Shown here: in pieces, positions 1 to 64,000 of the stretch
Numbering within the stretch: the stretch's first letter is position 1
How the letters are laid out: each line of letters starts with the position of its first letter
Assembly (NCBI GenBank): GCA_963758915.1
Contig: CAVWXH010000015.1
Span: 1 to 64,000 of the forward strand
DNA from: an uncultured Methanomicrobiales archaeon
GTDB lineage: Archaea > Halobacteriota > Methanomicrobia > Methanomicrobiales > Methanospirillaceae
Reading direction: 5' to 3'
Length of the DNA stretch: 64,000 nt
Made by a program: the position numbers and the translations under genes
Notes under the pieces: generated by a model
Database searches by the model: none
What the model saw: only the letters and a program-made list of their open reading frames with translations
What the model was told of the DNA's origin: nothing

Positions 1-268
1 TATTGTTGTCGGTACTGTCGTTGGGACTTTGGTCGGTACTGTTGTCGCTATTGTTGTCGGTACTGTCGTTGGGACTTTGGTCGGTACTGTTGTCACTATT
101 GTTGTCGGTACCGTCGTTGGGACTGTGGTCGGTGCTGTTGTCGCTATTGTTGTCGGTACCGTCGTTGGGACTGTGGTCGGTGCTGTTGTCGCTATTGTTG
201 TCGGTACCGTCGTTGGGACTTTGGTCGGTGCTGTTGTCGCTATTGTTGTCGGTACTGTCGTTGGGACT
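1..268. repeat. 48-bp coding tandem repeat (~5.5 copies visible, built of 12-bp subunits)
   Basis: Unit tattgttgtcggtactgtcgttgggactttggtcggtactgttgtcgc recurs at 1, 49, 97, 145, 193 and 241 (partial) with few substitutions. Confidence 0.95.
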
Positions 269-657
269 GGGGTTGATACTACCTCAGGACCAGGGCCAAC
301 TGATGAGCTGTCAAACATTGAACTGATGAAAGCCCAGAAATTATCCTGCCCTGTTCCAGGAGTATTGATTGCAGTTCCATTATCAGGGGAACCAACCGTT
401 TCCTGTGGGGTAGAGATCTCGGTTGGAGTAACAACAGGAGTCGGGGTAACCTGAATAGTCAATGTCGGGGCAGGGGTCGCAGGAGAGGTATTAACCGGGG
501 GAAAATTACCTGCGGGCATCTCCCCGTTGACCGGGGCTGAATGTTGCACGGTGTTAATTTTAATCTCAAACGCACCCTCAACACCTGCCATCGAGACCAT
601 TACTGATATCAGGAGCATTACGGTCATGATCCTGGCAATGTGGTTCTTCCGCGACAT
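1..657 (-). CDS. Secreted/cell-surface Thr-Pro-rich protein, 3' end runs off the window
   Basis: Manual minus-strand translation from ATG 657: MSRKNHIARIMTVMLLISVMVSMAGVEGA (signal-peptide-like), then a Pro/Thr-rich region and (PTTVPTTIATTVPTKV)n, with no stop before position 1. Missing from the ORF track because it lacks a stop. Confidence 0.8.
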   Translation of the reverse strand, partial: MSRKNHIARIMTVMLLISVMVSMAGVEGAFEIKINTVQHSAPVNGEMPAGNFPPVNTSPATPAPTLTIQVTPTPVVTPTEISTPQETVGSPDNGTAINTPGTGQDNFWAFISSMFDSSSVGPGPEVVSTPVPTTVPTTIATTAPTKVPTTVPTTIATTAPTTVPTTVPTTIATTAPTTVPTTVPTTIVTTVPTKVPTTVPTTIATTVPTKVPTTVPTTI

Positions 658-958
658 ATTGTGACCTATTAAGACCTATATATGGATGATTCAAATAAAA
701 AGCTATCCTGCCACAAACCGCGTTAAGGCCTGATACAATGGTGCCAATTGCAGTTTGAAGCCGAATCGTTGGATATCCTGACACCGTGAACCAGGGTCCA
801 TTTACCCCCGCTATCCCGCGCATCGAAACGGGTTGCAATATCCTCATAAAACCCCCAAAATTCTTATGAATACAAAAAAAGACCATTCTGATTCATAAAG
901 CGGGTGAATCTTACGATAATTTTATTTTAACTACTCCCCAATAACTTGGAGATTAAAT

Positions 959-1459
959 ATGTTACTTGCAAATGTGGCAGTTGGCATTATCCAGTTGATC
1001 ATCGCAATCATTCTCGCAGTGGCTGCCCTGTATATTGGATTTTTTGTTCTGAATAAGATTACAAAGGGTATTGACGAAGAAAAAGAACTCGCAAAGGGTA
1101 ATGTTGCGGTCGGTATTGTTGTCGCGGCCGTATTTTTCGCAATCGCGATTGTTGTGCAGTCCGGTGTTGCCGGGGTATCCGTTGGTGTCGGCGCTGCACT
1201 TGCATCCGGCCTTGGCTCCACTGATGCATTGATCGCAATCGGTGTGGCAATCCTTCAGCTGATCCTTGGGATAATTCTCGCAATCGCTTCAATTTACCTC
1301 GCACTCAGGATCCTTGATAAAATGACAAAGGGTATTGAGGAATTTGAGGAGCTCAAGAAGGGTAATGTCGCCGTTGCACTGGAAATGGCCGGTGTGATCA
1401 TTGCCGTTGCATTGATCGTACAGGTCGGGGTACTCGGTATTACCCAGGCATTGGTATAA
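959..1459 (+). CDS. DUF350-family membrane protein (internally duplicated)
   Basis: Two copies of 'KxTKGI(D/E)ExxELxKGNVAV' flanked by hydrophobic helices; oligo-T tract follows. Confidence 0.8.
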   Translation: MLLANVAVGIIQLIIAIILAVAALYIGFFVLNKITKGIDEEKELAKGNVAVGIVVAAVFFAIAIVVQSGVAGVSVGVGAALASGLGSTDALIAIGVAILQLILGIILAIASIYLALRILDKMTKGIEEFEELKKGNVAVALEMAGVIIAVALIVQVGVLGITQALV

Positions 1460-1560
1460 AGACCAAATCTTTTCTTTTTTTTAGACCCCATCGGGCCTGT
1501 TGTTGTCAACCCTGGTGTAAGCAGCTCAACTAAAGGGATTCTGCCTTTTAGATTAGAATA

Positions 1561-1902
1561 CCGGGCACGGTTCAAACGCACATGAAAGGGAGGTTCACGC
1601 CCGGACGGTTGAAAATGCCCTGGTTTCACCCCATCCCTGTCCCACCCCCATTAAGATATTCCTTGGCAGGTTAAACGGAAGAATCCACGAAAGTTTCAGA
1701 GACTTAATGACCGTTTTCTATCCCAACAATGTTCGCTAATGCGGCGGGGCAGGGCACTGGGAACGTTGATAAATTTCTGAATAACCAGGATTCCGGGTAT
1801 CTATTAGCTTTTCAACAGAGCGTGCTATGTGCCTTTTGGCTCAAAGATGAGTATGAAAAAGGTGGCCCTTCAGATTGTTTTGCCGGAGTTTTTCATACCA
1901 GC
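1561..1902 (-). repeat. Dispersed intergenic repeat, copy A
   Basis: Reverse complement matches blocks in 38105-38602 (e.g. gccggagtttttcataccagc, caacagagcgtgctatg, gtgaac..ccc.ttcatgtg). Confidence 0.8.
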
Positions 1903-1975
1903 AGAATACTAAAAAAAGGTATTGATAGTGGGCCCAGGTAATAATGGGACAGGGAATAAAACCTCGCGATTGGGG

Positions 1976-3505
1976 TTATATCCCATTTTTTGTTACTTCT
2001 TCCACCGTTTCTTCCGGTTTCACTGTTTCGGGTTTCATCTGGGGGAAGAGGATTACTTCCTTGATCGAGTCGCGGTTTGTCAGGAGCATTACAAGGCGGT
2101 CAATACCAAGACCCACCCCTCCCGTAGGGGGCATGCCAAACCCGAGCGCCGTTATGAAATCGGAATCGATCATCTGGGCCTCTGCATCACCAGCCTTCCG
2201 CTTTGCATCCTGGTCCTCCAAACGGGCCAGCTGGTCAAGTGGGTCATTCAACTCGGAAAAACCGTTTGCAATCTCCATCCCGTTGATGAAGAGCTCAAAC
2301 CGCTCGGTGAACCCCTCTTTTTCCCGGTGTTTTTTCGCCAGCGGGGAGTTTTCAACCGGGAAGTCGTAAACGAACGTCGGCTGGACCAGTTTTTCCTCCA
2401 CCATTCCTTCGAAGAAAAGGACAAGGAACTCCCTCCGGGTCTTTGGTTTTTCATAGTCCTCGATCCGGTTCTTCTTTGCAATTTCCCGGAGTTCGTCCGG
2501 TGAATGAGCATGGATATCAACGCCTGCAATCTCTCTTACCGCATCTTCCATCGACAGTTTCCGGAACGGGGGTTCGAACCGGAGCGTGACATCCCCATAT
2601 GCAATATCGTACTTCCCGTGAAGGGTGTGGACAAGAAGGGAGATGAGTCCCTCGGTCAGTTGCATCATATCACGGAAGTCCTTGTAGGCCTCGTATATCT
2701 CCACCATCGAGAACTCGGGGTTATGACGCGTGTCGATGTCCTCGTTCCGGAAATTCCTCGCGACCTCAAAGACTTTTTCGAAACCACCGACAACCAGTCG
2801 TTTCAGGTAGAGTTCAGGTGCAATCCGCAGGAAAAATTTCTGTTCAAGGAAATTATGGAATGTTGTGAATGGTCTCGCATTTGCACCGCCGTAGATGGGC
2901 TGAAGGATCGGGGTCTCAAACTCAAGGAAGTCCCGCTCATCCAGGTACCGCCTGATAAGGGAGATAACACGGCTCCGTGTCCTGAATACCTCCCGGCTCT
3001 CTTCGTTAACAATAAGGTCAACATAACGCTGGCGGTACCGTTTTTCGATATCTTTCAGACCATGGAATTTTTCCGGTAATGCACAGACGGATTTACAGAG
3101 AAGGGTCACCTGGTCAACCCAGATCGTGATCTCCCCCACTTTTGTCCGGAATACGTGCCCGGTTGCCCCGATGATATCACCCCGCTCAAGGTTACGGTTG
3201 ATAAAATCGAATTGCTCATCCCCGAGATCGTTTTTCCTTATATACAGCTGGATACGGCCACTCTCATCTCCAAGGTCTGCGAATATTGTTTTCCCATGGT
3301 CCCGGACAGTAAAAATCCGTCCCGCAGTTATGACACGTTCAACACTCTTTTCATGTTCTATTGCATGGAACCGCTGCTTGATCTCTTCGATAGTATCTTT
3401 TCGTTCAAATTTCGCCGGGTACAGCGGCACTCCGGCCTTTTGTATTGTCCTGATCTTGTCAAGTCTCGCCTCGTCAAAGTTGAGGGATTCTGGTGTCAAA
3501 CTCAT
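1976..3505 (-). CDS. lysS: Lysine--tRNA ligase, class II
   Basis: OB-fold N-terminus, YRQRYVDL, GGANARPF, LRIAPELYLKRL, FRNEDID..HNPEF, GMPPTGGVGLGIDRL. Likely start ATG 3505 after ggag. Confidence 0.97.
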   Translation of the reverse strand: MSLTPESLNFDEARLDKIRTIQKAGVPLYPAKFERKDTIEEIKQRFHAIEHEKSVERVITAGRIFTVRDHGKTIFADLGDESGRIQLYIRKNDLGDEQFDFINRNLERGDIIGATGHVFRTKVGEITIWVDQVTLLCKSVCALPEKFHGLKDIEKRYRQRYVDLIVNEESREVFRTRSRVISLIRRYLDERDFLEFETPILQPIYGGANARPFTTFHNFLEQKFFLRIAPELYLKRLVVGGFEKVFEVARNFRNEDIDTRHNPEFSMVEIYEAYKDFRDMMQLTEGLISLLVHTLHGKYDIAYGDVTLRFEPPFRKLSMEDAVREIAGVDIHAHSPDELREIAKKNRIEDYEKPKTRREFLVLFFEGMVEEKLVQPTFVYDFPVENSPLAKKHREKEGFTERFELFINGMEIANGFSELNDPLDQLARLEDQDAKRKAGDAEAQMIDSDFITALGFGMPPTGGVGLGIDRLVMLLTNRDSIKEVILFPQMKPETVKPEETVEEVTKNGI

Positions 3506-3770
3506 ATGGTACTCATCTCCCTTGGTTTTGGGGAATTCCGTGGTGCGCCCACATCGGACGGAAAACAAATGGTTCACCGTTTTTGAAAATGGCAACAGCC
3601 ACGGGAAGGTTCATTATATTCGCAACAGGCCTACATCCACGGGTGGCATCTGGCGCGAAATGTACCTGTTAAATTCTTCTTCGAGGATAATAATACCTTC
3701 AATGCAGATCTCCTTCCCGAAAACAGCGGCCGGACTCCAAGAGGGACAGAGGGAAAAACGAATAATCGTT

Positions 3771-4217
3771 TCAGCCGGTCATCCTCATCGTGATCATGCT
3801 GATCGCCTCGGTAATCATCTCACGGACACCTTCAAGGTCGTCGCGGTATGCTCTTCTTAATGCAGGAATTGCCGCTGGATCTCCAATGTATCCGAGTGCC
3901 CACGCCGTTTTCTGCCGTACTCTCCAGTCTTCGTCAGAAAGTGCCTGGATAAGGGGACCGACCGCACGATTGTCCCCGAGCCGGGCCAGGGACTCTGCGG
4001 CTTTCCACCGGCGGCCGGGGTCGGAATGTTCCAGCATCGCGATATAAAACCGGAACTTTTTCTCATACTCATCGGTTTCCTTATCCTCCTCTACAACAGG
4101 TCCCGGGTTATTTTCCGAAGAAAGCTTGCGCATCTCCGTCTCTGAACTTACTAAACCACCAGCATTACCCGGGGTACGGTGATCAGGCGGGGGCCGTATT
4201 TTCTTCACCACCTTCAA
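3771..4217 (-). CDS. HEAT/PBS-lyase repeat protein
   Basis: RWKAAESLARLGD..AVGPLIQALSDEDWRVRQKTAWALGYIGD. True start may be ATG 4133. Confidence 0.8.
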   Translation of the reverse strand: MKVVKKIRPPPDHRTPGNAGGLVSSETEMRKLSSENNPGPVVEEDKETDEYEKKFRFYIAMLEHSDPGRRWKAAESLARLGDNRAVGPLIQALSDEDWRVRQKTAWALGYIGDPAAIPALRRAYRDDLEGVREMITEAISMITMRMTG

Positions 4218-4448
4218 ATTCCATTCGCGCAGGATACCCCGGCGGGTCTCTCATCACTATCACTCTTGCAATTGAAGGAACAATAATATATCACCGCTGA
4301 TAAGATCTTCGATAAAAGAGACTGGAATAGTCAAAAAAACCGGAAAGAGGTTTTCTCTGGGACAGAAGCTCATATTCAGCTACTTTGAAGGTAGCAAACA
4401 AGACTCCGGACATGGATTTTATCAGGGAATTACATTCGGTGGTGTAGC

Positions 4449-5063
4449 ATGGACCCTCCCAAATCAGTATACAGGACAGATAACGGGACCGTGGTAATTG
4501 AGCTCGTCCTACGAAACGTAATGCAGCTCTTCAATTCCCTTGACCCTTCTCCATTTCATGAGAAAGAACTTGACCCGGATGCGGAGGAGTATATTTTCAA
4601 TGCGGTCGTTGACCAGCCGAAGAAAATACCGGTAAAACTGGCAATTTATCTCCCGGAAGAATCACTTACGGTCGCTACCCGCGAGGCAATTATCCTTGGG
4701 ATCCATAACCATTTCATCTACAAGGCCTCGGTATCAGAACGTGAACTCCGGAGGCTGTTCCAACGGGGAAGGATAGTGCTCCTTATCGCATTGGGTATTT
4801 TGTTCGTGACGCTCCTCGCACGCCAGGGCCTCTCAACCCTTGAACAGAGTCTCCCGGTCAGGATGGCCGGGGAAGCTCTCCTGATACTGGGATGGGTAAC
4901 CCTATGGGAACCTGCGTATATTTTTATCTACGGCTGGTGGCCGATTGTCCAGAAACGGAAGATCTATGATAAAATTGCCACGATGGACGTTGAGGTGTTG
5001 CCAGTCCCCGCAACGAAGGCGTTACACACCAGTTGCATTCCAGGGGTGCATGCGGCCACTTGA
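4449..5063 (+). CDS. Conserved hypothetical membrane protein (two C-terminal TM helices)
   Basis: QLFNSLDPSPFHEKELDPDAEEYI N-terminal motif; ILGWVTLWEP...WWP hydrophobic C-terminus. Confidence 0.7.
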   Translation: MDPPKSVYRTDNGTVVIELVLRNVMQLFNSLDPSPFHEKELDPDAEEYIFNAVVDQPKKIPVKLAIYLPEESLTVATREAIILGIHNHFIYKASVSERELRRLFQRGRIVLLIALGILFVTLLARQGLSTLEQSLPVRMAGEALLILGWVTLWEPAYIFIYGWWPIVQKRKIYDKIATMDVEVLPVPATKALHTSCIPGVHAAT

Positions 5064-5108
5064 TGGAGCACCTGATACTATTTTCAGTGCAATGACCCAC
5101 TAGTATTC

Positions 5109-5678
5109 ATGGCAAAAAAAGTGGTGCTTCTCTCGGGGAGCCCGAGACCGGAGGGAAACACGGCACAGGTCATTGAAGAGTGTGTGAAAGTGATCCAGGG
5201 ATATGGGGTGGAGACAGAGGTGTTCTCCCTTGCAGGAAGGAAGATCGAGTCCTGCACGGCCTGTTACCAGTGCAAGGACCTTGGCTGCTGTGTAATTAAC
5301 GATGGCCTGAATGACCTCATCAAACTGCTCCGGGATGCGGACGGGTTCATTGTCGCATCACCGGTATATTTTGGAACTGCACGCGGGGACGTAATGTCAG
5401 CATTACAGCGGATTGGCCTTGTATCGATGGTGACTGACAATTTCCTCCGCTGGATGGTAGGGGGACCAATCGCCATAGCACGCCGGGGAGGCCATACCGC
5501 AACTGTGCAGGAAATGCTCATGTTCTACCTGATCAACGAGATGATCGTGCCAGGTTCCAACTACTGGAATATGGTATTCGGTCGGGAGCCGGGCGAAGTC
5601 TGGAATGACACAGAAGGTATAGCAACAATACGCCTTTTTGCGACAAATGTTGCTGAACTGGTGCAAAAACTGGATTGA
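5109..5678 (+). CDS. Iron-sulfur flavoprotein (Isf / flavodoxin family)
   Basis: GSPR..GNT, CTACYQCKDLGCC (Cx2Cx2Cx5C), ASPVYFG. Confidence 0.9.
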   Translation: MAKKVVLLSGSPRPEGNTAQVIEECVKVIQGYGVETEVFSLAGRKIESCTACYQCKDLGCCVINDGLNDLIKLLRDADGFIVASPVYFGTARGDVMSALQRIGLVSMVTDNFLRWMVGGPIAIARRGGHTATVQEMLMFYLINEMIVPGSNYWNMVFGREPGEVWNDTEGIATIRLFATNVAELVQKLD

Positions 5679-5834
5679 ACGATCCCGGGATTCACCGGGT
5701 GGAATACCGCCTCTTTTTGCTTCGGGGAGAATCATTTTTCCCCGGAAGGTTAAGTCCATGAACTCAGCCCTGATCGCTTGATTTATACTGCAAAAGATAC
5801 TATAGACGCCTGACACAGGAAGGCGAACCCTGAT

Positions 5835-6812
5835 TTGAGTACCAGTATTATTGAAGTAAAAGACCTCGAACACCAGTACGGTGATTTCAAGGCTGTGGAC
5901 GGGATTAGCTTTACCGTTGGGAAAGGGGAGATTTTCTCATTTCTCGGGCCAAACGGAGCGGGAAAGAGCACGGCGATCAACGTGCTGATCACGCTGTTAA
6001 AAATCCAGAACGGTGAGGCAAGTATCGCCGGTTACGATGTCAGGACAGAGCCTGAAAAAGTCAGGGAGTCAATCGGTATCGTCTTCCAGGAGGTGACCCT
6101 CGACCGTGACATGACGGCCTGGGAGATCCTGGAATTCCACGGCAGACTCTACGGGATGGCGCGATCAGAAAGGAAAGAGCGGATCCAGGAGATCCTTGAG
6201 CTGGTGAAACTGGTGGAAAAGAAGGACACGTTCGTAAAGAAATTGTCCGGCGGGATGAAACGGCGGCTTGAAATAGGCAGGGGACTTATGACAAGGCCGA
6301 TCGTGCTCTTTCTCGACGAGCCGACCATCGGTCTTGACCCCCAGACACGGATGAGGATGTGGGATTATATCAGGGCGGTAAACGAAGAGGGGACAACGAT
6401 TTTTCTTACCACCCATTACATGGACGAGGCGGACAACCTGTCAGACCGGATTAGTATTATTGACCACGGGAAGATTATCGCGAGCGGGAAACCGTGGGAA
6501 CTGAAAAATGCGCTGGGCCAGGACCTGATTTACCTCGAGACAAGCGATAATGCAAGGGCACGGGCTATTATTACTGACCTCGTAAGCGTAAGCGGGGTCA
6601 GTGAGAAAGGAAAGGGGATCCTCATCACGACGAATGACGACGGGACGAAGGTGCTCCCCCTGCTCATCGAAGAGATCAGGAACAGCGGTATCGGCGTTAT
6701 CACGGTGAACCTGAAGAAACCCTCGATGGATGACGTATTTGTCCATTTCACAGGCCGCGAGCTTCGCGATGATAAGCCAGAGAAAATTTCAACAGCATTC
6801 GGGAGGAGATGA
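5835..6812 (+). CDS. ABC exporter ATP-binding subunit (DrrA-like)
   Basis: Walker A GPNGAGKS, LSGGMKRRLEI, LDEPT, TTHYMDEAD; TTG start. Confidence 0.93.
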   Translation: MSTSIIEVKDLEHQYGDFKAVDGISFTVGKGEIFSFLGPNGAGKSTAINVLITLLKIQNGEASIAGYDVRTEPEKVRESIGIVFQEVTLDRDMTAWEILEFHGRLYGMARSERKERIQEILELVKLVEKKDTFVKKLSGGMKRRLEIGRGLMTRPIVLFLDEPTIGLDPQTRMRMWDYIRAVNEEGTTIFLTTHYMDEADNLSDRISIIDHGKIIASGKPWELKNALGQDLIYLETSDNARARAIITDLVSVSGVSEKGKGILITTNDDGTKVLPLLIEEIRNSGIGVITVNLKKPSMDDVFVHFTGRELRDDKPEKISTAFGRR

Positions 6813-6815
6813 ACG

Positions 6816-7652
6816 GTGCACTACGGCTTTTTGACCATCTACTGGCGGGACATGATCAGGTTTGTCAGGTTCAAGACACTCCTGATCTCCTCGCTCATCC
6901 AGCCGGCGTTGTGGATGGCGTTTTTCGGCATTGCAATGTCTGCCAATTTTGACCGGCTCGGGGCCTCAATCCCCCCAATCCCGGGGGTCCCTGAAGTACA
7001 GTACCTGACGTATATGGCGGCCGGGGTCATTGCAATGACTGTGCTTTTTACAAGCCTGTTCGGCGGGATCGTCCTGTTGTTTGATAAAAACTGGGGACTG
7101 ATGAGGGAGATCATGGCAAGCCCTCTCCCCAGGGACCAGATCATATTCGGCATCGCGCTCTCGGGCATGACAAAGTCCTTCATCCAGGTAATTATTGTCA
7201 TGATTTTCGGGCTGCTTATCGGGGTAACGTTTTTCGCCGGATACACCATCGGGCATACCGTCGTTGCATTGCTTGGGATCATGCTCTTTGTCGGGATGTT
7301 CTCTATCGGGTTCCTCTTTTTCTCCGCGGCCATCTCCATTTCGATGGAGACTCCGGAGGGGTTGCAGGGGATTATCACGCTCCTGACAATGCCAATATTT
7401 TTCGCAAGCAACGCTCTTTACCCGGTTGAGGCATTTCCACCAGTTTTACAGGCGATCTCAACCGTAAACCCGCTCTCCCAGCTGGTCAACGGTGTCCGGT
7501 ATTTTGCAATCGGGGATAATTTCACCACCATGGGCATTCATTACGTGTATACATCGGCTGAGATCCTCCTCTCATTCACGATCCTCGTAATATTTGCGGT
7601 CGCCATGTTCGGTGTCGCATGGTGGAGGTTTAAAAAGGCCGTTGTCACCTGA
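6816..7652 (+). CDS. ABC-2 type permease
   Basis: About six TM segments, FFASNALYP, NPLSQLVNGVR; directly follows the ATPase. Confidence 0.9.
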   Translation: MHYGFLTIYWRDMIRFVRFKTLLISSLIQPALWMAFFGIAMSANFDRLGASIPPIPGVPEVQYLTYMAAGVIAMTVLFTSLFGGIVLLFDKNWGLMREIMASPLPRDQIIFGIALSGMTKSFIQVIIVMIFGLLIGVTFFAGYTIGHTVVALLGIMLFVGMFSIGFLFFSAAISISMETPEGLQGIITLLTMPIFFASNALYPVEAFPPVLQAISTVNPLSQLVNGVRYFAIGDNFTTMGIHYVYTSAEILLSFTILVIFAVAMFGVAWWRFKKAVVT

Positions 7653-7816
7653 TCAGTAAACGATACCCGGTTTTTGTTGCAGACCAACAACAAATTCCCG
7701 AAGGGTTCCTGATTGTCATAACAACCATTCAACGAAAAAAACTACACTTCGCATCCGGACCTGGGGGCCATTGGCCACCTGAAGGGACCCTGCCGGGTTC
7801 TTTGCCACCGGGGAGA

Positions 7817-9973
7817 CTACGTGGCATCCGGTGCAATAGATGGGTCCCGGCACTCCGGTTCTGGTACAAACACCCGTGATGACGACAATTCCGCCATGAA
7901 ATCGTCGATATGATACATATCGCTCAGGACCATCTCGCGGAACCTTGCGGCAGGGATTAAGCCACCGAATTTCCATCCATCTGGTGCAGGGAGCAGGAGG
8001 ACCGATTCCACCTCCTCCCGGGAAAACATCGCTGCCTCCTCCGCAGCATGGACAACCATCCCGAACGGATCGCCACCCCTGACACCGCGCACGAGAAGCG
8101 AGAAGTCATTATAACTGATGCTGCCCCGCAGCCCGAGTGCCCGGGTGAGCAGGGAAGAGTAGAGTTTCCCGAAATTGTTGTTCCTGAAGGTGAGGAGGAG
8201 GAAACCCATCCCCCTTGAGCCCTCCCGTACCTCAATTACGATATCGCCCCGGTGAAAATTTGCCGGGAATTTCGAGATCACCCGTGCCAGGTTAATCACA
8301 GCATCATCAGGGAGCGGAAGAACAGACTTCCCCCTGCGGATTATGCGAGATACACCCCTGCATACCACTTCACTATACCCGTGTGCCCCGCCGGTCCAGA
8401 ATATCCCCCCTTTCTGTTCTGAACCCGGGACCACGACCACCCGGTTACGGGCCTCGTCGCAGGTGATCATCGTCCAGTTTTTCCCACCCAGCTGGAAATT
8501 GGCACTGTTTTTGCTATTCACAAACCTGGCATCAAGCCGACCGACAATCTCGCCATCGGGCGTCACCGCACGGAACTCCCCGCCTCCGTGGATAACCGAA
8601 TACAGGTCACGCCAGTTTGCCTGGCCGAATTCTTTTTCAGCCCGGGAACCCAGCATCAGCATCTCACCATCAGCGACCAGGTACTCTTCGGCCCTCAATT
8701 TTCTGATTGTCTCCTCCACGGCCACAGTCGGGATCTCCCGGAACGGTGTAAGGCCACGTAGTGCTGTGGTGAGACTTTTTGCCGAGACCCTCCTTTTCCG
8801 GAGGATTTCCAGCAGGAGTTGCTGGACAAGCACATTATAGGGGCGCACATGCGGGATGAGCGGCTCCACCTCCTTTTTGCTCGCACACTCGATCACGGCA
8901 ACGGTGCAGAGGAGCTCGCAGGGGTCACGGAGGATGAATGCAACGAACGGTGGTTTTCCCCGCCTCCCGCTCCGCCCCATCCGCTGAAGGAACGAGGAGA
9001 CAGAACCCGGGGAGCCGAGCTGGACCACGATATCAAGGTCACCGATGTCTATCCCGAGTTCAAGCGAGCTGGTGCATACAATACAGGCGCTCCCTTCACG
9101 TGAAAACGCAGATTCCGCCTCACTTCTCGTCTCCGGTGAGAGGGAAGAGTGGTGCACAGAAAGGTGGTCCACACGGCCGCGGAGCGATTTTATCACTTTT
9201 TCTGCATCGCTCCGGCTGTTCACAAAGACGATCGCCTTCTTCCCGGAAACAACCCTGACAAGGGAGGTGATGCGTCTCCCATCATCCGGCTCAACCGTAA
9301 AGGAGAACTTCTTTGCACGTGGCGGGACTGGTACCCGGACAACTTCCTGTGGCCTGCCCGGTTCGGATAACCACCCGAGTACATCCTCAGGGTTCCCGAC
9401 TGTTGCAGAAAGCCCGATCCTCTGCACATTCCTCCCGGCCACCTTGTCCAGCCGGTCGAGAAGGCACCGCAGGTGGACTCCCCGCTCAGATTCGACGAAT
9501 GCATGCACCTCGTCGATGACCACAAACCTGAGGTTTTTCAGGTCGGCCATAAGTTTCCGCTCAAGCATGAGGACTTCAAGGGACTCAGGGGTGATCATCA
9601 GGAAATGGGGGGGTTCCCCGGCAGCCCACGCACGGTCCCCCTTCGGGACATCGCCGTGCCATTTCTGGACCTCAAGGCCTGTCGGGACGGCAAACGTGAG
9701 GAAACGGCTTTCCTGGTCATTGATGAGCGCTTTCAACGGGGAGATATAGATACAGGCAACCCCGCGACATCCCTCTTTTAACATGGTGTCAGTGACCGGG
9801 ATAAGCGCAGCCTCAGTTTTACCCCCGGCAGTCGGTGCGAGGACCAGTACGTCACTGCCTGACCATACCGCCCGGCAGGTCTGTTCCTGCACATCACGGA
9901 GCTCACTCCATCCGAGACGCTGCAGGAGTACTGACTGGAGCGACTCGTGCAACCCCTCATACACCGAAGACAC
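7817..9973 (-). CDS. Lhr-like SF2 DEAD/DEAH-box helicase
   Basis: APTAGGKT, SPLKAL, ITPESL, DEVH, LSAT, LELGIDIG, QRMGRSGR. Confidence 0.9.
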   Translation of the reverse strand: MSSVYEGLHESLQSVLLQRLGWSELRDVQEQTCRAVWSGSDVLVLAPTAGGKTEAALIPVTDTMLKEGCRGVACIYISPLKALINDQESRFLTFAVPTGLEVQKWHGDVPKGDRAWAAGEPPHFLMITPESLEVLMLERKLMADLKNLRFVVIDEVHAFVESERGVHLRCLLDRLDKVAGRNVQRIGLSATVGNPEDVLGWLSEPGRPQEVVRVPVPPRAKKFSFTVEPDDGRRITSLVRVVSGKKAIVFVNSRSDAEKVIKSLRGRVDHLSVHHSSLSPETRSEAESAFSREGSACIVCTSSLELGIDIGDLDIVVQLGSPGSVSSFLQRMGRSGRRGKPPFVAFILRDPCELLCTVAVIECASKKEVEPLIPHVRPYNVLVQQLLLEILRKRRVSAKSLTTALRGLTPFREIPTVAVEETIRKLRAEEYLVADGEMLMLGSRAEKEFGQANWRDLYSVIHGGGEFRAVTPDGEIVGRLDARFVNSKNSANFQLGGKNWTMITCDEARNRVVVVPGSEQKGGIFWTGGAHGYSEVVCRGVSRIIRRGKSVLPLPDDAVINLARVISKFPANFHRGDIVIEVREGSRGMGFLLLTFRNNNFGKLYSSLLTRALGLRGSISYNDFSLLVRGVRGGDPFGMVVHAAEEAAMFSREEVESVLLLPAPDGWKFGGLIPAARFREMVLSDMYHIDDFMAELSSSRVFVPEPECRDPSIAPDAT

Positions 9974-10110
9974 GTTACTTCACCATGTGTCGGACTTAAA
10001 TATCTGTTTTCGGGATGAACGCGTGATTCCGGTATGCCAAAAAGAGAATGTGATCTGCAATTTGTTGCCCTGCCCGACCCTGGTGTGCAATACTGGCATG
10101 AAAAAAAACG

Positions 10111-10118
10111 TATAAATA
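10111..10118 (+). promoter_or_regulatory. TATA box of the Phe-leader/symporter transcript
   Basis: A-rich BRE-like run then tataaata, 31 nt upstream of the conserved GGTAAACT; same spacing as copy 2. Confidence 0.7.
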
Positions 10119-10140
10119 GCAATACCTCGATTGTATGATT

Positions 10141-10285
10141 AGGTAAACTCATGTCTGTAACTACGGGAATACGAAGCAGATCAATCCTGGTTGCAGACTT
10201 TTTATTCTTCTTTAGGTAGGGGACCGGGCGTTCTGCCGGATCCCCTGTAGCGTTTCTCCATAGTTTACCGTAAGGTGTTCGTATG
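10141..10285 (+). promoter_or_regulatory. Structured 5' leader with Phe-rich uORF, copy 1 (candidate attenuator)
   Basis: Conserved with 39961-40117. Stems: ggtaaact(10142-49)/agtttacc(10262-69); gtctgtaac(10153-61)/gttgcagac(10190-98); aggggaccgg/ccggatcccct (10218-10246). Followed by ggtg SD and ATG 10283. Confidence 0.8.
10151..10219 (+). CDS. Putative Phe-rich leader peptide MSVTTGIRSRSILVADFLFFFR (22 aa)
   Basis: Manual translation. Start, frame, Phe run and AGG-TAG end are conserved in the paralog at 39972-40046. Confidence 0.75.
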   Translation: MSVTTGIRSRSILVADFLFFFR

Positions 10286-10396
10286 CTTGGAATTAATGAC
10301 CCCTGGATATTGCTCGCTTATGGCCTTTCAATCGGCCTGGCGCTGGTGTGTGTAGTGTATGGCCTGCTGAACTGGAACACGGGGGGGGAGCCCTGA
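10283..10396 (+). CDS. Symporter small accessory membrane protein (37 aa)
   Basis: MLGINDPWILLAYGLSIGLALVCVVYGLLNWNTGGEP: one TM helix, aggtg SD, stop 1 nt before the symporter ATG. Matches the small proteins that precede methanogen SSS genes. Confidence 0.88.
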   Translation: MLGINDPWILLAYGLSIGLALVCVVYGLLNWNTGGEP

Positions 10397-10397
10397 A

Positions 10398-11978
10398 ATG
10401 GCGGTGAATACCCTTGTCCTCATCTCCGTAACTGCCATTTATGTTGCCCTTATGTTATACCTCGGCTGGCTCGGATATAAAAAGACAAAGACCTCCGAGG
10501 ATTACATGGTCGCCGGGAGAGAGGCCCACCCGGTAATTATCGCCCTTTCCTACGGGGCCACATTCATCAGCACATCTGCTATTGTCGGGTTCGGTGGACA
10601 GGCCGCAAATCTCGGTATGGGACTGATCTGGCTTACCGTGCTGAACATCGGCCTGGGTATCCTGCTGGCTTTCGTCGTATTCGGTAAGAAGACCAGGGAG
10701 ATCGGGCAGCGGCTGAAAGCGGTCACCTTCCCTGACCTGATGGGAAAAATTTACCAGTCACCGTTTATGCAGGTTGTTACAGGGCTGGTCATCATTGTCG
10801 GCATGCCACTGTACACCGCTGCCGTACTGATTGGCGGGGCACAGTTTATCAGGGAAACGACCTCCATCTCGTACAGCACGTCACTCATTGGATTTGCCCT
10901 GATCGTTGCTGTATACGTGATATTCGGCGGACTGATCGCCGTAATGTACACCGATGCGGTCCAGGGGGCCATTATGCTCGTCGGGATGACCATTCTCCTG
11001 GTTGCAACGTACCTCCTCCTGGGCGGCGTTAATGCCGCAAACAGCAGCCTTACCGCGATGGCGCCACTTGTTCCGGAAAACCTTGCAAAAGGTGGCATGA
11101 CCGGCTGGACAACGATGCCCGTTTTCGGGTCCTCCATATGGCTGACCGTGATCACGACCCTTGTCCTCGGGGTAGGGATCGGTGTTCTCGCCCAGCCTCA
11201 GCTGGTTGTCCGGTTTATGACGGCAAAGAACAACAAATCATTAAACAGGGCAGTCCTCATCGGGGGTCCTTTCATCCTGATGATGACCGGGGTGGCGTTC
11301 ACGGTCGGCGCCCTCACGAATGTGTATTTCTACCAGACGGTTTCAAAAATTGCAGTCCAGGTGGCGCCCGGCGGTAATGTGGACACGATCATCCCGATCT
11401 TCATCAACCAGGCAATGCCGGACTGGTTCGTGGTACTGTTCATGGTAACACTGCTTGCTGCGGCGATGTCCACGCTGAGTTCCCTCTTCCATACGATGGG
11501 GACAGCCCTGATATGCGACCTCTGGGGGAGGGGGCGCCAGTGTGCATTATCAATGAGGGCAAACCAGGTGGGTGTGCTGATCATGATTATTGCGAGTGTG
11601 ATTATTGCATTCCTGATGCCGGGCAGTATCATCGCCCTCGCAACCGCGATGTTCATGGGGTTATGTGCCTCTGCATTCCTCCCGGCCTTCGCCGTGGCGA
11701 TGTATTCCAGAAAACCGGATGTAACTGCTGCAAAGGCCAGTTTAATCACCGGTGCTGTCGTGTGGTTTATCTGGGCGCTTTTCATCAATACCCGGTATGC
11801 ATCAGTATACGGGCTCTGCAAGGCACTTACCGGCAAGACCAGCCTCGCGGGGCTTCCCTGGGCTGCTGTCGACCCGCTCGTCATCGCACTCCCGCTTTCC
11901 GCAGCGGTTATTATTATATTACAGTTCTATGCAGACCGCAGAAACGCGGAGGCAACGCCTTCCTCTCCAGCCACATAG
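10398..11978 (+). CDS. Sodium:solute symporter (SSS, PutP/PanF-like)
   Basis: EDYMVAGR, ALSYGATFISTSAIVGFGG, GGLIAVMYTDAVQG, QPQLVVRFM, AAAMSTLSS; about 13 TM helices. Confidence 0.95.
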   Translation: MAVNTLVLISVTAIYVALMLYLGWLGYKKTKTSEDYMVAGREAHPVIIALSYGATFISTSAIVGFGGQAANLGMGLIWLTVLNIGLGILLAFVVFGKKTREIGQRLKAVTFPDLMGKIYQSPFMQVVTGLVIIVGMPLYTAAVLIGGAQFIRETTSISYSTSLIGFALIVAVYVIFGGLIAVMYTDAVQGAIMLVGMTILLVATYLLLGGVNAANSSLTAMAPLVPENLAKGGMTGWTTMPVFGSSIWLTVITTLVLGVGIGVLAQPQLVVRFMTAKNNKSLNRAVLIGGPFILMMTGVAFTVGALTNVYFYQTVSKIAVQVAPGGNVDTIIPIFINQAMPDWFVVLFMVTLLAAAMSTLSSLFHTMGTALICDLWGRGRQCALSMRANQVGVLIMIIASVIIAFLMPGSIIALATAMFMGLCASAFLPAFAVAMYSRKPDVTAAKASLITGAVVWFIWALFINTRYASVYGLCKALTGKTSLAGLPWAAVDPLVIALPLSAAVIIILQFYADRRNAEATPSSPAT

Positions 11979-12216
11979 AAAAATATCTGGGTTTTAAGCC
12001 CATTTTTTCTTTTTACGCAGGCCAGGACGTTTTAGAGAGGACCCTCAACACCGGGCATCCATATATCCGCCGGGTTCAACATGGCAACCCGGATGGATAA
12101 CTCTCTAACCCTGCCTATTTTAGTAATTTATTACCTATTCACGTGTAGTATATGAGTGTGAAGTCCCGGGACCAACCCGGGGTATTCCCCACCAGAAGAC
12201 CCAGAGGAGTTATGAA

Positions 12217-12500
12217 ATGATCAGGATAGTATTGGTCGCAATCGGTATCGCATTCTGTATTATGTCGTCACTAACACCAGCACTATAGGTTGCACCGATA
12301 GCACCGGTATTGTCATCACGCAGGAACCATTTAGCACCAGTAACATCACCTCTCCAGAAAATGGGTCTCATTCCGCAGATCTGAAACAGCACACTAACAG
12401 GATCTGCACCGGCCCGGGCATTCGAAAACCCGGACCTCCTTCCGGGGCTTCCAGTCCATTCAGCATCAGACGTTCAACCAATCCATGCATTCCGGCTTAA
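12217..12500 (+). pseudogene. Possible degraded lipoprotein gene
   Basis: gaggag SD, MIRIVLVAIGIAFCIM.. signal-like segment ending in TAG; another frame continues GCTDSTGIVITQEPF (lipobox-like). Confidence 0.25.
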
Positions 12501-12696
12501 CACCGGCAAACCTAACTTCTTTTTTTTCGTTTCCGACAAAGCACGGGATTTGGCCTTTTCACACAGCTTTCCTGTTTCCTGACACCCGGGGATGATTACC
12601 ACTGCAATAAATACTGGCAAGTTATCCCCACAATTGGACTTTAAATATGAAATTGTCTGAAAATTTCAGGTTTTGCCACGAAAAATAGAGATTACA

Positions 12697-15600
12697 TCAA
12701 TCAAGTTTCCGGTTTCTCGTATAGATACTGAATACTACCAGAACAAAGATCGAAACTATCGCTGCTGCTTCAATAAGCATAGTAAATATGGAGTTCGTGG
12801 GTTGTGGGGGGAGCACAGGGGGATTCGCTGCCGGTGCATTCGATACCCGTGGAACAGGACTGGCAGAAGGCTGGCCCGCTGCTACGGATTCAGTGGTTAA
12901 AGAATTGGGTTCCCTGTTGTTACCCGATGAGGCACCAGAGGTCCCTTCCTGAACGGTTCCCGATTGGCTTCCTTTTGTTGCTGCGGGTTCTGATGCGGCC
13001 TGAGTTACCTGGTTGCCACTTCCGCCATAGCTCCCGCCACCGCCGCCTCCGCCTGAATTTGGATTACTCGCCGGGACTGGAGGAGGCACTCTGATTGAGA
13101 GACTGAGGTAAAGCATCTGAAGAGGATTTGTATAATGACCTACGGTAACAAGTGTAAATTGTGAAAGCCCGTTCGGAGAAATCCCTTCAAATACGTCAAC
13201 ATTCCTGGTTTCGTCATAATAGAGGAATTTTGTCTCTAATACCTCGATAGAGCCCAGGTCACCGACCCTGATTATTTCAACAGGTTCATAGACATCTGTC
13301 AGACCACCCAGATCGTTGTTTACAACCCAGTCAGAATTTACCGCAACCGTGATAGTATGCGGATTTTCATAAATGAAACCTGATGGATATACCAGTTCAA
13401 TTCCTGCATCAGATACGTTATGGCTTCCAACAACAGGGATGTACAAAAGGGAAAGATCGATCCCATCAGTTGATGTCACTACGTAATAGTACCTGTTTTC
13501 GGAGATATTTTGATAAGCGAACATGGTCTCGAGCGGCGTGAACGACCCATCGTTATTCATTTGTTCAACCTTAAACCGGTCATGGAGATCGACAAACGGA
13601 CTATGTTTTACTACCCATTCGTGGCTGACCGCCATAACAACGGTTGCCGGACCGTTGACAGACATATTATTCTCAATACAATACATTGAATTTGCCACAC
13701 CGGATACATAGTCGCCATAATCTGCGTCCTGCACAGTAATATTAAATTTTTCATGTTCTTCAGGCGTTATTTCATCGGTAATGGATGTTTTTATTGAACC
13801 CTCCGGATAATACTGAGGCATTTCGAAGGTGTAATTCACCCATGAATTGTCACCGATTGTATCAGAAAATTCTGCTGATGAGATATCTTCGCTGGTTGTA
13901 ATTAATTTTTCAATAATTCCGGATATAATTGGACTCTGGGAAGAAAATGTGGTATTTTCCCTGGATACCAGAGTAAATGACGGCGACATTCCTTTTTCCT
14001 GAGGAATGATAAATAATTGTGTGTTATTCACGCCAAGTTCAAACGAATAACCAGTTCCATTCGATGTGTTTATTTCCATGAAGCCAGTATCCGATGAATA
14101 CTGGACAATGCCGGGGATTGTGTAAAGTGACACGTATTCTGTGGATTTTATAACATGAACATATCCAATTGCGGTATTGTTACCAAACTGGTTCCCTGTT
14201 GTTAATGAGATGATGTAATTGCCCGGGTTAACAAAAACATGGGATGGATTTTGTTCGTTTGACGAAGAATTATCCCCAAAATCCCAATACCATGTGTCCG
14301 GATAACCTGATGATAAATCTGTAAGCGTGGAGGACAGAGGAGCCAGACCAGAAGAAGGATTAATAGTAAATTTTGTTACGGGAACCGCCCCGGCAACGAT
14401 TAAATGTTCCTGCACAGAGTAATCCCGCGAGTACGGATTACTAACTATCAGTGCAGGACTAAAATGCCCTGCTTCCTGATATGTATAAACCGGGTTCACA
14501 TCAGATGATTCATTTCCATCGCCAAAATTCCAATAGTGAGAAGTTGGATTACCTGATGATGTATCGGTAAAACGGACCGTGAATGGAACCATTCCCTCGG
14601 TCGCATTTACGGTAAACCCAGATACCACGGGAGCCTGTTCCTGACCAAGTGTAAACAGGTAGATATTATAATCAAGAAATTCCTGATTTTCTGCCCATAC
14701 TATCCGCTCCCCGTATACCCTGGCATTAGTCCTGTGAGCATTCGGAAATGCATAGGTAATAACTGAGGTTTCATTCGTTTCCAGGTTGTAAACGTAAATA
14801 TTTTCATTCCCATAGGACTGGTCCCGGTTGTCATCCCATACAATATAATTTCCAAAAATTGAAGGCCGTTTTTGGTCAGACTCGTCAGTACCTGGAGTTA
14901 TCAGCGTTTTTTCGTGTGTTGTAATATTATACATTACAATATCATAGTGCTCGTCATGCCATTCCTGCCAGACGAGTCGATCATTGTGAATTGAAGGGGG
15001 TGACTGGAAAAATGATTTACAGTTGCTTGCAATGGTGGTGGAGTTCCCGGTTGCAACATGAAATAGATTGAGTGTTGCATCTTCTTCGGTACCGGCATAC
15101 CATGCGACCCAGTCACCATATATTGCAGGATACATATGTTCAGGGCCTGATTCGTCATTTGTGAGATAACGTGTTTCATTCGTAGTGATGTTATAGAGTA
15201 CAATGTTCCGGGTCCCTTTCGTGTCGTCGGTATAAACGATGCGGTCTTCAAAAATTGCTGGATCAATCTGGTTATACCAGTCCCCGGGAGTCAGTGTCAA
15301 TTCGATACCGGTAGAAATAGTGTACATATTGATATCATAGGTACCGTAATAGCTGTCCTGGATACCGTATACCAGAACATCATTATATATCGAGGGCTTC
15401 CAGGGACTTTTATTGCTGATGGTCTCTTCCCTGCAGGTTGTAATATTATACAAACGAACTGCCTGTTCACCGTTGCGATAATCGAGCCATACCAGGTTGT
15501 CCAAGAAGACAGAAGGGTAGATTTGATCTGAGCCGTCGGTACCCACGGTTATTGTGGTCATTGTCCCACCTTCGGTATTCTGAATATTAGTGCTCTTAAT

Positions 15601-15990
15601 GATCTCTTCCGAAAAATTCACCCTAAATCCATTATTTGAGTTTGCATCGGGAACGGGTCCAATTATTCCCCTGGTATTTTCAGCTGTTTTTTGTGTAGTA
15701 TTCAGCGAAGTCTGATTAAATTCGGGGGAGTTTTGCAACCCCAGACTGCCTTTTGGACGGTTCGGTATCGGATCAGGAAAAACAATATTTTGATGATCGG
15801 TCTGATTTGTGTCTGAATCAGATACATTATTGTACACGGTAAAATTATCAGCGTGAATATCCATTAAGGGGTTATTAACAGATATGGGATCATTGCCACC
15901 ATTGCTGCCTGTCAGATTATGAGCTGACACAGGAAGACACAATAGACAAAAGATTAGTACCCCGGTACATATTTTCCAAACAGAAGACAT
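12697..15990 (-). CDS. Large surface protein: beta-propeller repeats, 2 PKD domains, duplicated PGF-pre-PGF-like domain, C-terminal TM anchor
   Basis: Signal peptide MSSVWKICTGVLIFCLLCLPVSA; repeated 'P.I....IVW.D.R....I..YN' blades; PKD motifs WNFGDG/WDFGDN; poly-Gly linker; TM helix plus basic tail. Confidence 0.88.
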   Translation of the reverse strand: MSSVWKICTGVLIFCLLCLPVSAHNLTGSNGGNDPISVNNPLMDIHADNFTVYNNVSDSDTNQTDHQNIVFPDPIPNRPKGSLGLQNSPEFNQTSLNTTQKTAENTRGIIGPVPDANSNNGFRVNFSEEIIKSTNIQNTEGGTMTTITVGTDGSDQIYPSVFLDNLVWLDYRNGEQAVRLYNITTCREETISNKSPWKPSIYNDVLVYGIQDSYYGTYDINMYTISTGIELTLTPGDWYNQIDPAIFEDRIVYTDDTKGTRNIVLYNITTNETRYLTNDESGPEHMYPAIYGDWVAWYAGTEEDATLNLFHVATGNSTTIASNCKSFFQSPPSIHNDRLVWQEWHDEHYDIVMYNITTHEKTLITPGTDESDQKRPSIFGNYIVWDDNRDQSYGNENIYVYNLETNETSVITYAFPNAHRTNARVYGERIVWAENQEFLDYNIYLFTLGQEQAPVVSGFTVNATEGMVPFTVRFTDTSSGNPTSHYWNFGDGNESSDVNPVYTYQEAGHFSPALIVSNPYSRDYSVQEHLIVAGAVPVTKFTINPSSGLAPLSSTLTDLSSGYPDTWYWDFGDNSSSNEQNPSHVFVNPGNYIISLTTGNQFGNNTAIGYVHVIKSTEYVSLYTIPGIVQYSSDTGFMEINTSNGTGYSFELGVNNTQLFIIPQEKGMSPSFTLVSRENTTFSSQSPIISGIIEKLITTSEDISSAEFSDTIGDNSWVNYTFEMPQYYPEGSIKTSITDEITPEEHEKFNITVQDADYGDYVSGVANSMYCIENNMSVNGPATVVMAVSHEWVVKHSPFVDLHDRFKVEQMNNDGSFTPLETMFAYQNISENRYYYVVTSTDGIDLSLLYIPVVGSHNVSDAGIELVYPSGFIYENPHTITVAVNSDWVVNNDLGGLTDVYEPVEIIRVGDLGSIEVLETKFLYYDETRNVDVFEGISPNGLSQFTLVTVGHYTNPLQMLYLSLSIRVPPPVPASNPNSGGGGGGGSYGGSGNQVTQAASEPAATKGSQSGTVQEGTSGASSGNNREPNSLTTESVAAGQPSASPVPRVSNAPAANPPVLPPQPTNSIFTMLIEAAAIVSIFVLVVFSIYTRNRKLD

Positions 15991-16123
15991 TTCTAACCCC
16001 CCTACGCAGGACTGATACGATTGCGTATAATACAAGCATCGAATCGATTATATTAAAGGGTATCCCCGCTTCCTCAAACTCTTACCATTTCCGGTGAAAT
16101 CCGGTAAAAAAGAAGATAGTGAT

Positions 16124-17082
16124 TTAAACATTTACTTTTGTGTAGGTCTGGAAATAAGTCCCGAAATCCTCCTTTTTAATTCCAAATACACCATTGGTGA
16201 GATTTATTTTTGTCCATACCGGTGCAGCCTGTGCTGCACCGCTGGCATACGTACTGTAATTAACCCACCAGGGATCTGCCATAAGAGTTCCCCCCGGGGC
16301 TGCACCTATGGAATTTCCTTTTGGATTGCGTAGAATAATATAGGTCGGACCATTGTTAGCAGCCGTATAAGTACCCAGAACCGAATACGTGTGATTTGCT
16401 GCTGCGGCAAGAATGGGGAATTTTACCTGGCGGGAAGAGCCCGTAAGTGGCGCAGTCATCGCTGGCAGGATAAGCGGATGCAGTCAGATAACAAACTGTT
16501 ACTACTCATGAATGTGTAGAAATCCCCGCCCCAGTTGGCAAATGCTGACCATAGGGGTTGAGTAATCTTATTTAATGCAGTAATGTTTGCTCCCTGACCA
16601 GTTGCACTAATGTAGGCTGCCCTATCAGGATCCCCATGCGTGTTGAGTTCACATGATGCATAGGCTTTTTCATAATATGCCGGCCATAATTCACTGGCTT
16701 CAGACGAATGACAGAATTCTGCTGCAGGGGCCCAGATATTTGCTGAGAATGCCCATGGTTGAGCTCTTCCAGCCCAGTTATAAAATTTTATCTGATTCTG
16801 GGTATTGAGAATATTTCCTTTTAAATACGTAGGATTAACCCATGCCAGTGCAGATAACCCGGCGATTAATGAGCAATTCTGGCATGCCGTTCCCTGCACG
16901 GGGTCATCAAATTCCGGATTAGCCTCTGTCTGAATAATATTGACCATTCGGTCCACCCCATGCCATCAGGAATCACCCCTGATTTTAACGCTTAATACTT
17001 CTTCCATAAGCATAATACATTCAACCTCTCTTGTAAGTTCCAATTTTCCCATAACGGGAAACCCCCAGAGACCCATGTCCAT
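16124..17082 (-). pseudogene. Calpain-like (peptidase C2) cysteine protease, interrupted
   Basis: QGTACQNCSLIAGLSAL (catalytic Cys) and ELWPAYYEKAYA in 16456-16956; NHTYSV (His) and LRNP (Asn) in 16124-16459; in-frame TGA at 16966-68 downstream of ATG 17082. Confidence 0.7.
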
Positions 17083-17713
17083 GAGAGTGTGTGAATAATC
17101 AACAACGATACTGTTCTGTCAGCCGTATTCCCGGCCAGCAACGCCAACGAAAACAGGCATTCCCCCCTCTGATTCCCTCTATCACCGCCTCGTCGGGGAT
17201 ATACCGGTATTATACGGAGATTTTATACCGGCCACACAAGTTTACGCTTTTCTCCGTCCCGGAAATTCACTGATGTCCCAGACCCCCCGGAAATGGGACA
17301 TTACCCGGGTAATAATTACAGTGTAGTCCTGCAATTGAGTGGTTTAACTGCACTGATATAAATATTTCCAAATCTGCCCACTATAATAACAAAGAACAAA
17401 AAATAAGTTAAAAATGGCCATTTGAGACTTATTTCTCTTATTACCGGGTATTCTTACCAGTAACACCTTCTGCGCAGGGAAGGGATTTACAGTCTTTTCC
17501 CTTGCCACTCTCTGCGAAACTTCAAATACCTCGTCAGTTATTTCCTGTCCACCATGCGCGGGAGACCGTGCATCACATTCGCTTCGGTGACCAACAGCGA
17601 ACCAACCGGGTGTCAATTGCGTGACCCTGGAATGTCTCCGGAAGAAGAAAAAACTGGTTTGGCTTCCGGACCCCTGTATAGGTACCCGTAAGGTCAAAAT
17701 AAATTCGTGCTTT

Positions 17714-18451
17714 TCAGAATGGTGCCCTGTAGATAATCACGGTCACATTATCCCTGGACGTCAGGAGGGCATCTGTAACAAATCCTGTTACCAGGTCAGA
17801 AAGGGGTGCTTTTTTATCGGCATCCGTGATTATATCTTCGTCGACGTAATCATGAAAGCCATCACTCGACAGGAGGAGGAGATCCCCCGGGTTTAATGAG
17901 ACATGGTAAATATCAACAAGGAAACTGCTCCCGAGGCTGTTTGTGATCATTGCCCTGAGAGGATGATCCCTTGCATCGTCCTCTGAAATCTGGTGGCTGT
18001 CAACAAGAGACTGGACAACAGAATGGTCTTTTGTCCTGAAAAGGACCCGTTCCCTGATATGATAAGCCCGGGAGTCACCGGTATTTGCGATTACTGCCGA
18101 GTTGTTCCGGATGAACGCAGCGACCATCGTGGTCCCCATTCCTTCCTTCTCTCCAACGGCCCCGGTTTCAATGGCAATATGGGCTGACTTAAAGGAGTCT
18201 GATAGTAACGCCCCTACTTCATCCGGGCTCATACCTTCATGGTAGCGGCTGCCAAATTCCTCTGATAGCGTGGAGACCGCGATTTCCGATGCTACTTCTC
18301 CAGCCCTGTGACCACCGATCCCATCAGCAATTGCAAGGAGATAGCCGTCCCTGGCTTTCTCGGCAAGAAGGGAATCCTCATTATTATTTCGTTTTCCAAT
18401 ACAGGATTTCCCGACAATGGCCCCGTTGAGACTTATCATGCCGTCTGTCAT
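17714..18451 (-). CDS. PP2C/PPM-family Ser/Thr phosphatase
   Basis: RNNNED, ADGIGGHRAGEVAS, MGTT, NTGDSRAY, TKDHS, SDGF, DNVT. Confidence 0.95.
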   Translation of the reverse strand: MTDGMISLNGAIVGKSCIGKRNNNEDSLLAEKARDGYLLAIADGIGGHRAGEVASEIAVSTLSEEFGSRYHEGMSPDEVGALLSDSFKSAHIAIETGAVGEKEGMGTTMVAAFIRNNSAVIANTGDSRAYHIRERVLFRTKDHSVVQSLVDSHQISEDDARDHPLRAMITNSLGSSFLVDIYHVSLNPGDLLLLSSDGFHDYVDEDIITDADKKAPLSDLVTGFVTDALLTSRDNVTVIIYRAPF

Positions 18452-20904
18452 TCCACCGTTCCTTTCCCCTCGTACCAGGAGTCATTATCCAGGGTATCAT
18501 GCTGCGATTCAAGGAACAGTTTCAGGTCCCCAAGCAGGGTGCGGACCGACTGGTACCGGTCTGATGGGTCCTTTTGCAGGCATTTCAGGATGATCGGATC
18601 CAGCGGGCCCGCAAGGGGGTTCACTTCAGAGGGCGGAACCGGCATCCGCGAGATAATGGCGTTACTGACCTCAGCAAGGTCATCGCCCGGGAACAGGAGT
18701 TTACCGGTAACGAGTTCGTAGAACACTACCCCGAGCTGGTAGATGTCAGTCCGTGCATCCGTCTCACCAAATCTCCCGGGGGAGATCTGTTCTGGTGCTG
18801 CATACGCAAGCGAGAAGCCTGCAACGGTCGGTATGGCAGAAGAACCGATAAGGCGGCTCATCCCCCAGTCGCTGATCTTGGGGACACCGTGGCTGTCAAT
18901 CAGGATGTTCTGGGGTTTGATATCCCGGTGTATGATCCCCTGTCCGTGCGCATAAGAAAGGCCCTCAGCGACCCCGGTAACAATTTCCGCTGCATCTTTC
19001 ACGGGTAGCGGTGTCTTTAAGTCCGCGAGCCCGGACTTCACAAACTCCATCTCAACGTATGGTATGGGGAGGATGTTCACCTCGGTAATCTCGACGATAT
19101 TCGGGTGGCGGAGCCCCTCCCAGGCGAGGATCTCCTTCATGAAGCATTTCCCGGTGGTTTCATCGAACCGAATCGGTATTTTGACCGCAACCGTCATCCC
19201 GTCCTTAAGTCGCATCGCCCGGAACACGTGGGAGATACCCCCCATCCCGAGGAAGTCTATACTTGTATAACGATCTGCAAGTTCCGGCGGGAAAATATCA
19301 GGTCTTGTGGCTGTTGAACGCCGGTAGGGGTCAGACCCCGAAGGTACCCTTGTTTCGTCACCGTTAAAAAGACCAAACGGGTAACTTCGTTTCTGTACCT
19401 GCAACGCGAGCGAGTGGTCCTGCCAGAGTGCCAGCAGTGCGGATACCGGGGCCGCAACAATAGTTACGAGGATCGCCATCGTTTCTCCCTGTCCGAGCGA
19501 GAAAAGAAGGATCGGGGTAACGATGAGCACAATCACACCGATAACGACATGTACCTTCAGGGTCCAGCGGAGGGGGCGGGACAACAGGGATCCAACAGCA
19601 AGTGCCAGGGCCGAAAATATCAGGTATGCCCCGAGCAGTAACACGATCAGCAGGAGCGGGAGGGTGAGCGTATTGGTAAGTGCAGGGAGCAGGGCAATCA
19701 TCCTTGAGAGGACGAATAACAGGCCGAACCCGCATGCAACCTGCCCGAAGGCAACACCAGCCCTCACCACGAGTGGCTGGGGGAATGATAGGTGGCCAAG
19801 CCCGAGATAATCGTGGGCAAGGAGGAGGACAAGGGGTATTACCGCAATAAACAGGAAAATTATCACATTCCATGACGCCAGGCCTGCGGGAGGTTTGATA
19901 CCTGGCATGGTCATGTTTGCGGACCCGTTCGCCTGGGTATCCTGCGGGGAGGTCCCAGCCGGCGCAATGGCAGTGGAGTTATTTATTCCCGTGCCCGGGG
20001 TCCCATTAACCCCAGGTGTTACTACGAGTAGTGTACCATTCGTTACCTGGGTCTGAGTCGCATTCGGCTGTGGTGTAAGGCTGCTGGTGGGGACCGTGGT
20101 AGGTAAGGAGGTACGCTCGGAGGGGGTTGGAAAAATGTACGGTAACGTTGAGATAGTTTCCGGAACACTGGTGGGGAGGGGCGTAGGTACCGTGGTCGTC
20201 TGATTTGTTCCGCCCGTCACCGGCACGGTCGTCCTGATTGTCGTGGGTACTGCTGTTGTTACGGTTGTCCTGACTGTCGTCAGCACTGTTGTAGGTACTG
20301 TTGTAAGTATTGTTGTTGTCGGTACCGTTGTAGGTACTGTTGTAGGTACTATTGTCGTGATTGGGGGGAGGAGAACGAGGTTAATTTTAGGGATGTTGGT
20401 CGTCTGGTCTCTCTCCACGATCACAGAACGGGTATAATCATTGTACCCCGCAAGGGCGAGCCTTAATTCATGAGTTCCGGCAGGAATATCATTTAGCGTT
20501 CTTGGTGTTGTCCCGACTCCTGTTCCATCAATAAAAATTGTAGCGCCGTTCGGGTCTGAACTGACCTTAATGGATCCCTGGTCAGGAGCAAACGTAACAG
20601 AGATGGAATGGTCGGCATTGACGTTCGAGAACTTGTATACAGGAGATGCCGGGGTCACTTTTCCATCAACGGTCATGAGATCAAAGTGGTACCCGGTATC
20701 AGGGTCAATGAAAAACAGGATATCCCCACCTGTTTCAACAGGTACCGCTCCTGACGGGGAAATTTTTCCATGACTCCCTGCCGACGCGGTAATTGTGTAT
20801 GCGGATGCAGCGGTTGTCACTGATACCGCAAGCATCACCCCGATTACCAGGATATACAGGAGTACCAGGCTGGGATCGGACCGTTTTCGAAACTGATGAT
20901 TCAT
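18448..20904 (-). CDS. Membrane Hanks-type Ser/Thr kinase with extracellular beta-sandwich and PEGA domains, Thr-rich linker and multi-TM segment
   Basis: Signal peptide; PEGA (VSSDPNGATIFIDG..GTTP); about 5 TM helices; GMGGISHV, VAVK, HRDIKPQN, DWG, YAAPEQ, DIYQLG. Confidence 0.93.
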   Translation of the reverse strand: MNHQFRKRSDPSLVLLYILVIGVMLAVSVTTAASAYTITASAGSHGKISPSGAVPVETGGDILFFIDPDTGYHFDLMTVDGKVTPASPVYKFSNVNADHSISVTFAPDQGSIKVSSDPNGATIFIDGTGVGTTPRTLNDIPAGTHELRLALAGYNDYTRSVIVERDQTTNIPKINLVLLPPITTIVPTTVPTTVPTTTILTTVPTTVLTTVRTTVTTAVPTTIRTTVPVTGGTNQTTTVPTPLPTSVPETISTLPYIFPTPSERTSLPTTVPTSSLTPQPNATQTQVTNGTLLVVTPGVNGTPGTGINNSTAIAPAGTSPQDTQANGSANMTMPGIKPPAGLASWNVIIFLFIAVIPLVLLLAHDYLGLGHLSFPQPLVVRAGVAFGQVACGFGLLFVLSRMIALLPALTNTLTLPLLLIVLLLGAYLIFSALALAVGSLLSRPLRWTLKVHVVIGVIVLIVTPILLFSLGQGETMAILVTIVAAPVSALLALWQDHSLALQVQKRSYPFGLFNGDETRVPSGSDPYRRSTATRPDIFPPELADRYTSIDFLGMGGISHVFRAMRLKDGMTVAVKIPIRFDETTGKCFMKEILAWEGLRHPNIVEITEVNILPIPYVEMEFVKSGLADLKTPLPVKDAAEIVTGVAEGLSYAHGQGIIHRDIKPQNILIDSHGVPKISDWGMSRLIGSSAIPTVAGFSLAYAAPEQISPGRFGETDARTDIYQLGVVFYELVTGKLLFPGDDLAEVSNAIISRMPVPPSEVNPLAGPLDPIILKCLQKDPSDRYQSVRTLLGDLKLFLESQHDTLDNDSWYEGKGTVE

Positions 20905-20939
20905 ATTGGGTAAAATTCCGGTAATTATGTTATGTCTCT

Positions 20940-21731
20940 TCAGGTAGTATTCGGCATGATGACAAGGAGTTTTGCACCGTATATCCCCTTTGCCAGTTCA
21001 ACCAGGTCACCGTCACGGACGGCTACGCGTTTTTCGGGTGTAACAACAACCGCATTCACCATCGTCCCACCCGTGCTCCCTGCGTCCTCGATATACCACT
21101 CACCACCTTCTTCAATAAACTTCCCATGAGGTTTTGAGACCCGGCTGACCGCCGTGTACTCCGCAGAGAATATGACATCCAGGTCGGGATTATAGCTGCC
21201 AGGTCTCCGGGGGTCGACACGGCCGATACGCACTTCTGTACCGGACAGCCGGAAGACCTTCCCGTCCTCGGGACCGCCGAGCATTACGACCGATGGCGTA
21301 GGGGCGAGAAGCTCTTCTGCCACTCTTCCCCTGACCACATCGAGCTTGTTCCGGAGCTCGGTATCAGCGGGGTTGATCCTGATATTGGAGAAAAGCCCGA
21401 GGTTCCGGACAATTGCTTCCATTGCCCCGGGAATAAGCGAGTATTTCCATACAGGATGGACGCCTTTTGAGGTTGCCTGCCCAAGCCCTGCTTCCTTTTT
21501 TATAAGTCCTGTGCTGAGGAGTTTGTCCAGGTGCTTTTTCGTGTTTTCATAACTGGTATCAATCTCGGCAGCTATTTTCCTGACCTCTTTCGGGCCCTTC
21601 TCAAGTATCTTCAGAATTTTCAAACGCTGGCTGTTCGAAAGGACCTCGAGGTACTCGGAGAGCTCAATATAATAATCATCATTATCCTCGAGGACAATTG
21701 TCTGGCTCTGGTCTGTACCTTTTTCTTCTAT
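20940..21731 (-). CDS. ArsR-like wHTH plus FHA domain protein
   Basis: ELSEYLEVLSNSQRLKILKILEKGP..HLDKLLSTGLI (wHTH); IGR..SRVSKPH..DAGSTGGT (FHA). Frame stays open upstream of TTG 21623 to an ATA at 21731 with aggtg SD. Confidence 0.85.
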   Translation of the reverse strand: MEEKGTDQSQTIVLEDNDDYYIELSEYLEVLSNSQRLKILKILEKGPKEVRKIAAEIDTSYENTKKHLDKLLSTGLIKKEAGLGQATSKGVHPVWKYSLIPGAMEAIVRNLGLFSNIRINPADTELRNKLDVVRGRVAEELLAPTPSVVMLGGPEDGKVFRLSGTEVRIGRVDPRRPGSYNPDLDVIFSAEYTAVSRVSKPHGKFIEEGGEWYIEDAGSTGGTMVNAVVVTPEKRVAVRDGDLVELAKGIYGAKLLVIMPNTT

Positions 21732-21963
21732 AGTAACACCTACTTTTGCGTGATATCAATTCGTAATCAGGGGTGTATTTTCATATCATCTTTGTTACTA
21801 TCATATTTAGAAGGTGATATCTTGCCTTTGTGGTCAGAAATTCATTGATGGTAACACCGTACACCCAGAGGCCGGCAGGTACCCAAAGGGGTGGCCGGAA
21901 AACATCACACGTTACGACCGCGGGGAATACAGGACCCGGGGCAGGGATACCCTGCATTGAAAT

Positions 21964-22377
21964 TCAGGTTTTTTTCCCGGCTGGGCCAAACGCTGTTTCA
22001 ACACGCTTTTTCAGGGCTTCTTTCGGATAGGCACCGGTAACACGGTCAACCAGATTCCCCTGCAGGAAGAAGAGAAGTGTTGGAATCGCCGATATTGTAA
22101 ACTGGCCCGAAAGAACAGGGTTATCATCGGTATTACACTTGGCGAATGTCACACGACCGGCATATTCCCGGGCCAGTTCTTCTACGACCGGACCTACCAT
22201 GCGGCAGGGACCGCACCACTCTGCCCAGAAATCCACCACGAGTGCCGGATGCGCGTGCAATAGTGCATTGAAATTGCCCTGGTCAAGAAGCAGGACTTTT
22301 CCTTCGGATTGCGCCCTGATCCGTTCCTGCATTTCCACCAGTTTCCTCTGCCGGATTTTCCCGAGTTCATCATCCAT
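21964..22377 (-). CDS. trxA: Thioredoxin
   Basis: VDFWAEWCGPC, AIPTL; archaeal N-terminal MDDELxxIR extension. Confidence 0.95.
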   Translation of the reverse strand: MDDELGKIRQRKLVEMQERIRAQSEGKVLLLDQGNFNALLHAHPALVVDFWAEWCGPCRMVGPVVEELAREYAGRVTFAKCNTDDNPVLSGQFTISAIPTLLFFLQGNLVDRVTGAYPKEALKKRVETAFGPAGKKT

Positions 22378-22493
22378 ATCTCCGGTATAGTCTGCAGGAA
22401 TTATTAATCCCTCCTCTGTGTTGGTTCCCATCAGAAAAAGCGATGTGAGTAAACTATAAGAGCGCAGAGAGGGTATATAATAACCTCCAGAGC

Positions 22494-22568
22494 AGCGAGG
22501 TAGGGTAGTCAGGATATCCCGACGGGCTCATAACCCGTAGACCGATGGTTCAAATCCATCCCTCGCTA
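22494..22568 (+). tRNA. tRNA-Met(CAT), initiator
   Basis: Acceptor stem AGCGAGG/CCTCGCT (A1-U72), anticodon arm ACGGG-CTCATAA-CCCGT with three consecutive G-C pairs, T arm GATGG-TTCAAAT-CCATC; upstream tatataa and downstream T tract. Confidence 0.97.
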
Positions 22569-22832
22569 CTGTTTCTTTTACACGTTTTTTTCTTAACAGC
22601 AGGTATGCTTAATAATACGACAGTTATTAACCCGGTATTTATTAACAGGGCCGGAAACAGAGTTTATAGCACGTGCAATACGGCAATTGGCGTTCCCCGG
22701 TACAAACGGGAGTGACGTCGTCCCAAAACCAGAAAGGGGTTGTTCCCAATCCCCAACCATTTGTGATCCAGCTGGTCCGGGGCATTGATTGGTAGCAGGA
22801 GTTTTATAATTCCAGGGACGGCGGATCCCTGG

Positions 22833-23510
22833 TCATCCTTTCCTTGCCACGGTCACAATAAACGTCCGGTTTTTATAAACAACATCGACATCAGAAAACC
22901 CGCTCTCCTGCAGCCAGCAGAGCTGGGATGAGAGTTTTTCATTCCGGTCAAGCGTATCTCTCCGCCTGAGTATCTCAAGGCGCTCCGTTTCGCTGAGCGG
23001 GCCGCTTTTTACAAAATCATTCCAGTAATCCAGGTACATCTGCCGGAACAGGGGGGTCTCCCCTTCAGCCTGGTCAGCATTAATAAACATCCCGCCCGGT
23101 TTTAAGGCAGCGTAAATTCCATGGAACAGCTGGCGTTTATCATCACGGCTGAGATGGTGAATCGATAGCGCAGAAAAGACAAGGTCATACGGTCCGCCGA
23201 GCGGAGACCTGCTGTAATCGCTGACCTCGTACCGGATATTCTCCCGGTGAGAGAACCGTTTACGGGCAACTGCAAGCATGTTCTCTGAAATATCCAGCAG
23301 GGTAAGGGATGCGCCAGGGAATTTTTCAAGTACCAGTGCGCTCAAAAGGCCCGTACCCGCACCGATATCAAGGATAACGGGGTTATTGTCCTGTGTAATT
23401 GCCGCCCAGACCGCCGCACCATAATACTGGTGGAGGTCGGGTATAATGTATACACGCTGGGCATCGTACTCCTGTGCAATCGTGTCAAATGCGTCCCTGA
23501 TGTGTTCCAT
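22833..23510 (-). CDS. Class I SAM-dependent methyltransferase
   Basis: ILDIGAGTG, LDISENML, SALSIHHL, LKPGG. Confidence 0.9.
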   Translation of the reverse strand: MEHIRDAFDTIAQEYDAQRVYIIPDLHQYYGAAVWAAITQDNNPVILDIGAGTGLLSALVLEKFPGASLTLLDISENMLAVARKRFSHRENIRYEVSDYSRSPLGGPYDLVFSALSIHHLSRDDKRQLFHGIYAALKPGGMFINADQAEGETPLFRQMYLDYWNDFVKSGPLSETERLEILRRRDTLDRNEKLSSQLCWLQESGFSDVDVVYKNRTFIVTVARKG

Positions 23511-23708
23511 GAAATTCCCACTTCCTGTTTGTTATTGAAAACGTCTCCGCCATTTTCATGCATAGGTATGCTTGTGACCCGTAGCAGGCCTGTTTCCTTT
23601 CCAAAGGATGGGTATGTTGTATTCCTGGTGCAGTATCATTGTATCCCGGACTGCAGATTTTTCAAGGCTGAACTATGGAGATAGTTACAAAATGGGACAT
23701 TTTATGGG

Positions 23709-25142
23709 TTATGAACCCTCTCCCCCGAACGACTCAAGCCTCGACTGGTAAGTACCTTCGACAAAATCAACCACGGTTTCATGAGACTGTTCACCTTCGA
23801 TCGGGACCGGGTAGCACCCAGTCAGGCACCCCATGCACAGGTGGCCTCTTTCCTCCCCGATTGCGGCCACAAGTGCCTCGATGGAGATGTGGTGAAGGGA
23901 GTCTGCCGTAATACTGTGTCTCACTTCCTCCTCGGCCTTGTTACTGGCAATCAGTTCCCCCCGGGTAGGCATGTCAACTCCGAGATAGCAGGGTGCACGA
24001 ATAGCTGGAGACCCAATCCGTATGTGGATTTCTTTTGCTCCAGAGTCCCGCATCATCTCGATAATCCGCCTTGAAGTTGTCCCCCGGACTATACTGTCAT
24101 CCACGAGGACTACCGATTTATCCCGGAGGTGTTCCCTGATTGGGTTTAATTTCATCCTGACCGCATTTTCCCGCTGTTTTTGGGAGGGCATGATAAATGT
24201 CCTGCCCATATAACGGTTTTTCATAAGGCTTTCTACAAACGGAATGTGAGAACGCTGGGCATACCCGATCGCATAGGATGTGCCCGAGTCCGGAACAGCA
24301 CCAACACTGTCAGCAATGATCGGGTCCTCTTCGAATAATTTCGCCCCGATGCTCCGTCGCACATCGTACACCAGTGCCCCGTCTATTACCGAATCGGCCC
24401 GTGCAAAATATACATATTCAAAAATACAATGGGCGTGCCGGCTGGCCTCGGCTATCTGGGTACATCTCATCCCCTGCCCGTCGATCCTGACCAGTTCCCC
24501 GGGTTTCACATCCCTGACAAACTTTCCGTTGAGAGCATCCACTCCAACGCTCTCTGAAGCGAGGATATACCCTTCTTTCAATTTCCCGATACAAAGAGGT
24601 TTGATGCCGAGCGGGTCACGGAACCCGTACAGGACTCCGTCCACCATGAGAATTACCGAGTAGGACCCCCGGAGTGTCCGCATGCAGTGGAGCACCGCGT
24701 CCTCCACGCCCCCCGATCCCCTGATCTCCTCGGTGATGAGCTTCGCAATGATCTCGGTGTCAGTTGTCGTGGAAAAAATCTGGCCGCGCTGTTCATAGGA
24801 GTCCCGCAATTCAGCGGTATTTACCAGGTTCCCGTTATGCGCAATCGAGATTTCGTGGTTTTGAAAATGGAAATTAAAAGGCTGTATATTTTCCGGACGG
24901 TTTGCACCGGTTGTCGGGTACCGGACATGCCCAATGCCGACATTTCCTTTCAGGGTTGAAAGGATGGCCGTATTGAAAACGTCGGCGACAAGTCCGGACG
25001 CCTTATGCTTGTAAAGGCATCCTTCGTCATCGAACGTCGCGATCCCTGCACTCTCCTGCCCACGGTGCTGGAGTGCGTACAGGGCGTAGTATAAAGAAAG
25101 AGATACACCGCCAGCATCCACGATGCCAACGATACCGCACAT
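23709..25142 (-). CDS. purF: Amidophosphoribosyltransferase
   Basis: MCGIVG, LQHRGQESAG, GHVRYPT, VDDSIVRGTT, PCYLGVDMP. Confidence 0.98.
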   Translation of the reverse strand: MCGIVGIVDAGGVSLSLYYALYALQHRGQESAGIATFDDEGCLYKHKASGLVADVFNTAILSTLKGNVGIGHVRYPTTGANRPENIQPFNFHFQNHEISIAHNGNLVNTAELRDSYEQRGQIFSTTTDTEIIAKLITEEIRGSGGVEDAVLHCMRTLRGSYSVILMVDGVLYGFRDPLGIKPLCIGKLKEGYILASESVGVDALNGKFVRDVKPGELVRIDGQGMRCTQIAEASRHAHCIFEYVYFARADSVIDGALVYDVRRSIGAKLFEEDPIIADSVGAVPDSGTSYAIGYAQRSHIPFVESLMKNRYMGRTFIMPSQKQRENAVRMKLNPIREHLRDKSVVLVDDSIVRGTTSRRIIEMMRDSGAKEIHIRIGSPAIRAPCYLGVDMPTRGELIASNKAEEEVRHSITADSLHHISIEALVAAIGEERGHLCMGCLTGCYPVPIEGEQSHETVVDFVEGTYQSRLESFGGEGS

Positions 25143-25153
25143 GTCAGAACTCT

Positions 25154-25336
25154 CTAATGAGTAGGCACTTTTGGTCGCTTATCCAGCCATCTTACACTGC
25201 GCATTCTGCTGCTTTTACCGAAACCGCACGCAGCGCAGGACTTGTGTCGGCAGTGATAGGATATACTGCCGCAGCGCCTGCACGCAATGTGGGTCTTCTT
25301 GTTCCGCTTTCCCATTGAGGGAGTTCCCTTTGACAT
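25154..25336 (-). CDS. rpl37e: 50S ribosomal protein L37e
   Basis: [23 protein letters not shown]...CAACGFG; conserved position next to Sm. Confidence 0.97.
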
Positions 25337-25363
25337 AGCATTTCACCTGGAAAAATATTCCAA

Positions 25364-25594
25364 TTATTGTTCAACTGAGGGTGATATATAGATCACATTG
25401 TCTCCACGTACGATGAGTGTCCCGACGTTTTTCGATACGTCGTTCTCCACATCTGTGGCTTTTTCAAGCACAAGGTTCATGTGCACGTCATACCCCTGAA
25501 GGATTCCTCGAAGTTCCCTTCCCCCTTTGAGAGATACGATAACAGGCTGACGATTCAGCACCAGGTCCAAAATATCCAACGGCCTTTTAGTCAT
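25364..25594 (-). CDS. Sm-like archaeal protein (SmAP/Lsm)
   Basis: [25 protein letters not shown]. Confidence 0.96.
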
Positions 25595-25833
25595 ACAATT
25601 ACCCTGTTTACATCGCTTTGGAGTAATATATGTGAGTGAGGAGGATACTTAAATATAACGTCCATGATCATTTCCGTCACCTGAGTCACGAAAAACAGGC
25701 AGCCCGGGATTCCCCCTGCCAGGCAGGGATCCACCATGCCTACAGGGTAATTCTTTGATTCATTGAACTATAAAATACGAGGGGTGGGAGAGATACATTT
25801 TCTTTCACCTGGCAACATACCAATAAGCCGAAC

Positions 25834-26331
25834 ATGTCAAAGATCCAGCTGAAAAAAAGACATACCCTGAGAAAGTCCCAGGTATCTGTCATCTATTCAC
25901 GATTACAATCGGAGATTGGTGAGGCAGAGTCCCGGTTCTATTGTGACCAGCTTGAGATTGTCGAGACGAGCTCCTCGCTCAAACTCTATATGGTCGACAA
26001 GAAGCCGCTCCTGATGGACCTGGACGGGGTAATTTTTCCCACGCTGAGAGGGCTTCTCGAACAACCCTTCCTGCAACGGCGTATCGTGGTCGATTCCGGT
26101 GCAGTCTCTTATGTTGTGAATGGTGCGGATGTCATGCGCCCCGGGATCGTTTCAGTTTCCGATGACATAAAGGCAGGTTCCCCTGCCCAGGTGGTGGAGG
26201 AACGGCACGGGAAGCCGATAGCGATCTGTATACCCCTTTTTGATGCCGGTGAGTTACGGGAGAAAACAACCGGAAAGATGTGCAGGAACATCCACCATGT
26301 CGGGGACGAAATATGGGCACTTGAATATTGA
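25834..26331 (+). CDS. PUA-domain RNA-binding protein (pre-PUA plus PUA)
   Basis: PTLRG, VDSGAVSYVVNGADVMRPGI, HHVGDEIW. Confidence 0.92.
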   Translation: MSKIQLKKRHTLRKSQVSVIYSRLQSEIGEAESRFYCDQLEIVETSSSLKLYMVDKKPLLMDLDGVIFPTLRGLLEQPFLQRRIVVDSGAVSYVVNGADVMRPGIVSVSDDIKAGSPAQVVEERHGKPIAICIPLFDAGELREKTTGKMCRNIHHVGDEIWALEY

Positions 26332-26466
26332 CATGCGAACCCTCCATTTTCTAATAATCCGTGGCAGTTCATTCTCAACAAAAATCCGGACATCACAACC
26401 AAACAGAAAAATCCGCCGTTTTTCTGAATAGATACTATTAAATAAAATTCAACATACCATTTTTTT

Positions 26467-26838
26467 ATGGGAAAAATATTCGATTCTCTTCTTGGGAAGT
26501 CCAGTGCCCCGGCCGATGAAGGCGATTACATGGAACTCAATCTCGAGGACTATGAGGGCACTGAAGATGCCCCGGCACTACTTATAAAAATAGCAACTAT
26601 TTCCGATATCAAGGACTGCCCGAAAATCAAGGATGAGATCTACAATGGTAACATCGTGATCGTCGATATCAGCAGGTTAAAGATGGACAAGATCATGTAC
26701 GAGCGGGTGCTCAAGGACTTAAAAGATGTCACAAAGGATGTAAACGGGGACATTATCGGCCTTGGCGACCAGCGTTACGTTGTCCTTGCACCCGGGGGCG
26801 TCAGGATCTCGCGGGAAAAAGTTGGCGGAGCAATCTAG
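26467..26838 (+). CDS. sepF: Cell division protein SepF
   Basis: IKDEIYNGNIVIVDI...GDIIGLG..VVLAPGGVRI; conserved PUA-sepF-ZPR1 synteny. Confidence 0.88.
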   Translation: MGKIFDSLLGKSSAPADEGDYMELNLEDYEGTEDAPALLIKIATISDIKDCPKIKDEIYNGNIVIVDISRLKMDKIMYERVLKDLKDVTKDVNGDIIGLGDQRYVVLAPGGVRISREKVGGAI

Positions 26839-27401
26839 TGAGGACCGTTGTTCCCGGTCCGTGCCCGGTATGTAATGCGGAGATCGAGTATCTCTATCAG
26901 ACGGATAATATCCCTTTTTTTTCGGATATTATTATTATCCGTGCCCTTTGTAACGAGTGCGGGTACCGCTATGTTGATACCCAGGTGCTTACCACCCAGG
27001 CACCAGGGCGGCAGGAGTTCCGCATCGAGACCCCTGACGATATAGATGTCCGGGTTATTCGGAGCATGGAGGGAATTATCATGATACCGGAACTCGGGGT
27101 CAGGATCGATCCCGGTCCGGCCTGCGAAGGGTTCGTCTCCAATATTGAAGGTATCCTTAACCGGGTCTCGGAGGCAGTGGAGGGTTTAATTGCCCATGGT
27201 GATGAAACAGAACGGGAAAATGCCAAGGAATTCCTTGAAGCCGTAGCGGCGGTGAAGAGGGGTGAACGACCGGTAACGCTTATTATCGATGACCCTTCCG
27301 GAAACAGTGCTATTATTTCTGAAAAAACCAAAAAACTTCCTTATCCTGAAGAAGGGGACGAGGGAGAAGAGGACTGCGATCCGGAGAAATCTGCAGAATA
27401 A
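26838..27401 (+). CDS. ZPR1 zinc-finger domain protein
   Basis: CPVC..IPFF..CNECGYR, IPELG..PGP..GFVSNIEG, DPSGNS. Confidence 0.93.
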   Translation: MRTVVPGPCPVCNAEIEYLYQTDNIPFFSDIIIIRALCNECGYRYVDTQVLTTQAPGRQEFRIETPDDIDVRVIRSMEGIIMIPELGVRIDPGPACEGFVSNIEGILNRVSEAVEGLIAHGDETERENAKEFLEAVAAVKRGERPVTLIIDDPSGNSAIISEKTKKLPYPEEGDEGEEDCDPEKSAE

Positions 27402-27498
27402 TCTTTGTAATTTTTGGAATTAGCAATCTGCAAGATAGATTTGAGAGGATTTCCCTTGTAAATGCATGATTGAACCCCAATATGAAGTTAATTTGAAA

Positions 27499-27554
27499 GG
27501 GCATTTTCATGGTTCGGGTGTGAACTCCCCGTTCATGTGTGTTTCTACAGAGCC
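27499..27554 (+). repeat. Dispersed intergenic repeat, short copy D
   Basis: gggcattttc..ggtgtgaactccccgttcatgtgtgtttctacagagcc is nearly identical to 38549-38602. Confidence 0.8.
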
Positions 27555-27722
27555 GAATCATCAAATTTTTTCCACTTTAGGATTCCTCAATATCATATTA
27601 AAGAGACTGTTATCATTTTAGATTCAATAAAAACGGCGTATTAGTGATTGGATTCTGAATATCATTCTTTTCAAACAAGCTGATTTTCTTAAGTCCTAGC
27701 GCTATATTTCTCACACGTACAA

Positions 27723-28701
27723 TTAAAAAAAACAAAAAAGGGAGGTCAGATCAGGCTCATGACCTGAATTATAACTCATTGATTTTGCGAATGACGATAT
27801 TACACCAAGAGCACTGGATGATTCGGAATACACAAGGTCCTGGGCCTTTACGAGTTTGTAGATACTAGCTTCGTCATCTTCCATGATGAACTGGTCAACA
27901 AGATTTAACCGGCCATCCTGTGTATGCACCTTCATATACGCCATAGCAGAGCCCATTGCGGGTATCTGGCCCTCGTGATGTGCCATATGGCTTCACATTG
28001 ATGTTATAGTTCTGCACCACGGGTATAGTCGCGTCATCGCCAACAAAGCGGTTGTTCGCATCAGTGCTGACCGATCCAACTGTCAGGTCGATACTTGCTT
28101 CCTGTCTGGACGATATTACAGAATGGCGGGATGAACAACGAGCTTTGTGAAGCCAAACGGGCAGAGCATTTTGTTTGCAGTGAGATCATACATACCGGCA
28201 CCGTCTAACATAAGGTTCTCGGTACCGACCACGTTGCCTCCGTCATCAGCTGCGATAAAGGTCAGGCCAGTCTGTGCGTCAACGTTAGATTGCCCGAGGG
28301 CCTTATTTCCGGTGTTGACTCCCATGGTCTTGACAAAACTGATCTGGCCTGCCTGTGCAACAATGTTCGCATCATATACGGTTGTATACAGGACCTGCCC
28401 GGGTTGTCATGACATGTATAGGGATAGAGATCATCCCAGACAAGAACACTCCCGTTACCTGCATCATACGGGGGATACCCCGGGGCTGCAAGAGTACTTG
28501 TTTATTCCCAGGTTTGAGAGTTGCCAGGAAAGTCCATCAGTTTCGGTCATGAGCCCGACAGCGTTCACCGATGTCGTCGTGGAAAGTCCCTGGATTTCCG
28601 GTGCCTGGGTTACCGAAGGATCAGCGCATACAACTCCTGCACAGAGGAGAATAATTAAAAGGCTGATTATTCCCTGTTGAAAAATATATTGCTTTTTTCA
28701 T
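27723..28701 (-). pseudogene. Frameshifted secreted protein resembling the Methanomicrobiales major-sheath-protein family
   Basis: ggaggt SD and ATG 28701. Joined frames read LLIILLCAGVVCADPSVTQAPEIQGLSTTTSVNAVG..GQVLYTTVYDANIVAQAG..ENLMLDGAG..MLCPF..FCNIVQTGSK..RFVG..YNINVKPYG..DLVYSESSSALGVISSFAKSMSYNSG, with at least 5 frame changes. Family assignment is from recall, not a search. Confidence 0.6.
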
Positions 28702-28717
28702 TGTTTCTAAACCTCCT

Positions 28718-30062
28718 TTATGGTGGACTTGGTGAATTTGGCCAGGTGTGTGCCCATGATCCCCCGGTTGACGTCAACCCTGCCACTCCACCATAGCTGT
28801 GTCTACCAGGATAGAAATCAACATTGTCAGGATCTCCAGCTGAATTCGTCGCAGTTACATCCCCGGAATACCCACAAGGCCTGTATATCTCATTTTCGGT
28901 CTTTATTTTGTAGTACCCGTCATCGAATATATCTTTCCGGACGCGGAGAAGTCGAAGTCCATTTGTGACTTTCTGGTACAATACTCCTGGCCGTAATCAT
29001 GTCCATGGTCGAATGAACAGTTCGCATATTGCCCGTTCGGACCTGTCGAAATTGCACTCGCAGTTCCGCTGTCCCCACGCTGCTTCGATTTCGCCACAGG
29101 CTGTTGTCTTATACGAATTGGTTTCAGGAGTACCATATTTAACAAATGCATTTTGCCCTGCTGCTGCACCCAGATGGAAGTTCAGGTTACCATCTTCAAC
29201 CGTTCCGGATATGAGTGAAGTAAATCCCTGTGGAATTGATGAGATCTGCAGTAACACCTGCCGTATCAGCGTTCTTAATCCACCCACATTGGTAGGCATA
29301 GGTAGGCAATCCGTAATACACGATTTGGAATCACTGGAGTATGTATTCACTCTTTCTGGTCCATCCGCTTCTACGGTGTAAAGGCCCCGGTACCCTGGTG
29401 AACAAAAAACAGAGAAGAGCCATATCCATTCGATCTCCCGAAGGTGGAATCTTGAGACATTACTACTCGTTGCCTCGGCAACTTACTGCTGCAGTGGAAC
29501 CATCTCGCATTAAACGAGTAACTTGTCGCTTCGATCGTGGAAAAGTCATGTGACACATACACATTGTCCGGCTACCACTCCGGATACAGTGCTCAATAAC
29601 GGGATCTGATTCGTAGTGAATAATTCATCAGAGTCCGTTGATGCTATCGGCCCCGCATGCTGGAAAACAACCACACGACCATCGGTAAACTCGACTTCCG
29701 CATGCGCTTCATTGTTCATTCGCATCTTTCGCAATAACTTCTGCCCAGCCAGAGGGACCCTCGAGGATCAGGTTCTGGGTCACGCCAGTATCTGTTTCAT
29801 CCAGAATCTCCATAAGAATCACCTGATACAGCTGGAGGATTTCCCAGTTGGTTCTATTGAACCACCAGGCCCGACTGCTGCACCTTGAATGGTGGCACTC
29901 CCATCTGCATTGGTTGTGTAAGTCACCTGATATTGGCCATTTTCACTAATGCCGGCCCAATAATCCGCCTGGACAGGAAGGATACAGAATACCATACACA
30001 CAAAGGAGGCATACTCTCAAGGATAATGGAATTCTCTGATAATTTTCGTTCTTTTCTCTCAT
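28718..30062 (-). pseudogene. Multiply frameshifted secreted protein gene
   Basis: Signal-like start (..VFCILPVQA-DYWAGISENGQ) followed by a chain of short same-strand ORF fragments in alternating frames. Confidence 0.5.
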
Positions 30063-30427
30063 CTGAAACATCCCCCGATGTAATAATTATTCTAGTATTC
30101 ATCACTACAATTACATTGATTAATAGACTTAAATGACGGCAACAAAAAATAAATAGATAATGCATTACAATTATGCATTTCATCGATTTATTTCATAGAA
30201 TAAGCATCAGAGTGCACTTTGTTGATATACTCATGAAGGGCCGATATCGTTATAGACAGGATTTTCAACGAAGCAAGAAAGTGTTTTAGGAATAGTAAGT
30301 ATCGTTACTAGTCAGATCGATGAGGGTCAGGGAGTAATAATGATGTTCCTCCATCGAAATATGTCAAGATTTCAATGAATAAACCTATTTTGGGAGGATC
30401 TACACCCAACTCATCAATCCCGACATT

Positions 30428-31420
30428 TCACGTCACATGCTTGCCATGCAACATGACACCCGGTTGCTCTGTCACGTCCCCAACTACCTTTGCACCCGGT
30501 ACTTCCCGGATAACGTCTCCTGCCCTGTCTGGAGCAACAATGTAGGCATACCCCATTCCCATGTTGAAGGTGCGGTACATTACAGAATCCTGTATCCTCC
30601 CGCTCTCCTGTATCCAGCGGAATATCTCCTGCGGGGACAGCGGGTCGCTGAAATTAAATCCATACCTGGAAAGGCGGGTGAAATTGAGTAGTCCCCCACC
30701 GGTGACATGGCACATCCCGTGTACATCGACCTTCCGGTTCACATCCAGGCATTCGTGGTAGATTCTCGTAGGGGTAAGGAGTTCAGAACCGAGAGTCCTT
30801 CCATTCCCAAGCTTTGCCTCGTAGCCGCCATGCTCTTCTGCGACCTTCCGGGCGAGGGTGAGACCATTGCTATGGACACCACTTGAGGGGACCCCGACAA
30901 TCAGGTCTCCGGGTTGTATTGTTTCACCATTCACAACTTTCTTCTTGTCCTGGATCCCAAGACACGTGCCGGCGAGGTCAAGGCCATTTACAAGGCCACG
31001 GAGCGTTGCAGTCTCGCCACCCACGATATCGATATTCGCCAGTTTTGCCCCTTCGTTCAGCCCGATGCCAATCTGTGCCATTTTACCGGTATCGAGGTGA
31101 TCGGTTGCAACATAGTCGACAAACGCGACGGGTTCGAGGTTCATCACGTAGAGGTCGTTCACGTTCATCGCGATGCAGTCGATACCGACCGTGCTCCAGT
31201 CGTGCATGTAGTCAGCCACGAGCATCTTGGTCCCAACGCCGTCAACGGTAAGAGCGAGGACTTTTTCCCCGAAATCGATGAGGCCGGCATAATGGCCGAC
31301 ACTGCCAAGCATCCTGTTCTGCCCGCTTCGCCGGTAGCTGAGGTTGCTGATCAGCGACTTAACCGCTGCCGCCTCGAGGTCAATATCAACCCCGGCCTCC
31401 CGGTACGCGTCCTCAGTCAT
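30428..31420 (-). CDS. purM: Phosphoribosylformylglycinamidine cyclo-ligase
   Basis: YREAGVDID, DGVGTK, GGETA, SSGVHSNG, HVTGGG, TFNMG. Confidence 0.97.
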   Translation of the reverse strand: MTEDAYREAGVDIDLEAAAVKSLISNLSYRRSGQNRMLGSVGHYAGLIDFGEKVLALTVDGVGTKMLVADYMHDWSTVGIDCIAMNVNDLYVMNLEPVAFVDYVATDHLDTGKMAQIGIGLNEGAKLANIDIVGGETATLRGLVNGLDLAGTCLGIQDKKKVVNGETIQPGDLIVGVPSSGVHSNGLTLARKVAEEHGGYEAKLGNGRTLGSELLTPTRIYHECLDVNRKVDVHGMCHVTGGGLLNFTRLSRYGFNFSDPLSPQEIFRWIQESGRIQDSVMYRTFNMGMGYAYIVAPDRAGDVIREVPGAKVVGDVTEQPGVMLHGKHVT

Positions 31421-32823
31421 CACATTCCTCTGAAAGCCTGAACTCGTCATGCAATACCCGTACTGCACGCGGTCCGTCCTCCTGCTTCACTACGAAGGAG
31501 ATATTGACCTCTGATGATCCCTGTGAGATCATCCTGACATTGATATCAGCCCGGCCAAGTGCCGTGAAGATCCGCCCGCCGGTCCCTTTCGCTCCTGCCA
31601 TTCCTGAGCCGACAACTGCCACCGCACAGACATCCCGGTCGAGTGTCACCTCGCGGACAATCCCCTGTTTTGCAAGTGCTGCGAGGGATTCTGATGCTGC
31701 CGCTGCCTGTGCCTCGTCAATAATGAGCGAGATATTCGCCTCTGATGACCCCTGCGAGATCATCATCACGTTCACTTCGCTGTCTGATAGTGCAGAAAAT
31801 ATTGCCTTCGCGACTCCCGGGTCTTCCAATCATCTGGGCACCGTTGATATTGATGGCGGCAACTTTTTCGATATAGGTGATCGCCTTGACCACACGGCTG
31901 TCATCGCGGACATTCCTGACGATGCAGGTCCCTGGATGGTCGGGGTTGAAGGTGTTCTTCACCCTGACAAGGATATCCTTCTTCATCGCCGGCTCAATCG
32001 AGCGTGGGTGCATCACCTTTGCCCCGAAGAACGAGAGTTCCATGACCTCGAGGTAGGATACCGAGTCGAGGACACGGGCATCGTTGATCACTCGCGGGTC
32101 TGATGTCATGATCCCATCCACATCAGTCCAGATCCAGATCTCATCTGCGTCAATCCCTGCACCGATAATCGCTGCAGAATAGTCAGAACCGCTCCTTCCG
32201 AGCGTGGTCAGGACTCCTTTTTCTGTACATCCCATGAAACCCATAATCACGGGGACCTGGCTGGCGAGGAGGGGAACGATAGAATTTTTTATCTTTTTCT
32301 CTCCTTCCGGTAGCGCCATCGCTTCGCCGTGCTGGGCAGTGGTGAGGATCCCTGCCTCACAACCGTCAAGAACTGTTGACGGGATCCCCTGCTGCCGGAA
32401 GGCTGCACTTACCACCAGTGAATTGAGGCGTTCGCCAAAGGTGATGATATAGTCCTTCGACCTCGGTGTAAGGTCCCTCAGGTTGTGGACCGCATAGAGG
32501 ATATTTTGCAGTTTTCCCAGCCGGTCTTCAATAAGAGGGGCGACTTCGGCCACGTAATCCTTCGCCGAACCTTCCAGGGCCTTCATGTGCCGTACCCTGA
32601 GGGATTCGATAAAAGGCCCGACCATACTGCTGTCAGGACTGTTCACGACCTCCGTCGCTACAGCAATCAGCTGGTCAGTCACCCCGCGCTGGGCTGATAT
32701 AACGACAGCAACCTCGTTCCCGCTCGCATGGTAGTTCTGTATGATACCCGTGACGCGGGAAATGCTTGCGGCATCCGCAACAGAAGTGCCGCCAAATTTC
32801 ATTAAAAACCTCATTCTGGCCAC
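31413..32823 (-). CDS. lysC: Aspartate kinase with two ACT domains (one frameshift near 31815)
   Basis: MKFGGTSV, TTLGRSGSDYSA, WTDVDG..DPR, GAKVMHP. After MIGRPG the ACT domains continue in another frame (VAKAIFSAL..ISQGSSE). Confidence 0.92.
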
Positions 32824-32875
32824 TCTTACAATTCCCTAGCTATTTATGTAATTATAGGATGCAGATAATAATAAG

Positions 32876-34498
32876 ATGCGGTCAGATGAAGTGGTCGATT
32901 GTCATGTCCTCGTAATCGGGAGCGGCGGAGCAGGTGTACGAGCCGCGATTGAAGCCGACGGGTACGGTGACACCGTGCTTGTCTCGAAGACCATCGTGGG
33001 CAAAGGGGGCTGCACAACAATGGCTGAAGGCGGCTATAATGCAGTGCTCAAGGAAATGGACTCCTGCGAGGGCCATTATGAGGACACCCTCCGGGGTGGG
33101 GCGTACTTGAACGACCCCGGCCTGGTCAGGGTACTGGTGGACGAGGCACCTGACAGGATGGCCGATCTCATCCGCTGGGGTGCCGTCTTCGACGTGGATG
33201 ACTGCGCATGTGTTGCCCAGCGCCCGTTCGGGGGCCAGAGGTTCCCGAGGACCTGCTATGCAGGGGACCGGACCGGCCACGAGATGATGACCACCCTCAC
33301 CGAGCGGATGGCTGACACGAACGTGGAGACCTACCAGGAAGTCTCGATTATTTCACTCCTTGAATACGAAGGAAGGGTATCAGGGGCCATGGGCCTTGAC
33401 CGCAATGGCGAGGTCATGCTGTTCCGTTCGGACAGCACGGTCATCGCGACAGGAGGCGGGACCCGTGTCTATGATATCTCAACTAACTCCTCGAGTGGTA
33501 CCGGGGATGGTTATGCACTGGGTTACCGGGCAGGTGCTGAGGTAATCGACATGGAACAGATACAGTTCCACCCGACCGGTGCGGTATATCCTTATGACGC
33601 ACGTGGCCGGCTGGTGACCGAAGCTGTCCGCGGTGAAGGGGGCCTGCTTAAAAACAAGCTCGGGGAGCGGTTCATGACCAGGTATGACCCGGAGCGGATG
33701 GAATTATCCACCCGTGACGTGGTCTCCCGTTCAATTGCAACAGAAATACTGGAAGGACGGGGTACGGAACACGGGGGGGTATTCCTCGACGTGACCCACC
33801 TCCCTTCTTCCCAGATCGAGAGCCGTCTCCCGGTAATGCTCGAACAGTTCCTGAAATTCGGTGTCGATATACGGGTGGAGCCGATGGAGGTTGCCCCCAC
33901 CGCTCACCACATCATGGGTGGCCTTCGCATCCGGCCTGATTGTTCCACAACCGTAACAGGACTATTTGCCTGCGGGGAAGTTTCCGGAGGCGTTCACGGG
34001 GCCAACCGCCTCGGGGGGAATGCCCTCGCTGAAACGCAGGTATTTGGAAAACGGGCAGGAGAAGCTGCAGGGAAAGCGGCAGTCCACGGCAGGAACCACG
34101 ATCCTGCCCAGGTGGAGGGCGAGAGGAACAGGCTTGGGAAGTACTTTACCGGGACATCTGAACCTGCAGCAGTATGGAGACAACTGAAACTATCGATGTG
34201 GGAAGGAGCCGGGATCTTCCGGACCCTGCCTGCCCTGCAGCAGACCCGCTCGGTGATCCAGCACCTCCAGTCCCTGCAACTATATGCGGTGACTGCAGAA
34301 AACCTGGTGGAATGCTGTACGGTGAGGAACATGCTTACTACTGCCTCACTTATCGTCGACTCTGCGTTGCTCCGCCCTGAATCGAGGGGTGCCCATGTCA
34401 GGAAAGACATCACACAGACCTGGACCATGGAAACCTCCCCCTTTGGACATACCTTTATTTCCCGGGGTTGCCGGGGGATCGGGAAGGTGAGCAGATGA
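32876..34498 (+). CDS. tfrA: Thiol:fumarate reductase flavoprotein subunit
   Basis: GSGGAG, CTTMAEGG, QFHPTG, TEAVRGEGG, AHHIMGG, HGANRLGGNAL; paired with tfrB. Confidence 0.93.
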   Translation: MRSDEVVDCHVLVIGSGGAGVRAAIEADGYGDTVLVSKTIVGKGGCTTMAEGGYNAVLKEMDSCEGHYEDTLRGGAYLNDPGLVRVLVDEAPDRMADLIRWGAVFDVDDCACVAQRPFGGQRFPRTCYAGDRTGHEMMTTLTERMADTNVETYQEVSIISLLEYEGRVSGAMGLDRNGEVMLFRSDSTVIATGGGTRVYDISTNSSSGTGDGYALGYRAGAEVIDMEQIQFHPTGAVYPYDARGRLVTEAVRGEGGLLKNKLGERFMTRYDPERMELSTRDVVSRSIATEILEGRGTEHGGVFLDVTHLPSSQIESRLPVMLEQFLKFGVDIRVEPMEVAPTAHHIMGGLRIRPDCSTTVTGLFACGEVSGGVHGANRLGGNALAETQVFGKRAGEAAGKAAVHGRNHDPAQVEGERNRLGKYFTGTSEPAAVWRQLKLSMWEGAGIFRTLPALQQTRSVIQHLQSLQLYAVTAENLVECCTVRNMLTTASLIVDSALLRPESRGAHVRKDITQTWTMETSPFGHTFISRGCRGIGKVSR

Positions 34499-35952
34499 AA
34501 CAACTGACACTCCGCGTCTCACGGTTCGATCCCAAAAATGACGCTGCACCACATTTCGAGACCTATACCGTTAATGTCCATGACGGTGCAAGGGTGCTCC
34601 ATGCCCTTCATGCAATCCACGATGACTGTGACCCTACACTTACCTATCGCTACAGCTGCGGGACCGGGCAGTGCGGGAGCTGTGCCGTCAGGGTGAACGG
34701 TGAACCCGTTCTCGCCTGCATGGAAGAGGCCCGGGACGGTAGCACGGTTGAACCACTTGACCTCCCTGTTATCAAGGACCTCGCAGTAGACCTTCTCCCG
34801 TATATTGATGCCCTGCCGGTAATCTGCCCGGAAGCGACAGCAGCCGCACAAATGCCAGGGAAGGATCTGGTTGAGACGATGAAGCCACTCCGGAGCTGTA
34901 TCGGCTGCATGGCCTGTGTTTCAGTATGCCCGGCCCTTGCCGTTTCAGACTTTGGGGGACCTACGGCGATGAGGCAGGAAATGCGCCTTACCCTTGACCC
35001 GCGGGATACGAAAGACCGGGAGTCTGAAGCAGTAGCAGGGGGCCTTTTCCGTTGTACCAGCTGCCAGGCATGCTGGAAAGTCTGCCCGAAAGAGATCCAG
35101 ATACCAGGAAAAGCCATTGAAAAACTGAGAGAACTGGCACATTACAAGGGCCATACACTCCCACGCCATGCTGAGGTCGCAGCCCTGATCAAGGAGACCG
35201 GACGGAGTGTCACCTGGACTGAACCCTCGTTCCTCGAAATGACGACCGAGGTCATGGAACCTTATGGCCCCGTAAAAAAGACCGTTGGGTTCTTTGTCGG
35301 GTGCATGTATAATCTTCGTCTGCCACGAACAGCGCTTGACGCGATAGAGGTACTCAGGAGGAACGGGGTCAGGGTTGTCATCCCCCGTGACCAGATTTGC
35401 TGTGGTTCCCCGCTCATCCGGACCGGCCAGACAGAATATGTCGGTACCTTAAAAGCCCGGAATATTGCGGCTTTCACAGCACTCGGCATCGATACGGTAG
35501 TGACCATGTGTGCCGGGTGCGGCTCAACGCTCAAGCATGATTATGAGACTCCATTTAAAGTCATGGATTTCTCTGAACTGCTCACTGAGACCGGTTTCGG
35601 GTCACCAGCACACCTTGGACTTAATGTTACATACCATGACCCCTGTCACCTGGCACGGGGGCAGGGTATAACAGAACAGCCCCGTGCTATCCTCAGGAAA
35701 GTCGCAGACATCACTGAGATGCCCTCGATCTGCTGCGGTTCAGGTGGCGGGGTAAGATCCGGTTTCCCGGACGAAGCAGCAGCACTTGGTGAACGCCGGG
35801 GTGAAGAGATTAAAAAAACCGGGGCTGAAATGGTGGTCACCTGCTGCCCGTTCTGCGAGTTCCATATTTCGGGACACACCGATAAACCTGTTCAGCATCT
35901 GGCAACGCTTCTCCTTAACGGTTACAGGGAAAAAGAAAAACCCTGTAAATAG
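34495..35952 (+). CDS. tfrB: Thiol:fumarate reductase Fe-S/CCG subunit
   Basis: 2Fe-2S SCGTGQCGSC, two 4Fe-4S motifs, two HdrD-like CCG domains; ATGA overlap with tfrA. Confidence 0.93.
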   Translation: MKQLTLRVSRFDPKNDAAPHFETYTVNVHDGARVLHALHAIHDDCDPTLTYRYSCGTGQCGSCAVRVNGEPVLACMEEARDGSTVEPLDLPVIKDLAVDLLPYIDALPVICPEATAAAQMPGKDLVETMKPLRSCIGCMACVSVCPALAVSDFGGPTAMRQEMRLTLDPRDTKDRESEAVAGGLFRCTSCQACWKVCPKEIQIPGKAIEKLRELAHYKGHTLPRHAEVAALIKETGRSVTWTEPSFLEMTTEVMEPYGPVKKTVGFFVGCMYNLRLPRTALDAIEVLRRNGVRVVIPRDQICCGSPLIRTGQTEYVGTLKARNIAAFTALGIDTVVTMCAGCGSTLKHDYETPFKVMDFSELLTETGFGSPAHLGLNVTYHDPCHLARGQGITEQPRAILRKVADITEMPSICCGSGGGVRSGFPDEAAALGERRGEEIKKTGAEMVVTCCPFCEFHISGHTDKPVQHLATLLLNGYREKEKPCK

Positions 35953-36043
35953 CCACTTTTTTTGGACCTGGTTTTGTTGTCCGCCCGGAGGGGGGCCGAT
36001 CATGGCATACCAGCGACGTATTCTGAACAGGCCCCGGTATTCA

Positions 36044-36598
36044 TCAGAGTAACAGGGTCAGGACAATGCACACGCTCAACGGAATCGTGAGGTTGTCGTC
36101 AACCGGTGACAGGAGCTCGACAACTCCCGCCGTGACCGCAGCCGCTGCAGCCAACGGGATCGAAAGCGGTGTGAGCACGAGGAGGGCCACAATCGTGGTA
36201 CCTATCCCAGCAAGAGTCCCTTCCAGGGATTTGGATTTCCATATCTTATGGTGCCCGTAGTGGATCCCGACCAGGGTGGCCACACCGTCGAGGACGGCAA
36301 GGCAGATAATTGCCGGTATAACAACCTGAAGGGGAAAAAAGACCAGGACAAAGAAGACACCGATTGTAAAATACAGTGTTCCTTTCCCGGGCATTACGTC
36401 CTTTCTCTCGAGCAGCAACACAACGCCTGATATCAGGGGCAGCTTGTAGCCCCTGGATATCGCATCAGAAAGGATACAGCCGGCAAATATGGCCATCACA
36501 AATGCATAGAGGACCAGTTGCATATCGACCAGCGGGATGGCTATTGCGATACTGAGCCCTATTAGCAGGTGAATACCCTTCCTGAGCACTTCGTGCAT
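36044..36598 (-). CDS. Dolichol/phytol kinase-like (CTP_transf_1) membrane protein
   Basis: RKGIH, DGVATLVG..YG, KSLEG, DDNLTIP. Confidence 0.88.
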   Translation of the reverse strand: MHEVLRKGIHLLIGLSIAIAIPLVDMQLVLYAFVMAIFAGCILSDAISRGYKLPLISGVVLLLERKDVMPGKGTLYFTIGVFFVLVFFPLQVVIPAIICLAVLDGVATLVGIHYGHHKIWKSKSLEGTLAGIGTTIVALLVLTPLSIPLAAAAAVTAGVVELLSPVDDNLTIPLSVCIVLTLLL

Positions 36599-36706
36599 TC
36601 TATTTTTTTATGATCCCGCAAGGATTAATGGATGATCATAATCCTCTCCGGCTCAGGACACAAAACAGAGAATATTTTGACCGTGCTGACTAATACACAA
36701 TGAAGA

Positions 36707-38002
36707 ATGCCCCGTCAATTAAAAAGTGAGCAAATCAAACTTTTCCATGAAACCACGGTGGGTAGTCAGTGTATTTCCGGCAGGCCGGAAACTGCCGATC
36801 CTTTAAGCGGGGCACCGGACTTCCTGCCCGGAGAGGTAATCCCTGATGAGGTGCGGGTTGGGGAATTGACTGTGAGGAGGTATTCGGCTGAGCTCTGGAC
36901 TTCGGCTCAGAGGAAGGCCTCATCCATCCATGAAATATCCTACCGTGCCTGTTTCAAGCCTCAACTTGCAGCCTTTTTTATTGAACGGTTTTCAGAGGAG
37001 AGAGACCTCGTGTATGACCCTTTTGGCGGGAGAGGGACAACTGTCATCGAGGCAGGTCTTCTCGGCCGCAAGGTAGTGCAAAACGACATTAACCCGCTCT
37101 CTGCCCTGCTGACAATACCACGTTTTTTTGTTCCCGCCAAAGAGGAGGTCCCCGACCGCCTTTCCATGGTCCCCCGTGACTTTGAAAAGGCACCCCAACT
37201 CGACCTTTCAATGTTTTACCATCCCGCAACCGAGAAGGAGATACTCGCCCTCCGTGAATTCCTCACGGGACGCCAGAACCAGGGGGAATATGATGAAACC
37301 GATGCATGGATCAGGATGGTGGCAACAAACCGGCTCACCGGGCATTCCAGTGGTTTTTTTTCGGTATACACCCTCCCCCCAAACCAGGCAGTATCCCCGG
37401 GCGCCCAGTCAAAGATCAACATCAGGCGGAAGCAGGTTCCACCATACCGGGATACCCATGAAATCATCGTGAAAAAGACCAGGACCCTTACCCGTAACCT
37501 CACTGTGAAGGAGCGTGAAAGGCTCCGCAACGCAGGTGAATCCGGCATTTTTCTTACCGGTCATGCCGCCTCGACACCGGAAATCCGGGACGATTCGGTC
37601 CAGCTGACGGTTACCTCACCCCCGTTTCTCAATATTGTCCAATATTCAAAGGACAACTGGCTCAGGTGCTGGTTTAATGCAATCGACGATACCGCTATCG
37701 GAAAGAAGATCACGATGACACATTCCCTTGACGTGTGGGTTTCCATGATCTCCGGGGTGTTCCAGGAGTTGTTCCGGATTACCCGGCCTGGCGGGTGGGT
37801 CGCATTTGAAGTAGGGGAAGTAAAGAAGGGGACACTCCGGCTGGACGAACATGTCATCCCTGCCGGTATTTCCGCCGGGTTCCGGTGCGAATGCATCCTG
37901 ATAAACCAGCAGGAATTTACCAAGACCTCCAACATCTGGGGTATCGGGAACAATAATTCCGGGACGAATACCAACAGGATCGTGTTGTTCCGGAAAGAGT
38001 AG
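36707..38002 (+). CDS. Orphan amino-type (N4/N6) DNA methyltransferase-family protein
   Basis: Motif I-like YDPFGGRGTT and motif IV-like VTSPPF; no adjacent restriction endonuclease. Confidence 0.8.
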   Translation: MPRQLKSEQIKLFHETTVGSQCISGRPETADPLSGAPDFLPGEVIPDEVRVGELTVRRYSAELWTSAQRKASSIHEISYRACFKPQLAAFFIERFSEERDLVYDPFGGRGTTVIEAGLLGRKVVQNDINPLSALLTIPRFFVPAKEEVPDRLSMVPRDFEKAPQLDLSMFYHPATEKEILALREFLTGRQNQGEYDETDAWIRMVATNRLTGHSSGFFSVYTLPPNQAVSPGAQSKINIRRKQVPPYRDTHEIIVKKTRTLTRNLTVKERERLRNAGESGIFLTGHAASTPEIRDDSVQLTVTSPPFLNIVQYSKDNWLRCWFNAIDDTAIGKKITMTHSLDVWVSMISGVFQELFRITRPGGWVAFEVGEVKKGTLRLDEHVIPAGISAGFRCECILINQQEFTKTSNIWGIGNNNSGTNTNRIVLFRKE

Positions 38003-38104
38003 GGGAAATAGGTCTGTTTTTCCCCTTGGGGGCTATAGCAGGAATTGGGTGAATACCATCTCATGTCCTTGCAGCTCTGCTGCCTGGAATTTCTTAACAT
38101 AATG

Positions 38105-38602
38105 GCTGGTATGAAAAACTCCGGCAAAACAATCTGAAATGCCACCTTTTTCATGCTCCTCTTTTAGCTAAAAGGCTCATAGCACGCTCTGTTGACATTC
38201 ACTCAAATCTATCTTTGGGATTAGGGTGTTCCCATATTTACCTTCGCTCCCAGGGCTCCGCCCCACCGCTGTGGCGATCCCTGTTTGGATAGAGACTGCA
38301 CCCCGTACCCGGAAATTTATGAGAGTCTGGAAACGCTGCCCAACGGATATCTTATTGGGGGTGGGGCAGAGAGGGGGGTGAGACCCCCTTGGATGTTTAC
38401 GTATATCCTCTTTTTTTAACTGTGCGGGGTTTCCCATGAAAACAGGCATGATGCCAAAAGGCCACAAGCATACAACATGAAATTGCCAGTGGGAATTCTC
38501 ATATTAAATGCCTGAACGGCCAGCGATATGGAGAGATTTTGGACGTCGCATTTTCAATCGTTCTGGTGTGAACTTCCCGTTCATGTGTGTTTCCACAGAG
38601 CC
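38105..38602 (+). repeat. Dispersed intergenic repeat, longest copy B
   Basis: Shares colinear blocks with 1561-1902 (minus strand), 27499-27554 and 63281-63629. Confidence 0.8.
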
Positions 38603-38666
38603 ATAATTACATTATGATTAGTCTTTTTTTAAAAAAAACAGGTTTATTTCAGATTAATTGTTCTCC

Positions 38667-39818
38667 TCACAACTGGACAAGGTATTCATAGGCTTCCAGC
38701 GCTGCCTTGGCCCCTTCTCCTGCTGCGATGATGATCTGTTTGCCCTTGATATTCGTTACATCTCCTGCAGCAAAAATTCCAGGGACACTGGTGTGACAGT
38801 TAATATCGATAATGATCTCTTTCTGGTCATTGAGCTTCACCAGGTCTGATACAAAATCCGTGTTAGGTGACCAGCCGATCTCAGCAAATACTCCATCGAG
38901 GGTAATTTTTGATTCTTCACTGGTGAGCCGGTCTTTGATAGTGATTGCGTTAAGGAGGTTATCCCCGTGAAGCATGGTCACGACCGAATTGGAATGGAGA
39001 ATAATATTTTTTTGTGCCTCGAAGAGCTTGACATACACTTCGTCAGCCCGGATAGTACTTCTTACAATCAGGTGAACTTCCCTGGCAATTCTGCTCATTT
39101 CGACCGCAGTCTGAAGGGCTGAATTCCCCCCTCCTACAATGGCAACGACCTTGTTTTTGAATAACGGGCCATCACAGGTTGAACAGATTGAAAGGCCCCT
39201 GCCGAGAAAACGTTCCTCCCCATCGACACCGAGTTTTTTCGGTTGTTTCCCTGGTGCAAGGATAACAGCTCGCGCAAGGTAGGTAGTATCCGTGGCAGTA
39301 TGGATTGTAAATATTCCATCAGACGGGATAATTTCCCGGACCCCGTCCAGTTCCAGGCTGATCTTCTGCTCCTTGACCTGGTCCTCAAATTTCTTCATCA
39401 GCTCATCGCCGGTGATCATCCGGTACCCCATGTAGTTCTCGATGGTCCAGCTTTCAAGGGCCTGGCCCCCGATATTTTCAGTGATGACCACGGCGGTGAG
39501 GAGCTTCCTCGCACAGTATACGGCAGCGGTCAGTCCGGCCGGCCCTGCACCGATTATAACAACATCAAGAATATCCCCTTCGGTCCCGGTACCAAAAATT
39601 TCATTGAGTCGCTGGGCATCAAACCCGACAATTATCTCGTCGTCGATCGTGATGACCGGGACACCACGCTGACCGGAGATCCCGATCATGTGCTTTGCTG
39701 CTCCCTCGTCCTCCCCGACATCGATTGATGTAAAAGGGATGTTGTGTTTCTCGAGAAACGCCTTTGCCATCCTGCAGTAGGGGCAGTTTTTTGTTGAATA
39801 TACGGTTACCTGCGGCAT
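38667..39818 (-). CDS. Glutaredoxin-thioredoxin reductase fusion
   Basis: N-terminal CPYC..GQRGVPV Grx domain; GAGPAG, CSTC redox motif, GGGNSA, GIFAAGD. Start ATG 39818. Confidence 0.93.
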   Translation of the reverse strand: MPQVTVYSTKNCPYCRMAKAFLEKHNIPFTSIDVGEDEGAAKHMIGISGQRGVPVITIDDEIIVGFDAQRLNEIFGTGTEGDILDVVIIGAGPAGLTAAVYCARKLLTAVVITENIGGQALESWTIENYMGYRMITGDELMKKFEDQVKEQKISLELDGVREIIPSDGIFTIHTATDTTYLARAVILAPGKQPKKLGVDGEERFLGRGLSICSTCDGPLFKNKVVAIVGGGNSALQTAVEMSRIAREVHLIVRSTIRADEVYVKLFEAQKNIILHSNSVVTMLHGDNLLNAITIKDRLTSEESKITLDGVFAEIGWSPNTDFVSDLVKLNDQKEIIIDINCHTSVPGIFAAGDVTNIKGKQIIIAAGEGAKAALEAYEYLVQL

Positions 39819-39931
39819 TGATACCCTGCATTTCAGATGTATCCGGATATAAAGATGCTGGAACACCCGGGATTAATCTAACAGAATAGTTCAATCCAAC
39901 CCCGCACTGCCATGTCATAGCATAGCAAGGA

Positions 39932-39939
39932 TTAAGTAT
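39932..39939 (+). promoter_or_regulatory. TATA box of the Phe-leader/binding-protein transcript
   Basis: ttaagtat, 31 nt upstream of GGTAAACT, the same offset as copy 1. Confidence 0.6.
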
Positions 39940-39960
39940 TCCGGAATCAAAAACCTTACT

Positions 39961-40117
39961 AAGGTAAACTTATGTCTGTTACTATATGCAGGAGAGGCAC
40001 GGATATTGTGCAGGTAACAGGCGCCTCCTTTTTCTTCTTTAGGTAGGGGACCGGTGCTATAGCCGGATCCCCTGTATAGGCATTATAGAGAGTTTACCGG
40101 ATGGTGTTTTTATCATG
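39961..40117 (+). promoter_or_regulatory. Structured 5' leader with Phe-rich uORF, copy 2 (candidate attenuator)
   Basis: Stems: ggtaaact(39963-70)/agtttacc(40091-98); gtctgttac(39974-82)/gtaacaggc(40014-22); aggggaccgg/ccggatcccct (40045-40073). Then ggtg SD and ATG 40115. Confidence 0.8.
39972..40046 (+). CDS. Putative Phe-rich leader peptide MSVTICRRGTDIVQVTGASFFFFR (24 aa)
   Basis: Manual translation. Differs in length from copy 1 by exactly 2 codons, so the frame is preserved; ends ttt ttc ttc ttt agg tag. Confidence 0.75.
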   Translation: MSVTICRRGTDIVQVTGASFFFFR

Positions 40118-40246
40118 TGTAAAATTTTTCTAATCCCACATAATGAGGCAAAAAGGCGGAATGACAGCATTACTATCGAGGACACATGCCCCTGTCTCGC
40201 CGATGGTATGGCCTGCAGGAATCTTTCAGCCCGGAGGACATTCTGA
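40115..40246 (+). CDS. Putative 43-aa Cys-containing small ORF coupled to the binding-protein gene
   Basis: MCKIFLIPHNEAKRRNDSITIEDTCPCLADGMACRNLSARRTF; ggtg SD at the conserved leader position; TGATG overlap with the next start. Confidence 0.45.
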   Translation: MCKIFLIPHNEAKRRNDSITIEDTCPCLADGMACRNLSARRTF

Positions 40247-41571
40247 TGAGAACCAGCACGATTATTCTGGTATTAATGGCGGTGGGGCTTATCCTCGGAG
40301 GTGTTGCCATTTCAGGATGCACCCAGCAAGCCTCTGCATCGCCAAATGAGGTTAAGATCGGGGTTGTCGCGTCATTAACCGGCCCCGCGAGTGCGACAGG
40401 GAAAGACATGTGGCAATCGGCACAAATTGCCGCTGATGAAATAAATGCCAATGGAGGGGTTTATGTACAGGAGTTCGGGAAGAAAATCCCGGTAAAAGTA
40501 ATTGTCGGTGATGATGAATCAACCCGTGAAGGCGGCCAGAAAGCCGTTACAAAACTTATTTCCTCTGATAAGGTCGATGCCCTTGTCGGTGGTTTTTCGA
40601 GCGCCGTGACGACGGCACACCAGTCTGTTGTTGCAGAATACAAGGTGCCTTACGTCATAACCGGGGCATCAAGCCCGACCATCACGAGGAGGACGGATAT
40701 TGATACATCCTACATGTATCACTTCTGCCCGACTACCGATGATTACGGGGGCCAGACGACCAGGTTTATCAGCAACTTCCTCAGGCCGGCCATTTACAGA
40801 AAATTTAATTTCAGTGAAGACAGGCCCCTGAGGCTCGCAATTATTTACCAGGACAGTCCCTATGGGAAAGGAGTCCTCACGGCGGTTGAAAACACGATAA
40901 AGAAGGAGAATTTACCTGTCAGGATTGTGAGCAACGAATCGTTTAAAATGGGGGAAACCGACTTCAGGACATTGCTCACCAATGTCAAGGCTTCCCAACC
41001 CGACGTGATTTATTCAGCAGCCTTCCTGAATGAACAGGCGCCCATGATCACTCAGGGCCGGAGGGATGTCGGGATGAACACCATATTCGTGGTGGTCGAG
41101 TGCAACGACGATCCGGATTATTACAAGGGTCTCAGCAGGTATGGCGAAGGATCAATCATTGAAAGCCATTTCAGCCCATATACTGTGCCCAATGGGACTA
41201 CGTCCAACGCTGCAATTGCATTCAAGAGTGACTACCAGAAAAAGTGGGGCGGACTCCCCGGCATGATGGGTGCTACAACCTATGAGGGGGTAAAAATTGT
41301 TGCAAATGCAGTAGGGCAGGCGGGTTCACTCGATAAAACAAAGATCAAGGATGCCCTTGGGGCAACAAACATGCCTGAAACAATAGAGGCGATGAAGGAT
41401 GGGAAAATCTCTTTCTCAAAGGACGCCCGTGAGGCTGCCTTCAACCTCTACATGGAACAGCTTGTCTGGAACGAGACTGTCCAGGAACTACGGCCGAATA
41501 TTATTTATCCTGCTGAACTGAGCCAGGGCAGTTTTGTACTCCCTGACTGGTACCAGCCGGGAACAACCTGA
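40246..41571 (+). CDS. LivJ/LivK-like ABC substrate-binding lipoprotein
   Basis: Signal peptide with ISGC lipobox, KIGVVASLTGP, EINANGG, GGFSS, GETDFRTLL; ggagga SD. No permease or ATPase adjacent. Confidence 0.92.
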   Translation: MRTSTIILVLMAVGLILGGVAISGCTQQASASPNEVKIGVVASLTGPASATGKDMWQSAQIAADEINANGGVYVQEFGKKIPVKVIVGDDESTREGGQKAVTKLISSDKVDALVGGFSSAVTTAHQSVVAEYKVPYVITGASSPTITRRTDIDTSYMYHFCPTTDDYGGQTTRFISNFLRPAIYRKFNFSEDRPLRLAIIYQDSPYGKGVLTAVENTIKKENLPVRIVSNESFKMGETDFRTLLTNVKASQPDVIYSAAFLNEQAPMITQGRRDVGMNTIFVVVECNDDPDYYKGLSRYGEGSIIESHFSPYTVPNGTTSNAAIAFKSDYQKKWGGLPGMMGATTYEGVKIVANAVGQAGSLDKTKIKDALGATNMPETIEAMKDGKISFSKDAREAAFNLYMEQLVWNETVQELRPNIIYPAELSQGSFVLPDWYQPGTT

Positions 41572-41678
41572 GCCGGGGTTCCTGCGGATAACCGGGATCC
41601 CTCCAGAACCTCAGTATTTTTTTGGGTGGTCCCAACGGCTGGGAGCCAAAAAAACGATTGCTGGTTTTAATGTAATCT

Positions 41679-42179
41679 CTATACGATTTCTTTGAATACT
41701 TTTTTAAATGCACTGCAGATCGGGCACCTTTCCGGGGGTTCACCACGGAAGATGTTCCCGCAGATCGGACAAAGGATGACTTTCTGCGCGGAAAGGTCGT
41801 GCCCTGCACTGATCGCCTTCAATGCCTCCTTGTAAAGATTGGCGTGGACTTCTTCTGCTTTCATTGCATATGTGAAGGCGATGACTGCATCGCTCTGTTT
41901 CTCTGCTTCCCCTTCCTTAACGAAACCCGGGTACATCTCGGTATATTCGTGAGTCTCTCCGGTAACGGAAGCTTTTAAGTTGTCTTCAGTTTTACCGATT
42001 GACCCAAGCACTTTCAGGAGTCGCTTTGCATGAATCGCTTCCGCTTCTGATGCAGCGGTGAAGAGCTTTGCAACATTGGTAAACCCTTCATCCTTTGCCT
42101 TGTCAGCGAATGCCGAATATTTTCGGTTTGCCTGCGATTCCCCGGCAAACGCATCCATTGCGTTTTCTTTTGTTGCCAT
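41679..42179 (-). CDS. rbr: Rubrerythrin
   Basis: AFAGESQANRKY, EAIHA, GETHEYTEMYP, EEVHA, CPICG..CPIC. Confidence 0.95.
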   Translation of the reverse strand: MATKENAMDAFAGESQANRKYSAFADKAKDEGFTNVAKLFTAASEAEAIHAKRLLKVLGSIGKTEDNLKASVTGETHEYTEMYPGFVKEGEAEKQSDAVIAFTYAMKAEEVHANLYKEALKAISAGHDLSAQKVILCPICGNIFRGEPPERCPICSAFKKVFKEIV

Positions 42180-42427
42180 GATCATCTAGTGGGGCAAAAT
42201 AAGTAATAACTGTATTCATCGTTCTGGTACCGGAGTGACAATACTGTTGTGTACCATTTTTAGAGAATTGTGATCCTGTGTAGGGATAATCAAAAAAACA
42301 GATAGTATTCCGGAACCCTTTTACACCATCACCACACCACGCTGATATCTGAAATACTTCCGGCAGAGCCCATGGTTAGAACCGGCCGGTTGAAGATATT
42401 TCCGGGTGACAGGACACGGAGGTCGGT

Positions 42428-43096
42428 ATGAGGAAAATGAAGCAGATGCCGGAGCGTGACCGGCCAAGGGAACGGATACGTCGTCTTGGTCCTGGGGCGC
42501 TTTCTGACAGGGACTTAATTGCAGCCATTATAGGCAGGGGTATCCCTGGAAGGGACGTGCTGGTGGTGGCAGGAGATATAGAGAAAGAACTGAGTTCCGG
42601 CAGGGAGCACCTGACCTATGAAAAACTGGAGGAGATCCAGGGCGTGGGACCGACAAAAGCCGCACAAATATCTGCATGTTTCGAACTATCACGCCGATAC
42701 CCGGTTAAAGATGATGCTGCGGCTCATAAAATAACCCGTCCGGAAGACGCCCTGCCCCTCCTCCATGGAATTTCAAACAAGAAACAGGAGTATTTCATCT
42801 GCATTACCATGAACGGGGCAGGGGAGGTTATAGGGAACCGTATCATAACCGTCGGACTGCTGAACCACAGCCTTGTCCACCCCAGGGAGGTCTTTGCCGA
42901 TGCGATTACGGACCGGGCTGCATCGATCATCTGTGTCCATAATCACCCGTCCGGGACACTTGAACCAAGTCCGCAGGACCTTGAGGTGACGAGGCAGCTG
43001 ACAGAAGCGGGGGCGATCCTCGGCATCCGGCTCCTTGACCACCTTATCGTAACAAAAGACGGCCACCTCTCGATGAAGGAGAAAGGTTACATTTAA
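42428..43096 (+). CDS. radC: RadC/JAB-domain protein
   Basis: RPRER..GPGALSD, HhH GVGPTKA, VHPREVF, HNHPSG...PSPQD, LLDHLIV. Confidence 0.93.
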   Translation: MRKMKQMPERDRPRERIRRLGPGALSDRDLIAAIIGRGIPGRDVLVVAGDIEKELSSGREHLTYEKLEEIQGVGPTKAAQISACFELSRRYPVKDDAAAHKITRPEDALPLLHGISNKKQEYFICITMNGAGEVIGNRIITVGLLNHSLVHPREVFADAITDRAASIICVHNHPSGTLEPSPQDLEVTRQLTEAGAILGIRLLDHLIVTKDGHLSMKEKGYI

Positions 43097-43333
43097 CCCA
43101 GTTACTCCCCGAAACTTCGCATAAATCGGAGTCCTGTCCTCCTTCATTATGCAGGTCTCGTGTTCCTTGCACTACATAATTACCATGCGGGGATTATAAC
43201 CGGGAAATGGTACTACGATCTTCTCAACCCCGCATCCGGCGTCGGCCGCACCCCGGAGTGCCTGGGAACGTAATTTTGCCATATTCCCTCTTTCATGGGG
43301 ACTGCCAAAGAGACCGGTTATATCCATTGCCAT
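43097..43333 (-). pseudogene. Truncated Isf/flavodoxin remnant
   Basis: MAMDITGLFGSPHERGN...YNPRMVIM*CKEHETCIMKED: decayed Cys motif, in-frame TAG, then runs into the radC 3' end. Confidence 0.65.
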
Positions 43334-43488
43334 GATAGGAACGTATCCATAAACGGTGCGATATCGCTTATGTGTCACCCGGGTGCGGTCCGGTTTTCCC
43401 CAAAGATCGGGTAGTTCCATGAAATCCTGGCAATTTAAGAGAACAAACACAACTAATAAATAATTCCCTGCACCTATTACAAAAATAG

Positions 43489-43728
43489 GTGAAAGTTTTG
43501 ACCGAAAACAAACAGTACAAAGCAGGCTCAAAGGTCGGCCCTGGGAAATATGTATGCCTCGATTGCGGAAAGGAATATGAACTTGACAAGAGTGAACAGG
43601 ACCTCCGTAAGTGCCCTGCATGCGCCTGTGAAGAGTACCAGTGTTTACCAATGCATCACATCAGGCCGGATGTAAAAACTCCGGAAGATGCGAAGAACCC
43701 ACCAAAGCGTGGCCAGAGCAACCAGTAA
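43489..43728 (+). CDS. Small zinc-ribbon protein
   Basis: GPGKYVCLDCG...CPAC; GTG start. Confidence 0.75.
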   Translation: MKVLTENKQYKAGSKVGPGKYVCLDCGKEYELDKSEQDLRKCPACACEEYQCLPMHHIRPDVKTPEDAKNPPKRGQSNQ

Positions 43729-43857
43729 TACAATTTTTTTCTTCATCAGACTGGCGGAACATACGAACACCGGTAATGGATAGATCTCATACGCAGATCC
43801 TGTTCATGACCGGAAAGGCAGTATGCCTTTCCAGAATATTCCAAAGGATTGAGCACG

Positions 43858-43986
43858 ATGGTAAATGTATCGAAAGAAGGACAGGTCTACGAATGCGAGA
43901 TCTGTGGCAATGTAGTGGTAGTAAAGGCAGTAGGCGGGGGAGAACTCGTCTGTTGCGGTGAACCGATGAAACTTATCGAAGGGTGA
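43858..43986 (+). CDS. Desulforedoxin-like protein (stand-alone FeS4 domain, 42 aa)
   Basis: Manual translation [42 protein letters not shown] (CxxC..CCG.PM); below the ORF-track cutoff. Confidence 0.9.
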
Positions 43987-43991
43987 ATGAA

Positions 43992-44336
43992 ATGGCAAAA
44001 GATATGGATGAACTTGAAAAGAAAATAGGAAAGGTCCCGAAATTCTTCAGGGAACTGACTGACAAAGACCCCGTAATGTTTGATATGGTGATGAAACTTG
44101 AGGGCCATATCTGGGACGACGGGGCCCTGACAAAAAAGACCAAGAAACTTATCGCAATTGCGATTGCTGCATCACTCCGTGACCAGCATGCCGTGCATGC
44201 GCAGCTGATTGGTGCCGAGAGTCTCGGAGTGACAAAGAAAGAGGTCGAAGAGGCACTCAGGGTCGCATTCCTGCTTGCAGGCATGCCGGCATATGTCTAT
44301 GGAAAAGCACAGCTTGATGAAGTAATGAAGAAGTAA
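43992..44336 (+). CDS. Carboxymuconolactone decarboxylase (CMD/AhpD-like) family protein
   Basis: GALTKKTKKLIAIAIAA...GVTKKEVEEAL..AGMPA. Confidence 0.88.
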   Translation: MAKDMDELEKKIGKVPKFFRELTDKDPVMFDMVMKLEGHIWDDGALTKKTKKLIAIAIAASLRDQHAVHAQLIGAESLGVTKKEVEEALRVAFLLAGMPAYVYGKAQLDEVMKK

Positions 44337-44348
44337 GGAGGAAACTGC

Positions 44349-44996
44349 ATGTGTGGAGAAATGGGGTCAGGCCGGATGCCCGCAATCGGTGAACCGGCAC
44401 CGGAATTCGCCGCAGAGACCACGCAGGGCCCGCTTAAACTTTCTGACCTGAAAGGGAAGTGGGTCGTCATGTTCTCACACCCTGCAGATTTCACGCCGGT
44501 CTGTACGACCGAGTTCCTGGCATTCGCAGCTGTGCATGATGAGCTCAAGGCAATGAATGTGCAGCTAATCGGCCTTTCGGTGGACAGCGTATCTGCCCAC
44601 CTTGCATGGGTGCATGCAGTGAAGGAGAAGATGGGGGTGGATATCCCGTTCCCGATCATCGCAGACCTTTCGATGAATATTGCAAAGAGTTATGGCATGA
44701 TCCACGCGGGACAGAGCACCACCGCAACAGTCCGCTGTGTATTCTTTATCGATGACAAGGGGATCACGAGGGCGATGATCTATTACCCGTTGCAGAACGG
44801 GAGGTATATCCCGGAGATCATCCGGCTCGTGAAAGCACTCCAGATGACCGATAAGAACAAGGTTTCAACACCTGCAAACTGGCAGCCTGGTGACAAGGTC
44901 GTAGTCCCACCCCCGAAGACCGCGGCTGAAATGGCAAAGCGGCCGACAGAGGGTTACGAGTGCAAAGACTGGTACCTCTGTTTCAAGTCAGTCTGA
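44349..44996 (+). CDS. Peroxiredoxin (archaeal Prx6-type)
   Basis: FSHPADFTPVCTTEF, GLSVDS, TPANWQPGD, CKDWYLC. Confidence 0.95.
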   Translation: MCGEMGSGRMPAIGEPAPEFAAETTQGPLKLSDLKGKWVVMFSHPADFTPVCTTEFLAFAAVHDELKAMNVQLIGLSVDSVSAHLAWVHAVKEKMGVDIPFPIIADLSMNIAKSYGMIHAGQSTTATVRCVFFIDDKGITRAMIYYPLQNGRYIPEIIRLVKALQMTDKNKVSTPANWQPGDKVVVPPPKTAAEMAKRPTEGYECKDWYLCFKSV

Positions 44997-45045
44997 AAAA
45001 TTCATCAACAATCTTTTTTTATCCTACGCCACCAAAGGCTCATTC

Positions 45046-45669
45046 ATGCCCATAAAGGTCCTTGCATTCGCGTCGAGCCCGCGGAGGGGCGGGAATTCCG
45101 AGACGCTCCTTGACTGGATGCTTGCATCAATGAGTCTTGAGAGCGATGTGGCCGTTGAGAAGATTGTACTGATTGATGCGGATGTTAATCCCTGCCGGGG
45201 ATGCAATGCCTGCGAAAAGCTCAACCATTGTGTCCAGAGAGACGGGATGGACAGTGTTCATGATAAAATAATCGAGGCGGATATCATCGTGTTCGCATCT
45301 CCTATCTTCTGCATGGGTATCCCGGCACAGGGGAAATCCTTAATCGACCGTGCACAGGTGTTCAGGTCAAGAAAATACGTCCTGAAACTCCCGGTCGTCC
45401 CGCCTGAGCGCAAAGGTAAACGGATGGGCATTTACCTGGGGACCGCAGGGCAAACGTGGGAAAATGTTTTTGACGGGGCGATCATGTCGGTCAAATGCCT
45501 TTTCCATGTGATTGAGGTACGGGACCGCGATATCCGGTACCTGTTCATCAGGGGAGTTGATGAAAAAGGTGCAGTCCTTTCACACCCAACGGCAAAAACT
45601 GATGCGGAACAGCTCGGTCATTCGGTAATCGCCGAACTGAGGGGCAGGCTCCAGAGTGAGAGTGCATGA
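45046..45669 (+). CDS. Iron-sulfur flavoprotein (Isf family)
   Basis: SSPRRGGNS, PCRGCNACEKLNHC, ASPIF, KSLIDR. Confidence 0.9.
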   Translation: MPIKVLAFASSPRRGGNSETLLDWMLASMSLESDVAVEKIVLIDADVNPCRGCNACEKLNHCVQRDGMDSVHDKIIEADIIVFASPIFCMGIPAQGKSLIDRAQVFRSRKYVLKLPVVPPERKGKRMGIYLGTAGQTWENVFDGAIMSVKCLFHVIEVRDRDIRYLFIRGVDEKGAVLSHPTAKTDAEQLGHSVIAELRGRLQSESA

Positions 45670-46271
45670 CGGTAACGGTCATCGGGATCTCGGGCAGCCC
45701 GCACCGGCACGGAAATACCGAGACACTGCTGGATAGTTTTCTCGACGGTGCTGCACACGCCGGTGCAGACACTGACAAGATTATTTTAAGATCTATGAAT
45801 TACACGCCGTGCCGGGGATGCAACGCCTGCCATAAGACAGGGGAATGCATCGTCCAGGACGACGCCGAGATAATCATTGAACGGGTCATGTCCTGTGACG
45901 GCCTTGCTGTTGCCTCGCCAATCTACAGCATGGGGATTACAGCAGAACTGAAGGGGCTGATCGACCGGGCCCAGTACATCTGGGCACAAAAGTTCATACT
46001 GAAGACCCGTTTTTACCAGGACGAGGTAATCCGGCACCATAAAGGGATATTCATTTCAACCGCCGGTCTCCCGTGGGAAAATGTTTTTGATGCGGCATTT
46101 CCTGCGATCACGGCATTTTTCAACACGCTTGGCATCGAATATTATGACAATATCATTGCCAATGATATGGACACCTATAAGGGGATCCAGGGGCATCCGA
46201 CTGCACTGACTGAGGCATTCACAAAAGGGGAAAAAGTTGTCAGGGTTATCGAATCGCTCAAAACGAAATAA
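45666..46271 (+). CDS. Iron-sulfur flavoprotein (Isf family)
   Basis: GSPHRHGNT, PCRGCNACHKTGEC, ASPIY, KGLIDR; ATGA overlap. Confidence 0.9.
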   Translation: MTVTVIGISGSPHRHGNTETLLDSFLDGAAHAGADTDKIILRSMNYTPCRGCNACHKTGECIVQDDAEIIIERVMSCDGLAVASPIYSMGITAELKGLIDRAQYIWAQKFILKTRFYQDEVIRHHKGIFISTAGLPWENVFDAAFPAITAFFNTLGIEYYDNIIANDMDTYKGIQGHPTALTEAFTKGEKVVRVIESLKTK

Positions 46272-46318
46272 GAGCGGGTGATTACCCTTTCCAGGGTACC
46301 TGTTTCACTCCTGTCTTT

Positions 46319-47485
46319 TCACTGATCCATTAACCTGACCGGCACCCGGATACCACTCACGGTATCAAATTCGAGGACCCGTTGTTCCACCCGTCGGACC
46401 ATCCCGGTACTCGTCAGGATCAACGAGGACTCCCCAATAATCGCTCGTAAAATACACTTGTCAATCACACCATAGGTAAAATCAAGGGCGATGTGATTAT
46501 CTGCAGCATGCTGTTTCGCCCGGGTCCCCATCGCACCTATTGATACACCCTGGTGAGACGCGAGCCACCCTGGTAATGAATCATGCGGGGATGAATCAAC
46601 ATCAAAGACACTGATTGTCCCGGGGGACGCATGGCAGCAGGGAGTTTTCTTAAACGCCACATCTATCACCTGCAGCATGTCAAGGACAGTCCTTGGCTTT
46701 CTGTCAGGTAGTGAATACCCCCGCTTTTCGAGTTCGAAATAAATATCGAGCAGGATCGGCATCGACAGGTGTGCCTGCCTGACATATTCAGGCCTGCCAA
46801 ATGCCACATCAGGTATCGCTTCCTGGAGAATCCTGCCCTCTAACAGGAGGATTGCACGGTCAGCCCACGGGTACGCGAGCTCAATGTCATGTGTTGATAT
46901 GATAATGGTCTTGCCCTGGTGATTGAGTTCATCAAGAAGTTCCATGATGTCCTCTGAACCTGATGGATCAAGACCGCTGGTTGGTTCATCAAAAACGAGG
47001 AGGTCAGGGTCCATCGCAAGCACCCCGGCAATGGCAACGCGTTTCTTCTCTCCACCCGAAAGGAGATGGGGAGGGCGGCGTTCGAACCCCTCGAGTCCCA
47101 CGTACCGGAGCGCCCCGGTAACCGCCTGCTTGACCTCACTCTCGCTGTACCCAAGGTTGACAGGCCCGAATGCTACATCCTGGTATACCGTCGGTGCAAT
47201 AATCTGCCGGTCCGGGTTCTGGAGGACAAAACCCACTCGTTTGCGTAGTTTCCGCAACGAATCCTTATCATAGCTGACCGGTTCGTTGTCAAAAAGTATG
47301 ATGCCTGAATCAGGGCGTATCATCCCGTTGAACATCAGCATGAGCGTGGATTTCCCGGCACCGTTGGGACCTACCAGGGCTATTTTTTCCCCTTTCCGTA
47401 TATGAAAACTGATACCCCGGATTGCTTCCATCCCCCGCGGATAGCGGTACCGGATCTCCCTTGCTTCAAGAATGATGCTGCTCAT
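46319..47485 (-). CDS. cbiO: Cobalt ECF transporter ATPase with C-terminal extension
   Basis: GPNGAGKS, QNPDRQ, LSGGEKKRVAIAGVLAM, DEPT. Confidence 0.92.
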   Translation of the reverse strand: MSSIILEAREIRYRYPRGMEAIRGISFHIRKGEKIALVGPNGAGKSTLMLMFNGMIRPDSGIILFDNEPVSYDKDSLRKLRKRVGFVLQNPDRQIIAPTVYQDVAFGPVNLGYSESEVKQAVTGALRYVGLEGFERRPPHLLSGGEKKRVAIAGVLAMDPDLLVFDEPTSGLDPSGSEDIMELLDELNHQGKTIIISTHDIELAYPWADRAILLLEGRILQEAIPDVAFGRPEYVRQAHLSMPILLDIYFELEKRGYSLPDRKPRTVLDMLQVIDVAFKKTPCCHASPGTISVFDVDSSPHDSLPGWLASHQGVSIGAMGTRAKQHAADNHIALDFTYGVIDKCILRAIIGESSLILTSTGMVRRVEQRVLEFDTVSGIRVPVRLMDQ

Positions 47486-47495
47486 GGGACAAAAC

Positions 47496-48284
47496 CTATA
47501 TCATGACAATATTTCGTGTAATAACCACGATCACTGACGATACCAGGAGGAATAATCCGACTGCCGCCAGTGAGTAACAATTCACCGGGCCGGTTTCCCC
47601 AAGCAATGCAAATTTTCCAGCATAACAACGTGCGTCCATGGCCCGGACCAGGTCTTCCCCGGCATCCCAGCTGGCGATAAATACTGAACCACACAGGGTG
47701 GAAAAGGACACAATCGATTCACGGAACGAGGAATACCCGAGGCGCATCACCTGGGCCTGGTATGTCTGCACAAGCAGGTGCATGATCATAAAGATAGTCC
47801 GGTAGATCATCATCGTCAGGTCCAGGACGGCCTCAGGGATCCGGCACCGTCTCATTACGATAAAGAGGTCGGTCATCGGCGTGGTGAGGGCAATAAAAAT
47901 CAGAGCAGACATTCCCCCGATAACCCTGCAGAATACAAAAATACCCTCGTTGAGGCTTTCCCGCGATATGGATACAGAGAGCCATGAAAACGGGTTCCAG
48001 CTCCAGTATACCTCGCTCCCCCCGGACAGGAGAATGATCACGATGACACTCATGGCTGCAAACCAGAAGGGCACGATGAAGAGTTCCGCGTACGTCCTCG
48101 CATCAACCCGTGCAAGGATGATAATTGACCCTGAAAGCAGGACCGCAATAAAAAGGGGTGCGATGAAACTCGTGGAGAGGAGGCAGAGGAGGATAGCCCC
48201 GAGCCCGGCCACGAGTTTTATGTAGGTATTGACCTCCCTCAACCCGTTCGTCTGGGCAATATCCTCCAGTAACTCTTCATACAT
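47496..48284 (-). CDS. cbiQ: Cobalt ECF transporter T component
   Basis: ALTTPM, MIYRTIF, AQVMRLGY, AMDARCY. Confidence 0.92.
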   Translation of the reverse strand: MYEELLEDIAQTNGLREVNTYIKLVAGLGAILLCLLSTSFIAPLFIAVLLSGSIIILARVDARTYAELFIVPFWFAAMSVIVIILLSGGSEVYWSWNPFSWLSVSISRESLNEGIFVFCRVIGGMSALIFIALTTPMTDLFIVMRRCRIPEAVLDLTMMIYRTIFMIMHLLVQTYQAQVMRLGYSSFRESIVSFSTLCGSVFIASWDAGEDLVRAMDARCYAGKFALLGETGPVNCYSLAAVGLFLLVSSVIVVITRNIVMI

Positions 48285-48298
48285 GGCAGTACATAATT

Positions 48299-48610
48299 TC
48301 AGGTGCTTTTTATTCCTTTTTTCTGGCCAATCCAGTAGCCGAAGACCAGGCCTACCATTATCCCGCCTATTGCCGCCTGCAGGGCGAACAGTGCAGATTC
48401 AACCTCTCCACTGGGGGGGACCCATTGCGGTATTAACGGCTGAATTTCGTCAGGCTGCACTCCCGCCAGTTCCGCTATTTTTTCTGCCCCGACCGTATCA
48501 GAGCCAGCATATTCTGCATTCCCCATTATCGAACTCGTATAGAGGAACAGGGCACAGAATATCAGGACAGCAACAATTGCGAGAATCTCCAGTCTGTACT
48601 TGAATGGCAT
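48299..48610 (-). CDS. cbiN: Cobalt transport protein CbiN
   Basis: YAGSD..PPSGEVESALFALQAAIG. Confidence 0.93.
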   Translation of the reverse strand: MPFKYRLEILAIVAVLIFCALFLYTSSIMGNAEYAGSDTVGAEKIAELAGVQPDEIQPLIPQWVPPSGEVESALFALQAAIGGIMVGLVFGYWIGQKKGIKST

Positions 48611-49302
48611 CAGGTATCATTCCTTGCGGCGTTAATTTTTTCCTCGGGGAACACGTTCATCCGGAGCAGAATGTCGGGTTTGAGCTGGACAATATACTTA
48701 AACACCAGTGCAAGAACGACACCCTCAACAATGGCAAGCGGGACCTGCGTAATAGCGAAGATCCCCATAAAGAGGACGAAAGAACTGCCTACTCCACCCA
48801 CTTCAGCCGGGTACGCCAATGCCAGTTCCAGCGAGGTGGTGATATAGGTGAACATATCTGCGAGCGCACAGGCAAGGAACACCGTGAGAAACATGTTTAC
48901 CCGGGTTTCACGAAGGGCCCGATATACGGCATATCCTGCAAGAGGACCGACAATCCCCATTGAGACGATATTCGCCCCGAGGACGGACAGCCCGCCGTGC
49001 GCAAGGAAGAGCGCCTGGAACAGCAGGACGATCGCGCATACAACAGATGTTATCCATGGGCCGAAGCAGATGGCAGTCAGGCCGGTCCCGGTCGGGTGGG
49101 AACAACTACCGGTGACGGACGGGAGTTTTAAGGAGGAGAGAATAAAAATAAACCCACCGGTCACACCAAGGAGGGGGAGCGCTTCGCGATCGGCGTCCAT
49201 CACTTTTTTCAACCGGTACACACCGTAAAAAAGGCACGGGAGGGCAATCAACCACCAGAAAACCGCCCATTGCAACGGCAAAAAGCCTTCCATGATATGC
49301 AT
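48610..49302 (-). CDS. cbiM: Cobalt ECF transporter S component
   Basis: MHIMEGFLP N-terminus, GSCSHPTG, AHGG, TQVPLAIVEG. Confidence 0.96.
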   Translation of the reverse strand: MHIMEGFLPLQWAVFWWLIALPCLFYGVYRLKKVMDADREALPLLGVTGGFIFILSSLKLPSVTGSCSHPTGTGLTAICFGPWITSVVCAIVLLFQALFLAHGGLSVLGANIVSMGIVGPLAGYAVYRALRETRVNMFLTVFLACALADMFTYITTSLELALAYPAEVGGVGSSFVLFMGIFAITQVPLAIVEGVVLALVFKYIVQLKPDILLRMNVFPEEKINAARNDT

Positions 49303-49486
49303 ACGTTCAATATCTCCAATCAAATTAATTTGTTTTAACTTAACATTACTTTATTATTCGGTACTAATTATCATTTCCTATTTTTTGCATACCATCATTA
49401 ATCCCAAAAATAACGGCAGACTTATTCCAAACAGACAGGTGCCGATAATGCAGGAGATGGATTTTTTTTGTTCCGGAAAAAATGGA

Positions 49487-50125
49487 TCAGGTAATGTAGG
49501 ATGGGACCAGGGTAAGTGCCGCAAACAGGACCGCGAAGGAAACGGCAATCATGACCACGAACAGCACCGGTTTCCATTCGAGTACTTTCTTCCCGTCGAG
49601 GACACTGATGGGGAGGAGGTTGAATGCTGCTATCATTGCATTGATCTGGAGCCCCATCATCCCGATGAAGCCGATAACGGGGCCCCATCCCATGATGAAG
49701 GGGGTCATCAGGACCATAATTCCAAACGGGATACAGAGTACAAGGTTTGTTGCAGGGCCGGCTGCTGATATTTTACCGTTCTGCTCCTTCGACAGCCCGC
49801 CCCCGTAAATGACCGTGGCACCCGGAGCAGCAAATACGACGTGCACCAGTGCCGCTAAAACAACAGACATCAGGAGCATGACGTTATCTTTCCTGAATTC
49901 TGCATAATAGCCGTACTTCATGGCAGTAAACTTGTGGGCCATTTCATGCAGTACAAAACCGATACCCACCGTCAGGCAGGATATCCCAAAGATGTAGAGG
50001 AAGAACAGGGGGTCTATTTTTCCATTAAAACTGGAGAGCACGATTGCAAGCGTGAACGCAATCGTGATCCCAAGCCACGCAATGAAAAGATCAAAGCGCT
50101 CCCTTCGAGTTATCAGTTCGAGCAT
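49487..50125 (-). CDS. Site-2 protease (peptidase M50) family
   Basis: HEMAH, AGPATN, FNLLPISVLDG. Confidence 0.92.
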   Translation of the reverse strand: MLELITRRERFDLFIAWLGITIAFTLAIVLSSFNGKIDPLFFLYIFGISCLTVGIGFVLHEMAHKFTAMKYGYYAEFRKDNVMLLMSVVLAALVHVVFAAPGATVIYGGGLSKEQNGKISAAGPATNLVLCIPFGIMVLMTPFIMGWGPVIGFIGMMGLQINAMIAAFNLLPISVLDGKKVLEWKPVLFVVMIAVSFAVLFAALTLVPSYIT

Positions 50126-50332
50126 AAATTGTCCTGTACTGATGGTAGTTCCCGGGGCTTATTTGCTTCGGATGACCCATAACACCGATTTGTTCCTGCA
50201 TGCGAACAGAAAAAAAACGGGATCTATCAGGTATGGTTTACCGGGCTGCAGAATTACAGAGGCTCACCGATACCCGCCGGGATCCGTTCCGGGGAACACA
50301 TTTAAACCTTTAAACTGCTGCAAGTAGGTACT

Positions 50333-50617
50333 ATGCCAATCGAGTCACTCAGGGAAGAGATCAACAGGATTGATCGGGAGATTATCCGGCTGATCGCTAA
50401 ACGCCAGGCAGTAGCCGGTAAAATCGCAAAGGAAAAATTCACCGGGGGCCTCCCGGTCCATGACGAGGAACGGGTAAAGGCAGTCCTTGAGTCCTCGTTT
50501 GATTACGCTGTCGAGCATAAAATCAACCCCGTCCATGTCCAGAGGATCATGTCAATCCTGATTGAAATGAGCGAAGAGTGGCAGCGTGGATGTTCAGGGG
50601 ATGGAAACCTCCCCTGA
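50333..50617 (+). CDS. Chorismate mutase (AroQ type, stand-alone)
   Basis: LREEINRIDREIIRLIAKR..IAKEK....PVHDEER. Confidence 0.85.
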   Translation: MPIESLREEINRIDREIIRLIAKRQAVAGKIAKEKFTGGLPVHDEERVKAVLESSFDYAVEHKINPVHVQRIMSILIEMSEEWQRGCSGDGNLP

Positions 50618-50662
50618 AAATGTTCTTGTTTTAAGGGTTTTTTTGACCGGGATATTGTTGAA

Positions 50663-51835
50663 TTACTTGAAAAATACCGTAACCAGCACAACAATCCCGA
50701 TGGTTATCATCAGGCACCCCATGGCGAGCCTGACAATTACCCTGTTTTCCGTACGCCATGCCTCAAGCCGCTCCGGTGGCAGCCCGAAATACACAACTGC
50801 GAGGATAATAATCAGCGGGACTACAAAGAGGATATTATAGAGCAGAAGAAGTGGCAGCCCTGCCATAATTGTCATCTCCTGTGATAAGAGGGAGATAATT
50901 GCGAGGTAGATGCCACCCGTACAGGGAAGTTCGAACATCCCGACAAGGATACCAAGGACAAACGTGGCAGGAAGCGTCGCCTCTTTTACGTACCGGGTGA
51001 TTGAATCCTTTTTTGATTCAGGGATGACAAGCCAGCTCCCAGTACCGCCATACAGGGCATCTTTTATCATCAGGGCCCCGGCTACAAAGGCAACGGTTGC
51101 AGCAACAAGCGCAAATATTCTCGAGAATCCGGACACCTGAACGAGGGCAAAGAGGCCGAGGCCGGAAAGGAAGTAAAAAATGAATATTGCCCCGATATAG
51201 ACAAGGCCGACTTGCAACATCCTCCTTTTTGAACTGATCGACATGATCGATACGAGAAGGAAGACCATGACAGCAAACGCACAGGGGTTGATCCCGTCCA
51301 CGAGGCCGGCTGCGATAACAAGTGGTATCGTCAGCTGGGTGGTTTCGGATATTTCAAGGGACGGAATTGTCTCTGTGGGCAGGGGGACTGAAGAGTTCGG
51401 GTTCTTTGCGGCCTGCACAACGACATCGTCCAGTTGCAACTCGATGTTCTCAAAGTCTATCAGTTTCCATTCACCGACGAAAATGGCTGGTACTGGTGAA
51501 AAAGGAACATTATAACGCGTGTTAAACTGCTGGAACAGCTTCTGGTTCGATGTATTGTCAAGAAGGTCATACGACCGGATAATCACTTCAGGGTGGCGCT
51601 CACGAAACCCTTCCATGAACGTGAGAGCCTTCTGGCATTCACCACATGTCTGCCGGTAAAAAAAATAAACAACCACGTGACCGGCTGGTTCTGACGCGAG
51701 GAGGTCAGAGATATTAGGTGTGCTACCGGTTGTACCTGATGGGACCGGGCCCGGAGACTCCGCAGATACAATCCCTGATGCTAATAGCAGGAGCACCAGA
51801 AAAAATACTGCGAAAAAAGGATGTTGTAACCTCAT
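50663..51835 (-). CDS. Thioredoxin-like domain plus CcdA/DsbD-type membrane domain protein
   Basis: Signal peptide, CGEC, VPAIF; GINPCAF and FELPCTGG membrane Cys pair. Confidence 0.88.
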   Translation of the reverse strand: MRLQHPFFAVFFLVLLLLASGIVSAESPGPVPSGTTGSTPNISDLLASEPAGHVVVYFFYRQTCGECQKALTFMEGFRERHPEVIIRSYDLLDNTSNQKLFQQFNTRYNVPFSPVPAIFVGEWKLIDFENIELQLDDVVVQAAKNPNSSVPLPTETIPSLEISETTQLTIPLVIAAGLVDGINPCAFAVMVFLLVSIMSISSKRRMLQVGLVYIGAIFIFYFLSGLGLFALVQVSGFSRIFALVAATVAFVAGALMIKDALYGGTGSWLVIPESKKDSITRYVKEATLPATFVLGILVGMFELPCTGGIYLAIISLLSQEMTIMAGLPLLLLYNILFVVPLIIILAVVYFGLPPERLEAWRTENRVIVRLAMGCLMITIGIVVLVTVFFK

Positions 51836-51870
51836 CGGGACACCGTAGTGCTCTCAATTATGAATACCAG

Positions 51871-52785
51871 TTATGTCTTCCCGTCCTTAATACGCTTATC
51901 ACCGTAGGGCACTTTCTTTTCGGTCACCATGGTACCAATGCCTTCATCGGTGAAGAGTTCCAGGAGGAGGTTATGGCGGATATTCCCATTCACAATATGG
52001 GCAAACCGGACACCCCGGCTCACGGCATCGATTAATGAGGTCACCTTTGGGATCATGCCTTCGCTGATGACACCCTGTGCCATCATTTCCCTGGCCTCAT
52101 CAAGGGCAAGCCTGCGATAGACGGTTGTCCTCTCCCGGTTCATCACGCCGTCAACATCAGTCATGTTGATTAATTTGTAGGCTTTCAGCGCGACTGCAAT
52201 GTCACCTGCGGCGGTATCTGCATTGATGTTCAGGTTCTGCCCGTTCCGGTCTATTGCAATCGGAGCGATTACGGGGATGTATTTGTTATCGAGAAGGGTG
52301 TTGAGTAGCGAGGGATCAACCACCTCGATATCCCCCACGTGGCCGAGGTCAACCTCCTGCTCTTTTCCGGCGACGGTGACTTTCTGGAGGCCCATTTTCT
52401 TCGCGATAATCAGGTCCCCGTCGTTTCCCGATACCCCGATACCCCGGGCACCGGACTTGGCGATCAGCGAGACGATCCCGGTATTGATCTTTCCCACCAG
52501 TACCATCTGGGCTATTTCAAGGGTTTCCTGGTCCGTGATACGGAGTCCTGAAACGAATTTGGGTTCTTTCCCCATGGCTTTCATTTTATCGGTGATCTCA
52601 GGGCCTCCGCCGTGCACGAGGACAACCCTGATTCCGACAAATTGCAGGAGGACTGCATCTTTTATTGCGTCCTCCAGTACATCAGGGTCCACCATCGCAT
52701 GGCCGCCAAGCTTGATCACCATCGTCTTTCCATGGAACTGCTGGATATAGGGGAGTGCTTCGGTGAGCACCTCTTCACGTTTCAT
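51871..52785 (-). CDS. argB: Acetylglutamate kinase
   Basis: [39 protein letters not shown]. Confidence 0.97.
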
Positions 52786-53933
52786 GTGGTATACCTCCCA
52801 TTGATTTCGACATATTTTTCCGTCAGGTCACATCCCCATGCTGTTGCCGTCCCATCACCTGCATCGAGGTCGAGTTCGAATATCACCTTTTTCCCGGCCA
52901 TCAGGGATTTCGCCAGGACCAGGTCAACAACTATCTCGCCCGACCGGACAAGTTCCGCACGATCGGTCCCGTCCGAGATCCAGAGTGAGACCGCATACGG
53001 GTCAAACCTGACACCCGAACGTCCTGCCGCAGCTACCACCCGGCCCCAGTTAGGGTCCTGCCCATAAACGGCAGTCTTTACAAGAGGGGATGCTATGATG
53101 GTCTTTGCCACCACAGAGGCAGATTCTTCCGAAGGGGCCCCTGTGACCGTGACTTCCAGCAACTTCGTTGCACCTTCGCCGTCGATCGCGATCTGCATGG
53201 CAAGGGATCGGCAGCACTCTTCAAGTGCCTTCTGGAACTCATGTGGATTTACACGTCCCTGTACACCCGTCGAGGTACAGAGTGCGATATCGTTGGTACT
53301 TTCATCACCGTCGACCACCACCCTGTTGAACGTCCGCTTCACCGCGAGTTTTAATGATGACTGCAGGTCTCTGGCGCTGACTTCGGCATCTGTATAGAGA
53401 AAAGCAAGCATGGTACCCATATTGGGGGCGATCATCCCGCTGCCTTTGGTAATCCCTCCGACCGAGAAGGTCTCCCGCTGGATCAGGGCATGCTTCTCGA
53501 ATAAATCGGTGGTCATAATCCCCTTCGCTGCCTGTATTTCAGCTGATGCACTGCGTTCAAGACGCGGGGAGACCTCCTTTGCCTGCCGTGTAATCAGGGG
53601 AATATCGAGGTAGCGGCCGATTACCCCGGTGCTTGCAACGCCAATTTCAGTGGCATCCAGGTCCAGTTCTCCTGCGGCAATCTCTGCCATTGTCACTGCG
53701 TCCTGGTACCCCCGGTCGCCTGTATATGCATTGGCACAACCGCTGTTCGCGATCACCGCACTGAGTTTTCCCCTGGCCATACGCTCCTGCATCAGGACGA
53801 CCGGAGGGGCCTTCATGATATTCGAAGTGAAAACTCCGGCTGCAGTCCCTTCTGCCCGGATCAGGGTAAGACCATATTTCCCTTCCTTTACCCCGGCAGC
53901 TTTCACTCCTTCGACACCACAGATACTTTTCAT
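52782..53933 (-). CDS. argJ: Ornithine acetyltransferase
   Basis: [45 protein letters not shown]. Confidence 0.97.
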
Positions 53934-53953
53934 CCTGACCTGCCTCCCGGAAT

Positions 53954-54445
53954 TTACCGGCCTGCCCCTTCGAAGCTGCTCCCGATCCCCTGGACAATGT
54001 CGGTATGGGTGATAATGCCAACGAGTCTGCGACCTTCCAATACCGGAAGGCGGGCGACATTCTCCTTATGCATCAATGCGGCTGCTTCCTCTATGTCCGC
54101 ACCTGAAGCGATAGTGATTGCCGGGTGGCCCATGATGTTCCCGACTTTTTCATCGCCGATGTGGGTCAGTGCCTTCTTTGTCTTTTCCCAGTTGATCATC
54201 TCGCGGATAGGGACTTCAATGATCTCCAGCGGGGACGGAAGCCAGAGGTCATCAGATATCTGGCCGGTCTCCAGGAGGTTTACAATGTCCGTGTCGGTTA
54301 CCATTCCGACCAGTACATCGTCATCCATTACCGGCAGACCACCGATACGGTTCTTTTTCAGCAATCCCGCTGCCTGCCGGACGGTATCATTGACAGATAC
54401 CACAATCGGATTTTTTGTCATTACTTCTGAAACGTTCATTCTCAT
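53954..54445 (-). CDS. CBS-domain pair protein
   Basis: VMTKNP..IGGLPV..GMVTDTD and ARLPV..VGIITHTD; inside the arg operon. Confidence 0.9.
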   Translation of the reverse strand: MRMNVSEVMTKNPIVVSVNDTVRQAAGLLKKNRIGGLPVMDDDVLVGMVTDTDIVNLLETGQISDDLWLPSPLEIIEVPIREMINWEKTKKALTHIGDEKVGNIMGHPAITIASGADIEEAAALMHKENVARLPVLEGRRLVGIITHTDIVQGIGSSFEGAGR

Positions 54446-54451
54446 CTCACC

Positions 54452-55438
54452 TCAGGGGAATACGCCTGCCCCACGGAGCCCGTCATTCTCGGCGAACCCG
54501 CACATGATATTCATATTCTGGATTGCCTGGCCGCTTGCACCCTTGACGAGATTATCGATTGCCGATACAGCCACGACCCGTTCACCTTCGCTTTCAACCA
54601 TGACATCACAGAAATTTGATCCCCTGACGGTTGCGAGCATCGGTTTCTGGTACCTGATGAAATATTCCCCCTTGTAAAAGTCATGGTAGCATTTTTCAAC
54701 TTCTTCCTGCCCCATCGGCTCTTTAAGGAGAATGTGGGCAGTTGTGAGGATCCCCCGGGTGACCGGGACCAGGTGGGGCGTGAAATATACCTTTGCCGTG
54801 GAACCGAGTCGTGTGACCTCCATACGCATTTCGGCAAGGTGCCGGTGCGAAGTCCACTTGTAGGGGTTGATATTGTCGGCAACATTCGGGTAATGTGTCG
54901 TTGCCGACGGGTTATCCCCTGCCCCGCTGACACCTGTCTTTGAGTCATAGATAATCGTGTGGGCACGTCCTGCAAGGGGCGCTGCGGCGAGTGTCGCTCC
55001 TGTGGGGAAGCAGCCGGGATTGGAAACAAACCGGGCAGGGCCGCATGCATCACGGTGGAGTTCGGGGATCCCGTAGGGACACTCGAAGTACGCGGTATGG
55101 GGGACATCGTAGACCCTCTCGTATACATCTTTTGGGAGCCGGTAATCAGCACTCAGGTCGACAACTTTGATCCCGCGGTCAAGCAGCGGGGCGACATAAC
55201 TCATCGCCGCGGTGTGGGGGACCGCAAGAAACGCAAAATCTGCGTCAATCTCATCGGCGGAGGGATTTTCAAACAGGAGGTCAATCCGCCCTTTCAGGTG
55301 GGGATGCTCTTTCACAACGGGTGTTCCCGCAAGTTTGCGGGAAGTCGCACAGGTAACTTCTGCGGATGAGTGCGTCAGGAGGAGACGGATTAGTTCTCCA
55401 CCGGTATATCCTGAGGCACCAATGATCGCAACGTTCAT
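54452..55438 (-). CDS. argC: N-acetyl-gamma-glutamyl-phosphate reductase
   Basis: [45 protein letters not shown]. Confidence 0.97.
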
Positions 55439-55708
55439 ACCATACTATTCTGTTGTAAAAACTTAATGGTTTTTAGGGATCATGGTTGCAATCTTGTTTA
55501 AATCAGGGAGATTTAAAAAATAGCGGTGTAATCAACGTAAAATGTAAGGTATTGTCAGTCTGTCATATCACCGTGGTTCTATAACCCCGCATCAGGCTTT
55601 ATTCAACACTACATCTATCTACTAAGTCGTGTGATTACCACGTGTAGTCAGTTTAAAAAAATTTAAATAGGTATTTATCATGATTAATAATGTTAAATCG
55701 GTGAGTAC

Positions 55709-57604
55709 ATGACCGAGGATTTCGATGTGAAACTCGTCGAGGATGTCAAGTCGTATACGCCTGACCCTCGTTATAAAAAGAATTCCTGGCTGGGCGACTA
55801 CAGGACTGCATATGATGAATTTCTGAAGGACCAGGATGCATTCTGGAGCAGGATGGCCCATGAACTCGATTGGATCCAACCATGGGATAAGGTCAAGGAA
55901 CTGGACTACCCGTATGCCAAGTGGTTTACCAATGCCAAACTGAACATCACGGCAAACTGTCTTGACCGTCAGGTTTCCGGAGACCGGCGCAACAAGGCCG
56001 CGTTGATCTGGAGAGGAGAGAATGGTGCTGAAAAGATTTACACGTACCAGCAGCTGCTCTCGTGTGTAATGCGGTTTGCGAACGTCCTGAAGAAGGTTGG
56101 TGTCAAAAAGGGAGACCGCGTCTGCATCTATATGCCACTCGTGCCGGAACAGGTCATTGCAATGCTCGCATGTGCCCGGATCGGTGCGGTCCATAGTGTC
56201 GTATTTGGAGGCTTTGGCGCCGCTGCACTCAATATGCGGATACAGGATGCAGAGGCAAAGGTCGTTATCACCGCAGATGTCAGCATCAGGAGAGGAAAGG
56301 TCATCCAGCTGAAATCAATCGTGGAAGAGGCCATTATCAATTCTTCCTCCGTTGAACACGTAATTGTTCTCAGGCGGCAGAGCCCGCAGGTAGAACTCCG
56401 TCCAAACCTTGAACTGGACTTCTATGAGATGATGAGGAGTGTGCCGGCAGATTGTCCGGCTGAAGTAATGGATGCCGAGGACACACTTTTCACCCTTTAT
56501 ACCAGCGGCTCCACCGGGAAGCCGAAAGGGATTGTGCATACCTGCGGCGGTTACATGGTGGGCACCTATTACACCAGTAAATATGTATTCGATATCAAGG
56601 ATAGCGATATTTTCTGGTGCACTGCAGACCCTGGCTGGATCACGGGTCACAGCTATATCGTGTACGGGCCGCTTGCAGTTGGGGCAACGGTATTCATCTC
56701 GGAACTGACCCCTGATTACCCTGATGCAGGGAGTTACTGGTCGCTTATCGAGGAGCAGAAAGTCACGATCTTCTACACCGCTCCCACGGCGATTCGGATG
56801 TTCATGAAAATGGGGGAGACCTGGCCGGACAAGTACAACCTGAGTTCTTTACGGATTATCGGTTCTGTCGGGGAACCGCTGAACCCCGAAGCATTCGAAT
56901 GGTACTACCAGGTAATAGGGAAGAAAAAGTGCCCGATCCTCGACACGTGGTGGCAGACTGAGACCGGGATGCACATGATTACCACCATGCTCGGCGAGCC
57001 GATGCGCCCGGGTTTCGCGGGCCTCCCGATCCCTGGTATCGAAGCAGACGTTGTCGATAAAGATGGTAATTCTGTCAAGCCCGGGACCGGCGGGTTCCTC
57101 GTAGTCAAGTCACCGTGGCCTTCCATGCTCCGGACGGTCTACGGGGATGACGAACGCTACCGTAAATACTGGTATACCATTGACGGGGTCTATACCGTCG
57201 GCGACCTGGCGGTAAAGGGAAAAGATGGTTACATCATGATCCTGGGCAGGTCTGATGATATTATCATCGTTGCCGGCCACAATATCGGGACCGCCGAAGT
57301 GGAGAGCGCGCTTGTTTCCCACCATTCGGTTGCTGAATCCGCAGTGATCGGGAAACCGGATTTCGTCAAGGGGAATTCAATCAAGGCCTTTGTAATCCTC
57401 AGGGTCGGGCACGAGCCGAATGATAAGCTTAAACAGGACCTGATGTACCATGTCCGGATGACGATTGGCCCGATTGCAGTGCCGCAGGAGATCGAATTTG
57501 TCGATAAACTTCCAAAGACCCGCAGCGGCAAGATCATGCGAAGGGTACTCAAGGCGAAGGAGATGGGCATAGACCCCGGGGATATCTCAACCCTTGATGA
57601 ATAA
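55709..57604 (+). CDS. acs: Acetate--CoA ligase (AMP-forming)
   Basis: [39 protein letters not shown]. Confidence 0.97.
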
Positions 57605-57675
57605 CAATTCCAATTATTTTTTTTTACCCCTATAAACCAGGCTAACAGATCATTTCAGTAACGGAGGATCGGAAT

Positions 57676-58938
57676 ATGAGTGAAACTACAACAGAAAAAA
57701 TCATGGGAATGGATGCGGAAAAAGGGCGCTGGGTCCTGGTCATCCTTGGAATGGTGATAAACCTCTGTCTTGGTTCAATTTACTCGTGGAGTGTGTTCGT
57801 TGCACCACTTACCGCATATTTCACAACGCTGGGCCAGACAGTCACGGCAAGTGAGATCCTTCTGCCTTTTTCCGTTTTCCTCGCATTTTTTGCGATCGCA
57901 ATGCCACTGACCGGTAAGTACATCGAGCAGCTGGGACCGAGGAACGTGGTGATTATCGGCGGGTGCCTTACCGGGCTCGGCTGGCTCCTCTCATCCTTCG
58001 CAGGTTCAGTCCAGTGGCTCTATATTTTCTATGGCGTGATTGCCGGTACCGGAGTCGGAATAGCCTACGGTGTGCCTGTTGCGGTTGCAGCACGCTGGTT
58101 CCCTGACAAGAGGGGGCTTGCCGTGGGCCTTACCCTTCTGGGTTTTGGGTTTTCGGCGCTTATCACCGCAAATATCGCCGGGTACCTCATCGGGGCTTCG
58201 GGTGTGATGAACACCTTCAGGGTCTTTGGGATTGTATTCATCGTCCTGATTTTTGTCCTGGCATTACCACTTAAATTTCCAAAAGCAGGGTGGAAACCAG
58301 CCGGGTGGGCCCCGCCGCCGCCAAAACCAGGCCAGGCAGTTACCTGCGAATTTAACCGGGGACAGATGCTCCGGACCCGTGCATTCTACGCACTCTGGGC
58401 CTGTTATTTTATTGGCTGCCTCGCAGGGCTGATGGCAATCGGAATTGCCAAGCCTGTCGGGACCGATATCGGCGTCGCGACCGGGCTCGCAACCATGCTG
58501 GTCGGAGTCTTTGCGGTGTTCAATGGTTTCGGGCGTCCCGGGTTTGGTCTGCTGACTGACCGGATTTCCCCACGGAATACAGCAATGGTCTCATTCGTCC
58601 TGATCGCCGTTGCCGCTGTCCTTCTCTGGCAGGTCCCGACAGTACCGGTCTATATCCTTGGGTTCATCATCCTGTGGGGATGCCTTGGCGGGTGGCTTGC
58701 CATTGCACCGACTGCATGTGGCAGTTACTTCGGCACCTGCGATTATCCCAGGTGTTATGGTGTGCTCTTCCTCGCGTATGGTGCGGGAGGTATCGTCGGC
58801 CCGCAGCTTGCCGGGTTTATCAAGACCTCATCCGGGTCGTACCTCGGGGTATTCCCCTATATCATGGTACTCGCAATCATAGGACTCGTAATTGCATTCA
58901 CCATGCTGAAGCCCCCGAAGGCTCCGGCACTTGAGTAA
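57676..58938 (+). CDS. MFS transporter, oxalate/formate antiporter (OFA) family
   Basis: LGSIYSWSVF, WFPDKRGLAVG, NGFGRPGFG; 12 TM helices. Confidence 0.88.
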   Translation: MSETTTEKIMGMDAEKGRWVLVILGMVINLCLGSIYSWSVFVAPLTAYFTTLGQTVTASEILLPFSVFLAFFAIAMPLTGKYIEQLGPRNVVIIGGCLTGLGWLLSSFAGSVQWLYIFYGVIAGTGVGIAYGVPVAVAARWFPDKRGLAVGLTLLGFGFSALITANIAGYLIGASGVMNTFRVFGIVFIVLIFVLALPLKFPKAGWKPAGWAPPPPKPGQAVTCEFNRGQMLRTRAFYALWACYFIGCLAGLMAIGIAKPVGTDIGVATGLATMLVGVFAVFNGFGRPGFGLLTDRISPRNTAMVSFVLIAVAAVLLWQVPTVPVYILGFIILWGCLGGWLAIAPTACGSYFGTCDYPRCYGVLFLAYGAGGIVGPQLAGFIKTSSGSYLGVFPYIMVLAIIGLVIAFTMLKPPKAPALE

Positions 58939-58944
58939 TTTTTT

Positions 58945-60054
58945 TTACCCAGAAGGGTGCTGATAGATGCGTTTTCGCTGGGCCATGTGGTAACCCGAGA
59001 CAACGAGCACGGTTTCGCCAAACTCTGCGTCAAGATCTGAGTCCCCGGAGTCAACATACAGGACAGGGGTTTCCCTGAGTTTATGGGGGGTTGCTACCAC
59101 AATGATATTGCCAGTCCCGACCCGTCGGACGATACGGGGGCTAATCTGCTGGTTGCCCCGGCCAAGGATGAATCCCTGGGCACCAATGGGACTGATGAGA
59201 ATTTTTGCCTCCTCCCCCTGGAGGAGCAAATCCCAGAGTGTTTGTTCGTTGATGTCGATTGCAACAGTTTTTCCGTTTTTTATTGCATCAACACCCAGCA
59301 GCGTCTTATTCACCCCGGTTACACGGGCAATAGCTTCGGTAGTGGTCCCTGCACCAAGGACATAGAGCACATCAGGGATCATTATTTCATGTATAAACCG
59401 GGCAATTTCTCCTTTTGCCCGTTCCTCATCCCCCTCTTCAAAAACGTGCTTGGAGAGCTGGACTTTTCCCGCAAGAGCCGGTGTACGGGCGATCCCATAC
59501 AAGCGGGTTTTCAGCTCCCCGGCCCGGTATGCCTCTTCGTCCACATCCATTATTTCTGAGTCGCGCAGGGACTGCACATCATACCCGTTCACAAGTTCTG
59601 CTGCGGTTGTGGGATCAATGGCAAATACGGCGGAGTACATCTTCACTCCGGCAGGAATACCAAGGAGCGGCAGGTCACGGCCAACAGCATCAAAGATATC
59701 CCGGGCAGTCCCGTCGCCCCCGCAAAAAAGGACCAGGTCAACACCGGCATTTTTGAACGCTATTGCTGCCTTGCGGGTATCATTGGCACTGCTTTCGTCG
59801 CGATAATGATAGAGGACCTGGTAATCCTGCACCCCAGCCTCCACGAGGGCTTCCTCTCCCATCTGGCCGGAACAGGTAACAAAACATATACCAGATTCAC
59901 GGGCGAGCAGGGCGAGCGTGATATGGGCCCGGTTTTTTGCCTGCGGTGACGCACCCCGGCGGCGGGCTTCTTCAACATTGCCATCGGTCCCTTTTAGCCC
60001 CACGGCACCACCCATACCGGCTACCGGGTTGATCAAAAATCCGATGCGTCGCAT
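58945..60054 (-). CDS. ATP-NAD kinase-like (AcoX-like) protein
   Basis: NPVAGMGGAVGLKGTDG, GGDGTARD, GIPAGVKMYS, GRGNQQ. Confidence 0.85.
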   Translation of the reverse strand: MRRIGFLINPVAGMGGAVGLKGTDGNVEEARRRGASPQAKNRAHITLALLARESGICFVTCSGQMGEEALVEAGVQDYQVLYHYRDESSANDTRKAAIAFKNAGVDLVLFCGGDGTARDIFDAVGRDLPLLGIPAGVKMYSAVFAIDPTTAAELVNGYDVQSLRDSEIMDVDEEAYRAGELKTRLYGIARTPALAGKVQLSKHVFEEGDEERAKGEIARFIHEIMIPDVLYVLGAGTTTEAIARVTGVNKTLLGVDAIKNGKTVAIDINEQTLWDLLLQGEEAKILISPIGAQGFILGRGNQQISPRIVRRVGTGNIIVVATPHKLRETPVLYVDSGDSDLDAEFGETVLVVSGYHMAQRKRIYQHPSG

Positions 60055-60071
60055 AAAAAAAGTAAACGTAA

Positions 60072-61430
60072 TCAGGAAATTTTTGGTATCCGGGCAATCG
60101 CCTCTTTTATCAACGCGTCCGGGTATTCGTAGTCCACCAGTTTGCCTTCGTAATAGGCATCATATGCCGACATATCGAAATTACCATGGCCAGAACAGTT
60201 AAAGAGAATGGTCTTGTCCTCCCCGGTCTTTTTGCAGGCGAGGGCCTCATCAATTGCAGATTTTACCGCATGGGAGGTCTCGGGTGCGACAATAATCCCC
60301 TCCGTCCTGGCGAAGGTCTGGGCTGCATCAAAGACCTCGCTCTGGTGGTAGGCGACAGCCCGCATTATTCCGTCATGAACAAGGCGGGATACAATCGGGG
60401 AGTCCCCGTGGTAGCGGAGACCACCTGCATGCATGGAGGGCGGGACAAAATCATGACCAAGCGTGAACATCTTGAGAAGCGGGGTGTAGCCTGCTTCATC
60501 GGCAAGGTCATACGTAAACAACCCTTTTGTGAGCGTCGGGCAGGAGGCTGGTTCAACACCGATAATGTCCACATCCTTGTGCTTTCCTGTCAGCTTGTCC
60601 CCGGCAAACGGGAACGAAATCCCGGCGAAGTTTGACCCTCCGCCAACACACCCGATCACAACGTCGGGGTAATCGTCGACCATCGCAAGCTGTTCACGGC
60701 ATTCGAGCCCAATTACAGTCTGGTGGAGACAGACATGGTTTAACACCGAGCCTAATGCATAATTGGTATTCTTGTTGGATGCCGCATCCTCAACTGCTTC
60801 AGAGATGGCCATACCAAGGCTACCCGGGGTATCAGGGTCTTTTTCGAGCATTGCACGGCCGGCATTCGTCCTGGTGCTCGGGCTGGGGATGCATTCCGCA
60901 CCCCATACGTGCATCATCGACTTCCGGTACGGTTTCTGTGCATAGCTCGACCTGACCATGTAAACAGTACAATCGAGATCATAGAGCATAGTTGCAAAGG
61001 ACATCGCAGAACCCCACTGGCCGGCTCCGGTCTCGGTGGCGATTCGCTCAATCCCTTCCTTCATGTTATAATATGCCTGTGGGATAGACGTGTTCGTCTT
61101 ATGACTCCCGGCCGGGCTAACCCCTTCCCACTTGTAGTAAATCTTCGCCGGTGTCTTTAAGAATTTTTCAAGCCTGTGGGCGCGGTACAGCGGGCTCGGT
61201 CTCCAGAGGTGTAACACGTCCTGCACCTCTCCGGGAATATCGATATAACGGTCAGTGGTCACTTCCTGCCGGATAATCTCCATGGGGAATATTGCGGAAA
61301 GGTCATCAGGCCCAATGGGTTTGTGGGTCGCAGGGTGGAGCGGGGGGTCCAGCGGGGTTTTAAGATCCGCCTGGACATTATACCACCGTTTTGGCATCTG
61401 GTCCTCGTCGAGGAGGATTTTTGTTTGCAT
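60072..61430 (-). CDS. trpB: Tryptophan synthase beta chain, type 2 (TrpB2)
   Basis: [49 protein letters not shown]. Confidence 0.95.
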
Positions 61431-61642
61431 AATATCAATCTTCTCTGTACATATTTATACATTGTTGAAGGAATATTTTTGCCGGGTTTGAATATGCAAG
61501 GATAATGAAAATAATATTTGGAGGCACTGATACGTACCTGGTAACTCGGTTATGACAATCCGCTGTTCACCGCCTAGGGTACCCGGAGGGAAAAGATCAG
61601 TCCCGGATACTATTATCCGCTTTTCGGAACTACCTGTCATTA

Positions 61643-62347
61643 ATGTGCGGGCGCTTCTCTATAGCCGTGAGGATTGGTTACCTGGCTGATCGCTTTGGCG
61701 TCCCTGAACCTGGAGGGGTCTCCCTGCCTTTGTACAATATCGCACCAGGGGAAGAAGTTCCTGTCATTGCCGGGTCCGGGAGCGCACAGTGTATCATCAT
61801 GCAATGGGGCCTTATTCCCTCATGGGCTAATAAGAAGAACGCCTCAGCGGCAGTGATAAATGCCAGGGCTGAGGGACTGAATGAAAAGAAACTGTTCCGG
61901 ACACTGCTCTCACATGGCCGATGTATCGTACCGGCATCAGGCTTTTATGAATGGAAAAAGTCAGGAGATCAGAAGTTCCCCTGTTACTTCAGGATGAAAA
62001 GCCAGGAGATTTTTGGCATGGCCGGACTTTGCGATTCCTGGAAGGCACCTGATGGCAGGATTGTATGGTCTTTCACCATTATCACTACCGGCCCGAATTC
62101 GCTGGTCCTCCCTGTCCATAACCGGATGCCGGCAGTGCTTAAACAAGAAGACGAAAAAACCTGGCTTAATCCGAAATTTGGTTCCTTTGAAGAACTGGCA
62201 CCATTGCTCAATCCATACCCGTCTGTTGGGATGGAACGATACCGGGTAACAAAAAAAGTGAACCAGCCATCGTTCAAATCAGATACCGCGGTTCAGGAAG
62301 AGATCCCTGTGACGAATACCCGCCTCAGTATGTGGGATAAAGAGTAG
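61643..62347 (+). CDS. SRAP/HMCES-family abasic-site protein (SOS response-associated peptidase)
   Basis: MCGRF, YNIAP, WGLIP, INARAE, GFYEW, HNRMP. Confidence 0.95.
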   Translation: MCGRFSIAVRIGYLADRFGVPEPGGVSLPLYNIAPGEEVPVIAGSGSAQCIIMQWGLIPSWANKKNASAAVINARAEGLNEKKLFRTLLSHGRCIVPASGFYEWKKSGDQKFPCYFRMKSQEIFGMAGLCDSWKAPDGRIVWSFTIITTGPNSLVLPVHNRMPAVLKQEDEKTWLNPKFGSFEELAPLLNPYPSVGMERYRVTKKVNQPSFKSDTAVQEEIPVTNTRLSMWDKE

Positions 62348-62494
62348 GTTCATTATTCATGCAGGGAACATGAACCGTTAGCTGGACCCGTTCGGGATAT
62401 CAGACACGAGGTATTCCAGAAATGCTTCTTTCCGGCGTTTGGCAATTATAGTAAATCCAGTCTGGACCAGGCAGACAGAAGGGAGATGATTGAT

Positions 62495-63100
62495 CTATCC
62501 GTTTTGTTTTTTTGCGATTTCCTCCCGTAATGTATCACGGGTGGACATGAGTTTTGCGATCTCTTCCCTGAAATTATCCACCTCAAACTGCTGCCTGTCG
62601 ATCTCCTTCTGAATATGCTGTATTGTATGAATGTTTTCGGGATCAGTCAATAACCGGTCTCTCTCCAGGCGGAGCCTCTCAAGGGCCGTCTCCATACCGT
62701 CGAGCTCAAACGCATTTTTCTCGATCTGGCAGGTCAGGTAGAGTACCTCGGCCTTGTCCAGGGGGTCATTCTTGTCTGGTCCGGCTTTTTGACCGAGGAG
62801 GAACTTCAGGTTATCCCGCTCGGTCTCCAGTTCGCGGACCTTTCGCTTCAGCTGTTCAACACTATCATGACAGTCCCCACCGGGATGCGGGGTATACACC
62901 TCTGCATGTACATACGCGGCATCAGGAGGGCAGGTACCATTTTTACATGCAGGGACTTCTTTCATTATGGACTGGCGCTGAACAAGAGATTCGTTTATTG
63001 CGTGGCTGATCCAGTCCCGGGGTTCAATCCCTTTCATCCTGGCATCTTCGATGATTCTCTTGTAGGTGGTATCATCAATTTTTGCCAGTAGTTCGTGCAT
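62495..63100 (-). CDS. Hypothetical protein with RHH-like N-terminus and coiled coil
   Basis: Strand-helix-helix-like first ~40 aa, a Cys/His linker, and a heptad-rich C-terminal half. Confidence 0.65.
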   Translation of the reverse strand: MHELLAKIDDTTYKRIIEDARMKGIEPRDWISHAINESLVQRQSIMKEVPACKNGTCPPDAAYVHAEVYTPHPGGDCHDSVEQLKRKVRELETERDNLKFLLGQKAGPDKNDPLDKAEVLYLTCQIEKNAFELDGMETALERLRLERDRLLTDPENIHTIQHIQKEIDRQQFEVDNFREEIAKLMSTRDTLREEIAKKQNG

Positions 63101-63280
63101 GAAGGAGTGTTATTGGCTGGGTTTTTAAGAATTACGATCTGTCCTGCCAGTTTTTGGTGCATTCATCAAAAAAACGATAATTATGAGAGGTTATCAAAAA
63201 AAGTGGATGATTTTTTCCACATCAATATCTCTAAAACCCAGGTCCCGGAATCAGAATCCAGCGAAATTGAAGATTTGCAA

Positions 63281-63629
63281 CTTTGTTGAAACCCTCTCAT
63301 CTGTCTTGCTGGTTTGGTTATTCCCAAGTATACCCGCGCTCCAGGGGCTTCGCCCCGCCACTGTGGCGGCCCCGGTTGGGATAGGTAATGACCTTTAAAT
63401 CTCTAGAAATTTTCAGCAATACGGCAGTTGAACCTTGCTCATAGGATATCGTGTTGGGTTGTGGCAGGGAGGGGGTGAAACCTCCTCCTGTCTACCTATT
63501 TTCTTTTTTTTAAAATATGCAGGTTTTCCCATTAAATACCTGAAAAGACCCCAATATATGGGTAATTTGAGCGAGAAGTGTTCATGGTCCGGGTGTGAAC
63601 GTCCCGTTCATAGATGTTTAACGAAACCC
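63281..63629 (+). repeat. Dispersed intergenic repeat, diverged copy C
   Basis: ccaggggcttcgccccgccactgtggcg, ggcagggagggggtgaaacc and gggtgtgaacgtcccgttcat occur in the same order as in 38240-38602. Confidence 0.72.
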
Positions 63630-63667
63630 AGATTTTTCCAAAATATACAAGGTGTACCTGGGTGACC

Positions 63668-63895
63668 CTACGAATCTATCCGGATAATCTGGACCGGGCA
63701 GAGGTCAGCGGCTTCCTGTACACAACCGGCGAGGCCCGCAGGAGCTTCACCAGTGCTGATACTTTTCTCTTTCCTGAACTCTTTCCTTACCATTGAGAAC
63801 GAATCGTCCGGATTTTCTTCAAAAAACAAAGGACATTCGGTCCAGCAGGACGCACAACTGATACAGCTTTCGCGATCTATGGTGACCTTTGGCAT
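63668..63895 (-). CDS. Monocluster ferredoxin
   Basis: CISCASCWTECP...AADLCPVQII. Confidence 0.92.
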   Translation of the reverse strand: MPKVTIDRESCISCASCWTECPLFFEENPDDSFSMVRKEFRKEKSISTGEAPAGLAGCVQEAADLCPVQIIRIDS

Positions 63896-64000
63896 GGTTA
63901 GAGGTACTCATCTGCGGCATTTAAGCTTCAGGGTAGACATTTCCTGGTCCTGGCCTCTCATTTTACGAGGAACTTACGCATGCCGAAATAAGTCGCAATT

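What the first reader, a model, noticed from the sequence alone, without database searches (positions are those of the whole stretch)
10111..11978. Candidate archaeal phenylalanine leader-peptide attenuator (copy 1) controlling a Na+/solute symporter
Seen: TATA (10111), then a transcript predicted to start near GGTAAACT, a uORF at 10151-10219 (MSVTTGIRSRSILVADFLFFFR*), a GC-rich hairpin beginning inside the stop codon, AGTTTACC, an SD, the accessory protein and the SSS gene. The same architecture recurs at 39.96 kb before an unrelated transporter. Established: bacterial pheL/pheM/trpL/hisL leaders sense charged tRNA through runs of cognate codons, and archaea couple transcription and translation. 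To my knowledge such attenuators are not established in archaea. Inference: ribosome stalling on the Phe codons under Phe limitation turns on the transporter. The Phe codons also form a U-rich tract like an archaeal termination (aCPSF1/FttA) signal, so a stalled ribosome could mask it.
Basis: partly seen in the sequence, partly recalled or inferred. Interest (0 to 1): 0.93.

Follow-up and report, generated by a model that had tools for sequence, protein, structure and literature searches.

The report
Phenylalanine leader peptide in methanogen mRNAs
A tiny, phenylalanine-rich reading frame set in a folded mRNA leader sits in front of transporter genes, and in one genus a Phe-tRNA synthetase gene, across a whole order of methanogenic archaea, and looks like an archaeal counterpart of the bacterial amino-acid-sensing leader peptides.

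Summary
Each has a TATA-like box and a transcript that probably starts at GGTAAACT. A 22- or 24-codon uORF follows, ending FFFR-TAG, with a GC hairpin beginning in the stop codon. Then come AGTTTACC, an SD and the next gene.

- **The uORF is conserved as a reading frame.** Among 148 distinct homologous leaders, an in-frame ATG lies 15-45 codons upstream with no stop in 145. The other two frames give 16 and 1.
- **This holds without ascertainment bias.** It is 86 of 89 in leaders found by a model that contains nothing upstream of the stop.
- **The end is Phe-rich.** The frame takes 19 different lengths. Phe is at -2 in 147 of 147 and at -4 in 138 of 147. The last residue is Arg in 137 of 147, using all six Arg codons.
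- **The RNA is structured.** GGTAAACT and AGTTTACC pair and covary, closing a three-way junction.
- **Distribution.** 102 of 151 genomes of the class have it, against 0 of 133 genomes from other families of the phylum.
- **Downstream genes.** Mostly the SSS symporter with its small accessory protein, sometimes a LivK-like binding protein, and pheS in three species of one genus.

A Phe-sensing leader peptide is well supported. How it changes expression is not resolved. No terminator, no SD-unmasking switch and no general U4-tract signal was found. Rfam and six literature searches gave no described archaeal equivalent.

The parts
10111..10118 (+). TATA-like box of copy 1 (TATAAATA)
   Evidence: Read. 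It lies 31 nt upstream of the GG of the 5' helix arm. A TTTAAATA-like octamer starts at -33 to -28 in 105 of 139 leaders, with the mode at -31. The transcript start near 10141-10143 is inferred from this, not measured.
10142..10149 (+). P1 5' arm (GGTAAACT). Probably the 5' end of the mRNA and a weak SD-like GGU for the uORF.
   Evidence: It pairs with 10262-10269 in the minimum-energy fold. Covariation is shown. Cognate arms pair better than permuted arms.
10151..10219 (+). uORF, 22 codons plus TAG: MSVTTGIRSRSILVADFLFFFR*
   Evidence: Read. Frame, start and stop are conserved in homologs.
10153..10198 (+). P2 hairpin inside the uORF (codons 1-16)
   Evidence: Seen in the fold. In 105 representative leaders the uORF body folds better than dinucleotide shuffles, with mean z -1.50.
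10199..10216 (+). Single-stranded Phe block plus last sense codon (TTT TTA TTC TTC TTT AGG)
   Evidence: Across leaders Phe is at -2 in 147 of 147 and at -4 in 138 of 147, and Arg is at -1 in 137 of 147.
10217..10247 (+). P3 GC-rich hairpin whose base includes the TAG stop codon
   Evidence: The core G-C pairs are kept in 97-101 of 102 sequences.
10262..10269 (+). P1 3' arm (AGTTTACC), ending 2 nt before the SD
10272..10277 (+). SD (AAGGTG) of the first downstream cistron
   Evidence: Read. An aligned GGAGG/AGGTG block lies 5-9 nt before the ATG in alignment A3.
10283..10396 (+). Symporter small accessory protein, 37 aa
   Evidence: NCBIfam NF045580, E 8.5e-18, 64.2 bits against a cut-off of 35.
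10398..11978 (+). Sodium:solute symporter (SSS family), 526 aa
   Evidence: PF00474, E 1.2e-50. TIGR00813, 185.3 bits against a cut-off of 184. The substrate is not known.
11988..12012 (+). Operon terminator-like hairpin plus T tract
   Evidence: TGGGTTTTAAGCCCA followed by TTTTTTCTTT.
39932..39939 (+). TATA-like box of copy 2 (TTAAGTAT)
   Evidence: It lies 31 nt upstream of the GG at 39963.
39963..39971 (+). Copy 2, P1 5' arm
   Evidence: Fold.
39972..40046 (+). Copy 2 uORF, 24 codons plus TAG: MSVTICRRGTDIVQVTGASFFFFR*
40044..40076 (+). Copy 2, P3 hairpin starting in the stop codon
   Evidence: Model R1 gives a 71.4-bit hit at 40044-40123.
40090..40098 (+). Copy 2, P1 3' arm
40115..40246 (+). 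Relay ORF, 43 codons of unconserved sequence. Its TGA overlaps the ATG of the binding-protein gene.
   Evidence: The stop-start overlap is present in 15 of 15 distinct leaders of this type.
40246..41571 (+). LivK-like periplasmic binding protein (Peripla_BP_6). No ABC permease or ATPase gene is adjacent.
   Evidence: PF13458, E 1e-52. The start at 40246 is inferred from the signal peptide and from the homologs' starts. The next gene is a convergent rubrerythrin.

Best explanation
This is a ribosome-mediated, phenylalanine-sensing leader: an archaeal leader-peptide attenuator in the broad sense.

The mRNA probably starts at the GG of GGUAAAC. A ribosome loads on the AUG 8-13 nt further on and translates a 17-43-codon uORF. 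Only the end of the uORF is conserved: a Phe-rich block, F-x-F-R, and a UAG that sits in the base of a GC hairpin (P3).

When Phe-tRNA(Phe) is scarce the ribosome waits on the Phe codons, above all on the invariant UUU at -2. There its leading edge is inside P3. Ribosomes behind it queue back to the start and cover the 5' arm of the closing helix P1. The leader then cannot fold into its three-way junction, and the SD/AUG lying 1-4 nt after the 3' arm of P1 is used. Translation is handed on to the symporter, binding-protein or pheS gene through overlapping or adjacent stop and start codons.

When Phe is plentiful the uORF is cleared quickly. P1, P2 and P3 form, the 5' end and the uORF start are locked away, and downstream expression falls.

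Shown here: the reading frame, the Phe-rich end, helices P1 and P3, the tendency of the uORF body to form P2, the promoter spacing, the gene associations and the distribution.

Inferred: stalling, the queue, the direction of the response, and whether the output is translation initiation, RNA stability or termination.

I give about 0.6-0.7 to a translated uORF that reports Phe supply in cis. I give about 0.3 to the specific queue-and-P1 mechanism.
For: 1. **Coding constraint.**
   - An in-frame ATG lies 15-45 codons upstream with no stop in 145 of 148 distinct leaders. The other two frames give 16 and 1.
   - Of the three misses, L142 was mis-anchored by my script. Read by eye it is in frame.
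   - L156 and L163 have an in-frame TTG directly after GGTAAA.
   - In leaders found by model R1 the count is 86 of 89, against 8 and 1. R1 begins at the TAG.
   - The uORF takes 19 different lengths between 17 and 43 codons, all in frame.
2. **C-terminal pattern**.
   - Phe at -2 in 147 of 147 and at -4 in 138 of 147.
   - Arg at -1 in 137 of 147, using AGA, AGG, CGA, CGG, CGT and CGC.
   - 4.25 Phe in the last 8 residues, against 1.9% Phe in the N-terminal parts. Some leaders have up to 10 Phe in the last 12.
   - In the model-ascertained set: Arg 78 of 88, TTT at -2 in 87 of 88, Phe at -4 in 83 of 88.
3. **Link to Phe.** The leader precedes pheS (PF01409, E 5.4e-72) in 3 of 4 species genomes of one genus.
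4. **Other contexts are uptake genes.** 123 of 146 leaders precede the accessory protein plus SSS, and 15 precede a binding protein.
5. **Structure.**
   - Named P1+P3 structure: 79.6% of cells paired, against 49-53% when slid by one column. There are 97 double-change cells against 49.3 +/- 4.9 in shuffles (0 of 500). 5 of 8 P1 pairs change on both sides.
   - Cognate P1 arms give -10.2 kcal/mol against -8.24 +/- 0.23 for permuted partners (0 of 2000).
   - P2 mean z is -1.50.
6. **Promoter spacing** puts the RNA 5' end at P1.
7. **Relay ORFs.** In 15 of 15 binding-protein leaders, relay ORFs with unconserved sequence end overlapping the gene's ATG. So what happens at the leader-proximal AUG is passed on by translation.
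8. **Distribution.** 102 of 151 genomes and 28 of 32 genera of the class have it, against 0 of 133 genomes of other families of the phylum.
Against: - **No expression data.** The only RNA runs found hold short contigs inside the SSS gene and none over the leader.
- **No SD-unmasking switch.** Mean unpaired probability of the SD-AUG window is 0.43 free, 0.43 with a ribosome at the uORF start, 0.44 stalled on Phe and 0.44 at the stop, in 76 leaders.
- **The SD does not pair with the leader.** It hardly pairs with the Phe block (0.017) or with P3 (about 0).
- **No classic terminator.** No terminator-like site lies between the uORF and the next AUG. Only 46 of 146 leaders have 5 or more T there.
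- **RNAalifold support is thin.** On the broad MAFFT alignment it recovered only 4 pairs of P3, not P1 or P2. P1 therefore rests on my named structure and on per-sequence duplex tests.
- **RNA and coding constraints overlap at the uORF end.**
  - The third base of the last codon pairs with a U after P3 (AU 39, GU 37).
  - AGR makes up 131 of the 137 Arg codons, against 31% genome-wide.
  - AGY, which encodes Ser, occurs 9 times.
  - So conserved Arg is only partly a protein-level signal.
- **A nucleotide-level constraint is unexplained.** The -2 codon is TTT in 145 of 147 leaders although TTC is the commoner Phe codon.
- **Substrates are unknown** for both the symporter and the binding protein.
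- **The pheS link comes from one genus.** In two of its three species the relay ORF stops 20-35 nt before pheS instead of overlapping it.
- **Leaders are related by descent,** so the counts overstate independent support.
Confidence: 0.62

Rival explanations
1. A nascent-peptide arrest sensor of the TnaC/SpeFL kind. The conserved end F-x-F-R followed by a stop makes the ribosome stall at termination when a small molecule sits in the exit tunnel. The molecule could be free Phe, an aryl acid or something else. The stalled ribosome, not hungry codons, sets downstream expression.
For: - Conservation is position-specific: Phe -2 in 147 of 147, Phe -4 in 138 of 147, Arg -1 in 137 of 147 with six codons.
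- The stop is always TAG in the leaders examined, apart from one degenerate copy. This is partly by construction, because the model includes TAG.
- SpeFL also ends in a Phe-rich stretch followed by Arg-stop (recalled, not checked in a call).
Against: - There is no conserved sensor segment. The N-terminal two thirds differ completely between genera.
- The number of Phe varies from 2 to 7 in the last 8 residues and reaches 10 in the last 12. That is typical of regulatory codon runs.
- Uptake genes and pheS fit an 'on when Phe is short' logic better than induction by free Phe.
- The conservation of TAG, of G at codon position 2 and of a purine at position 3 of the last codon is also explained by the P3 helix.
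Confidence: 0.12
2. The uORF is translated but senses nothing specific. Its translation only couples the first ribosome to RNA polymerase or unfolds the leader. The Phe codons are then a by-product of a U-rich tract needed for pausing, termination or aCPSF1/FttA binding. This includes the first reader's masking idea.
For: - 94 of 146 leaders have a run of 5 or more T in the uORF tail.
- In copy 1 the P2 hairpin is followed directly by TTTTTATTCTTCTTT. That resembles the operon terminator at 11988-12012.
- aCPSF1 binds U tracts (PMC8716108, passages read).
Against: - 42 of 146 leaders have no U4 tract and only 31 have two or more. Two U4 tracts were the minimum for efficient aCPSF1 binding in M. 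maripaludis.
- The C residues in the tract fall at third codon positions, and the interruptions are whole in-frame codons. So Phe, not merely U, is selected.
- The link to pheS is not expected for an unspecific device.
Confidence: 0.12
3. A purely RNA-level element: a riboswitch or a protein-binding three-way junction. The open frame would be incidental.
For: - The RNA is a conserved three-way junction with covarying P1, conserved P3 and UGUA.
- It lies in a 5' leader of transporter genes, as many riboswitches do.
Against: - Frame, start and stop are conserved across 19 length classes: 145 of 148 against 16 and 1 in the other frames.
- Junction J2/3 varies in length and is made of in-frame codons, and J3/1 is not conserved. 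There is no conserved pocket.
- Rfam gave no match, even at E up to 10.
Confidence: 0.05
4. The uORF encodes a functional small hydrophobic peptide, for instance a transporter subunit, not a regulator.
For: - It sits in an operon that already encodes a 36-45-aa accessory membrane protein.
- Its end is hydrophobic.
Against: - Only the last 4-8 residues are conserved. The rest is unrelated between genera and is shaped by P2 pairing.
- The same uORF precedes a soluble binding protein and pheS.
Confidence: 0.03

Closest known systems
Bacterial ribosome-mediated transcription attenuators for phenylalanine (pheL of pheA, pheM of pheST in E. coli). Recalled knowledge.
   Same: - A short leader ORF at the 5' end has a run of Phe codons close to its stop.
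- The leader RNA is structured.
- It controls an operon tied to Phe, here including pheS in one genus.
   Different: - The host is archaeal.
- No hairpin-plus-U terminator lies between the leader ORF and the first gene.
- No terminator/antiterminator alternative was found.
- The stop codon lies inside a hairpin.
- A long-range helix ties the mRNA 5' end to the sequence just before the next SD.
- The main targets are transporters, not biosynthetic genes.
Mycobacterial polycysteine leaderless short ORFs (Canestrari et al., bioRxiv 10.1101/834739; abstract and outline read)
   Same: - A 5'-terminal short ORF has a run of one amino acid's codons.
- Ribosomes stalled in the run change translation of the downstream gene without a terminator.
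- Several loci form a regulon.
   Different: In that system the stalled ribosome blocks a duplex that sequesters the downstream ribosome-binding site. Here the SD does not pair with the Phe block or with P3, and its accessibility does not change in constrained folds.
Arrest peptides acting at a stop codon (TnaC, SpeFL). Recalled knowledge.
   Same: - The last residues before the stop are conserved.
- RNA next to the stop codon matters.
- The element acts in cis on downstream genes.
   Different: - There is no conserved upstream sensor segment.
- The Phe count varies.
- The factor-dependent termination step is unknown in this lineage.
Termination-reinitiation coupling of overlapping gene pairs in archaea (Huber et al. 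2019, Nat Commun 10:4006). Seen only as a passage and reference in PMC7531240.
   Same: ATGA and TGATG overlaps join the relay ORF to the binding-protein gene (15 of 15). The accessory gene and the SSS gene are also overlapping or adjacent.
   Different: This explains only how the signal is passed on, not how it is generated.

Membership tests
Classical leader-peptide transcription attenuator (pheL/pheM/trpL/hisL type) | Short translated leader ORF with a run of regulatory codons for one amino acid | tested here: met
   The frame is conserved in 145 of 148 leaders, against 16 and 1 in the other frames. There are 4.25 Phe in the last 8 residues against 1.9% Phe elsewhere in the peptide. Translation itself is inferred from conservation, not measured.
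Classical leader-peptide transcription attenuator (pheL/pheM/trpL/hisL type) | Regulated genes belong to synthesis, charging or supply of the same amino acid | tested here: inconclusive
   pheS lies downstream in 3 of 4 species of one genus. The main targets are an SSS symporter and a LivK-like binding protein, whose substrates are unknown.
Classical leader-peptide transcription attenuator (pheL/pheM/trpL/hisL type) | Intrinsic terminator (hairpin plus U run) after the leader ORF, with a mutually exclusive antiterminator | tested here: not met
   No terminator-like site was found in the leader. Only 46 of 146 leaders have 5 or more T between the stop and the next ATG. Constrained folding showed no alternative fold. 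Archaeal termination rules differ, so this does not exclude factor-dependent termination.
Classical leader-peptide transcription attenuator (pheL/pheM/trpL/hisL type) | Expression responds to charged tRNA level | not testable with these tools
   No usable RNA or ribosome-profiling data were found.
Translational attenuator (ermC, cat, mycobacterial Cys short ORFs) | A ribosome stalled in the leader ORF melts a structure that sequesters the downstream ribosome-binding site | tested here: not met
   SD-AUG unpaired probability is 0.43, 0.43, 0.44 and 0.44 in the four ribosome states. SD partners are the Phe block at 0.017 and P3 at about 0. A steric effect of P1, which ends 1-4 nt before the SD, cannot be tested by folding.
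Stop-codon arrest peptide (TnaC/SpeFL type) | Invariant residues at the peptide's end and a conserved stop context | tested here: met
   F-x-F-R then TAG: Phe -2 in 147 of 147, Phe -4 in 138 of 147, Arg -1 in 137 of 147. Part of this is also explained by the P3 helix.
Stop-codon arrest peptide (TnaC/SpeFL type) | Conserved sensor residues further up the nascent chain | tested here: not met
   The N-terminal parts are unrelated between genera.
Riboswitch or other described RNA family | Match to a curated covariance model; conserved unpaired ligand pocket | tested here: not met
   Rfam 15 gave no match at gathering score over the window, other than a tRNA. It gave none up to E = 10 on 10050-10400. 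The junction strands vary in length and sequence.

The most novel reading that the evidence does not exclude
This is the first amino-acid-sensing leader peptide of Archaea. It is present in most genomes searched of the order Methanomicrobiales and is built differently from the bacterial ones. It has no terminator. Instead a 5'-terminal closing helix joins the mRNA's first nucleotides to the sequence just before the next ribosome-binding site, the stop codon is buried in a hairpin, and the peptide always ends F-x-F-R. It would read Phe-tRNA supply through ribosome stalling and queuing. It would control Phe uptake and, in one genus, Phe-tRNA synthetase, as a small ribosome-directed regulon.
Probability: 0.55. 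Interest if true: 0.9.

Novelty: new variant of a known kind. Interest (0 to 1): 0.84.

Why it matters
Ribosome-mediated attenuation is a textbook bacterial mechanism. My six searches of the held library and the passages I read found no described archaeal example. One paper's introduction states in general terms that uORFs regulate in archaea.

This leader is conserved, easy to recognise and found across a whole order. That makes several open questions testable:
- whether archaeal ribosomes report amino-acid supply in cis;
- how translation talks to RNA folding, decay or aCPSF1/FttA termination in archaea;
- what the widespread SSS symporter with its small accessory protein transports in methanogens. 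Phe or an aromatic precursor would be the prediction.

It also gives a natural, compact Phe-responsive control element for methanogen genetics.

Tried and rejected
- **Rfam.** No family matched.
- **SD-unmasking model.** Constrained partition-function folding of 76 leaders, with a ribosome footprint at the uORF start, on the Phe block or at the stop, gave no consistent change. MFE folds with long flanks were dominated by inconsistent long-range pairs.
- **RNAalifold on 102 leaders.** Only 4 pairs of P3 were returned. Model R1 likewise carries only 4 pairs.
- **RNA evidence.** Eleven metatranscriptome runs share 5-19% of the sampled words. Laying four of them gave 15 short contig pieces. All lie inside the SSS gene (10548-11839) and none over 9950-10547. 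This says nothing about the leader.
- **-1 or +1 frameshifting at the U-rich tract, and a K-turn at the base of P3.** I considered both by eye and dropped them. The slippery heptamer, the spacing and the GA pairs are not general (AGG, AGA and CGN all occur).
- **T-box-like tRNA binding.** I considered it and dropped it because the frame is conserved.
- **Other amino-acid-run leaders in the own genome.** I ran a crude six-frame scan for 12-45-codon ORFs with 5 or more identical residues in the last 10. Nothing convincing turned up. Most candidates lie inside longer genes. The scan is not exhaustive, and it also misses the two Phe leaders, which have 4 of 10.
- **P3 3' arm as an anti-SD mimic for the main SD.** The pairing is weak by eye and absent in the ensembles.
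- **Supplementary files** of papers were not opened. Supplementary data of the M. mazei Ribo-seq paper (PMC11456600) or of the aCPSF1 papers could list uORFs or leader 3' ends that I could not see.


Full report
**What is in the window**

Copy 1 reads as follows:
- TATAAATA at 10111-10118;
- GGTAAACT at 10142-10149;
- ATG at 10151, opening a 22-codon uORF (MSVTTGIRSRSILVADFLFFFR) that ends with TAG at 10217-10219;
- a GC-rich hairpin at 10217-10247 whose base contains the stop codon;
- AGTTTACC at 10262-10269 and the SD AAGGTG at 10272-10277;
- a 37-aa 'symporter small accessory protein' at 10283-10396 (NF045580, E 8.5e-18);
- an SSS-family symporter at 10398-11978 (PF00474, E 1.2e-50);
- a hairpin plus T tract that closes the operon at 11988-12012.

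Copy 2 (39932-40246) has the same parts. Its uORF has 24 codons (MSVTICRRGTDIVQVTGASFFFFR). It precedes a Peripla_BP_6 (LivK-like) binding protein (E 1e-52). That gene stands alone. The next gene is a convergent rubrerythrin.

The two leaders are 79% identical over 227 aligned columns. The core motif occurs only at these two places in the 2.38-Mb genome. Rfam has no family for it.

**The leader is a family**

- blastn against 60 relatives found full-length homologs in the same genus and partial ones in other genera and families.
- A 15-nt degenerate motif found it in 62 of 401 genomes of the order. By my count the reversed control gave 7 hits.
- Covariance model R1 was built only from the stop codon onwards. 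It matched 102 of 151 genomes of the class, in 28 of 32 genera. It matched none of 133 genomes from the other families of the phylum.
- Titles of related public records name Methanomicrobiales, Methanoregulaceae, Methanoregula, Methanolinea and Methanospirillum.
- From all loci I collected 148 distinct leaders.

**Is the uORF a reading frame?**

- An ATG lies 15-45 codons upstream of the TAG, in frame and without a stop, in 145 of 148 leaders. The other two frames give 16 and 1.
- Of the three misses, L142 was mis-anchored by my script. Read it is in frame. L156 and L163 carry an in-frame TTG directly after GGTAAA.
- In the leaders found by R1, which holds nothing upstream of the TAG, the count is 86 of 89 against 8 and 1.
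- The uORF has 19 different lengths (17-43 codons), with peaks at 22 and 24 and a second group at 31-33.
- Indels are whole codons. One example is an extra TTC in L012.
- The N-terminal parts are unrelated between genera: MSVTTGIR.., MDHTPVAP.., MSRLQD.., MPAQRD.., MIGN..ES.., MNARICP...
- The end is fixed. Phe is at -2 in 147 of 147 and at -4 in 138 of 147. Position -3 is variable. Arg is at -1 in 137 of 147, Ser in 9 and Ile in 1.
- All six Arg codons occur: AGA 71, AGG 59, CGA 3, CGT 2, CGC 1, CGG 1.
- In the model-ascertained set the figures are Arg 78 of 88, TTT at -2 in 87 of 88, and Phe at -4 in 83 of 88.
- Phe makes up 4.25 of the last 8 residues but 1.9% of the N-terminal parts. Some leaders of one family have 8-10 Phe in the last 12-13 codons.
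- Within the tract the C residues fall at third codon positions, and interruptions are complete codons.

I conclude that the frame is translated and that Phe codons, not merely U residues, are selected.

**Constraints that are not purely protein-level**

- The -2 codon is TTT in 145 of 147. Yet TTC is 57.5% of Phe codons in this genome's long ORFs and 64% at the other Phe positions of the leaders.
- The last codon is AGR in 131 of the 137 Arg cases, against 31% genome-wide.
- Its third base pairs with a U that follows P3 (AU 39, GU 37).
- Coding and RNA constraints therefore overlap at the uORF's end, and 'conserved Arg' is only partly a peptide signal.

**RNA structure**

Single-sequence folds give a three-way junction (z -2.5 and -3.4). 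Its parts are:
- P1, formed by GGUAAACU with AGUUUACC;
- P2, a hairpin that contains uORF codons 1-16;
- a single-stranded Phe block;
- P3, which starts in the stop codon.

Evidence on 102 diverse leaders and 105 representatives:
- My named P1+P3 structure has 79.6% of cells paired, against 49-53% when slid by one column.
- It has 97 double-change cells against 49.3 +/- 4.9 in shuffles (0 of 500).
- Five of the eight P1 pairs change on both sides, for instance AU 46, UG 16, UA 12, GU 6 and CG 4 at one pair.
- Variant helices include GGAUACCUC/GAGGUACC, GGUAUUUUG/CAAAAUACC and GGUAUUCAG/CUGAAUACC.
- Cognate P1 arms pair at -10.2 kcal/mol, against -8.24 +/- 0.23 for permuted partners (0 of 2000).
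- The uORF body folds better than dinucleotide shuffles. Mean z is -1.50, below -1 in 66%, below -2 in 31% and above 0 in 15% of 105.

Against this, RNAalifold run de novo on the same MAFFT alignment returned only four P3 pairs. Support for P1 and P2 therefore depends on the tests above.

A TTTAAATA-like octamer starts 28-33 nt upstream of the GG of P1 in 105 of 139 leaders, with the mode at 31. By the usual archaeal TATA-to-start spacing (recalled) this puts the RNA 5' end at P1. The uORF AUG then lies 8-13 nt from that end in 128 of 139.

**What it controls**

- Of 146 leaders with a defined next AUG, 123 are followed by the 36-45-aa accessory protein and then the SSS symporter.
- 15 are followed by a binding-protein gene, and one by pheS.
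- The remaining seven are degenerate copies or wrong start calls by my script.
- The pheS case (PF01409, E 5.4e-72) recurs in 3 of 4 species genomes of that genus.
- In the binding-protein type the AUG after P1 opens a 40-46-codon ORF of unconserved sequence. In some genomes it still begins MFGISD like the accessory protein.
- The stop of that ORF overlaps the gene's ATG (ATGA or TGATG/TAATG) in 15 of 15 leaders.
- For pheS the relay overlaps by 10 nt in one species and stops 20-35 nt short in two.
- Such overlaps support termination-reinitiation coupling in archaea (Huber et al. 2019, seen as a passage in PMC7531240).
- So whatever the leader does is read out at the AUG next to P1 and passed on by translation. 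Alternatively, the relay keeps the RNA covered by ribosomes.

**How it might work**

The gene set (uptake plus PheRS) and the codon run argue for 'on when Phe-tRNA is short'. The output step is open.
- I found no terminator between the uORF and the next AUG.
- I found no change of SD accessibility with a ribosome placed at the start, on the Phe block or at the stop: 0.43, 0.43, 0.44 and 0.44.
- I found no pairing of the SD with the Phe block or with P3.
42 of 146 have no U4 tract in the uORF tail, 73 have one and 31 have two or more. Two U4 tracts were the minimum for efficient aCPSF1 binding in M. maripaludis (PMC8716108, passages).

My preferred model is an inference.
- A ribosome waiting on the -2 UUU has its front edge in P3.
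- Followers queue back over the start and the 5' arm of P1.
- P1, which ends 1-4 nt before the SD, therefore stays open and the next AUG is used.
- With ample Phe the leader closes into the junction and locks its own start.
- The uORF length classes (21-26 and 31-33 codons) are compatible with whole numbers of ribosomes. They are confounded by phylogeny.

Rivals are:
- arrest at the stop codon with a small-molecule ligand;
- an unspecific coupling or U-tract device;
- a pure RNA element;
- a functional micropeptide.

**Comparison and novelty**

The element works like the bacterial Phe leader peptides. It fails their defining terminator/antiterminator feature.

It resembles the mycobacterial poly-Cys short ORFs in being 5'-terminal and terminator-free (10.1101/834739, abstract). 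It fails their RBS-sequestering duplex.

Six searches of the held paper library found no described archaeal amino-acid-sensing leader peptide. Passages read in four papers gave the same result. One introduction states generally that uORFs regulate in archaea. Supplements were not available.

I file it as a new variant of a known kind, found in most genomes searched of one archaeal order. The sensor part has strong comparative support. The effector part has none yet.

Noticed in passing
L137:2028-2357 (+), and the third ORF of many loci of the same genus: In the Methanoregula-type genus a 110-aa pterin-4a-carbinolamine dehydratase gene follows the SSS gene on the same strand (PF01329, E 5.6e-21 for L137). 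In bacteria this enzyme works with phenylalanine hydroxylase (recalled), so this may be a further faint link to aromatic amino acids.
   Followed up: partly
L178 (a second hit in genome G164): This is a degenerate extra copy of the leader. The stop position reads AAG instead of TAG. The accessory-like ORF is divergent, and the next gene of 433 codons is not an SSS homolog by blastp. It may be a decaying duplicate.
   Followed up: no
Loci of family f5, e.g. L022, L041, L043, L120, L136: The uORFs of this family carry one to three tandem copies of a roughly 8-10-codon unit (..C.x.VQN..). This lengthens the uORF from 21-23 to 27-33 codons while keeping the frame and the AFFFR end.
   Followed up: no
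window 40115-40246 and homologs L013, L016, L018: The relay ORF of the binding-protein leaders still starts MFGISD/MFVISD in some genomes, like the accessory protein. This leader type therefore arose by duplication of the symporter leader together with the first codons of the accessory gene.
   Followed up: partly
window 38667-46271: Copy 2 sits in a cluster of redox and oxidative-stress genes: a glutaredoxin-pyridine nucleotide-disulphide oxidoreductase fusion (38667-39866, -), rubrerythrin (41679-42185, -), a RadC-like protein (42428-43096), peroxiredoxin (44349-44996) and two FMN reductases (45046-46271).
   Followed up: no
window 7817-9973 (-): An Lhr-like DEAD/DEAH helicase gene of 718 codons (DEAD, Helicase_C and WH_Lhr domains) lies on the opposite strand and ends about 140 nt upstream of the copy-1 promoter.
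   Followed up: no
window 12697-16035 (-): A 1112-aa ORF with PKD domains lies convergent to the symporter operon.
   Followed up: no
window 22494-22568 (+): A tRNA gene, the only Rfam match in the window (66.1 bits).
   Followed up: no
window 10236-10247 and the aligned P3 3' arms in A3: The 3' arm of P3 (GGAUCCCCU) resembles the 3' tail of archaeal 16S rRNA (GGAUCACCU, recalled), and the 5' arm is SD-like. I did not check this genome's 16S, and I found no pairing of this arm with the main SD.
   Followed up: partly

What the first reader, a model, noticed from the sequence alone, without database searches (positions are those of the whole stretch)
10142..10277. Conserved three-stem RNA fold with compensatory changes, and a possible SD switch
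Seen in both copies: P1 GGUAAACU/AGUUUACC closes the whole leader. P2 is GUCUGUAAC/GUUGCAGAC in copy 1 and GUCUGUUAC/GUAACAGGC in copy 2, giving one A-U to U-A double change and two U-A/U-G consistent changes. P3 is AGGGGA-CCGG/CCGG-A-UCCCCU with a variable 8-nt loop. The P1 3' strand can instead form a short hairpin UACC-(GUAA or GGAU)-GGUG that covers the downstream SD. Inference: P1 and the SD hairpin are mutually exclusive, with ribosome position choosing between them. The SD hairpin is only 4 bp, so this part is speculative. A ligand- or protein-binding RNA is an alternative or additional layer.
Basis: partly seen in the sequence, partly recalled or inferred. Interest (0 to 1): 0.8.

Follow-up and report, generated by a model that had tools for sequence, protein, structure and literature searches.

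The report
Archaeal phenylalanine-sensing leader RNA
A conserved three-stem RNA at the start of two transporter operons in a methane-producing archaeon encloses a tiny reading frame that ends in a run of phenylalanine codons, which looks like a leader-peptide amino-acid sensor, a type of switch I found described only for bacteria.

Summary
Both window copies (10142-10277 and 39963-40106) fold into P1, P2 and P3.

- **Distribution.** A covariance model finds the element in 105 of 151 genomes of the same family. It also finds it in all six families of the order (Methanomicrobiales by named relatives), and in 0 of 132 genomes from other families of the phylum.
- **Covariation.** Across 84 distinct leaders, 91% of cells pair (82% in shuffles, 40-51% in slid controls). 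20 of 24 pairs show double changes.
- **The reading frame.** The fold encloses a 19-31 codon uORF. Its codon -2 is Phe in 84/84 and -1 is Arg in 79/84. The stop is always UAG and forms the base of P3.
- **Downstream genes.** These are an SSS symporter with its small accessory protein (63), a LivJ-like binding protein (16) and pheS-pheT (4). This is a phenylalanine regulon.

I read it as a ribosome-mediated Phe-tRNA sensor. A stalled ribosome keeps the junction open and allows initiation at the ribosome-binding site, which lies 0-4 nt after P1. How the signal is read out is inferred, not shown.

There is no Rfam match, and eight completed literature searches found no description.

The parts
10111..10118 (+). 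TATA-like box (TATAAATA) of leader copy 1. It places the transcript start at or next to the GG of P1.
   Evidence: Read from the sequence. In a crude scan, a TATA-like 8-mer ends 21-25 nt before the P1 GG in 53 of 84 leaders. The transcript start is inferred, not measured.
10142..10149 (+). P1 5' strand, copy 1 (GGTAAACT).
   Evidence: Covariation.
10151..10219 (+). Leader uORF, copy 1, 22 codons (MSVTTGIRSRSILVADFLFFFR). Phe/Leu codons lie at 10199-10213, Arg AGG at 10214-10216 and stop TAG at 10217-10219.
   Evidence: Conserved Phe tail plus Arg plus TAG in 84 leaders.
10153..10198 (+). P2 hairpin, copy 1. The arms are 10153-10161 and 10190-10198. It begins at the G of the uORF ATG and ends just before the U-rich Phe codons.
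   Evidence: Native arm duplex averages -8.35 kcal/mol against -5.2 for arms of unlike leaders. Six of 7 model pairs show double changes.
10216..10249 (+). P3 hairpin, copy 1. The core is 10218-10246, and the uORF stop codon lies in its 5' base.
   Evidence: There are 59 distinct arm combinations, including GGGG/CCCC to GGGA/UCCC.
10262..10269 (+). P1 3' strand, copy 1 (AGTTTACC).
10273..10285 (+). SD-like AGGTG and the ATG of the first structural gene, 3 nt after P1.
   Evidence: An SD-like motif lies 0-4 nt after P1 in 84 of 84 leaders, and my script found a start codon after it in 80 of 84.
10283..11978 (+). Regulated operon 1: symporter small accessory protein (10283-10396) and SSS-family symporter (10398-11978).
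   Evidence: NF045580 with E 8.5e-18 and PF00474 with E 1.2e-50.
39963..39971 (+). P1 5' strand, copy 2 (GGTAAACTT).
39972..40046 (+). Leader uORF, copy 2, 24 codons (MSVTICRRGTDIVQVTGASFFFFR). Phe codons lie at 40029-40040, AGG at 40041-40043 and TAG at 40044-40046.
39974..40022 (+). P2 hairpin, copy 2. The arms are 39974-39982 and 40014-40022.
40043..40076 (+). P3 hairpin, copy 2. The core is 40045-40073.
40090..40098 (+). P1 3' strand, copy 2 (GAGTTTACC).
40115..40246 (+). Bridging ORF of 43 codons. It starts 16 nt after P1, and its TGA (40244-40246) overlaps the ATG of the binding-protein gene.
   Evidence: The same layout occurs in 15 of 16 binding-protein contexts with divergent peptides.
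40246..41571 (+). Regulated gene 2: Peripla_BP_6 (LivJ-like) substrate-binding protein of an ABC importer.
   Evidence: PF13458 with E 1e-52. NF011933 scores below its cut-off.

Best explanation
The element is a ribosome-mediated phenylalanine sensor in the 5' leader of Phe-related operons of Methanomicrobiales.

The transcript probably starts at the P1 5' strand. A ribosome loads on the uORF while the RNA is still being made.

When charged tRNA-Phe is plentiful (inferred sequence of events):
- The ribosome runs through the Phe codons and terminates at the UAG inside P3, then leaves.
- The leader folds into the closed P1-P2-P3 junction.
- This fold buries the uORF's own SD-like GGU and its start codon, and leaves the U-rich Phe tract single-stranded.
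- It also sets the end of helix P1 directly against the SD of the first structural ORF. Expression is then low.

When tRNA-Phe is poorly charged (inferred):
- The ribosome stalls on the Phe codons and covers the P2 3' strand and the P3 5' strand.
- The junction cannot close, and ribosomes can initiate at the P1-adjacent site.
- Translation, and perhaps transcription through coupling, then passes to the downstream gene. Where the gene is not adjacent, this happens through an overlapping bridging ORF.

Shown here: the fold and its covariation, the uORF and its codon pattern, the regulon and the geometry.
Inferred: that the uORF is translated, that stalling means ON, and that the read-out is initiation at the P1-adjacent site.
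For: **Fold.** Three stems are predicted in both copies. Covariation across 84 distinct leaders is described under the observation check, with 33 P1 haplotypes.

**Spread.** The model finds the element in 105/151 genomes of the family and 68/151 of an order-wide sample, covering all six families. It finds it in 0/132 genomes of other families in the phylum sample. Of 80 named loci, 76 have it; these are Methanolinea, Methanoregula, Methanospirillum and Methanoregulaceae.

**Coding signal.**
- A Phe-tailed ORF is found in 82/84 leaders.
- Codon -2 is Phe in 84/84. Phe also fills codon -4 in 77, -5 in 66, -6 in 65 and -3 in 54 of 84.
- Codon -1 is Arg in 79/84, written with five different codons. 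The stop is TAG in 84/84.
- C occurs at codon positions 1, 2 and 3 in 13, 25 and 219 of 420 cases. This is synonymous TTT/TTC variation, so the constraint acts on codons and not only on U-richness. 18/84 leaders have no U-run of 5 or more.

**Regulon.** 63 leaders precede the accessory protein plus SSS symporter and 16 precede the binding protein. Four precede pheS, confirmed by PF01409 on L018 and L069, with a B3_4 match (28.5 bits, just under Pfam's 29.3 cut-off) in the next ORF of L069 that fits pheT. L052 and L080 have the same layout but were not scanned. Classical attenuators of pheST are known in gamma-proteobacteria (PMC1262725, passage read).

**Geometry.**
- The SD-like motif lies 0-4 nt after P1 in 84/84.
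- Predicted unpaired probability is 0.14 for the P1 5' strand, 0.36 for the uORF AUG, 0.65 for the Phe tract and 0.12 for the UAG region (71 leaders).
- Bridging ORFs overlap the next start by 1 or 4 nt in 14, and abut it in 1, of 16 binding-protein contexts, with divergent peptides. They overlap it by 10 nt in 3/4 pheS contexts. This points to the P1-adjacent site as the control point.

**Transcript.** One contig from an RNA library, 92% alike, runs from P2 across P3 and P1 into the accessory gene. This is weak evidence.
Against: - There are no expression, Ribo-seq or probing data. Only contigs were available, which cannot show transcript ends or levels.
- The SD is not base-paired in any conserved helix.
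- Masking a stalled-ribosome footprint in a thermodynamic model leaves SD accessibility unchanged (mean 0.31 free against 0.32 stalled; 5 up and 3 down of 84) and leaves P1 formed. Any occlusion would therefore have to be steric, tertiary or kinetic.
- An anchored search for further covarying pairs found none besides P1.
- In the two Methanospirillum-like pheS leaders (L069, L080) the first start codon lies 25 nt after P1, not next to it.
- In family f5, P1 is short in some leaders and a local hairpin competes with it.
- P3 and the outer P1 pairs are more conserved in sequence than pairing alone requires. This hints at an unknown partner.
Confidence: 0.7

Rival explanations
1. The sensor is the same (a ribosome stalled on Phe codons), but the read-out is transcription termination or RNA cleavage. 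The run of Phe codons is itself an archaeal oligo-U termination signal, read by RNA polymerase or bound by aCPSF1/FttA. A stalled ribosome hides it. After normal termination at UAG, the closed junction displays it single-stranded and the transcript is cut or terminated before the structural genes.
For: - The Phe tract is U-rich, with a U-run of 5 or more in 66/84 leaders.
- It is predicted to be the most single-stranded part of the closed fold (0.65 unpaired).
- In Methanococcus, aCPSF1 binds terminator U-tracts, and the number of U4 tracts correlates with termination efficacy (PMC8716108, abstract and section headings read).
- FttA is proposed to police transcription-translation coupling (PMC11616081, discussion passage read).
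- A crude scan of the whole genome found leaders of this kind for Phe only.
- The closed fold locks the uORF start, which suits a one-shot co-transcriptional decision.
Against: - 18/84 leaders have only U3-U4 runs.
- The C distribution shows selection on codons rather than on U content.
- Termination at the tract would make P3, J3/1 and the P1 3' strand unnecessary, yet they are conserved.
- No transcript 3' ends are available.
- One RNA-library contig reads through the tract.
- The conserved bridging ORFs are not needed for a purely transcriptional switch.
Confidence: 0.22
2. The uORF encodes an arrest peptide of the TnaC or arginine-attenuator type. The invariant C-terminal Phe-Arg followed by UAG stalls the terminating ribosome in response to a small molecule such as free Phe. 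It does not respond to tRNA charging.
For: - The last two residues and the stop codon are almost invariant: Phe 84/84, Arg 79/84, TAG 84/84.
- The -2 codon is TTT in 83/84.
- Arg is kept through AGA, AGG, CGA, CGG and CGT.
- The stop codon sits inside a stable hairpin.
Against: - TAG and the third base of the Arg codon are explained by pairing in P3 (AU 35, GU 29 at that pair).
- The peptide upstream of the Phe run is not conserved.
- A run of 3-6 identical codons is the hallmark of charging sensors.
- Induction by abundant Phe would not suit pheS or importers.
Confidence: 0.08
3. The P1 3' strand (UACC) pairs either with the 5' end (P1, SD free) or with the downstream GGUG (SD hairpin, SD blocked). 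Ribosomes on the 5' end choose between the two.
For: - The hairpin can form in both window copies and in 47/84 leaders with a loop of 3 or more.
- It reaches 5-7 bp in a few leaders, for example L098 at -7.9 and L019 at -6.4 kcal/mol.
- An AGGU next to P1 is kept even in L069, where it serves no start codon.
Against: - It is impossible or sterically excluded in 37/84 leaders.
- The median energy of the isolated segment is -2.75 kcal/mol.
- Both motifs are conserved for other reasons.
- Its polarity (leader occupied by ribosomes means SD blocked) would switch pheS and importers off during Phe starvation.
Confidence: 0.08
4. The three-way junction is mainly a binding site for a protein or ligand (riboswitch-like, or autoregulation by a tRNA-like mimic), and the uORF is secondary.
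For: - P3 and the outer GGUA/UACC pairs of P1 are conserved in sequence beyond what pairing needs.
- There is a conserved A-N-N-G motif after P3.
Against: - The loops of P2 and P3 vary in sequence and length.
- There is no Rfam match even at E up to 10.
- The in-frame Phe codon pattern and the pheS link are left unexplained.
Confidence: 0.1

Closest known systems
Classical leader-peptide transcription attenuators of bacteria (pheST and pheA leaders of gamma-proteobacteria; the trp, his and leu leaders)
   Same: A short leader ORF ends in a run of codons for the cognate amino acid and lies upstream of the cognate tRNA synthetase and related genes. RNA stems overlap the ORF, so ribosome position decides the fold. 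The pheST precedent is from PMC1262725 (passage read); the other details are recalled.
   Different: This is an archaeal host. There is no hairpin-plus-U terminator before the structural gene. No 1:2/2:3/3:4 alternative pairing was found. Instead, one closing helix joins the transcript's 5' end to the nucleotides just before the SD, and the whole uORF sits inside a three-way junction. There is no Rfam match.
Translational attenuation by stalled ribosomes (ermC and cat leaders of Gram-positive bacteria; recalled)
   Same: A ribosome stalled in a leader ORF remodels the leader so that the downstream ribosome-binding site is used. No terminator is needed.
   Different: In those systems the SD of the resistance gene is directly base-paired and the stall is drug-induced. 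Here the SD is not in a conserved helix, and the stall signal would be lack of Phe-tRNA.
Archaeal U-tract and aCPSF1/FttA transcription termination
   Same: The leader carries a single-stranded U-rich tract of the kind aCPSF1 binds (PMC8716108 abstract).
   Different: Here the tract lies inside a translated frame at the 5' end of an operon, not at a gene's 3' end. Termination at this place has not been observed.
Arrest peptides acting at stop codons (TnaC, fungal arginine attenuator peptide; recalled)
   Same: The C-terminal residues and the stop codon of a uORF are invariant.
   Different: Those peptides are conserved along the exit-tunnel length and have no run of identical codons. Here only the Phe run and the final Arg are conserved.

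Membership tests
Classical ribosome-mediated transcription attenuator | Short leader ORF with a run of regulatory codons for the cognate amino acid | tested here: met
   Between 2 and 6 Phe codons (at least 3 in 82 of 84) fall among codons -2 to -8 in 84/84 leaders, and codon -2 is Phe in 84/84. Periodicity of C at codon position 3 supports coding.
Classical ribosome-mediated transcription attenuator | Controls genes for the cognate amino acid or its tRNA synthetase | tested here: met
   pheS follows 4 of 84 leaders, with a B3_4 match (just under the Pfam cut-off) in the next ORF of L069 that fits pheT (PF01409 and the B3_4 match on L018 and L069). The other leaders precede importers, whose substrate has not been tested.
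Classical ribosome-mediated transcription attenuator | Intrinsic terminator (GC-rich hairpin directly followed by a U-run) between the leader ORF and the structural gene | tested here: not met
   The consensus scan finds none in either copy. P3 is not followed by a U-run.
Classical ribosome-mediated transcription attenuator | Mutually exclusive antiterminator and terminator pairings selected by ribosome position | tested here: not met
   Footprint-masked folding shows no conserved re-pairing. The anchored covariation scan finds no extra helix. A family-specific P1 alternative exists in f5 only.
Classical ribosome-mediated transcription attenuator | Regulated premature transcript end in vivo | not testable with these tools
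   Only contigs from RNA libraries were available.
Translational attenuation (ermC type) | SD and start of the regulated gene sequestered in a hairpin that the stalled ribosome opens | tested here: not met
   The SD lies 0-4 nt outside P1. Its predicted accessibility is unchanged by masking. The only local hairpin is weak and possible in 47/84 leaders.
Rfam families (Phe leader, T-box, riboswitches) | Match to a curated covariance model | tested here: not met
   There is no match at gathering score in the window except a tRNA. There is none at E up to 10 in 10050-10400.
Arrest peptide acting at termination | Conserved C-terminal peptide and stop codon with effector-dependent stalling | tested here: inconclusive
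   Phe-Arg-UAG is conserved, but nucleotide pairing in P3 explains part of this. Stalling cannot be tested with these tools.

The most novel reading that the evidence does not exclude
This is the first leader-peptide amino-acid attenuator of Archaea, and it runs on an archaeal logic. The run of Phe codons (UUU/UUC) doubles as the oligo-U signal that the archaeal termination machinery (RNA polymerase or aCPSF1/FttA) reads. A ribosome waiting for Phe-tRNA physically hides the terminator, and a ribosome that has left exposes it in the junction of the closed fold. That would explain why such a leader is found for phenylalanine only.
Probability: 0.2. Interest if true: 0.92.

Novelty: new variant of a known kind. 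Interest (0 to 1): 0.8.

Why it matters
Leader-peptide sensing of tRNA charging is treated as a bacterial invention. In eight completed literature searches and in Rfam 15 I found no archaeal example. Few cis-regulatory RNAs of archaea are known at all.

- **An order-wide example.** This element is conserved across a whole order of methanogens and has a different architecture. It uses a closing helix from the 5' end to the ribosome-binding site and has no terminator hairpin.
- **A test of coupling.** It would give a natural, compact system for testing how translation feeds back on gene expression in archaea, including transcription-translation coupling and FttA-type quality control.
- **A functional lead.** It assigns a likely function to an uncharacterised symporter with its small accessory protein, and to a LivJ-like binding protein. 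They would take up phenylalanine or a precursor, because they share the leader with pheS.
- **An evolutionary pattern.** The bridging ORFs suggest that the leader has moved as a cassette together with its ribosome-binding site.

Tried and rejected
- **RNA evidence.** The run search returned 11 metatranscriptome runs, all kept as contigs and each holding at most 0.17 of the sampled words. Laying four of them gave scattered contigs and no transcript ends. 'No cover' over parts of the leader says nothing.
- **Footprint-masked partition-function folds.** I used three ribosome positions on 84 leaders. They showed no systematic change in SD or P1 pairing. The nearest-neighbour model ignores the bulk of a ribosome inside a loop, so this neither supports nor kills steric models.
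- **Anchored, alignment-free scan for further covarying pairs** (pseudoknots, or the Phe tract with the SD or J3/1). Only the inner P1 pair and coding-region artefacts passed. By eye I considered pairing of the Phe tract with the SD, of the P3 3' strand with the SD, and of J3/1 with the P2 3' strand. Each is weak or lineage-specific, and I dropped them.
- **Frameshifting or UAG read-through.** The alternative frames end at once, or are not conserved because the P3 loop length varies.
- **Bacterial terminator and sigma-70 promoter scans.** They found no terminator-like site and no promoter-like matches above the number expected by chance.
- **Other amino-acid leaders in the same genome.** A crude scan of 2.38 Mb gave 47 candidates. 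Apart from the two Phe leaders, none preceded an amino-acid gene among the two I opened: an Ile-rich ORF before a CDC48-like ATPase and a Thr-rich ORF before a flavodoxin-like gene. The scan was crude (ATG starts only, tail of 9 residues).
- **DNA-level rival for P1** (two half-sites of a looping factor). It is not formally excluded, but G-U wobble variants such as GGUAAGC with GUUUACC in 6 leaders and the strand asymmetry in P2 and P3 favour RNA.
Full report
**What is there**

The finding covers 10142-10277 on the + strand.
- P1 is GGTAAACT (10142-10149) with AGTTTACC (10262-10269).
- P2 is GTCTGTAAC (10153-10161) with GTTGCAGAC (10190-10198).
- P3 is AGGGGACCGG (10218-10227) with CCGGATCCCCT (10236-10246).
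- GGTG at 10274-10277 lies 5 nt before an ATG at 10283.

A second copy lies at 39963-40106. It is 79% identical to the first by column. RNAfold gives the same three-way junction for both copies. Copy 1 is not better than shuffles on its own (z -1.55), whereas copy 2 is (z -3.19).

**The fold encloses a small ORF**

Copy 1 holds a 22-codon ORF at 10151-10219, MSVTTGIRSRSILVADFLFFFR. Copy 2 holds a 24-codon ORF at 39972-40046, MSVTICRRGTDIVQVTGASFFFFR.
- The ATG lies 9 nt after the start of P1, and its G opens P2.
- The Phe codons fill the single-stranded stretch between P2 and P3.
- The TAG stop forms the base of P3.

**Host and spread**

The genome (2.38 Mb, 18 contigs) encodes McrA, so it is a methanogenic archaeon. 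Named relatives found with the symporter protein are labelled Methanomicrobiales, Methanoregulaceae, Methanolinea, Methanoregula and Methanospirillum.
- A DNA search found the leader in 12 of 12 genomes of the same genus.
- A covariance model built from 26 leaders found it in 105 of 151 genomes sampled from the family (16 of 19 genera).
- It found it in 68 of 151 genomes sampled across the order. By family the counts were 20/29, 5/20, 1/12, 12/30, 21/30 and 8/29.
- In a phylum-wide sample the only hits were the 12 genomes of this order. 0 of 132 genomes from 20 other families matched at E up to 0.01. This search used strict filters, so the element was not found in those searched, which is not the same as absent.
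- 76 of 80 named loci that encode the symporter carry the leader just upstream.
- Rfam 15 has no match, even at E up to 10.

**Covariation**

I aligned 87 hits to the model, of which 84 are distinct.
- 91.4% of cells form standard pairs, against 82.0% in shuffles (0 of 500 reach it) and 40-51% when the 3' partner is slid by 1-3 columns.
- 20 of 24 pairs have double changes, in 156 cells against 43 expected.
- All seven P1 pairs and six of seven P2 pairs covary. P3 has four covarying pairs, with its GGGG/CCCC core nearly fixed.

The alignment is fitted to the model, which favours the structure. As cross-checks:
- P1 read without gaps gives 33 haplotypes, such as GGUAAAC/GUUUACC, GGUAAGC/GUUUACC (a wobble), GGUAUUC/GAAUACC and GGUAACG/CGUUACC. 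66 of 84 have at least 6 of 7 pairs.
- Native P2 arms pair at -8.35 kcal/mol on average, against -5.2 for arms of unlike leaders and -5.0 for shuffled arms. Only 36 of 82 leaders beat 90% of cross partners, so P2 is the least uniform stem.
- P3 shows 59 arm combinations, including GGGG/CCCC to GGGA/UCCC and inserted pairs.

**The uORF is under coding constraint**

A Phe-tailed ORF was found in 82 of 84 leaders. An ATG start lies inside the hit in 75. Several of the rest are cut at the 5' end by the model, and the upstream sequence shows the missing part. Counting back from the stop:
- Codon -1 is Arg in 79 leaders (AGA 41, AGG 30, CGA 4, CGG 3 and, by my reading of L072, CGT 1; the table lists only the five commonest codons) and Ser (AGT) in 5.
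- Codon -2 is Phe in 84 of 84, written TTT in 83.
- Codons -3 to -6 are Phe in 54, 77, 66 and 65 leaders.
- The stop is TAG in all 84.

Within codons -6 to -2, C occurs at codon positions 1, 2 and 3 in 13, 25 and 219 of 420 cases. This is the signature of synonymous TTT/TTC choice, not of a merely U-rich tract. 18 of 84 leaders have no run of five U. The rest of the peptide is free to vary, because it encodes P2.

**What it controls**

- 63 of the 84 leaders precede the 'symporter small accessory protein' (NF045580) and an SSS-family symporter.
- 16 precede a Peripla_BP_6 (LivJ-like) binding protein.
- 5 precede something else.

Of those five, L018 and L069 precede a gene with the class II core domain of phenylalanyl-tRNA synthetase alpha (E 7e-74 and 3.5e-90). 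In L069 the next ORF has a B3_4 match (28.5 bits, just under Pfam's 29.3 cut-off), which fits the beta chain. L052 and L080 have the same ORF layout but I did not scan them. L077 is unexplained.

A Phe-codon leader in front of pheS-pheT is what gamma-proteobacteria have (PMC1262725, passage read). This fixes both the signal (Phe-tRNA supply) and the expected polarity: more expression when Phe-tRNA is short.

**Geometry that bears on mechanism**

1. A TATA-like box ends 21-25 nt before the GG of P1 in 53 of 84 leaders by a crude scan. By eye the same holds for the window's copy 1 type, where the scan picked a neighbouring A-run instead. The P1 5' strand is therefore probably the very 5' end of the RNA.
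2. In predicted ensembles of 71 leaders:

| Region | Unpaired probability |
|---|---|
| P1 5' strand | 0.14 |
| uORF AUG | 0.36 |
| Phe tract | 0.65 |
| UAG region | 0.12 |
| Main start codon | 0.56 |

   In the Methanolinea-like leaders an extension of P1, rather than P2, covers the uORF AUG (my reading). The closed fold therefore shuts its own sensor.
3. An SD-like motif (GGAGG, AGGU or GGUG) lies 0-4 nt after the last P1 pair in 84 of 84 leaders, and my script found a start codon after it in 80.
4. Where the regulated gene is not the accessory protein, a bridging ORF begins at that site and ends on the start of the real gene.
   - In 15 of 16 binding-protein contexts it has 40-48 codons, and its stop overlaps the ATG by 1 or 4 nt (14 leaders) or abuts it (1 leader).
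   - The peptides diverge between lineages: MCKMFL..., MFGISETR..., MFKIFIK..., MRECSER... The one miss is a script artefact; one search shows a 40-codon ORF there.
   - In 3 of 4 pheS contexts the overlap is 10 nt.
   - In the window this ORF is 40115-40246, with TGA at 40244-40246 over the ATG at 40246.

   An open frame kept without peptide conservation argues that what is regulated is initiation at the P1-adjacent site, passed on by translational coupling.

**Most likely mechanism**

A ribosome that stalls with a Phe codon in its A site covers roughly 15 nt on either side. That takes in the P2 3' strand and, for the last Phe codons, the lower P3 stem. P1 is a 7-9 bp, A/U-rich helix closing about 110 nt. 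It should depend on P2 and P3 to bring its strands together, although this is inference, because the energy model does not capture it.

I therefore propose two states:
- **Open and expressed**, while a ribosome waits for Phe-tRNA.
- **Closed and poorly expressed**, after normal termination at UAG.

Direct evidence for how the closed junction lowers expression is lacking. The SD is not paired in any conserved helix.

The main rival keeps the sensor but makes the read-out transcriptional: the Phe tract is an archaeal U-tract that a stalled ribosome hides. It has one attractive feature. It would explain why only Phe has such a leader in this genome. Against it stand three points: P3 and the P1 3' strand lie downstream of the tract yet are conserved, 18 leaders have weak U-runs, and the bridging ORFs would not be needed. 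The two read-outs could also act together through polarity.

UACC-loop-GGUG can form with a loop of at least 3 nt in 47 of 84 leaders. It cannot in 34, and the loop is too short in 3. The isolated segment folds at a median of -2.75 kcal/mol. In the many leaders where GGAGG follows P1 directly, it is impossible. It also predicts the wrong polarity. It is stronger in a few leaders, such as L098 and L019. Several family-f5 leaders also carry a copy of the P1 5' strand in J3/1, which can form a 6-7 bp local hairpin with the P1 3' strand. Lineage-specific alternative pairings around the P1 3' strand therefore do exist, and I cannot yet interpret them.

**Expression data**

Only contig-level metatranscriptomes were on offer. 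One 221-nt contig, about 92% alike, runs from inside P2 through the Phe tract, P3 and P1 into the accessory gene. This shows a read-through form in an RNA library and nothing more.

**Novelty**

Eight completed full-text searches found no archaeal leader-peptide attenuator, no Phe leader in methanogens and no paper on the accessory protein. For most listed papers I saw only listings and abstract openings. I read passages of PMC11456600, PMC1262725, PMC11616081 and PMC7373986, and the abstract and section headings of PMC8716108. Subscription journals and supplementary files were not searchable.

I file the element as a new variant of a known kind. The sensing principle is the classical one. The host domain, the architecture and probably the read-out are new.

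Noticed in passing
window 40115-40246 (+); also L014-L016, L019, L025-L029, L047, L050, L053, L054, L056: A 40-48 codon 'bridging' ORF runs between the leader and the binding-protein gene, and its stop overlaps the next ATG. The first 16 or so residues (MCKxFLIPxxEAxRRN) are conserved within the genus, and the rest diverges. The ORFs in L014-L016 begin like the accessory protein (MFGIS...), which suggests that the leader was copied together with the start of that gene.
   Followed up: partly
L093, L095, L097-L099, L020, L094, L096 (family f5): The linker after P3 carries a copy of the P1 5' strand (GUAACGG). It can pair locally with the P1 3' strand across a U-rich loop. RNAfold prefers this local hairpin to P1 in 5 of the 11 leaders printed.
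   Followed up: partly
L069 2140-2230 (-) and L080: In the Methanospirillum-like pheS leaders an AGGU is kept next to P1 although no start codon follows it. The motif UAUCAGGAGAU occurs twice, once before a 27-codon ORF and once before pheS.
   Followed up: no
L077 (family f1, genus g27): This leader copy has a normal uORF and P3, but no SD-like start and no recognisable gene downstream. It may be a decaying copy.
   Followed up: no
all 84 leaders, codons -3 and -2 of the uORF: Codon choice is position-specific: where codon -3 is Phe it is TTC in all 53 listed cases (one search shows only the five commonest codons), and -2 is TTT in 83 of 84. AGA makes up 41 of 84 final Arg codons, although it is only 38 of 562 Arg codons in the window's long ORFs. 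Pairing explains only the third base of the Arg codon.
   Followed up: partly
window 40100-40145 (+): In the binding-protein type of leader, U5-U7 runs lie between the SD and the ATG and again in the first codons of the bridging ORF. Copy 1 has none.
   Followed up: no
window 7817-9973 (-), 12697-16035 (-), 22494-22569 (+), 38667-39866 (-): The neighbours are an Lhr-like DEAD/DEAH helicase transcribed divergently from leader 1, a 1112-aa PKD-domain surface protein, a tRNA-Met, and a glutaredoxin-thioredoxin-reductase fusion upstream of leader 2. None has a visible link to the leader.
   Followed up: no

What the first reader, a model, noticed from the sequence alone, without database searches (positions are those of the whole stretch)
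39932..41571. Second copy of the Phe-rich leader, upstream of a LivJ-like binding lipoprotein
Seen: uORF 39972-40046 reads MSVTICRRGTDIVQVTGASFFFFR*. The middle of the uORF has diverged almost completely from copy 1. The start (MSVT), open frame (length differs by exactly 6 nt), terminal F-F-F-R-amber, TATA spacing (31 nt) and downstream SD position are all kept. Inference: this pattern points to selection on translation of the uORF rather than recent duplication or a mobile repeat. Two unrelated transporter families sharing one leader define a regulon.
Basis: partly seen in the sequence, partly recalled or inferred. Interest (0 to 1): 0.9.

Follow-up and report, generated by a model that had tools for sequence, protein, structure and literature searches.

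The report
Phenylalanine-sensing leader ORF in methanogens
A tiny translated reading frame that ends in a run of phenylalanine codons, folded inside a conserved three-stem RNA, sits in front of two transporter genes here and of the phenylalanine tRNA-charging enzyme in related methanogens, so it looks like an archaeal version of the bacterial leader-peptide amino-acid sensors.

Summary
The uORF 39972-40046 (MSVTICRRGTDIVQVTGASFFFFR*, TAG) has a twin at 10151-10219. I collected 109 distinct homologous leaders from all six families of the order Methanomicrobiales. None was found in 132 genomes of other families of the phylum.

Translation is under selection:
- The first ATG after the 5' stem is in frame with the TAG in 95 of 99 leaders.
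- ATG-to-TAG lengths fall in eight classes, all multiples of 3.
- TTT and TTC interchange at Phe positions -4 to -6.

- P1 joins the 5' end to the bases just before the next Shine-Dalgarno.
- P2 is the "diverged middle" of the uORF.
- P3 starts at the stop codon.

Of the 109 leaders, 86 precede a sodium:solute symporter operon, 16 precede the LivJ-like binding protein, and 5 precede pheS (phenylalanine-tRNA ligase alpha). That makes it a Phe-specific regulon.

Best reading: a ribosome-mediated Phe-tRNA sensor. The output step is unknown; I tested anti-SD pairing and found no support. Rfam and nine literature searches showed nothing equivalent in Archaea.

The parts
39931..39939 (+). TATA-like promoter box of copy 2 (ATTAAGTAT)
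   Evidence: Read. The best TATA-like octamer ends 33 nt before the uORF ATG. The same spacing of 30-35 nt holds in 60 of 75 leaders. The TSS is not mapped.
39963..39971 (+). P1 5' arm (GGUAAACUU), at the presumed 5' end of the transcript
   Evidence: It pairs with 40090-40098 in the MFE fold. Compensatory P1 variants occur in other families.
39972..40046 (+). Leader ORF (uORF), 24 codons plus TAG: MSVTICRRGTDIVQVTGASFFFFR*
   Evidence: Frame and length conservation across 99-104 distinct leaders.
39974..40022 (+). P2 hairpin inside the uORF (GUCUGUUACU ... GGUAACAGGC); this is the 'diverged middle'
   Evidence: Fold. 8 of 9 pairs show changes on both sides. Self against non-self arm test.
40029..40046 (+). 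Regulatory codons TTT TTC TTC TTT, then AGG, then TAG
   Evidence: Codon table over 104 leaders: TAG 104/104, TTT at -2 104/104, Arg at -1 99/104, Phe at -4 96/104.
40043..40075 (+). P3 hairpin. It starts at the last base of the Arg codon and includes the stop codon (G-UAGGGGACCGG ... CCGGAUCCCCUG-U)
   Evidence: RNAalifold; 7 of 12 pairs with changes on both sides.
40090..40098 (+). P1 3' arm (GAGUUUACC)
   Evidence: In 49 of 49 leaders it ends 10-17 nt (mode 13) before the next start codon.
40103..40106 (+). Shine-Dalgarno-like GGUG of ORF2
   Evidence: Read. An SD follows P1 in all 49 leaders listed.
40115..40246 (+). ORF2, 43 codons. Its TGA overlaps the ATG of the LivJ-like gene (ATGA); putative coupling ORF
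   Evidence: One search lists the ORF. In 15 of 16 distinct LivJ-class leaders the first ATG after the SD opens a 40-46 codon ORF in the same place whose stop overlaps or abuts the LivJ start, while the sequence is diverged. In the 16th (L015) the script took an earlier ATG.
40246..41571 (+). LivJ-like solute-binding lipoprotein (Peripla_BP_6). No ABC permease stands next to it
   Evidence: Pfam PF13458, E 1e-52. The closest solved relatives are Leu/Ile/Val-binding proteins. The neighbouring genes lie on the other strand.
10111..10118 (+). TATA box of copy 1 (TATAAATA)
10142..10149 (+). Copy 1, P1 5' arm (GGUAAACU)
10151..10219 (+). Copy 1 leader ORF: MSVTTGIRSRSILVADFLFFFR*
10217..10247 (+). 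Copy 1, P3 hairpin
10262..10269 (+). Copy 1, P1 3' arm (AGUUUACC), followed by the SD AAGGUG at 10272-10277
10283..10396 (+). Symporter small accessory protein, 37 aa
   Evidence: NCBIfam NF045580, E 8.5e-18, 64 bits against a cut-off of 35.
10398..11978 (+). Sodium:solute symporter (SSF family, nearest to PutP and PanF)
   Evidence: Pfam PF00474, E 1.2e-50. TIGR00813, 185 bits against a cut-off of 184.

Best explanation
This is a cis-acting, translated leader of the kind known from bacteria, here in methanogenic Archaea (order Methanomicrobiales).

Anatomy. The mRNA starts a few bases before a 20-26 codon ORF (about 30 codons in family f5). The only conserved part of the peptide is its end, (F/A)-F-F-x-F-(R/S)-stop. 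The ORF lies inside a three-way RNA junction:
- P1 pairs the 5' end with the bases just before the Shine-Dalgarno of the next ORF.
- P2 lies within the uORF and begins at its start codon.
- P3 begins at the stop codon.

Proposed mechanism (inferred).
- The first ribosome loads on the 5'-proximal AUG while the RNA is still being made.
- When charged tRNA-Phe is plentiful, the ribosome runs through the Phe codons, terminates at UAG and leaves. P2, P3 and P1 then fold into the compact junction. This buries the uORF start. It also places a helix 10-17 nt before the next start codon, inside the stretch an initiating small subunit needs, so downstream expression is low.
- When charged tRNA-Phe is scarce, the ribosome waits on the Phe codons, the last of which is always UUU. 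It then covers the 3' arm of P2 and the base of P3. The junction cannot form, P1 is not held shut, and the next ORF is translated.
- That next ORF is the small accessory gene, or a short coupling ORF (ORF2) in its place. It passes ribosomes by stop/start overlap or a 1-nt gap to the symporter, the LivJ-like binding protein, or PheRS alpha.

Shown here: the ORF, its frame conservation, the three helices, their covariation, the geometry, and the three gene families it precedes.

Inferred: that the signal is Phe-tRNA supply, the direction of the response, and that the output acts on translation initiation rather than on transcription or RNA decay.
For: Translation is selected.
- 104 of 106 distinct leaders have an ATG...TAG ORF.
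- The first ATG after P1, taken in any frame, is in frame with the TAG in 95 of 99. There are eight length classes, all multiples of 3.
- Position -3 is F, L, I, V, S, T or G, with all four bases at its first position.
- Five of the six Arg codons occur at -1.

Structure is selected.
- Both window copies fold to the same junction, with z -2.1 and -3.2. So do most of 24 relatives.
- On 49 distinct rows, 84% of cells are paired against 76% in shuffles. The covariation score is 0.237 against 0.120 (0 of 500 shuffles reach it) and 0.05-0.10 for slid partners.
- In an alignment-free test, each arm pairs better with its own partner than with partners from leaders whose 5' arm differs by 4 or more bases: P1 -10.4 against -8.0, P2 -10.6 against -7.8, P3 -19.0 against -16.1 kcal/mol.
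- P1 is spelled differently in different lineages: GGUAAAC/GUUUACC, GGUAUUCAG/CUGAAUACC, GG(A)UACCUC/GAGGUACC and GGUAACAGUA/UACUGUUACC.

Phe specificity.
- The last 7 residues hold 3 to 6 Phe in 102 of 104 leaders.
- Five leaders, in two genera, precede pheS (NF003210, E 1.8e-177, 591 bits against a cut-off of 350).
- The other targets are a symporter and a binding protein whose closest solved relatives bind Leu/Ile/Val.

Output geometry.
- P1 ends 10-17 nt before the next start codon in 49 of 49 leaders.
- In the LivJ class, 15 of 16 leaders have a 40-46 codon ORF that keeps its frame and its stop/start overlap with the main gene while its sequence drifts. The two g15 pheS leaders have 25- and 27-codon ORFs that overlap the pheS start. 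For the g13 pheS leaders (ORF2 of 56-63 aa) I did not check the junction.

Spread: 57 of 151 genomes of the order have a match, in all six families.
Against: - No alternative pairing links a stalled ribosome to the downstream ribosome-binding site. Masking a ribosome footprint at the Phe codons or at the stop leaves the computed SD accessibility unchanged (0.34, 0.34, 0.35).
- The footprint window is no more complementary to the RBS than shuffled versions are (mean z -0.01 over 49 leaders; only L002 and L003 reach about -2.4).
- No hairpin plus U-run stands between the uORF and the next ORF, so the classical terminator/antiterminator scheme does not apply.
- Some constraints look nucleotide-level rather than peptide-level. 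UUU at -2 is invariant. TTC outnumbers TTT 67 to 1 at -3. AGA and AGG make up 90 of 104 last codons, although CGN codons make up 377 of 562 Arg codons in the window's long ORFs. The only non-Arg last codon is AGT. TAG is invariant, although it is the rarest stop in the window.
- No TSS, ribosome-profiling or expression data exist. The only RNA evidence is one 230-nt metatranscriptome contig from a close relative.
- Most pheS genes have no leader: 26 of the 30 loci examined.
Confidence: 0.62

Rival explanations
1. Nascent-peptide arrest. The conserved C-terminal FFxF(R/S) inside the exit tunnel stalls the ribosome at the UAG, either constitutively or when free phenylalanine (or another ligand) is bound. 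This would resemble TnaC, SpeFL or PepNL in bacteria (mechanisms recalled). The arrested ribosome then holds P3 open.
For: - Only the last six residues are conserved, and at fixed distances from the stop. The N-terminal parts differ between families.
- F at -2 is 104/104, the stop is always UAG, and Arg at -1 is 99/104 using five different codons.
- The stop codon is paired inside P3, and a GC-rich stem follows it directly.
Against: - Position -1 tolerates Ser, but only as AGT. It also prefers AGR far beyond the genome's Arg codon usage, which points to the bases rather than the residue.
- Position -3 is free.
- A regulon made of pheS plus uptake genes is the classic set induced by low charged tRNA (recalled for pheM-pheST and the T-box). 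Sensing free Phe does not need Phe codons.
Confidence: 0.17
2. Riboswitch, or a protein- or tRNA-binding RNA. The three-way junction is the sensor itself, with a conserved junction sequence UUCUUUAGRUAG / CCCCUGUA. The ORF would be secondary or incidental.
For: - All three helices covary.
- The invariant bases cluster at the junction: UUU, G, UAGGG, ACC, CC.
- There are nucleotide-level constraints that coding does not explain.
Against: - Frame conservation: 95 of 99 in frame, with eight length classes that are all multiples of 3.
- An invariant ATG placed between P1 and P2, and no in-frame stops in 104 of 106 leaders.
- The variation at -3 and -1 looks like coding variation.
- No Rfam family matches, at gathering score or at E up to 10.
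Confidence: 0.1
3. A functional micropeptide, or a constitutive uORF. The 20-26 residue hydrophobic-tailed peptide would act in trans, for example at the membrane with the transporter. Alternatively the uORF would only set a fixed translation level by reinitiation, with no sensing.
For: - The ORF is conserved and is always the first cistron before a small membrane protein and a transporter.
- It stands in series with translationally coupled ORFs.
Against: - The N-terminal two thirds of the peptide are not conserved between families, beyond what the P2 pairing requires.
- The same leader precedes a cytoplasmic tRNA ligase.
- The conserved RNA junction would be unexplained.
Confidence: 0.06

Closest known systems
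E. coli pheM-pheST and pheL-pheA leader-peptide attenuators (recalled from textbooks; no paper was read for them here)
   Same: A short leader ORF rich in Phe codons stands ahead of Phe-related genes, including the Phe-tRNA ligase. A ribosome reads tRNA-Phe supply. RNA structure around the ORF carries the signal.
   Different: This element is archaeal. It has one three-way junction closed by a long-range P1, not a 1:2 / 2:3 / 3:4 set of competing hairpins. No terminator hairpin with a U-run follows. The Phe codons sit at the very end of the ORF at fixed positions. The stop codon lies inside a stem. The output probably acts on the adjacent ribosome-binding site and passes through a coupled small ORF.
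Mycobacterial polycysteine leaderless short ORFs, the 'Cys ribulon' (bioRxiv 10.1101/834739; I read the abstract and passages)
   Same: A very short or absent 5' leader. A run of one amino acid's codons at the 3' end of a small ORF. Translational rather than terminator-based control. Several loci of the same amino acid's metabolism share the design.
   Different: There the codon tract itself pairs with the SD of the next gene. Here that pairing is not supported. Here the structure is a covarying three-way junction, the domain is Archaea, and the amino acid is Phe.
T-box leaders of Gram-positive bacteria (recalled)
   Same: The regulon logic is the same: an aminoacyl-tRNA ligase gene plus transporters for the same amino acid share one leader.
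   Different: T-box RNAs bind uncharged tRNA directly and are not translated. Here the reading frame is conserved, and no T-box or other Rfam model matches.
Termination-stage arrest peptides: TnaC and SpeFL (recalled), and PepNL (PMC11890864; I saw the search listing and the start of the abstract only)
   Same: A conserved C-terminal motif ends directly at a stop codon, upstream of transport or metabolic genes.
   Different: Those peptides sense a free ligand in the exit tunnel and act through Rho or RBS exposure in bacteria. Here the motif is a codon run for one amino acid, and the targets include that amino acid's tRNA ligase.

Membership tests
Classical leader-peptide transcription attenuator (trpL, pheL, pheM type) | A short translated ORF with a cluster of codons for the regulating amino acid | tested here: met
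   104 of 106 leaders have the ORF. 102 of 104 hold 3-6 Phe in the last 7 residues. 95 of 99 are in frame. Translation itself has not been shown experimentally.
Classical leader-peptide transcription attenuator (trpL, pheL, pheM type) | Mutually exclusive antiterminator and terminator hairpins, the latter followed by a U-run before the structural gene | tested here: not met
   The folds give one P1/P2/P3 junction and no hairpin plus U-run between P3 and the next start codon. Ribosome-mask folds show no alternative helix. Archaeal termination signals differ from bacterial ones, so this test is bacterial in spirit.
Classical leader-peptide transcription attenuator (trpL, pheL, pheM type) | The controlled genes serve the same amino acid | tested here: met
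   pheS lies downstream of 5 leaders. The LivJ-like protein is nearest to Leu/Ile/Val-binding proteins. The symporter's substrate is unknown.
Classical leader-peptide transcription attenuator (trpL, pheL, pheM type) | Expression responds to charging of the cognate tRNA | not testable with these tools
   This needs reporters or RNA and protein measurements under Phe limitation.
Translational attenuation by a poly-codon leaderless sORF (mycobacterial Cys ribulon) | The sORF is at or next to the transcript's 5' end | tested here: inconclusive
   A TATA-like octamer lies 30-35 nt before the ATG in 60 of 75 leaders. With the usual archaeal spacing (recalled) this gives a 5' UTR of roughly 6-12 nt. 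No TSS data are available.
Translational attenuation by a poly-codon leaderless sORF (mycobacterial Cys ribulon) | The codon tract, or the region a stalled ribosome covers, pairs with the downstream ribosome-binding site | tested here: not met
   Mean z -0.01 against shuffles in 49 leaders. SD accessibility does not change in the masked folds. A pseudoknot across P1 cannot be seen by these programs.
Translational attenuation by a poly-codon leaderless sORF (mycobacterial Cys ribulon) | Several loci of one amino acid's metabolism carry the same design | tested here: met
   86 SSS, 16 LivJ-like and 5 pheS among 109 distinct leaders. There are two loci in this genome.
Any curated Rfam family (Phe leader, T-box, known riboswitches) | A match to a covariance model at its gathering score | tested here: not met
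   Whole window at gathering score: only a tRNA. Region 39850-40300 at E up to 10: four chance-level hits of 11-16 bits.
Riboswitch | A conserved structured aptamer with covariation | tested here: met
Riboswitch | It acts without translation of the sensor region | tested here: not met
   The sensor region keeps an open frame with 3-nt length steps.
Termination-stage arrest peptide (TnaC, SpeFL, PepNL type) | Residues conserved at fixed distance from the stall codon | tested here: inconclusive
   Phe at -2 is 104/104, at -4 is 96/104, and Arg at -1 is 99/104. But there is a strong base-level bias (UUU only; AGR 90/104; Ser only as AGT).
Termination-stage arrest peptide (TnaC, SpeFL, PepNL type) | The ribosome stalls at the stop codon | not testable with these tools
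   This needs toeprinting or ribosome profiling.

The most novel reading that the evidence does not exclude
This would be the first ribosome-mediated amino-acid sensor (a leader-peptide 'attenuator' or ribulon) described in Archaea. A near-leaderless Phe-codon ORF inside a three-way junction reads tRNA-Phe charging co-transcriptionally. It gates initiation at the abutting ribosome-binding site, and the signal passes through a coupled mini-ORF. The element is ancient in Methanomicrobiales and has been copied repeatedly onto new Phe-related genes: the symporter, an orphan binding protein and PheRS alpha. A bolder variant: the U-rich Phe tract also serves as the signal for the archaeal termination factor (aCPSF1/FttA, recalled), and the waiting ribosome masks it.
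Probability: 0.5. Interest if true: 0.88.

Novelty: new variant of a known kind. Interest (0 to 1): 0.82.

Why it matters
Leader-peptide sensing of amino-acid supply is a textbook bacterial mechanism. To my knowledge, and in the library searched here, no archaeal case has been described.

Here there is a concrete, order-wide, sequence-defined candidate with a clear amino-acid identity and three target gene families.

This makes several things directly testable:
- whether Archaea use translation-coupled RNA switches, and with what output. The architecture is not the bacterial hairpin relay.
- the function of a conserved symporter with its small accessory protein, and of an orphan LivJ-like binding protein, in methanogens. 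The prediction is uptake of phenylalanine or a precursor.

It also offers a possible Phe-responsive expression part for methanogen genetics.

Tried and rejected
1. Mobile repeat or recent duplication: rejected. The genome has only two copies. The leader always stands before one of three gene families, and the helices covary.

2. Anti-SD model, in which the Phe tract or the stalled-ribosome footprint pairs with the next RBS: not supported.
- Folding with a ribosome footprint forced single-stranded leaves SD accessibility at 0.34, 0.34 and 0.35.
- The best duplex partners of the RBS are scattered along the leader.
- The mean z is -0.01 against shuffles. Only the window's copy 2 and L003 reach about -2.4.
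- These programs cannot see pseudoknots.

3. Intrinsic terminator (P2 followed by a U-run): read by eye. A run of five or more U follows P2 in genus g1, but not in g11 or in family f5, so it is not general.

4. Programmed frameshift or readthrough: no canonical slippery heptamer stands at the right distance from P3, and no conserved extension exists in the other frames (by eye). I only note that AGN at -1 creates a second UAG in the -1 frame in 95 of 104 leaders.

5. Other amino-acid-run leaders in the same genome: a scan gave 260 raw candidates. The four I looked at stand before unrelated ORFs. Nothing was convincing.

6. RNA evidence: two metatranscriptome runs hold small shares of the stretch (0.18 and 0.05 of sampled words). 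When laid, one 230-nt contig covers 40019-40251 and two contigs cover 40882-41250. Contigs show neither transcript ends nor expression levels, and DNA carry-over cannot be excluded. The uncovered parts mean nothing.

7. LivJ orthologues in general:
- The scan found 44 loci, and I searched 42 of them. L163 and L164 were left out because they have no upstream sequence.
- 10 of the 42 carry the leader.

8. pheS in general: 4 of 30 loci carry the leader. The window genome's own pheS follows another gene directly and has no leader.

9. Solved structures of the symporter's relatives gave no clue to its substrate.

I did not ask for supplementary files.
Full report
**1. The observation**

The window has a 24-codon ORF at 39972-40046. 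It reads MSVTICRRGTDIVQVTGASFFFFR* with a TAG stop. A second copy lies at 10151-10219 and reads MSVTTGIRSRSILVADFLFFFR*. The two differ in length by 6 nt.

The copies share three blocks, and the middle of the ORF is diverged:
- the stretch around the start codon (TAGGTAAACTyATGTCTGT)
- the end of the ORF with what follows it (TTCTTCTTTAGGTAGGGGACCGG ... CCGGATCCCCTG)
- AGTTTACCG, shortly before the next Shine-Dalgarno

The genome (2.38 Mb, 18 contigs; the window is contig 15) holds exactly these two copies.

Copy 1 precedes a 37-aa "symporter small accessory protein" (NF045580) and a sodium:solute symporter. Copy 2 precedes a Peripla_BP_6 (LivJ-like) lipoprotein.

**2. The conserved blocks are also RNA helices**

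Both copies fold on their own into the same three-way junction (z -2.1 and -3.2):
- P1: GGUAAACU, just before the uORF's AUG, pairs with AGUUUACC, just before the next SD.
- P2: a hairpin that begins at the G of the AUG and ends just before the Phe codons. It reads GUCUGUAAC/GUUGCAGAC in copy 1 and GUCUGUUAC/GUAACAGGC in copy 2, so the pairing is kept through changes on both sides.
- P3: a GC-rich hairpin that begins at the stop codon.

RNAalifold on 24 relatives recovers P3, including the pairs UAG with CUG and the third base of the Arg codon with U.

Rfam has no family for it.

**3. Relatives**

- A pattern for P3 found 70 listed matches against 9 for the reversed control in 151 genomes of the family. 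Of the 30 loci fetched, 6 were false and 1 duplicated copy 1.
- A covariance model (R1, 149 positions, 29 pairs) found the element in 57 of 151 genomes of the order. By family: f1 19/29, f2 3/20, f3 1/12, f4 10/30, f5 15/30, f6 8/29.
- A second sample labelled "class" held the same six families and gave 79 of 151.
- In a sample of the phylum, all 8 genomes with a match (the window's own among them) belong to the order. The 132 genomes of twenty other families gave none at E up to 0.01 with the stricter filters.
- Record titles of related contigs name Methanomicrobiales, Methanoregulaceae, Methanolinea and Methanoregula MAGs.
- These genomes are relatives, not independent samples, and absence in incomplete genomes proves nothing.

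**4. Is the ORF under selection as an ORF?**

I pooled the model-aligned matches (A5, A6, A7), giving 121 leaders, 106 of them distinct.

- 104 of the 106 have an ATG...TAG ORF. The exceptions are one 46-nt partial match (L074) and one decayed copy that has lost the stop (L079).
- For an unbiased frame test I took the first ATG after the P1 5' arm in any frame. It is in frame with the TAG in 95 of 99 leaders. The ATG-to-TAG distances are 63, 66, 69, 72, 75, 78, 93 or 96 nt. The four exceptions have an earlier out-of-frame ATG. In five further leaders no ATG lay in the scanned stretch, because the aligned region was cut short.

The codon table over 104 leaders:

| Position | Codons |
|---|---|
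| stop | TAG 104 |
| -1 | AGA 51, AGG 39, CGG 4, CGA 4, CGT 1, AGT 5 |
| -2 | TTT 104 |
| -3 | TTC 67, TTT 1; the other 36 are Leu, Val, Ile, Ser, Thr or Gly |
| -4 | TTC 78, TTT 18 |
| -5 | Phe 74, Ala 25 |
| -6 | Phe 78 |

The N-terminal parts differ between families (MSVT..., MTTT..., MRS..., MIGN..., MNAR...).

**5. Is the structure under selection?**

- On A5 (49 distinct rows), 84% of cells are paired against 76% in shuffles. 19 of 29 pairs show changes on both sides. The covariation score is 0.237 against 0.120 (0 of 500 shuffles reach it) and 0.05-0.10 when the partners are slid by 1-3 columns.
- That alignment was fitted to the model, so I added an alignment-free test. Each 5' arm was duplexed with its own 3' arm and with 3' arms from leaders whose 5' arm differs by at least 4 bases:

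| Helix | Own partner (kcal/mol) | Other partners (kcal/mol) | Own better by more than 1 kcal/mol |
|---|---|---|---|
| P1 | -10.4 | -8.0 | 62 of 95 |
| P2 | -10.6 | -7.8 | 66 of 95 |
| P3 | -19.0 | -16.1 | 74 of 95 |

- Raw sequences show P1 spelled GGUAAAC/GUUUACC, GGUAUUCAG/CUGAAUACC, GG(A)UACCUC/GAGGUACC, AGGGAUGA/UCAUCCCU and GGUAACAGUA/UACUGUUACC.

So both the reading frame and the fold are conserved. The "diverged middle" of the uORF is P2.

**6. What the leaders control**

Among 109 distinct leaders (the 106 plus three more pheS-linked ones), tblastn of the downstream DNA gives:
- 86 before the symporter orthologue (preceded, wherever I looked, by the small accessory gene)
- 16 before the LivJ-like orthologue
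- 5 before pheS
- 2 before nothing recognisable

The five pheS cases:
- Three genomes of genus g13 (G012, G045, G037): uORF MSASPSLCYGDFMIVDFFCFFR*.
- Two genomes of genus g15: G132 with MSSMGSFPLFFFGSFFSFR*, and G054 with MSNTGSFFPFFSCSFFSFR*.

The gene is phenylalanine-tRNA ligase subunit alpha (NF003210, E 1.8e-177, 591 bits against a cut-off of 350). It matched once in each of these genomes.

Of the 30 pheS loci examined in the family, 26 have no leader. The window genome's own pheS has none either.

The LivJ-linked leader is likewise confined to part of the family: 10 of 42 orthologue loci carry it.

The simplest history is an old symporter leader that was copied several times onto other genes.

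**7. A second small ORF**

In the LivJ class, the SD that follows P1 serves a 40-46 codon ORF. In the window this is 40115-40246.

- In 15 of 16 distinct leaders its stop overlaps or abuts the LivJ start (ATGA, TGATG or TAATG). In the 16th (L015) the script picked an earlier ATG.
- Its sequence is poorly conserved, and some N-termini (MFGIS...) recall the accessory protein (MFGIPDPQIW...).
- The two g15 pheS leaders have 25- and 27-codon ORFs that overlap the pheS start.
- The g13 pheS leaders have an ORF2 of 56-63 aa. I did not check its junction with pheS.

So the copied unit was promoter plus leader plus first small ORF. That ORF has been kept open and, where checked, coupled. This is expected if the regulated step is initiation at the site next to P1. 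In 49 of 49 leaders, P1 ends 10-17 nt (mode 13) before that start codon.

**8. Mechanism**

The Phe run, the pheS link and the uptake genes point to sensing of Phe supply through the ribosome, as in the bacterial pheM-pheST and pheL-pheA leaders (recalled). The closest published analogue is the mycobacterial poly-Cys leaderless ORFs (bioRxiv 10.1101/834739; abstract and passages read).

The geometry:
- The AUG sits between P1 and P2, so the folded RNA hides it.
- The Phe codons fill the single-stranded joint between P2 and P3.
- A ribosome with the last Phe codon in its A site would cover the base of P3. This rests on the usual footprint of about 15 nt downstream of the P site (recalled).
- P1 abuts the next SD.

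My proposal is that a ribosome waiting on the Phe codons prevents the junction from closing and so leaves the next initiation site open. A ribosome that terminates promptly lets the junction close.

This last step is inference. I could not find a conserved alternative pairing, and there is no bacterial-type terminator. A transcriptional or RNA-decay output is not excluded.

**9. Unexplained**

- UUU at -2 never varies, and TTC is strongly preferred at -3.
- AGA and AGG dominate at -1, although CGN codons are 67% of Arg codons in the window's long ORFs. The only non-Arg last codon is AGT. TAG is invariant, although it is the rarest of the three stops there.
- Part of this is explained by P3, where UAG pairs with CUG and the third base of the -1 codon pairs with U.
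- AGN also creates a UAG in the -1 frame.
- The rest suggests a role for the bases themselves, or for particular tRNAs at the moment of termination. This keeps the arrest-peptide and RNA-sensor rivals alive.

**10. Expression data**

One metatranscriptome contig from a close relative covers 40019-40251. It has six substitutions and a net 3-nt deletion inside ORF2. It runs from the Phe codons through P3, P1 and ORF2 into the LivJ start. It is a contig at low depth. It shows neither transcript ends nor that the stretch is one transcript.

**11. Literature**

Nine full-text searches found no description of this element, and none of a leader-peptide amino-acid sensor in Archaea. The library lacks most subscription journals, so this is not proof of absence.

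**12. Verdict**

The finding is real and its interpretation holds. It should be restated as a translated Phe-codon leader embedded in a covarying three-way junction, ancestral to a symporter operon across Methanomicrobiales and copied onto a LivJ-like binding protein and onto pheS.

Noticed in passing
window 1-330 and 20164-20352: Long arrays of a 12-nt period (units such as TGTTGTCGGTAC), with 19-21 copies in two places about 20 kb apart (families D1 and D2). They probably encode repetitive protein segments.
   Followed up: no
window 27504-27554, 38552-38602, 63579-63629: Three copies of a 51-nt sequence (88% and 75% identical to the first), TTTTCATGGTTCGGGTGTGAACTCCCCGTTCATGTGTGTTTCTACAGAGCC (family D3). 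Its nature is unknown.
   Followed up: no
window 45046-46271: Two adjacent ORFs of about 200 aa (45046-45669 and 45666-46271) share repeats at a 617-nt spacing (D8 and D11). This looks like a tandem gene duplication.
   Followed up: no
L079 (G085:C1:2409235-2411226): A second leader copy in one genome has lost the uORF stop (TTC AGG AAG GGG). It precedes a 58-aa accessory-like ORF and a protein resembling a CPA2-type antiporter (TIGR00932, 142 bits, below its cut-off), not the symporter. It is probably a decaying copy.
   Followed up: partly
L063 (G048:C20:11212-13202): A leader with an intact uORF (MSRSMDSVRTTLWHSFEFFFR*) has no SD after P1 and no symporter, LivJ-like gene or pheS downstream. 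The next ORF (108 aa) matches no NCBIfam family.
   Followed up: partly
window 38670-39866 (-) and 41682-42185 (-): Copy 2 and its LivJ-like gene are flanked by redox genes on the other strand: a glutaredoxin-thioredoxin reductase fusion transcribed divergently, and a rubrerythrin. No ABC permease or ATPase gene stands next to the binding protein.
   Followed up: partly
window 40186 and 40193 (inside ORF2): The metatranscriptome contig from a close relative lacks 1 + 2 bases here. The net 3-nt deletion keeps ORF2's frame downstream.
   Followed up: no
G000 contig C9, minus strand (reverse-complement coordinates 153174-153209): An 11-codon ORF, MMTAEFFFGIF*, ends in TAG and has a TATA-like box upstream and a hairpin after the stop. 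The covariance model does not recognise it. It may be chance or a terminator region.
   Followed up: partly
window 22494-22568: The only Rfam match in the window is a tRNA gene (66 bits).
   Followed up: no
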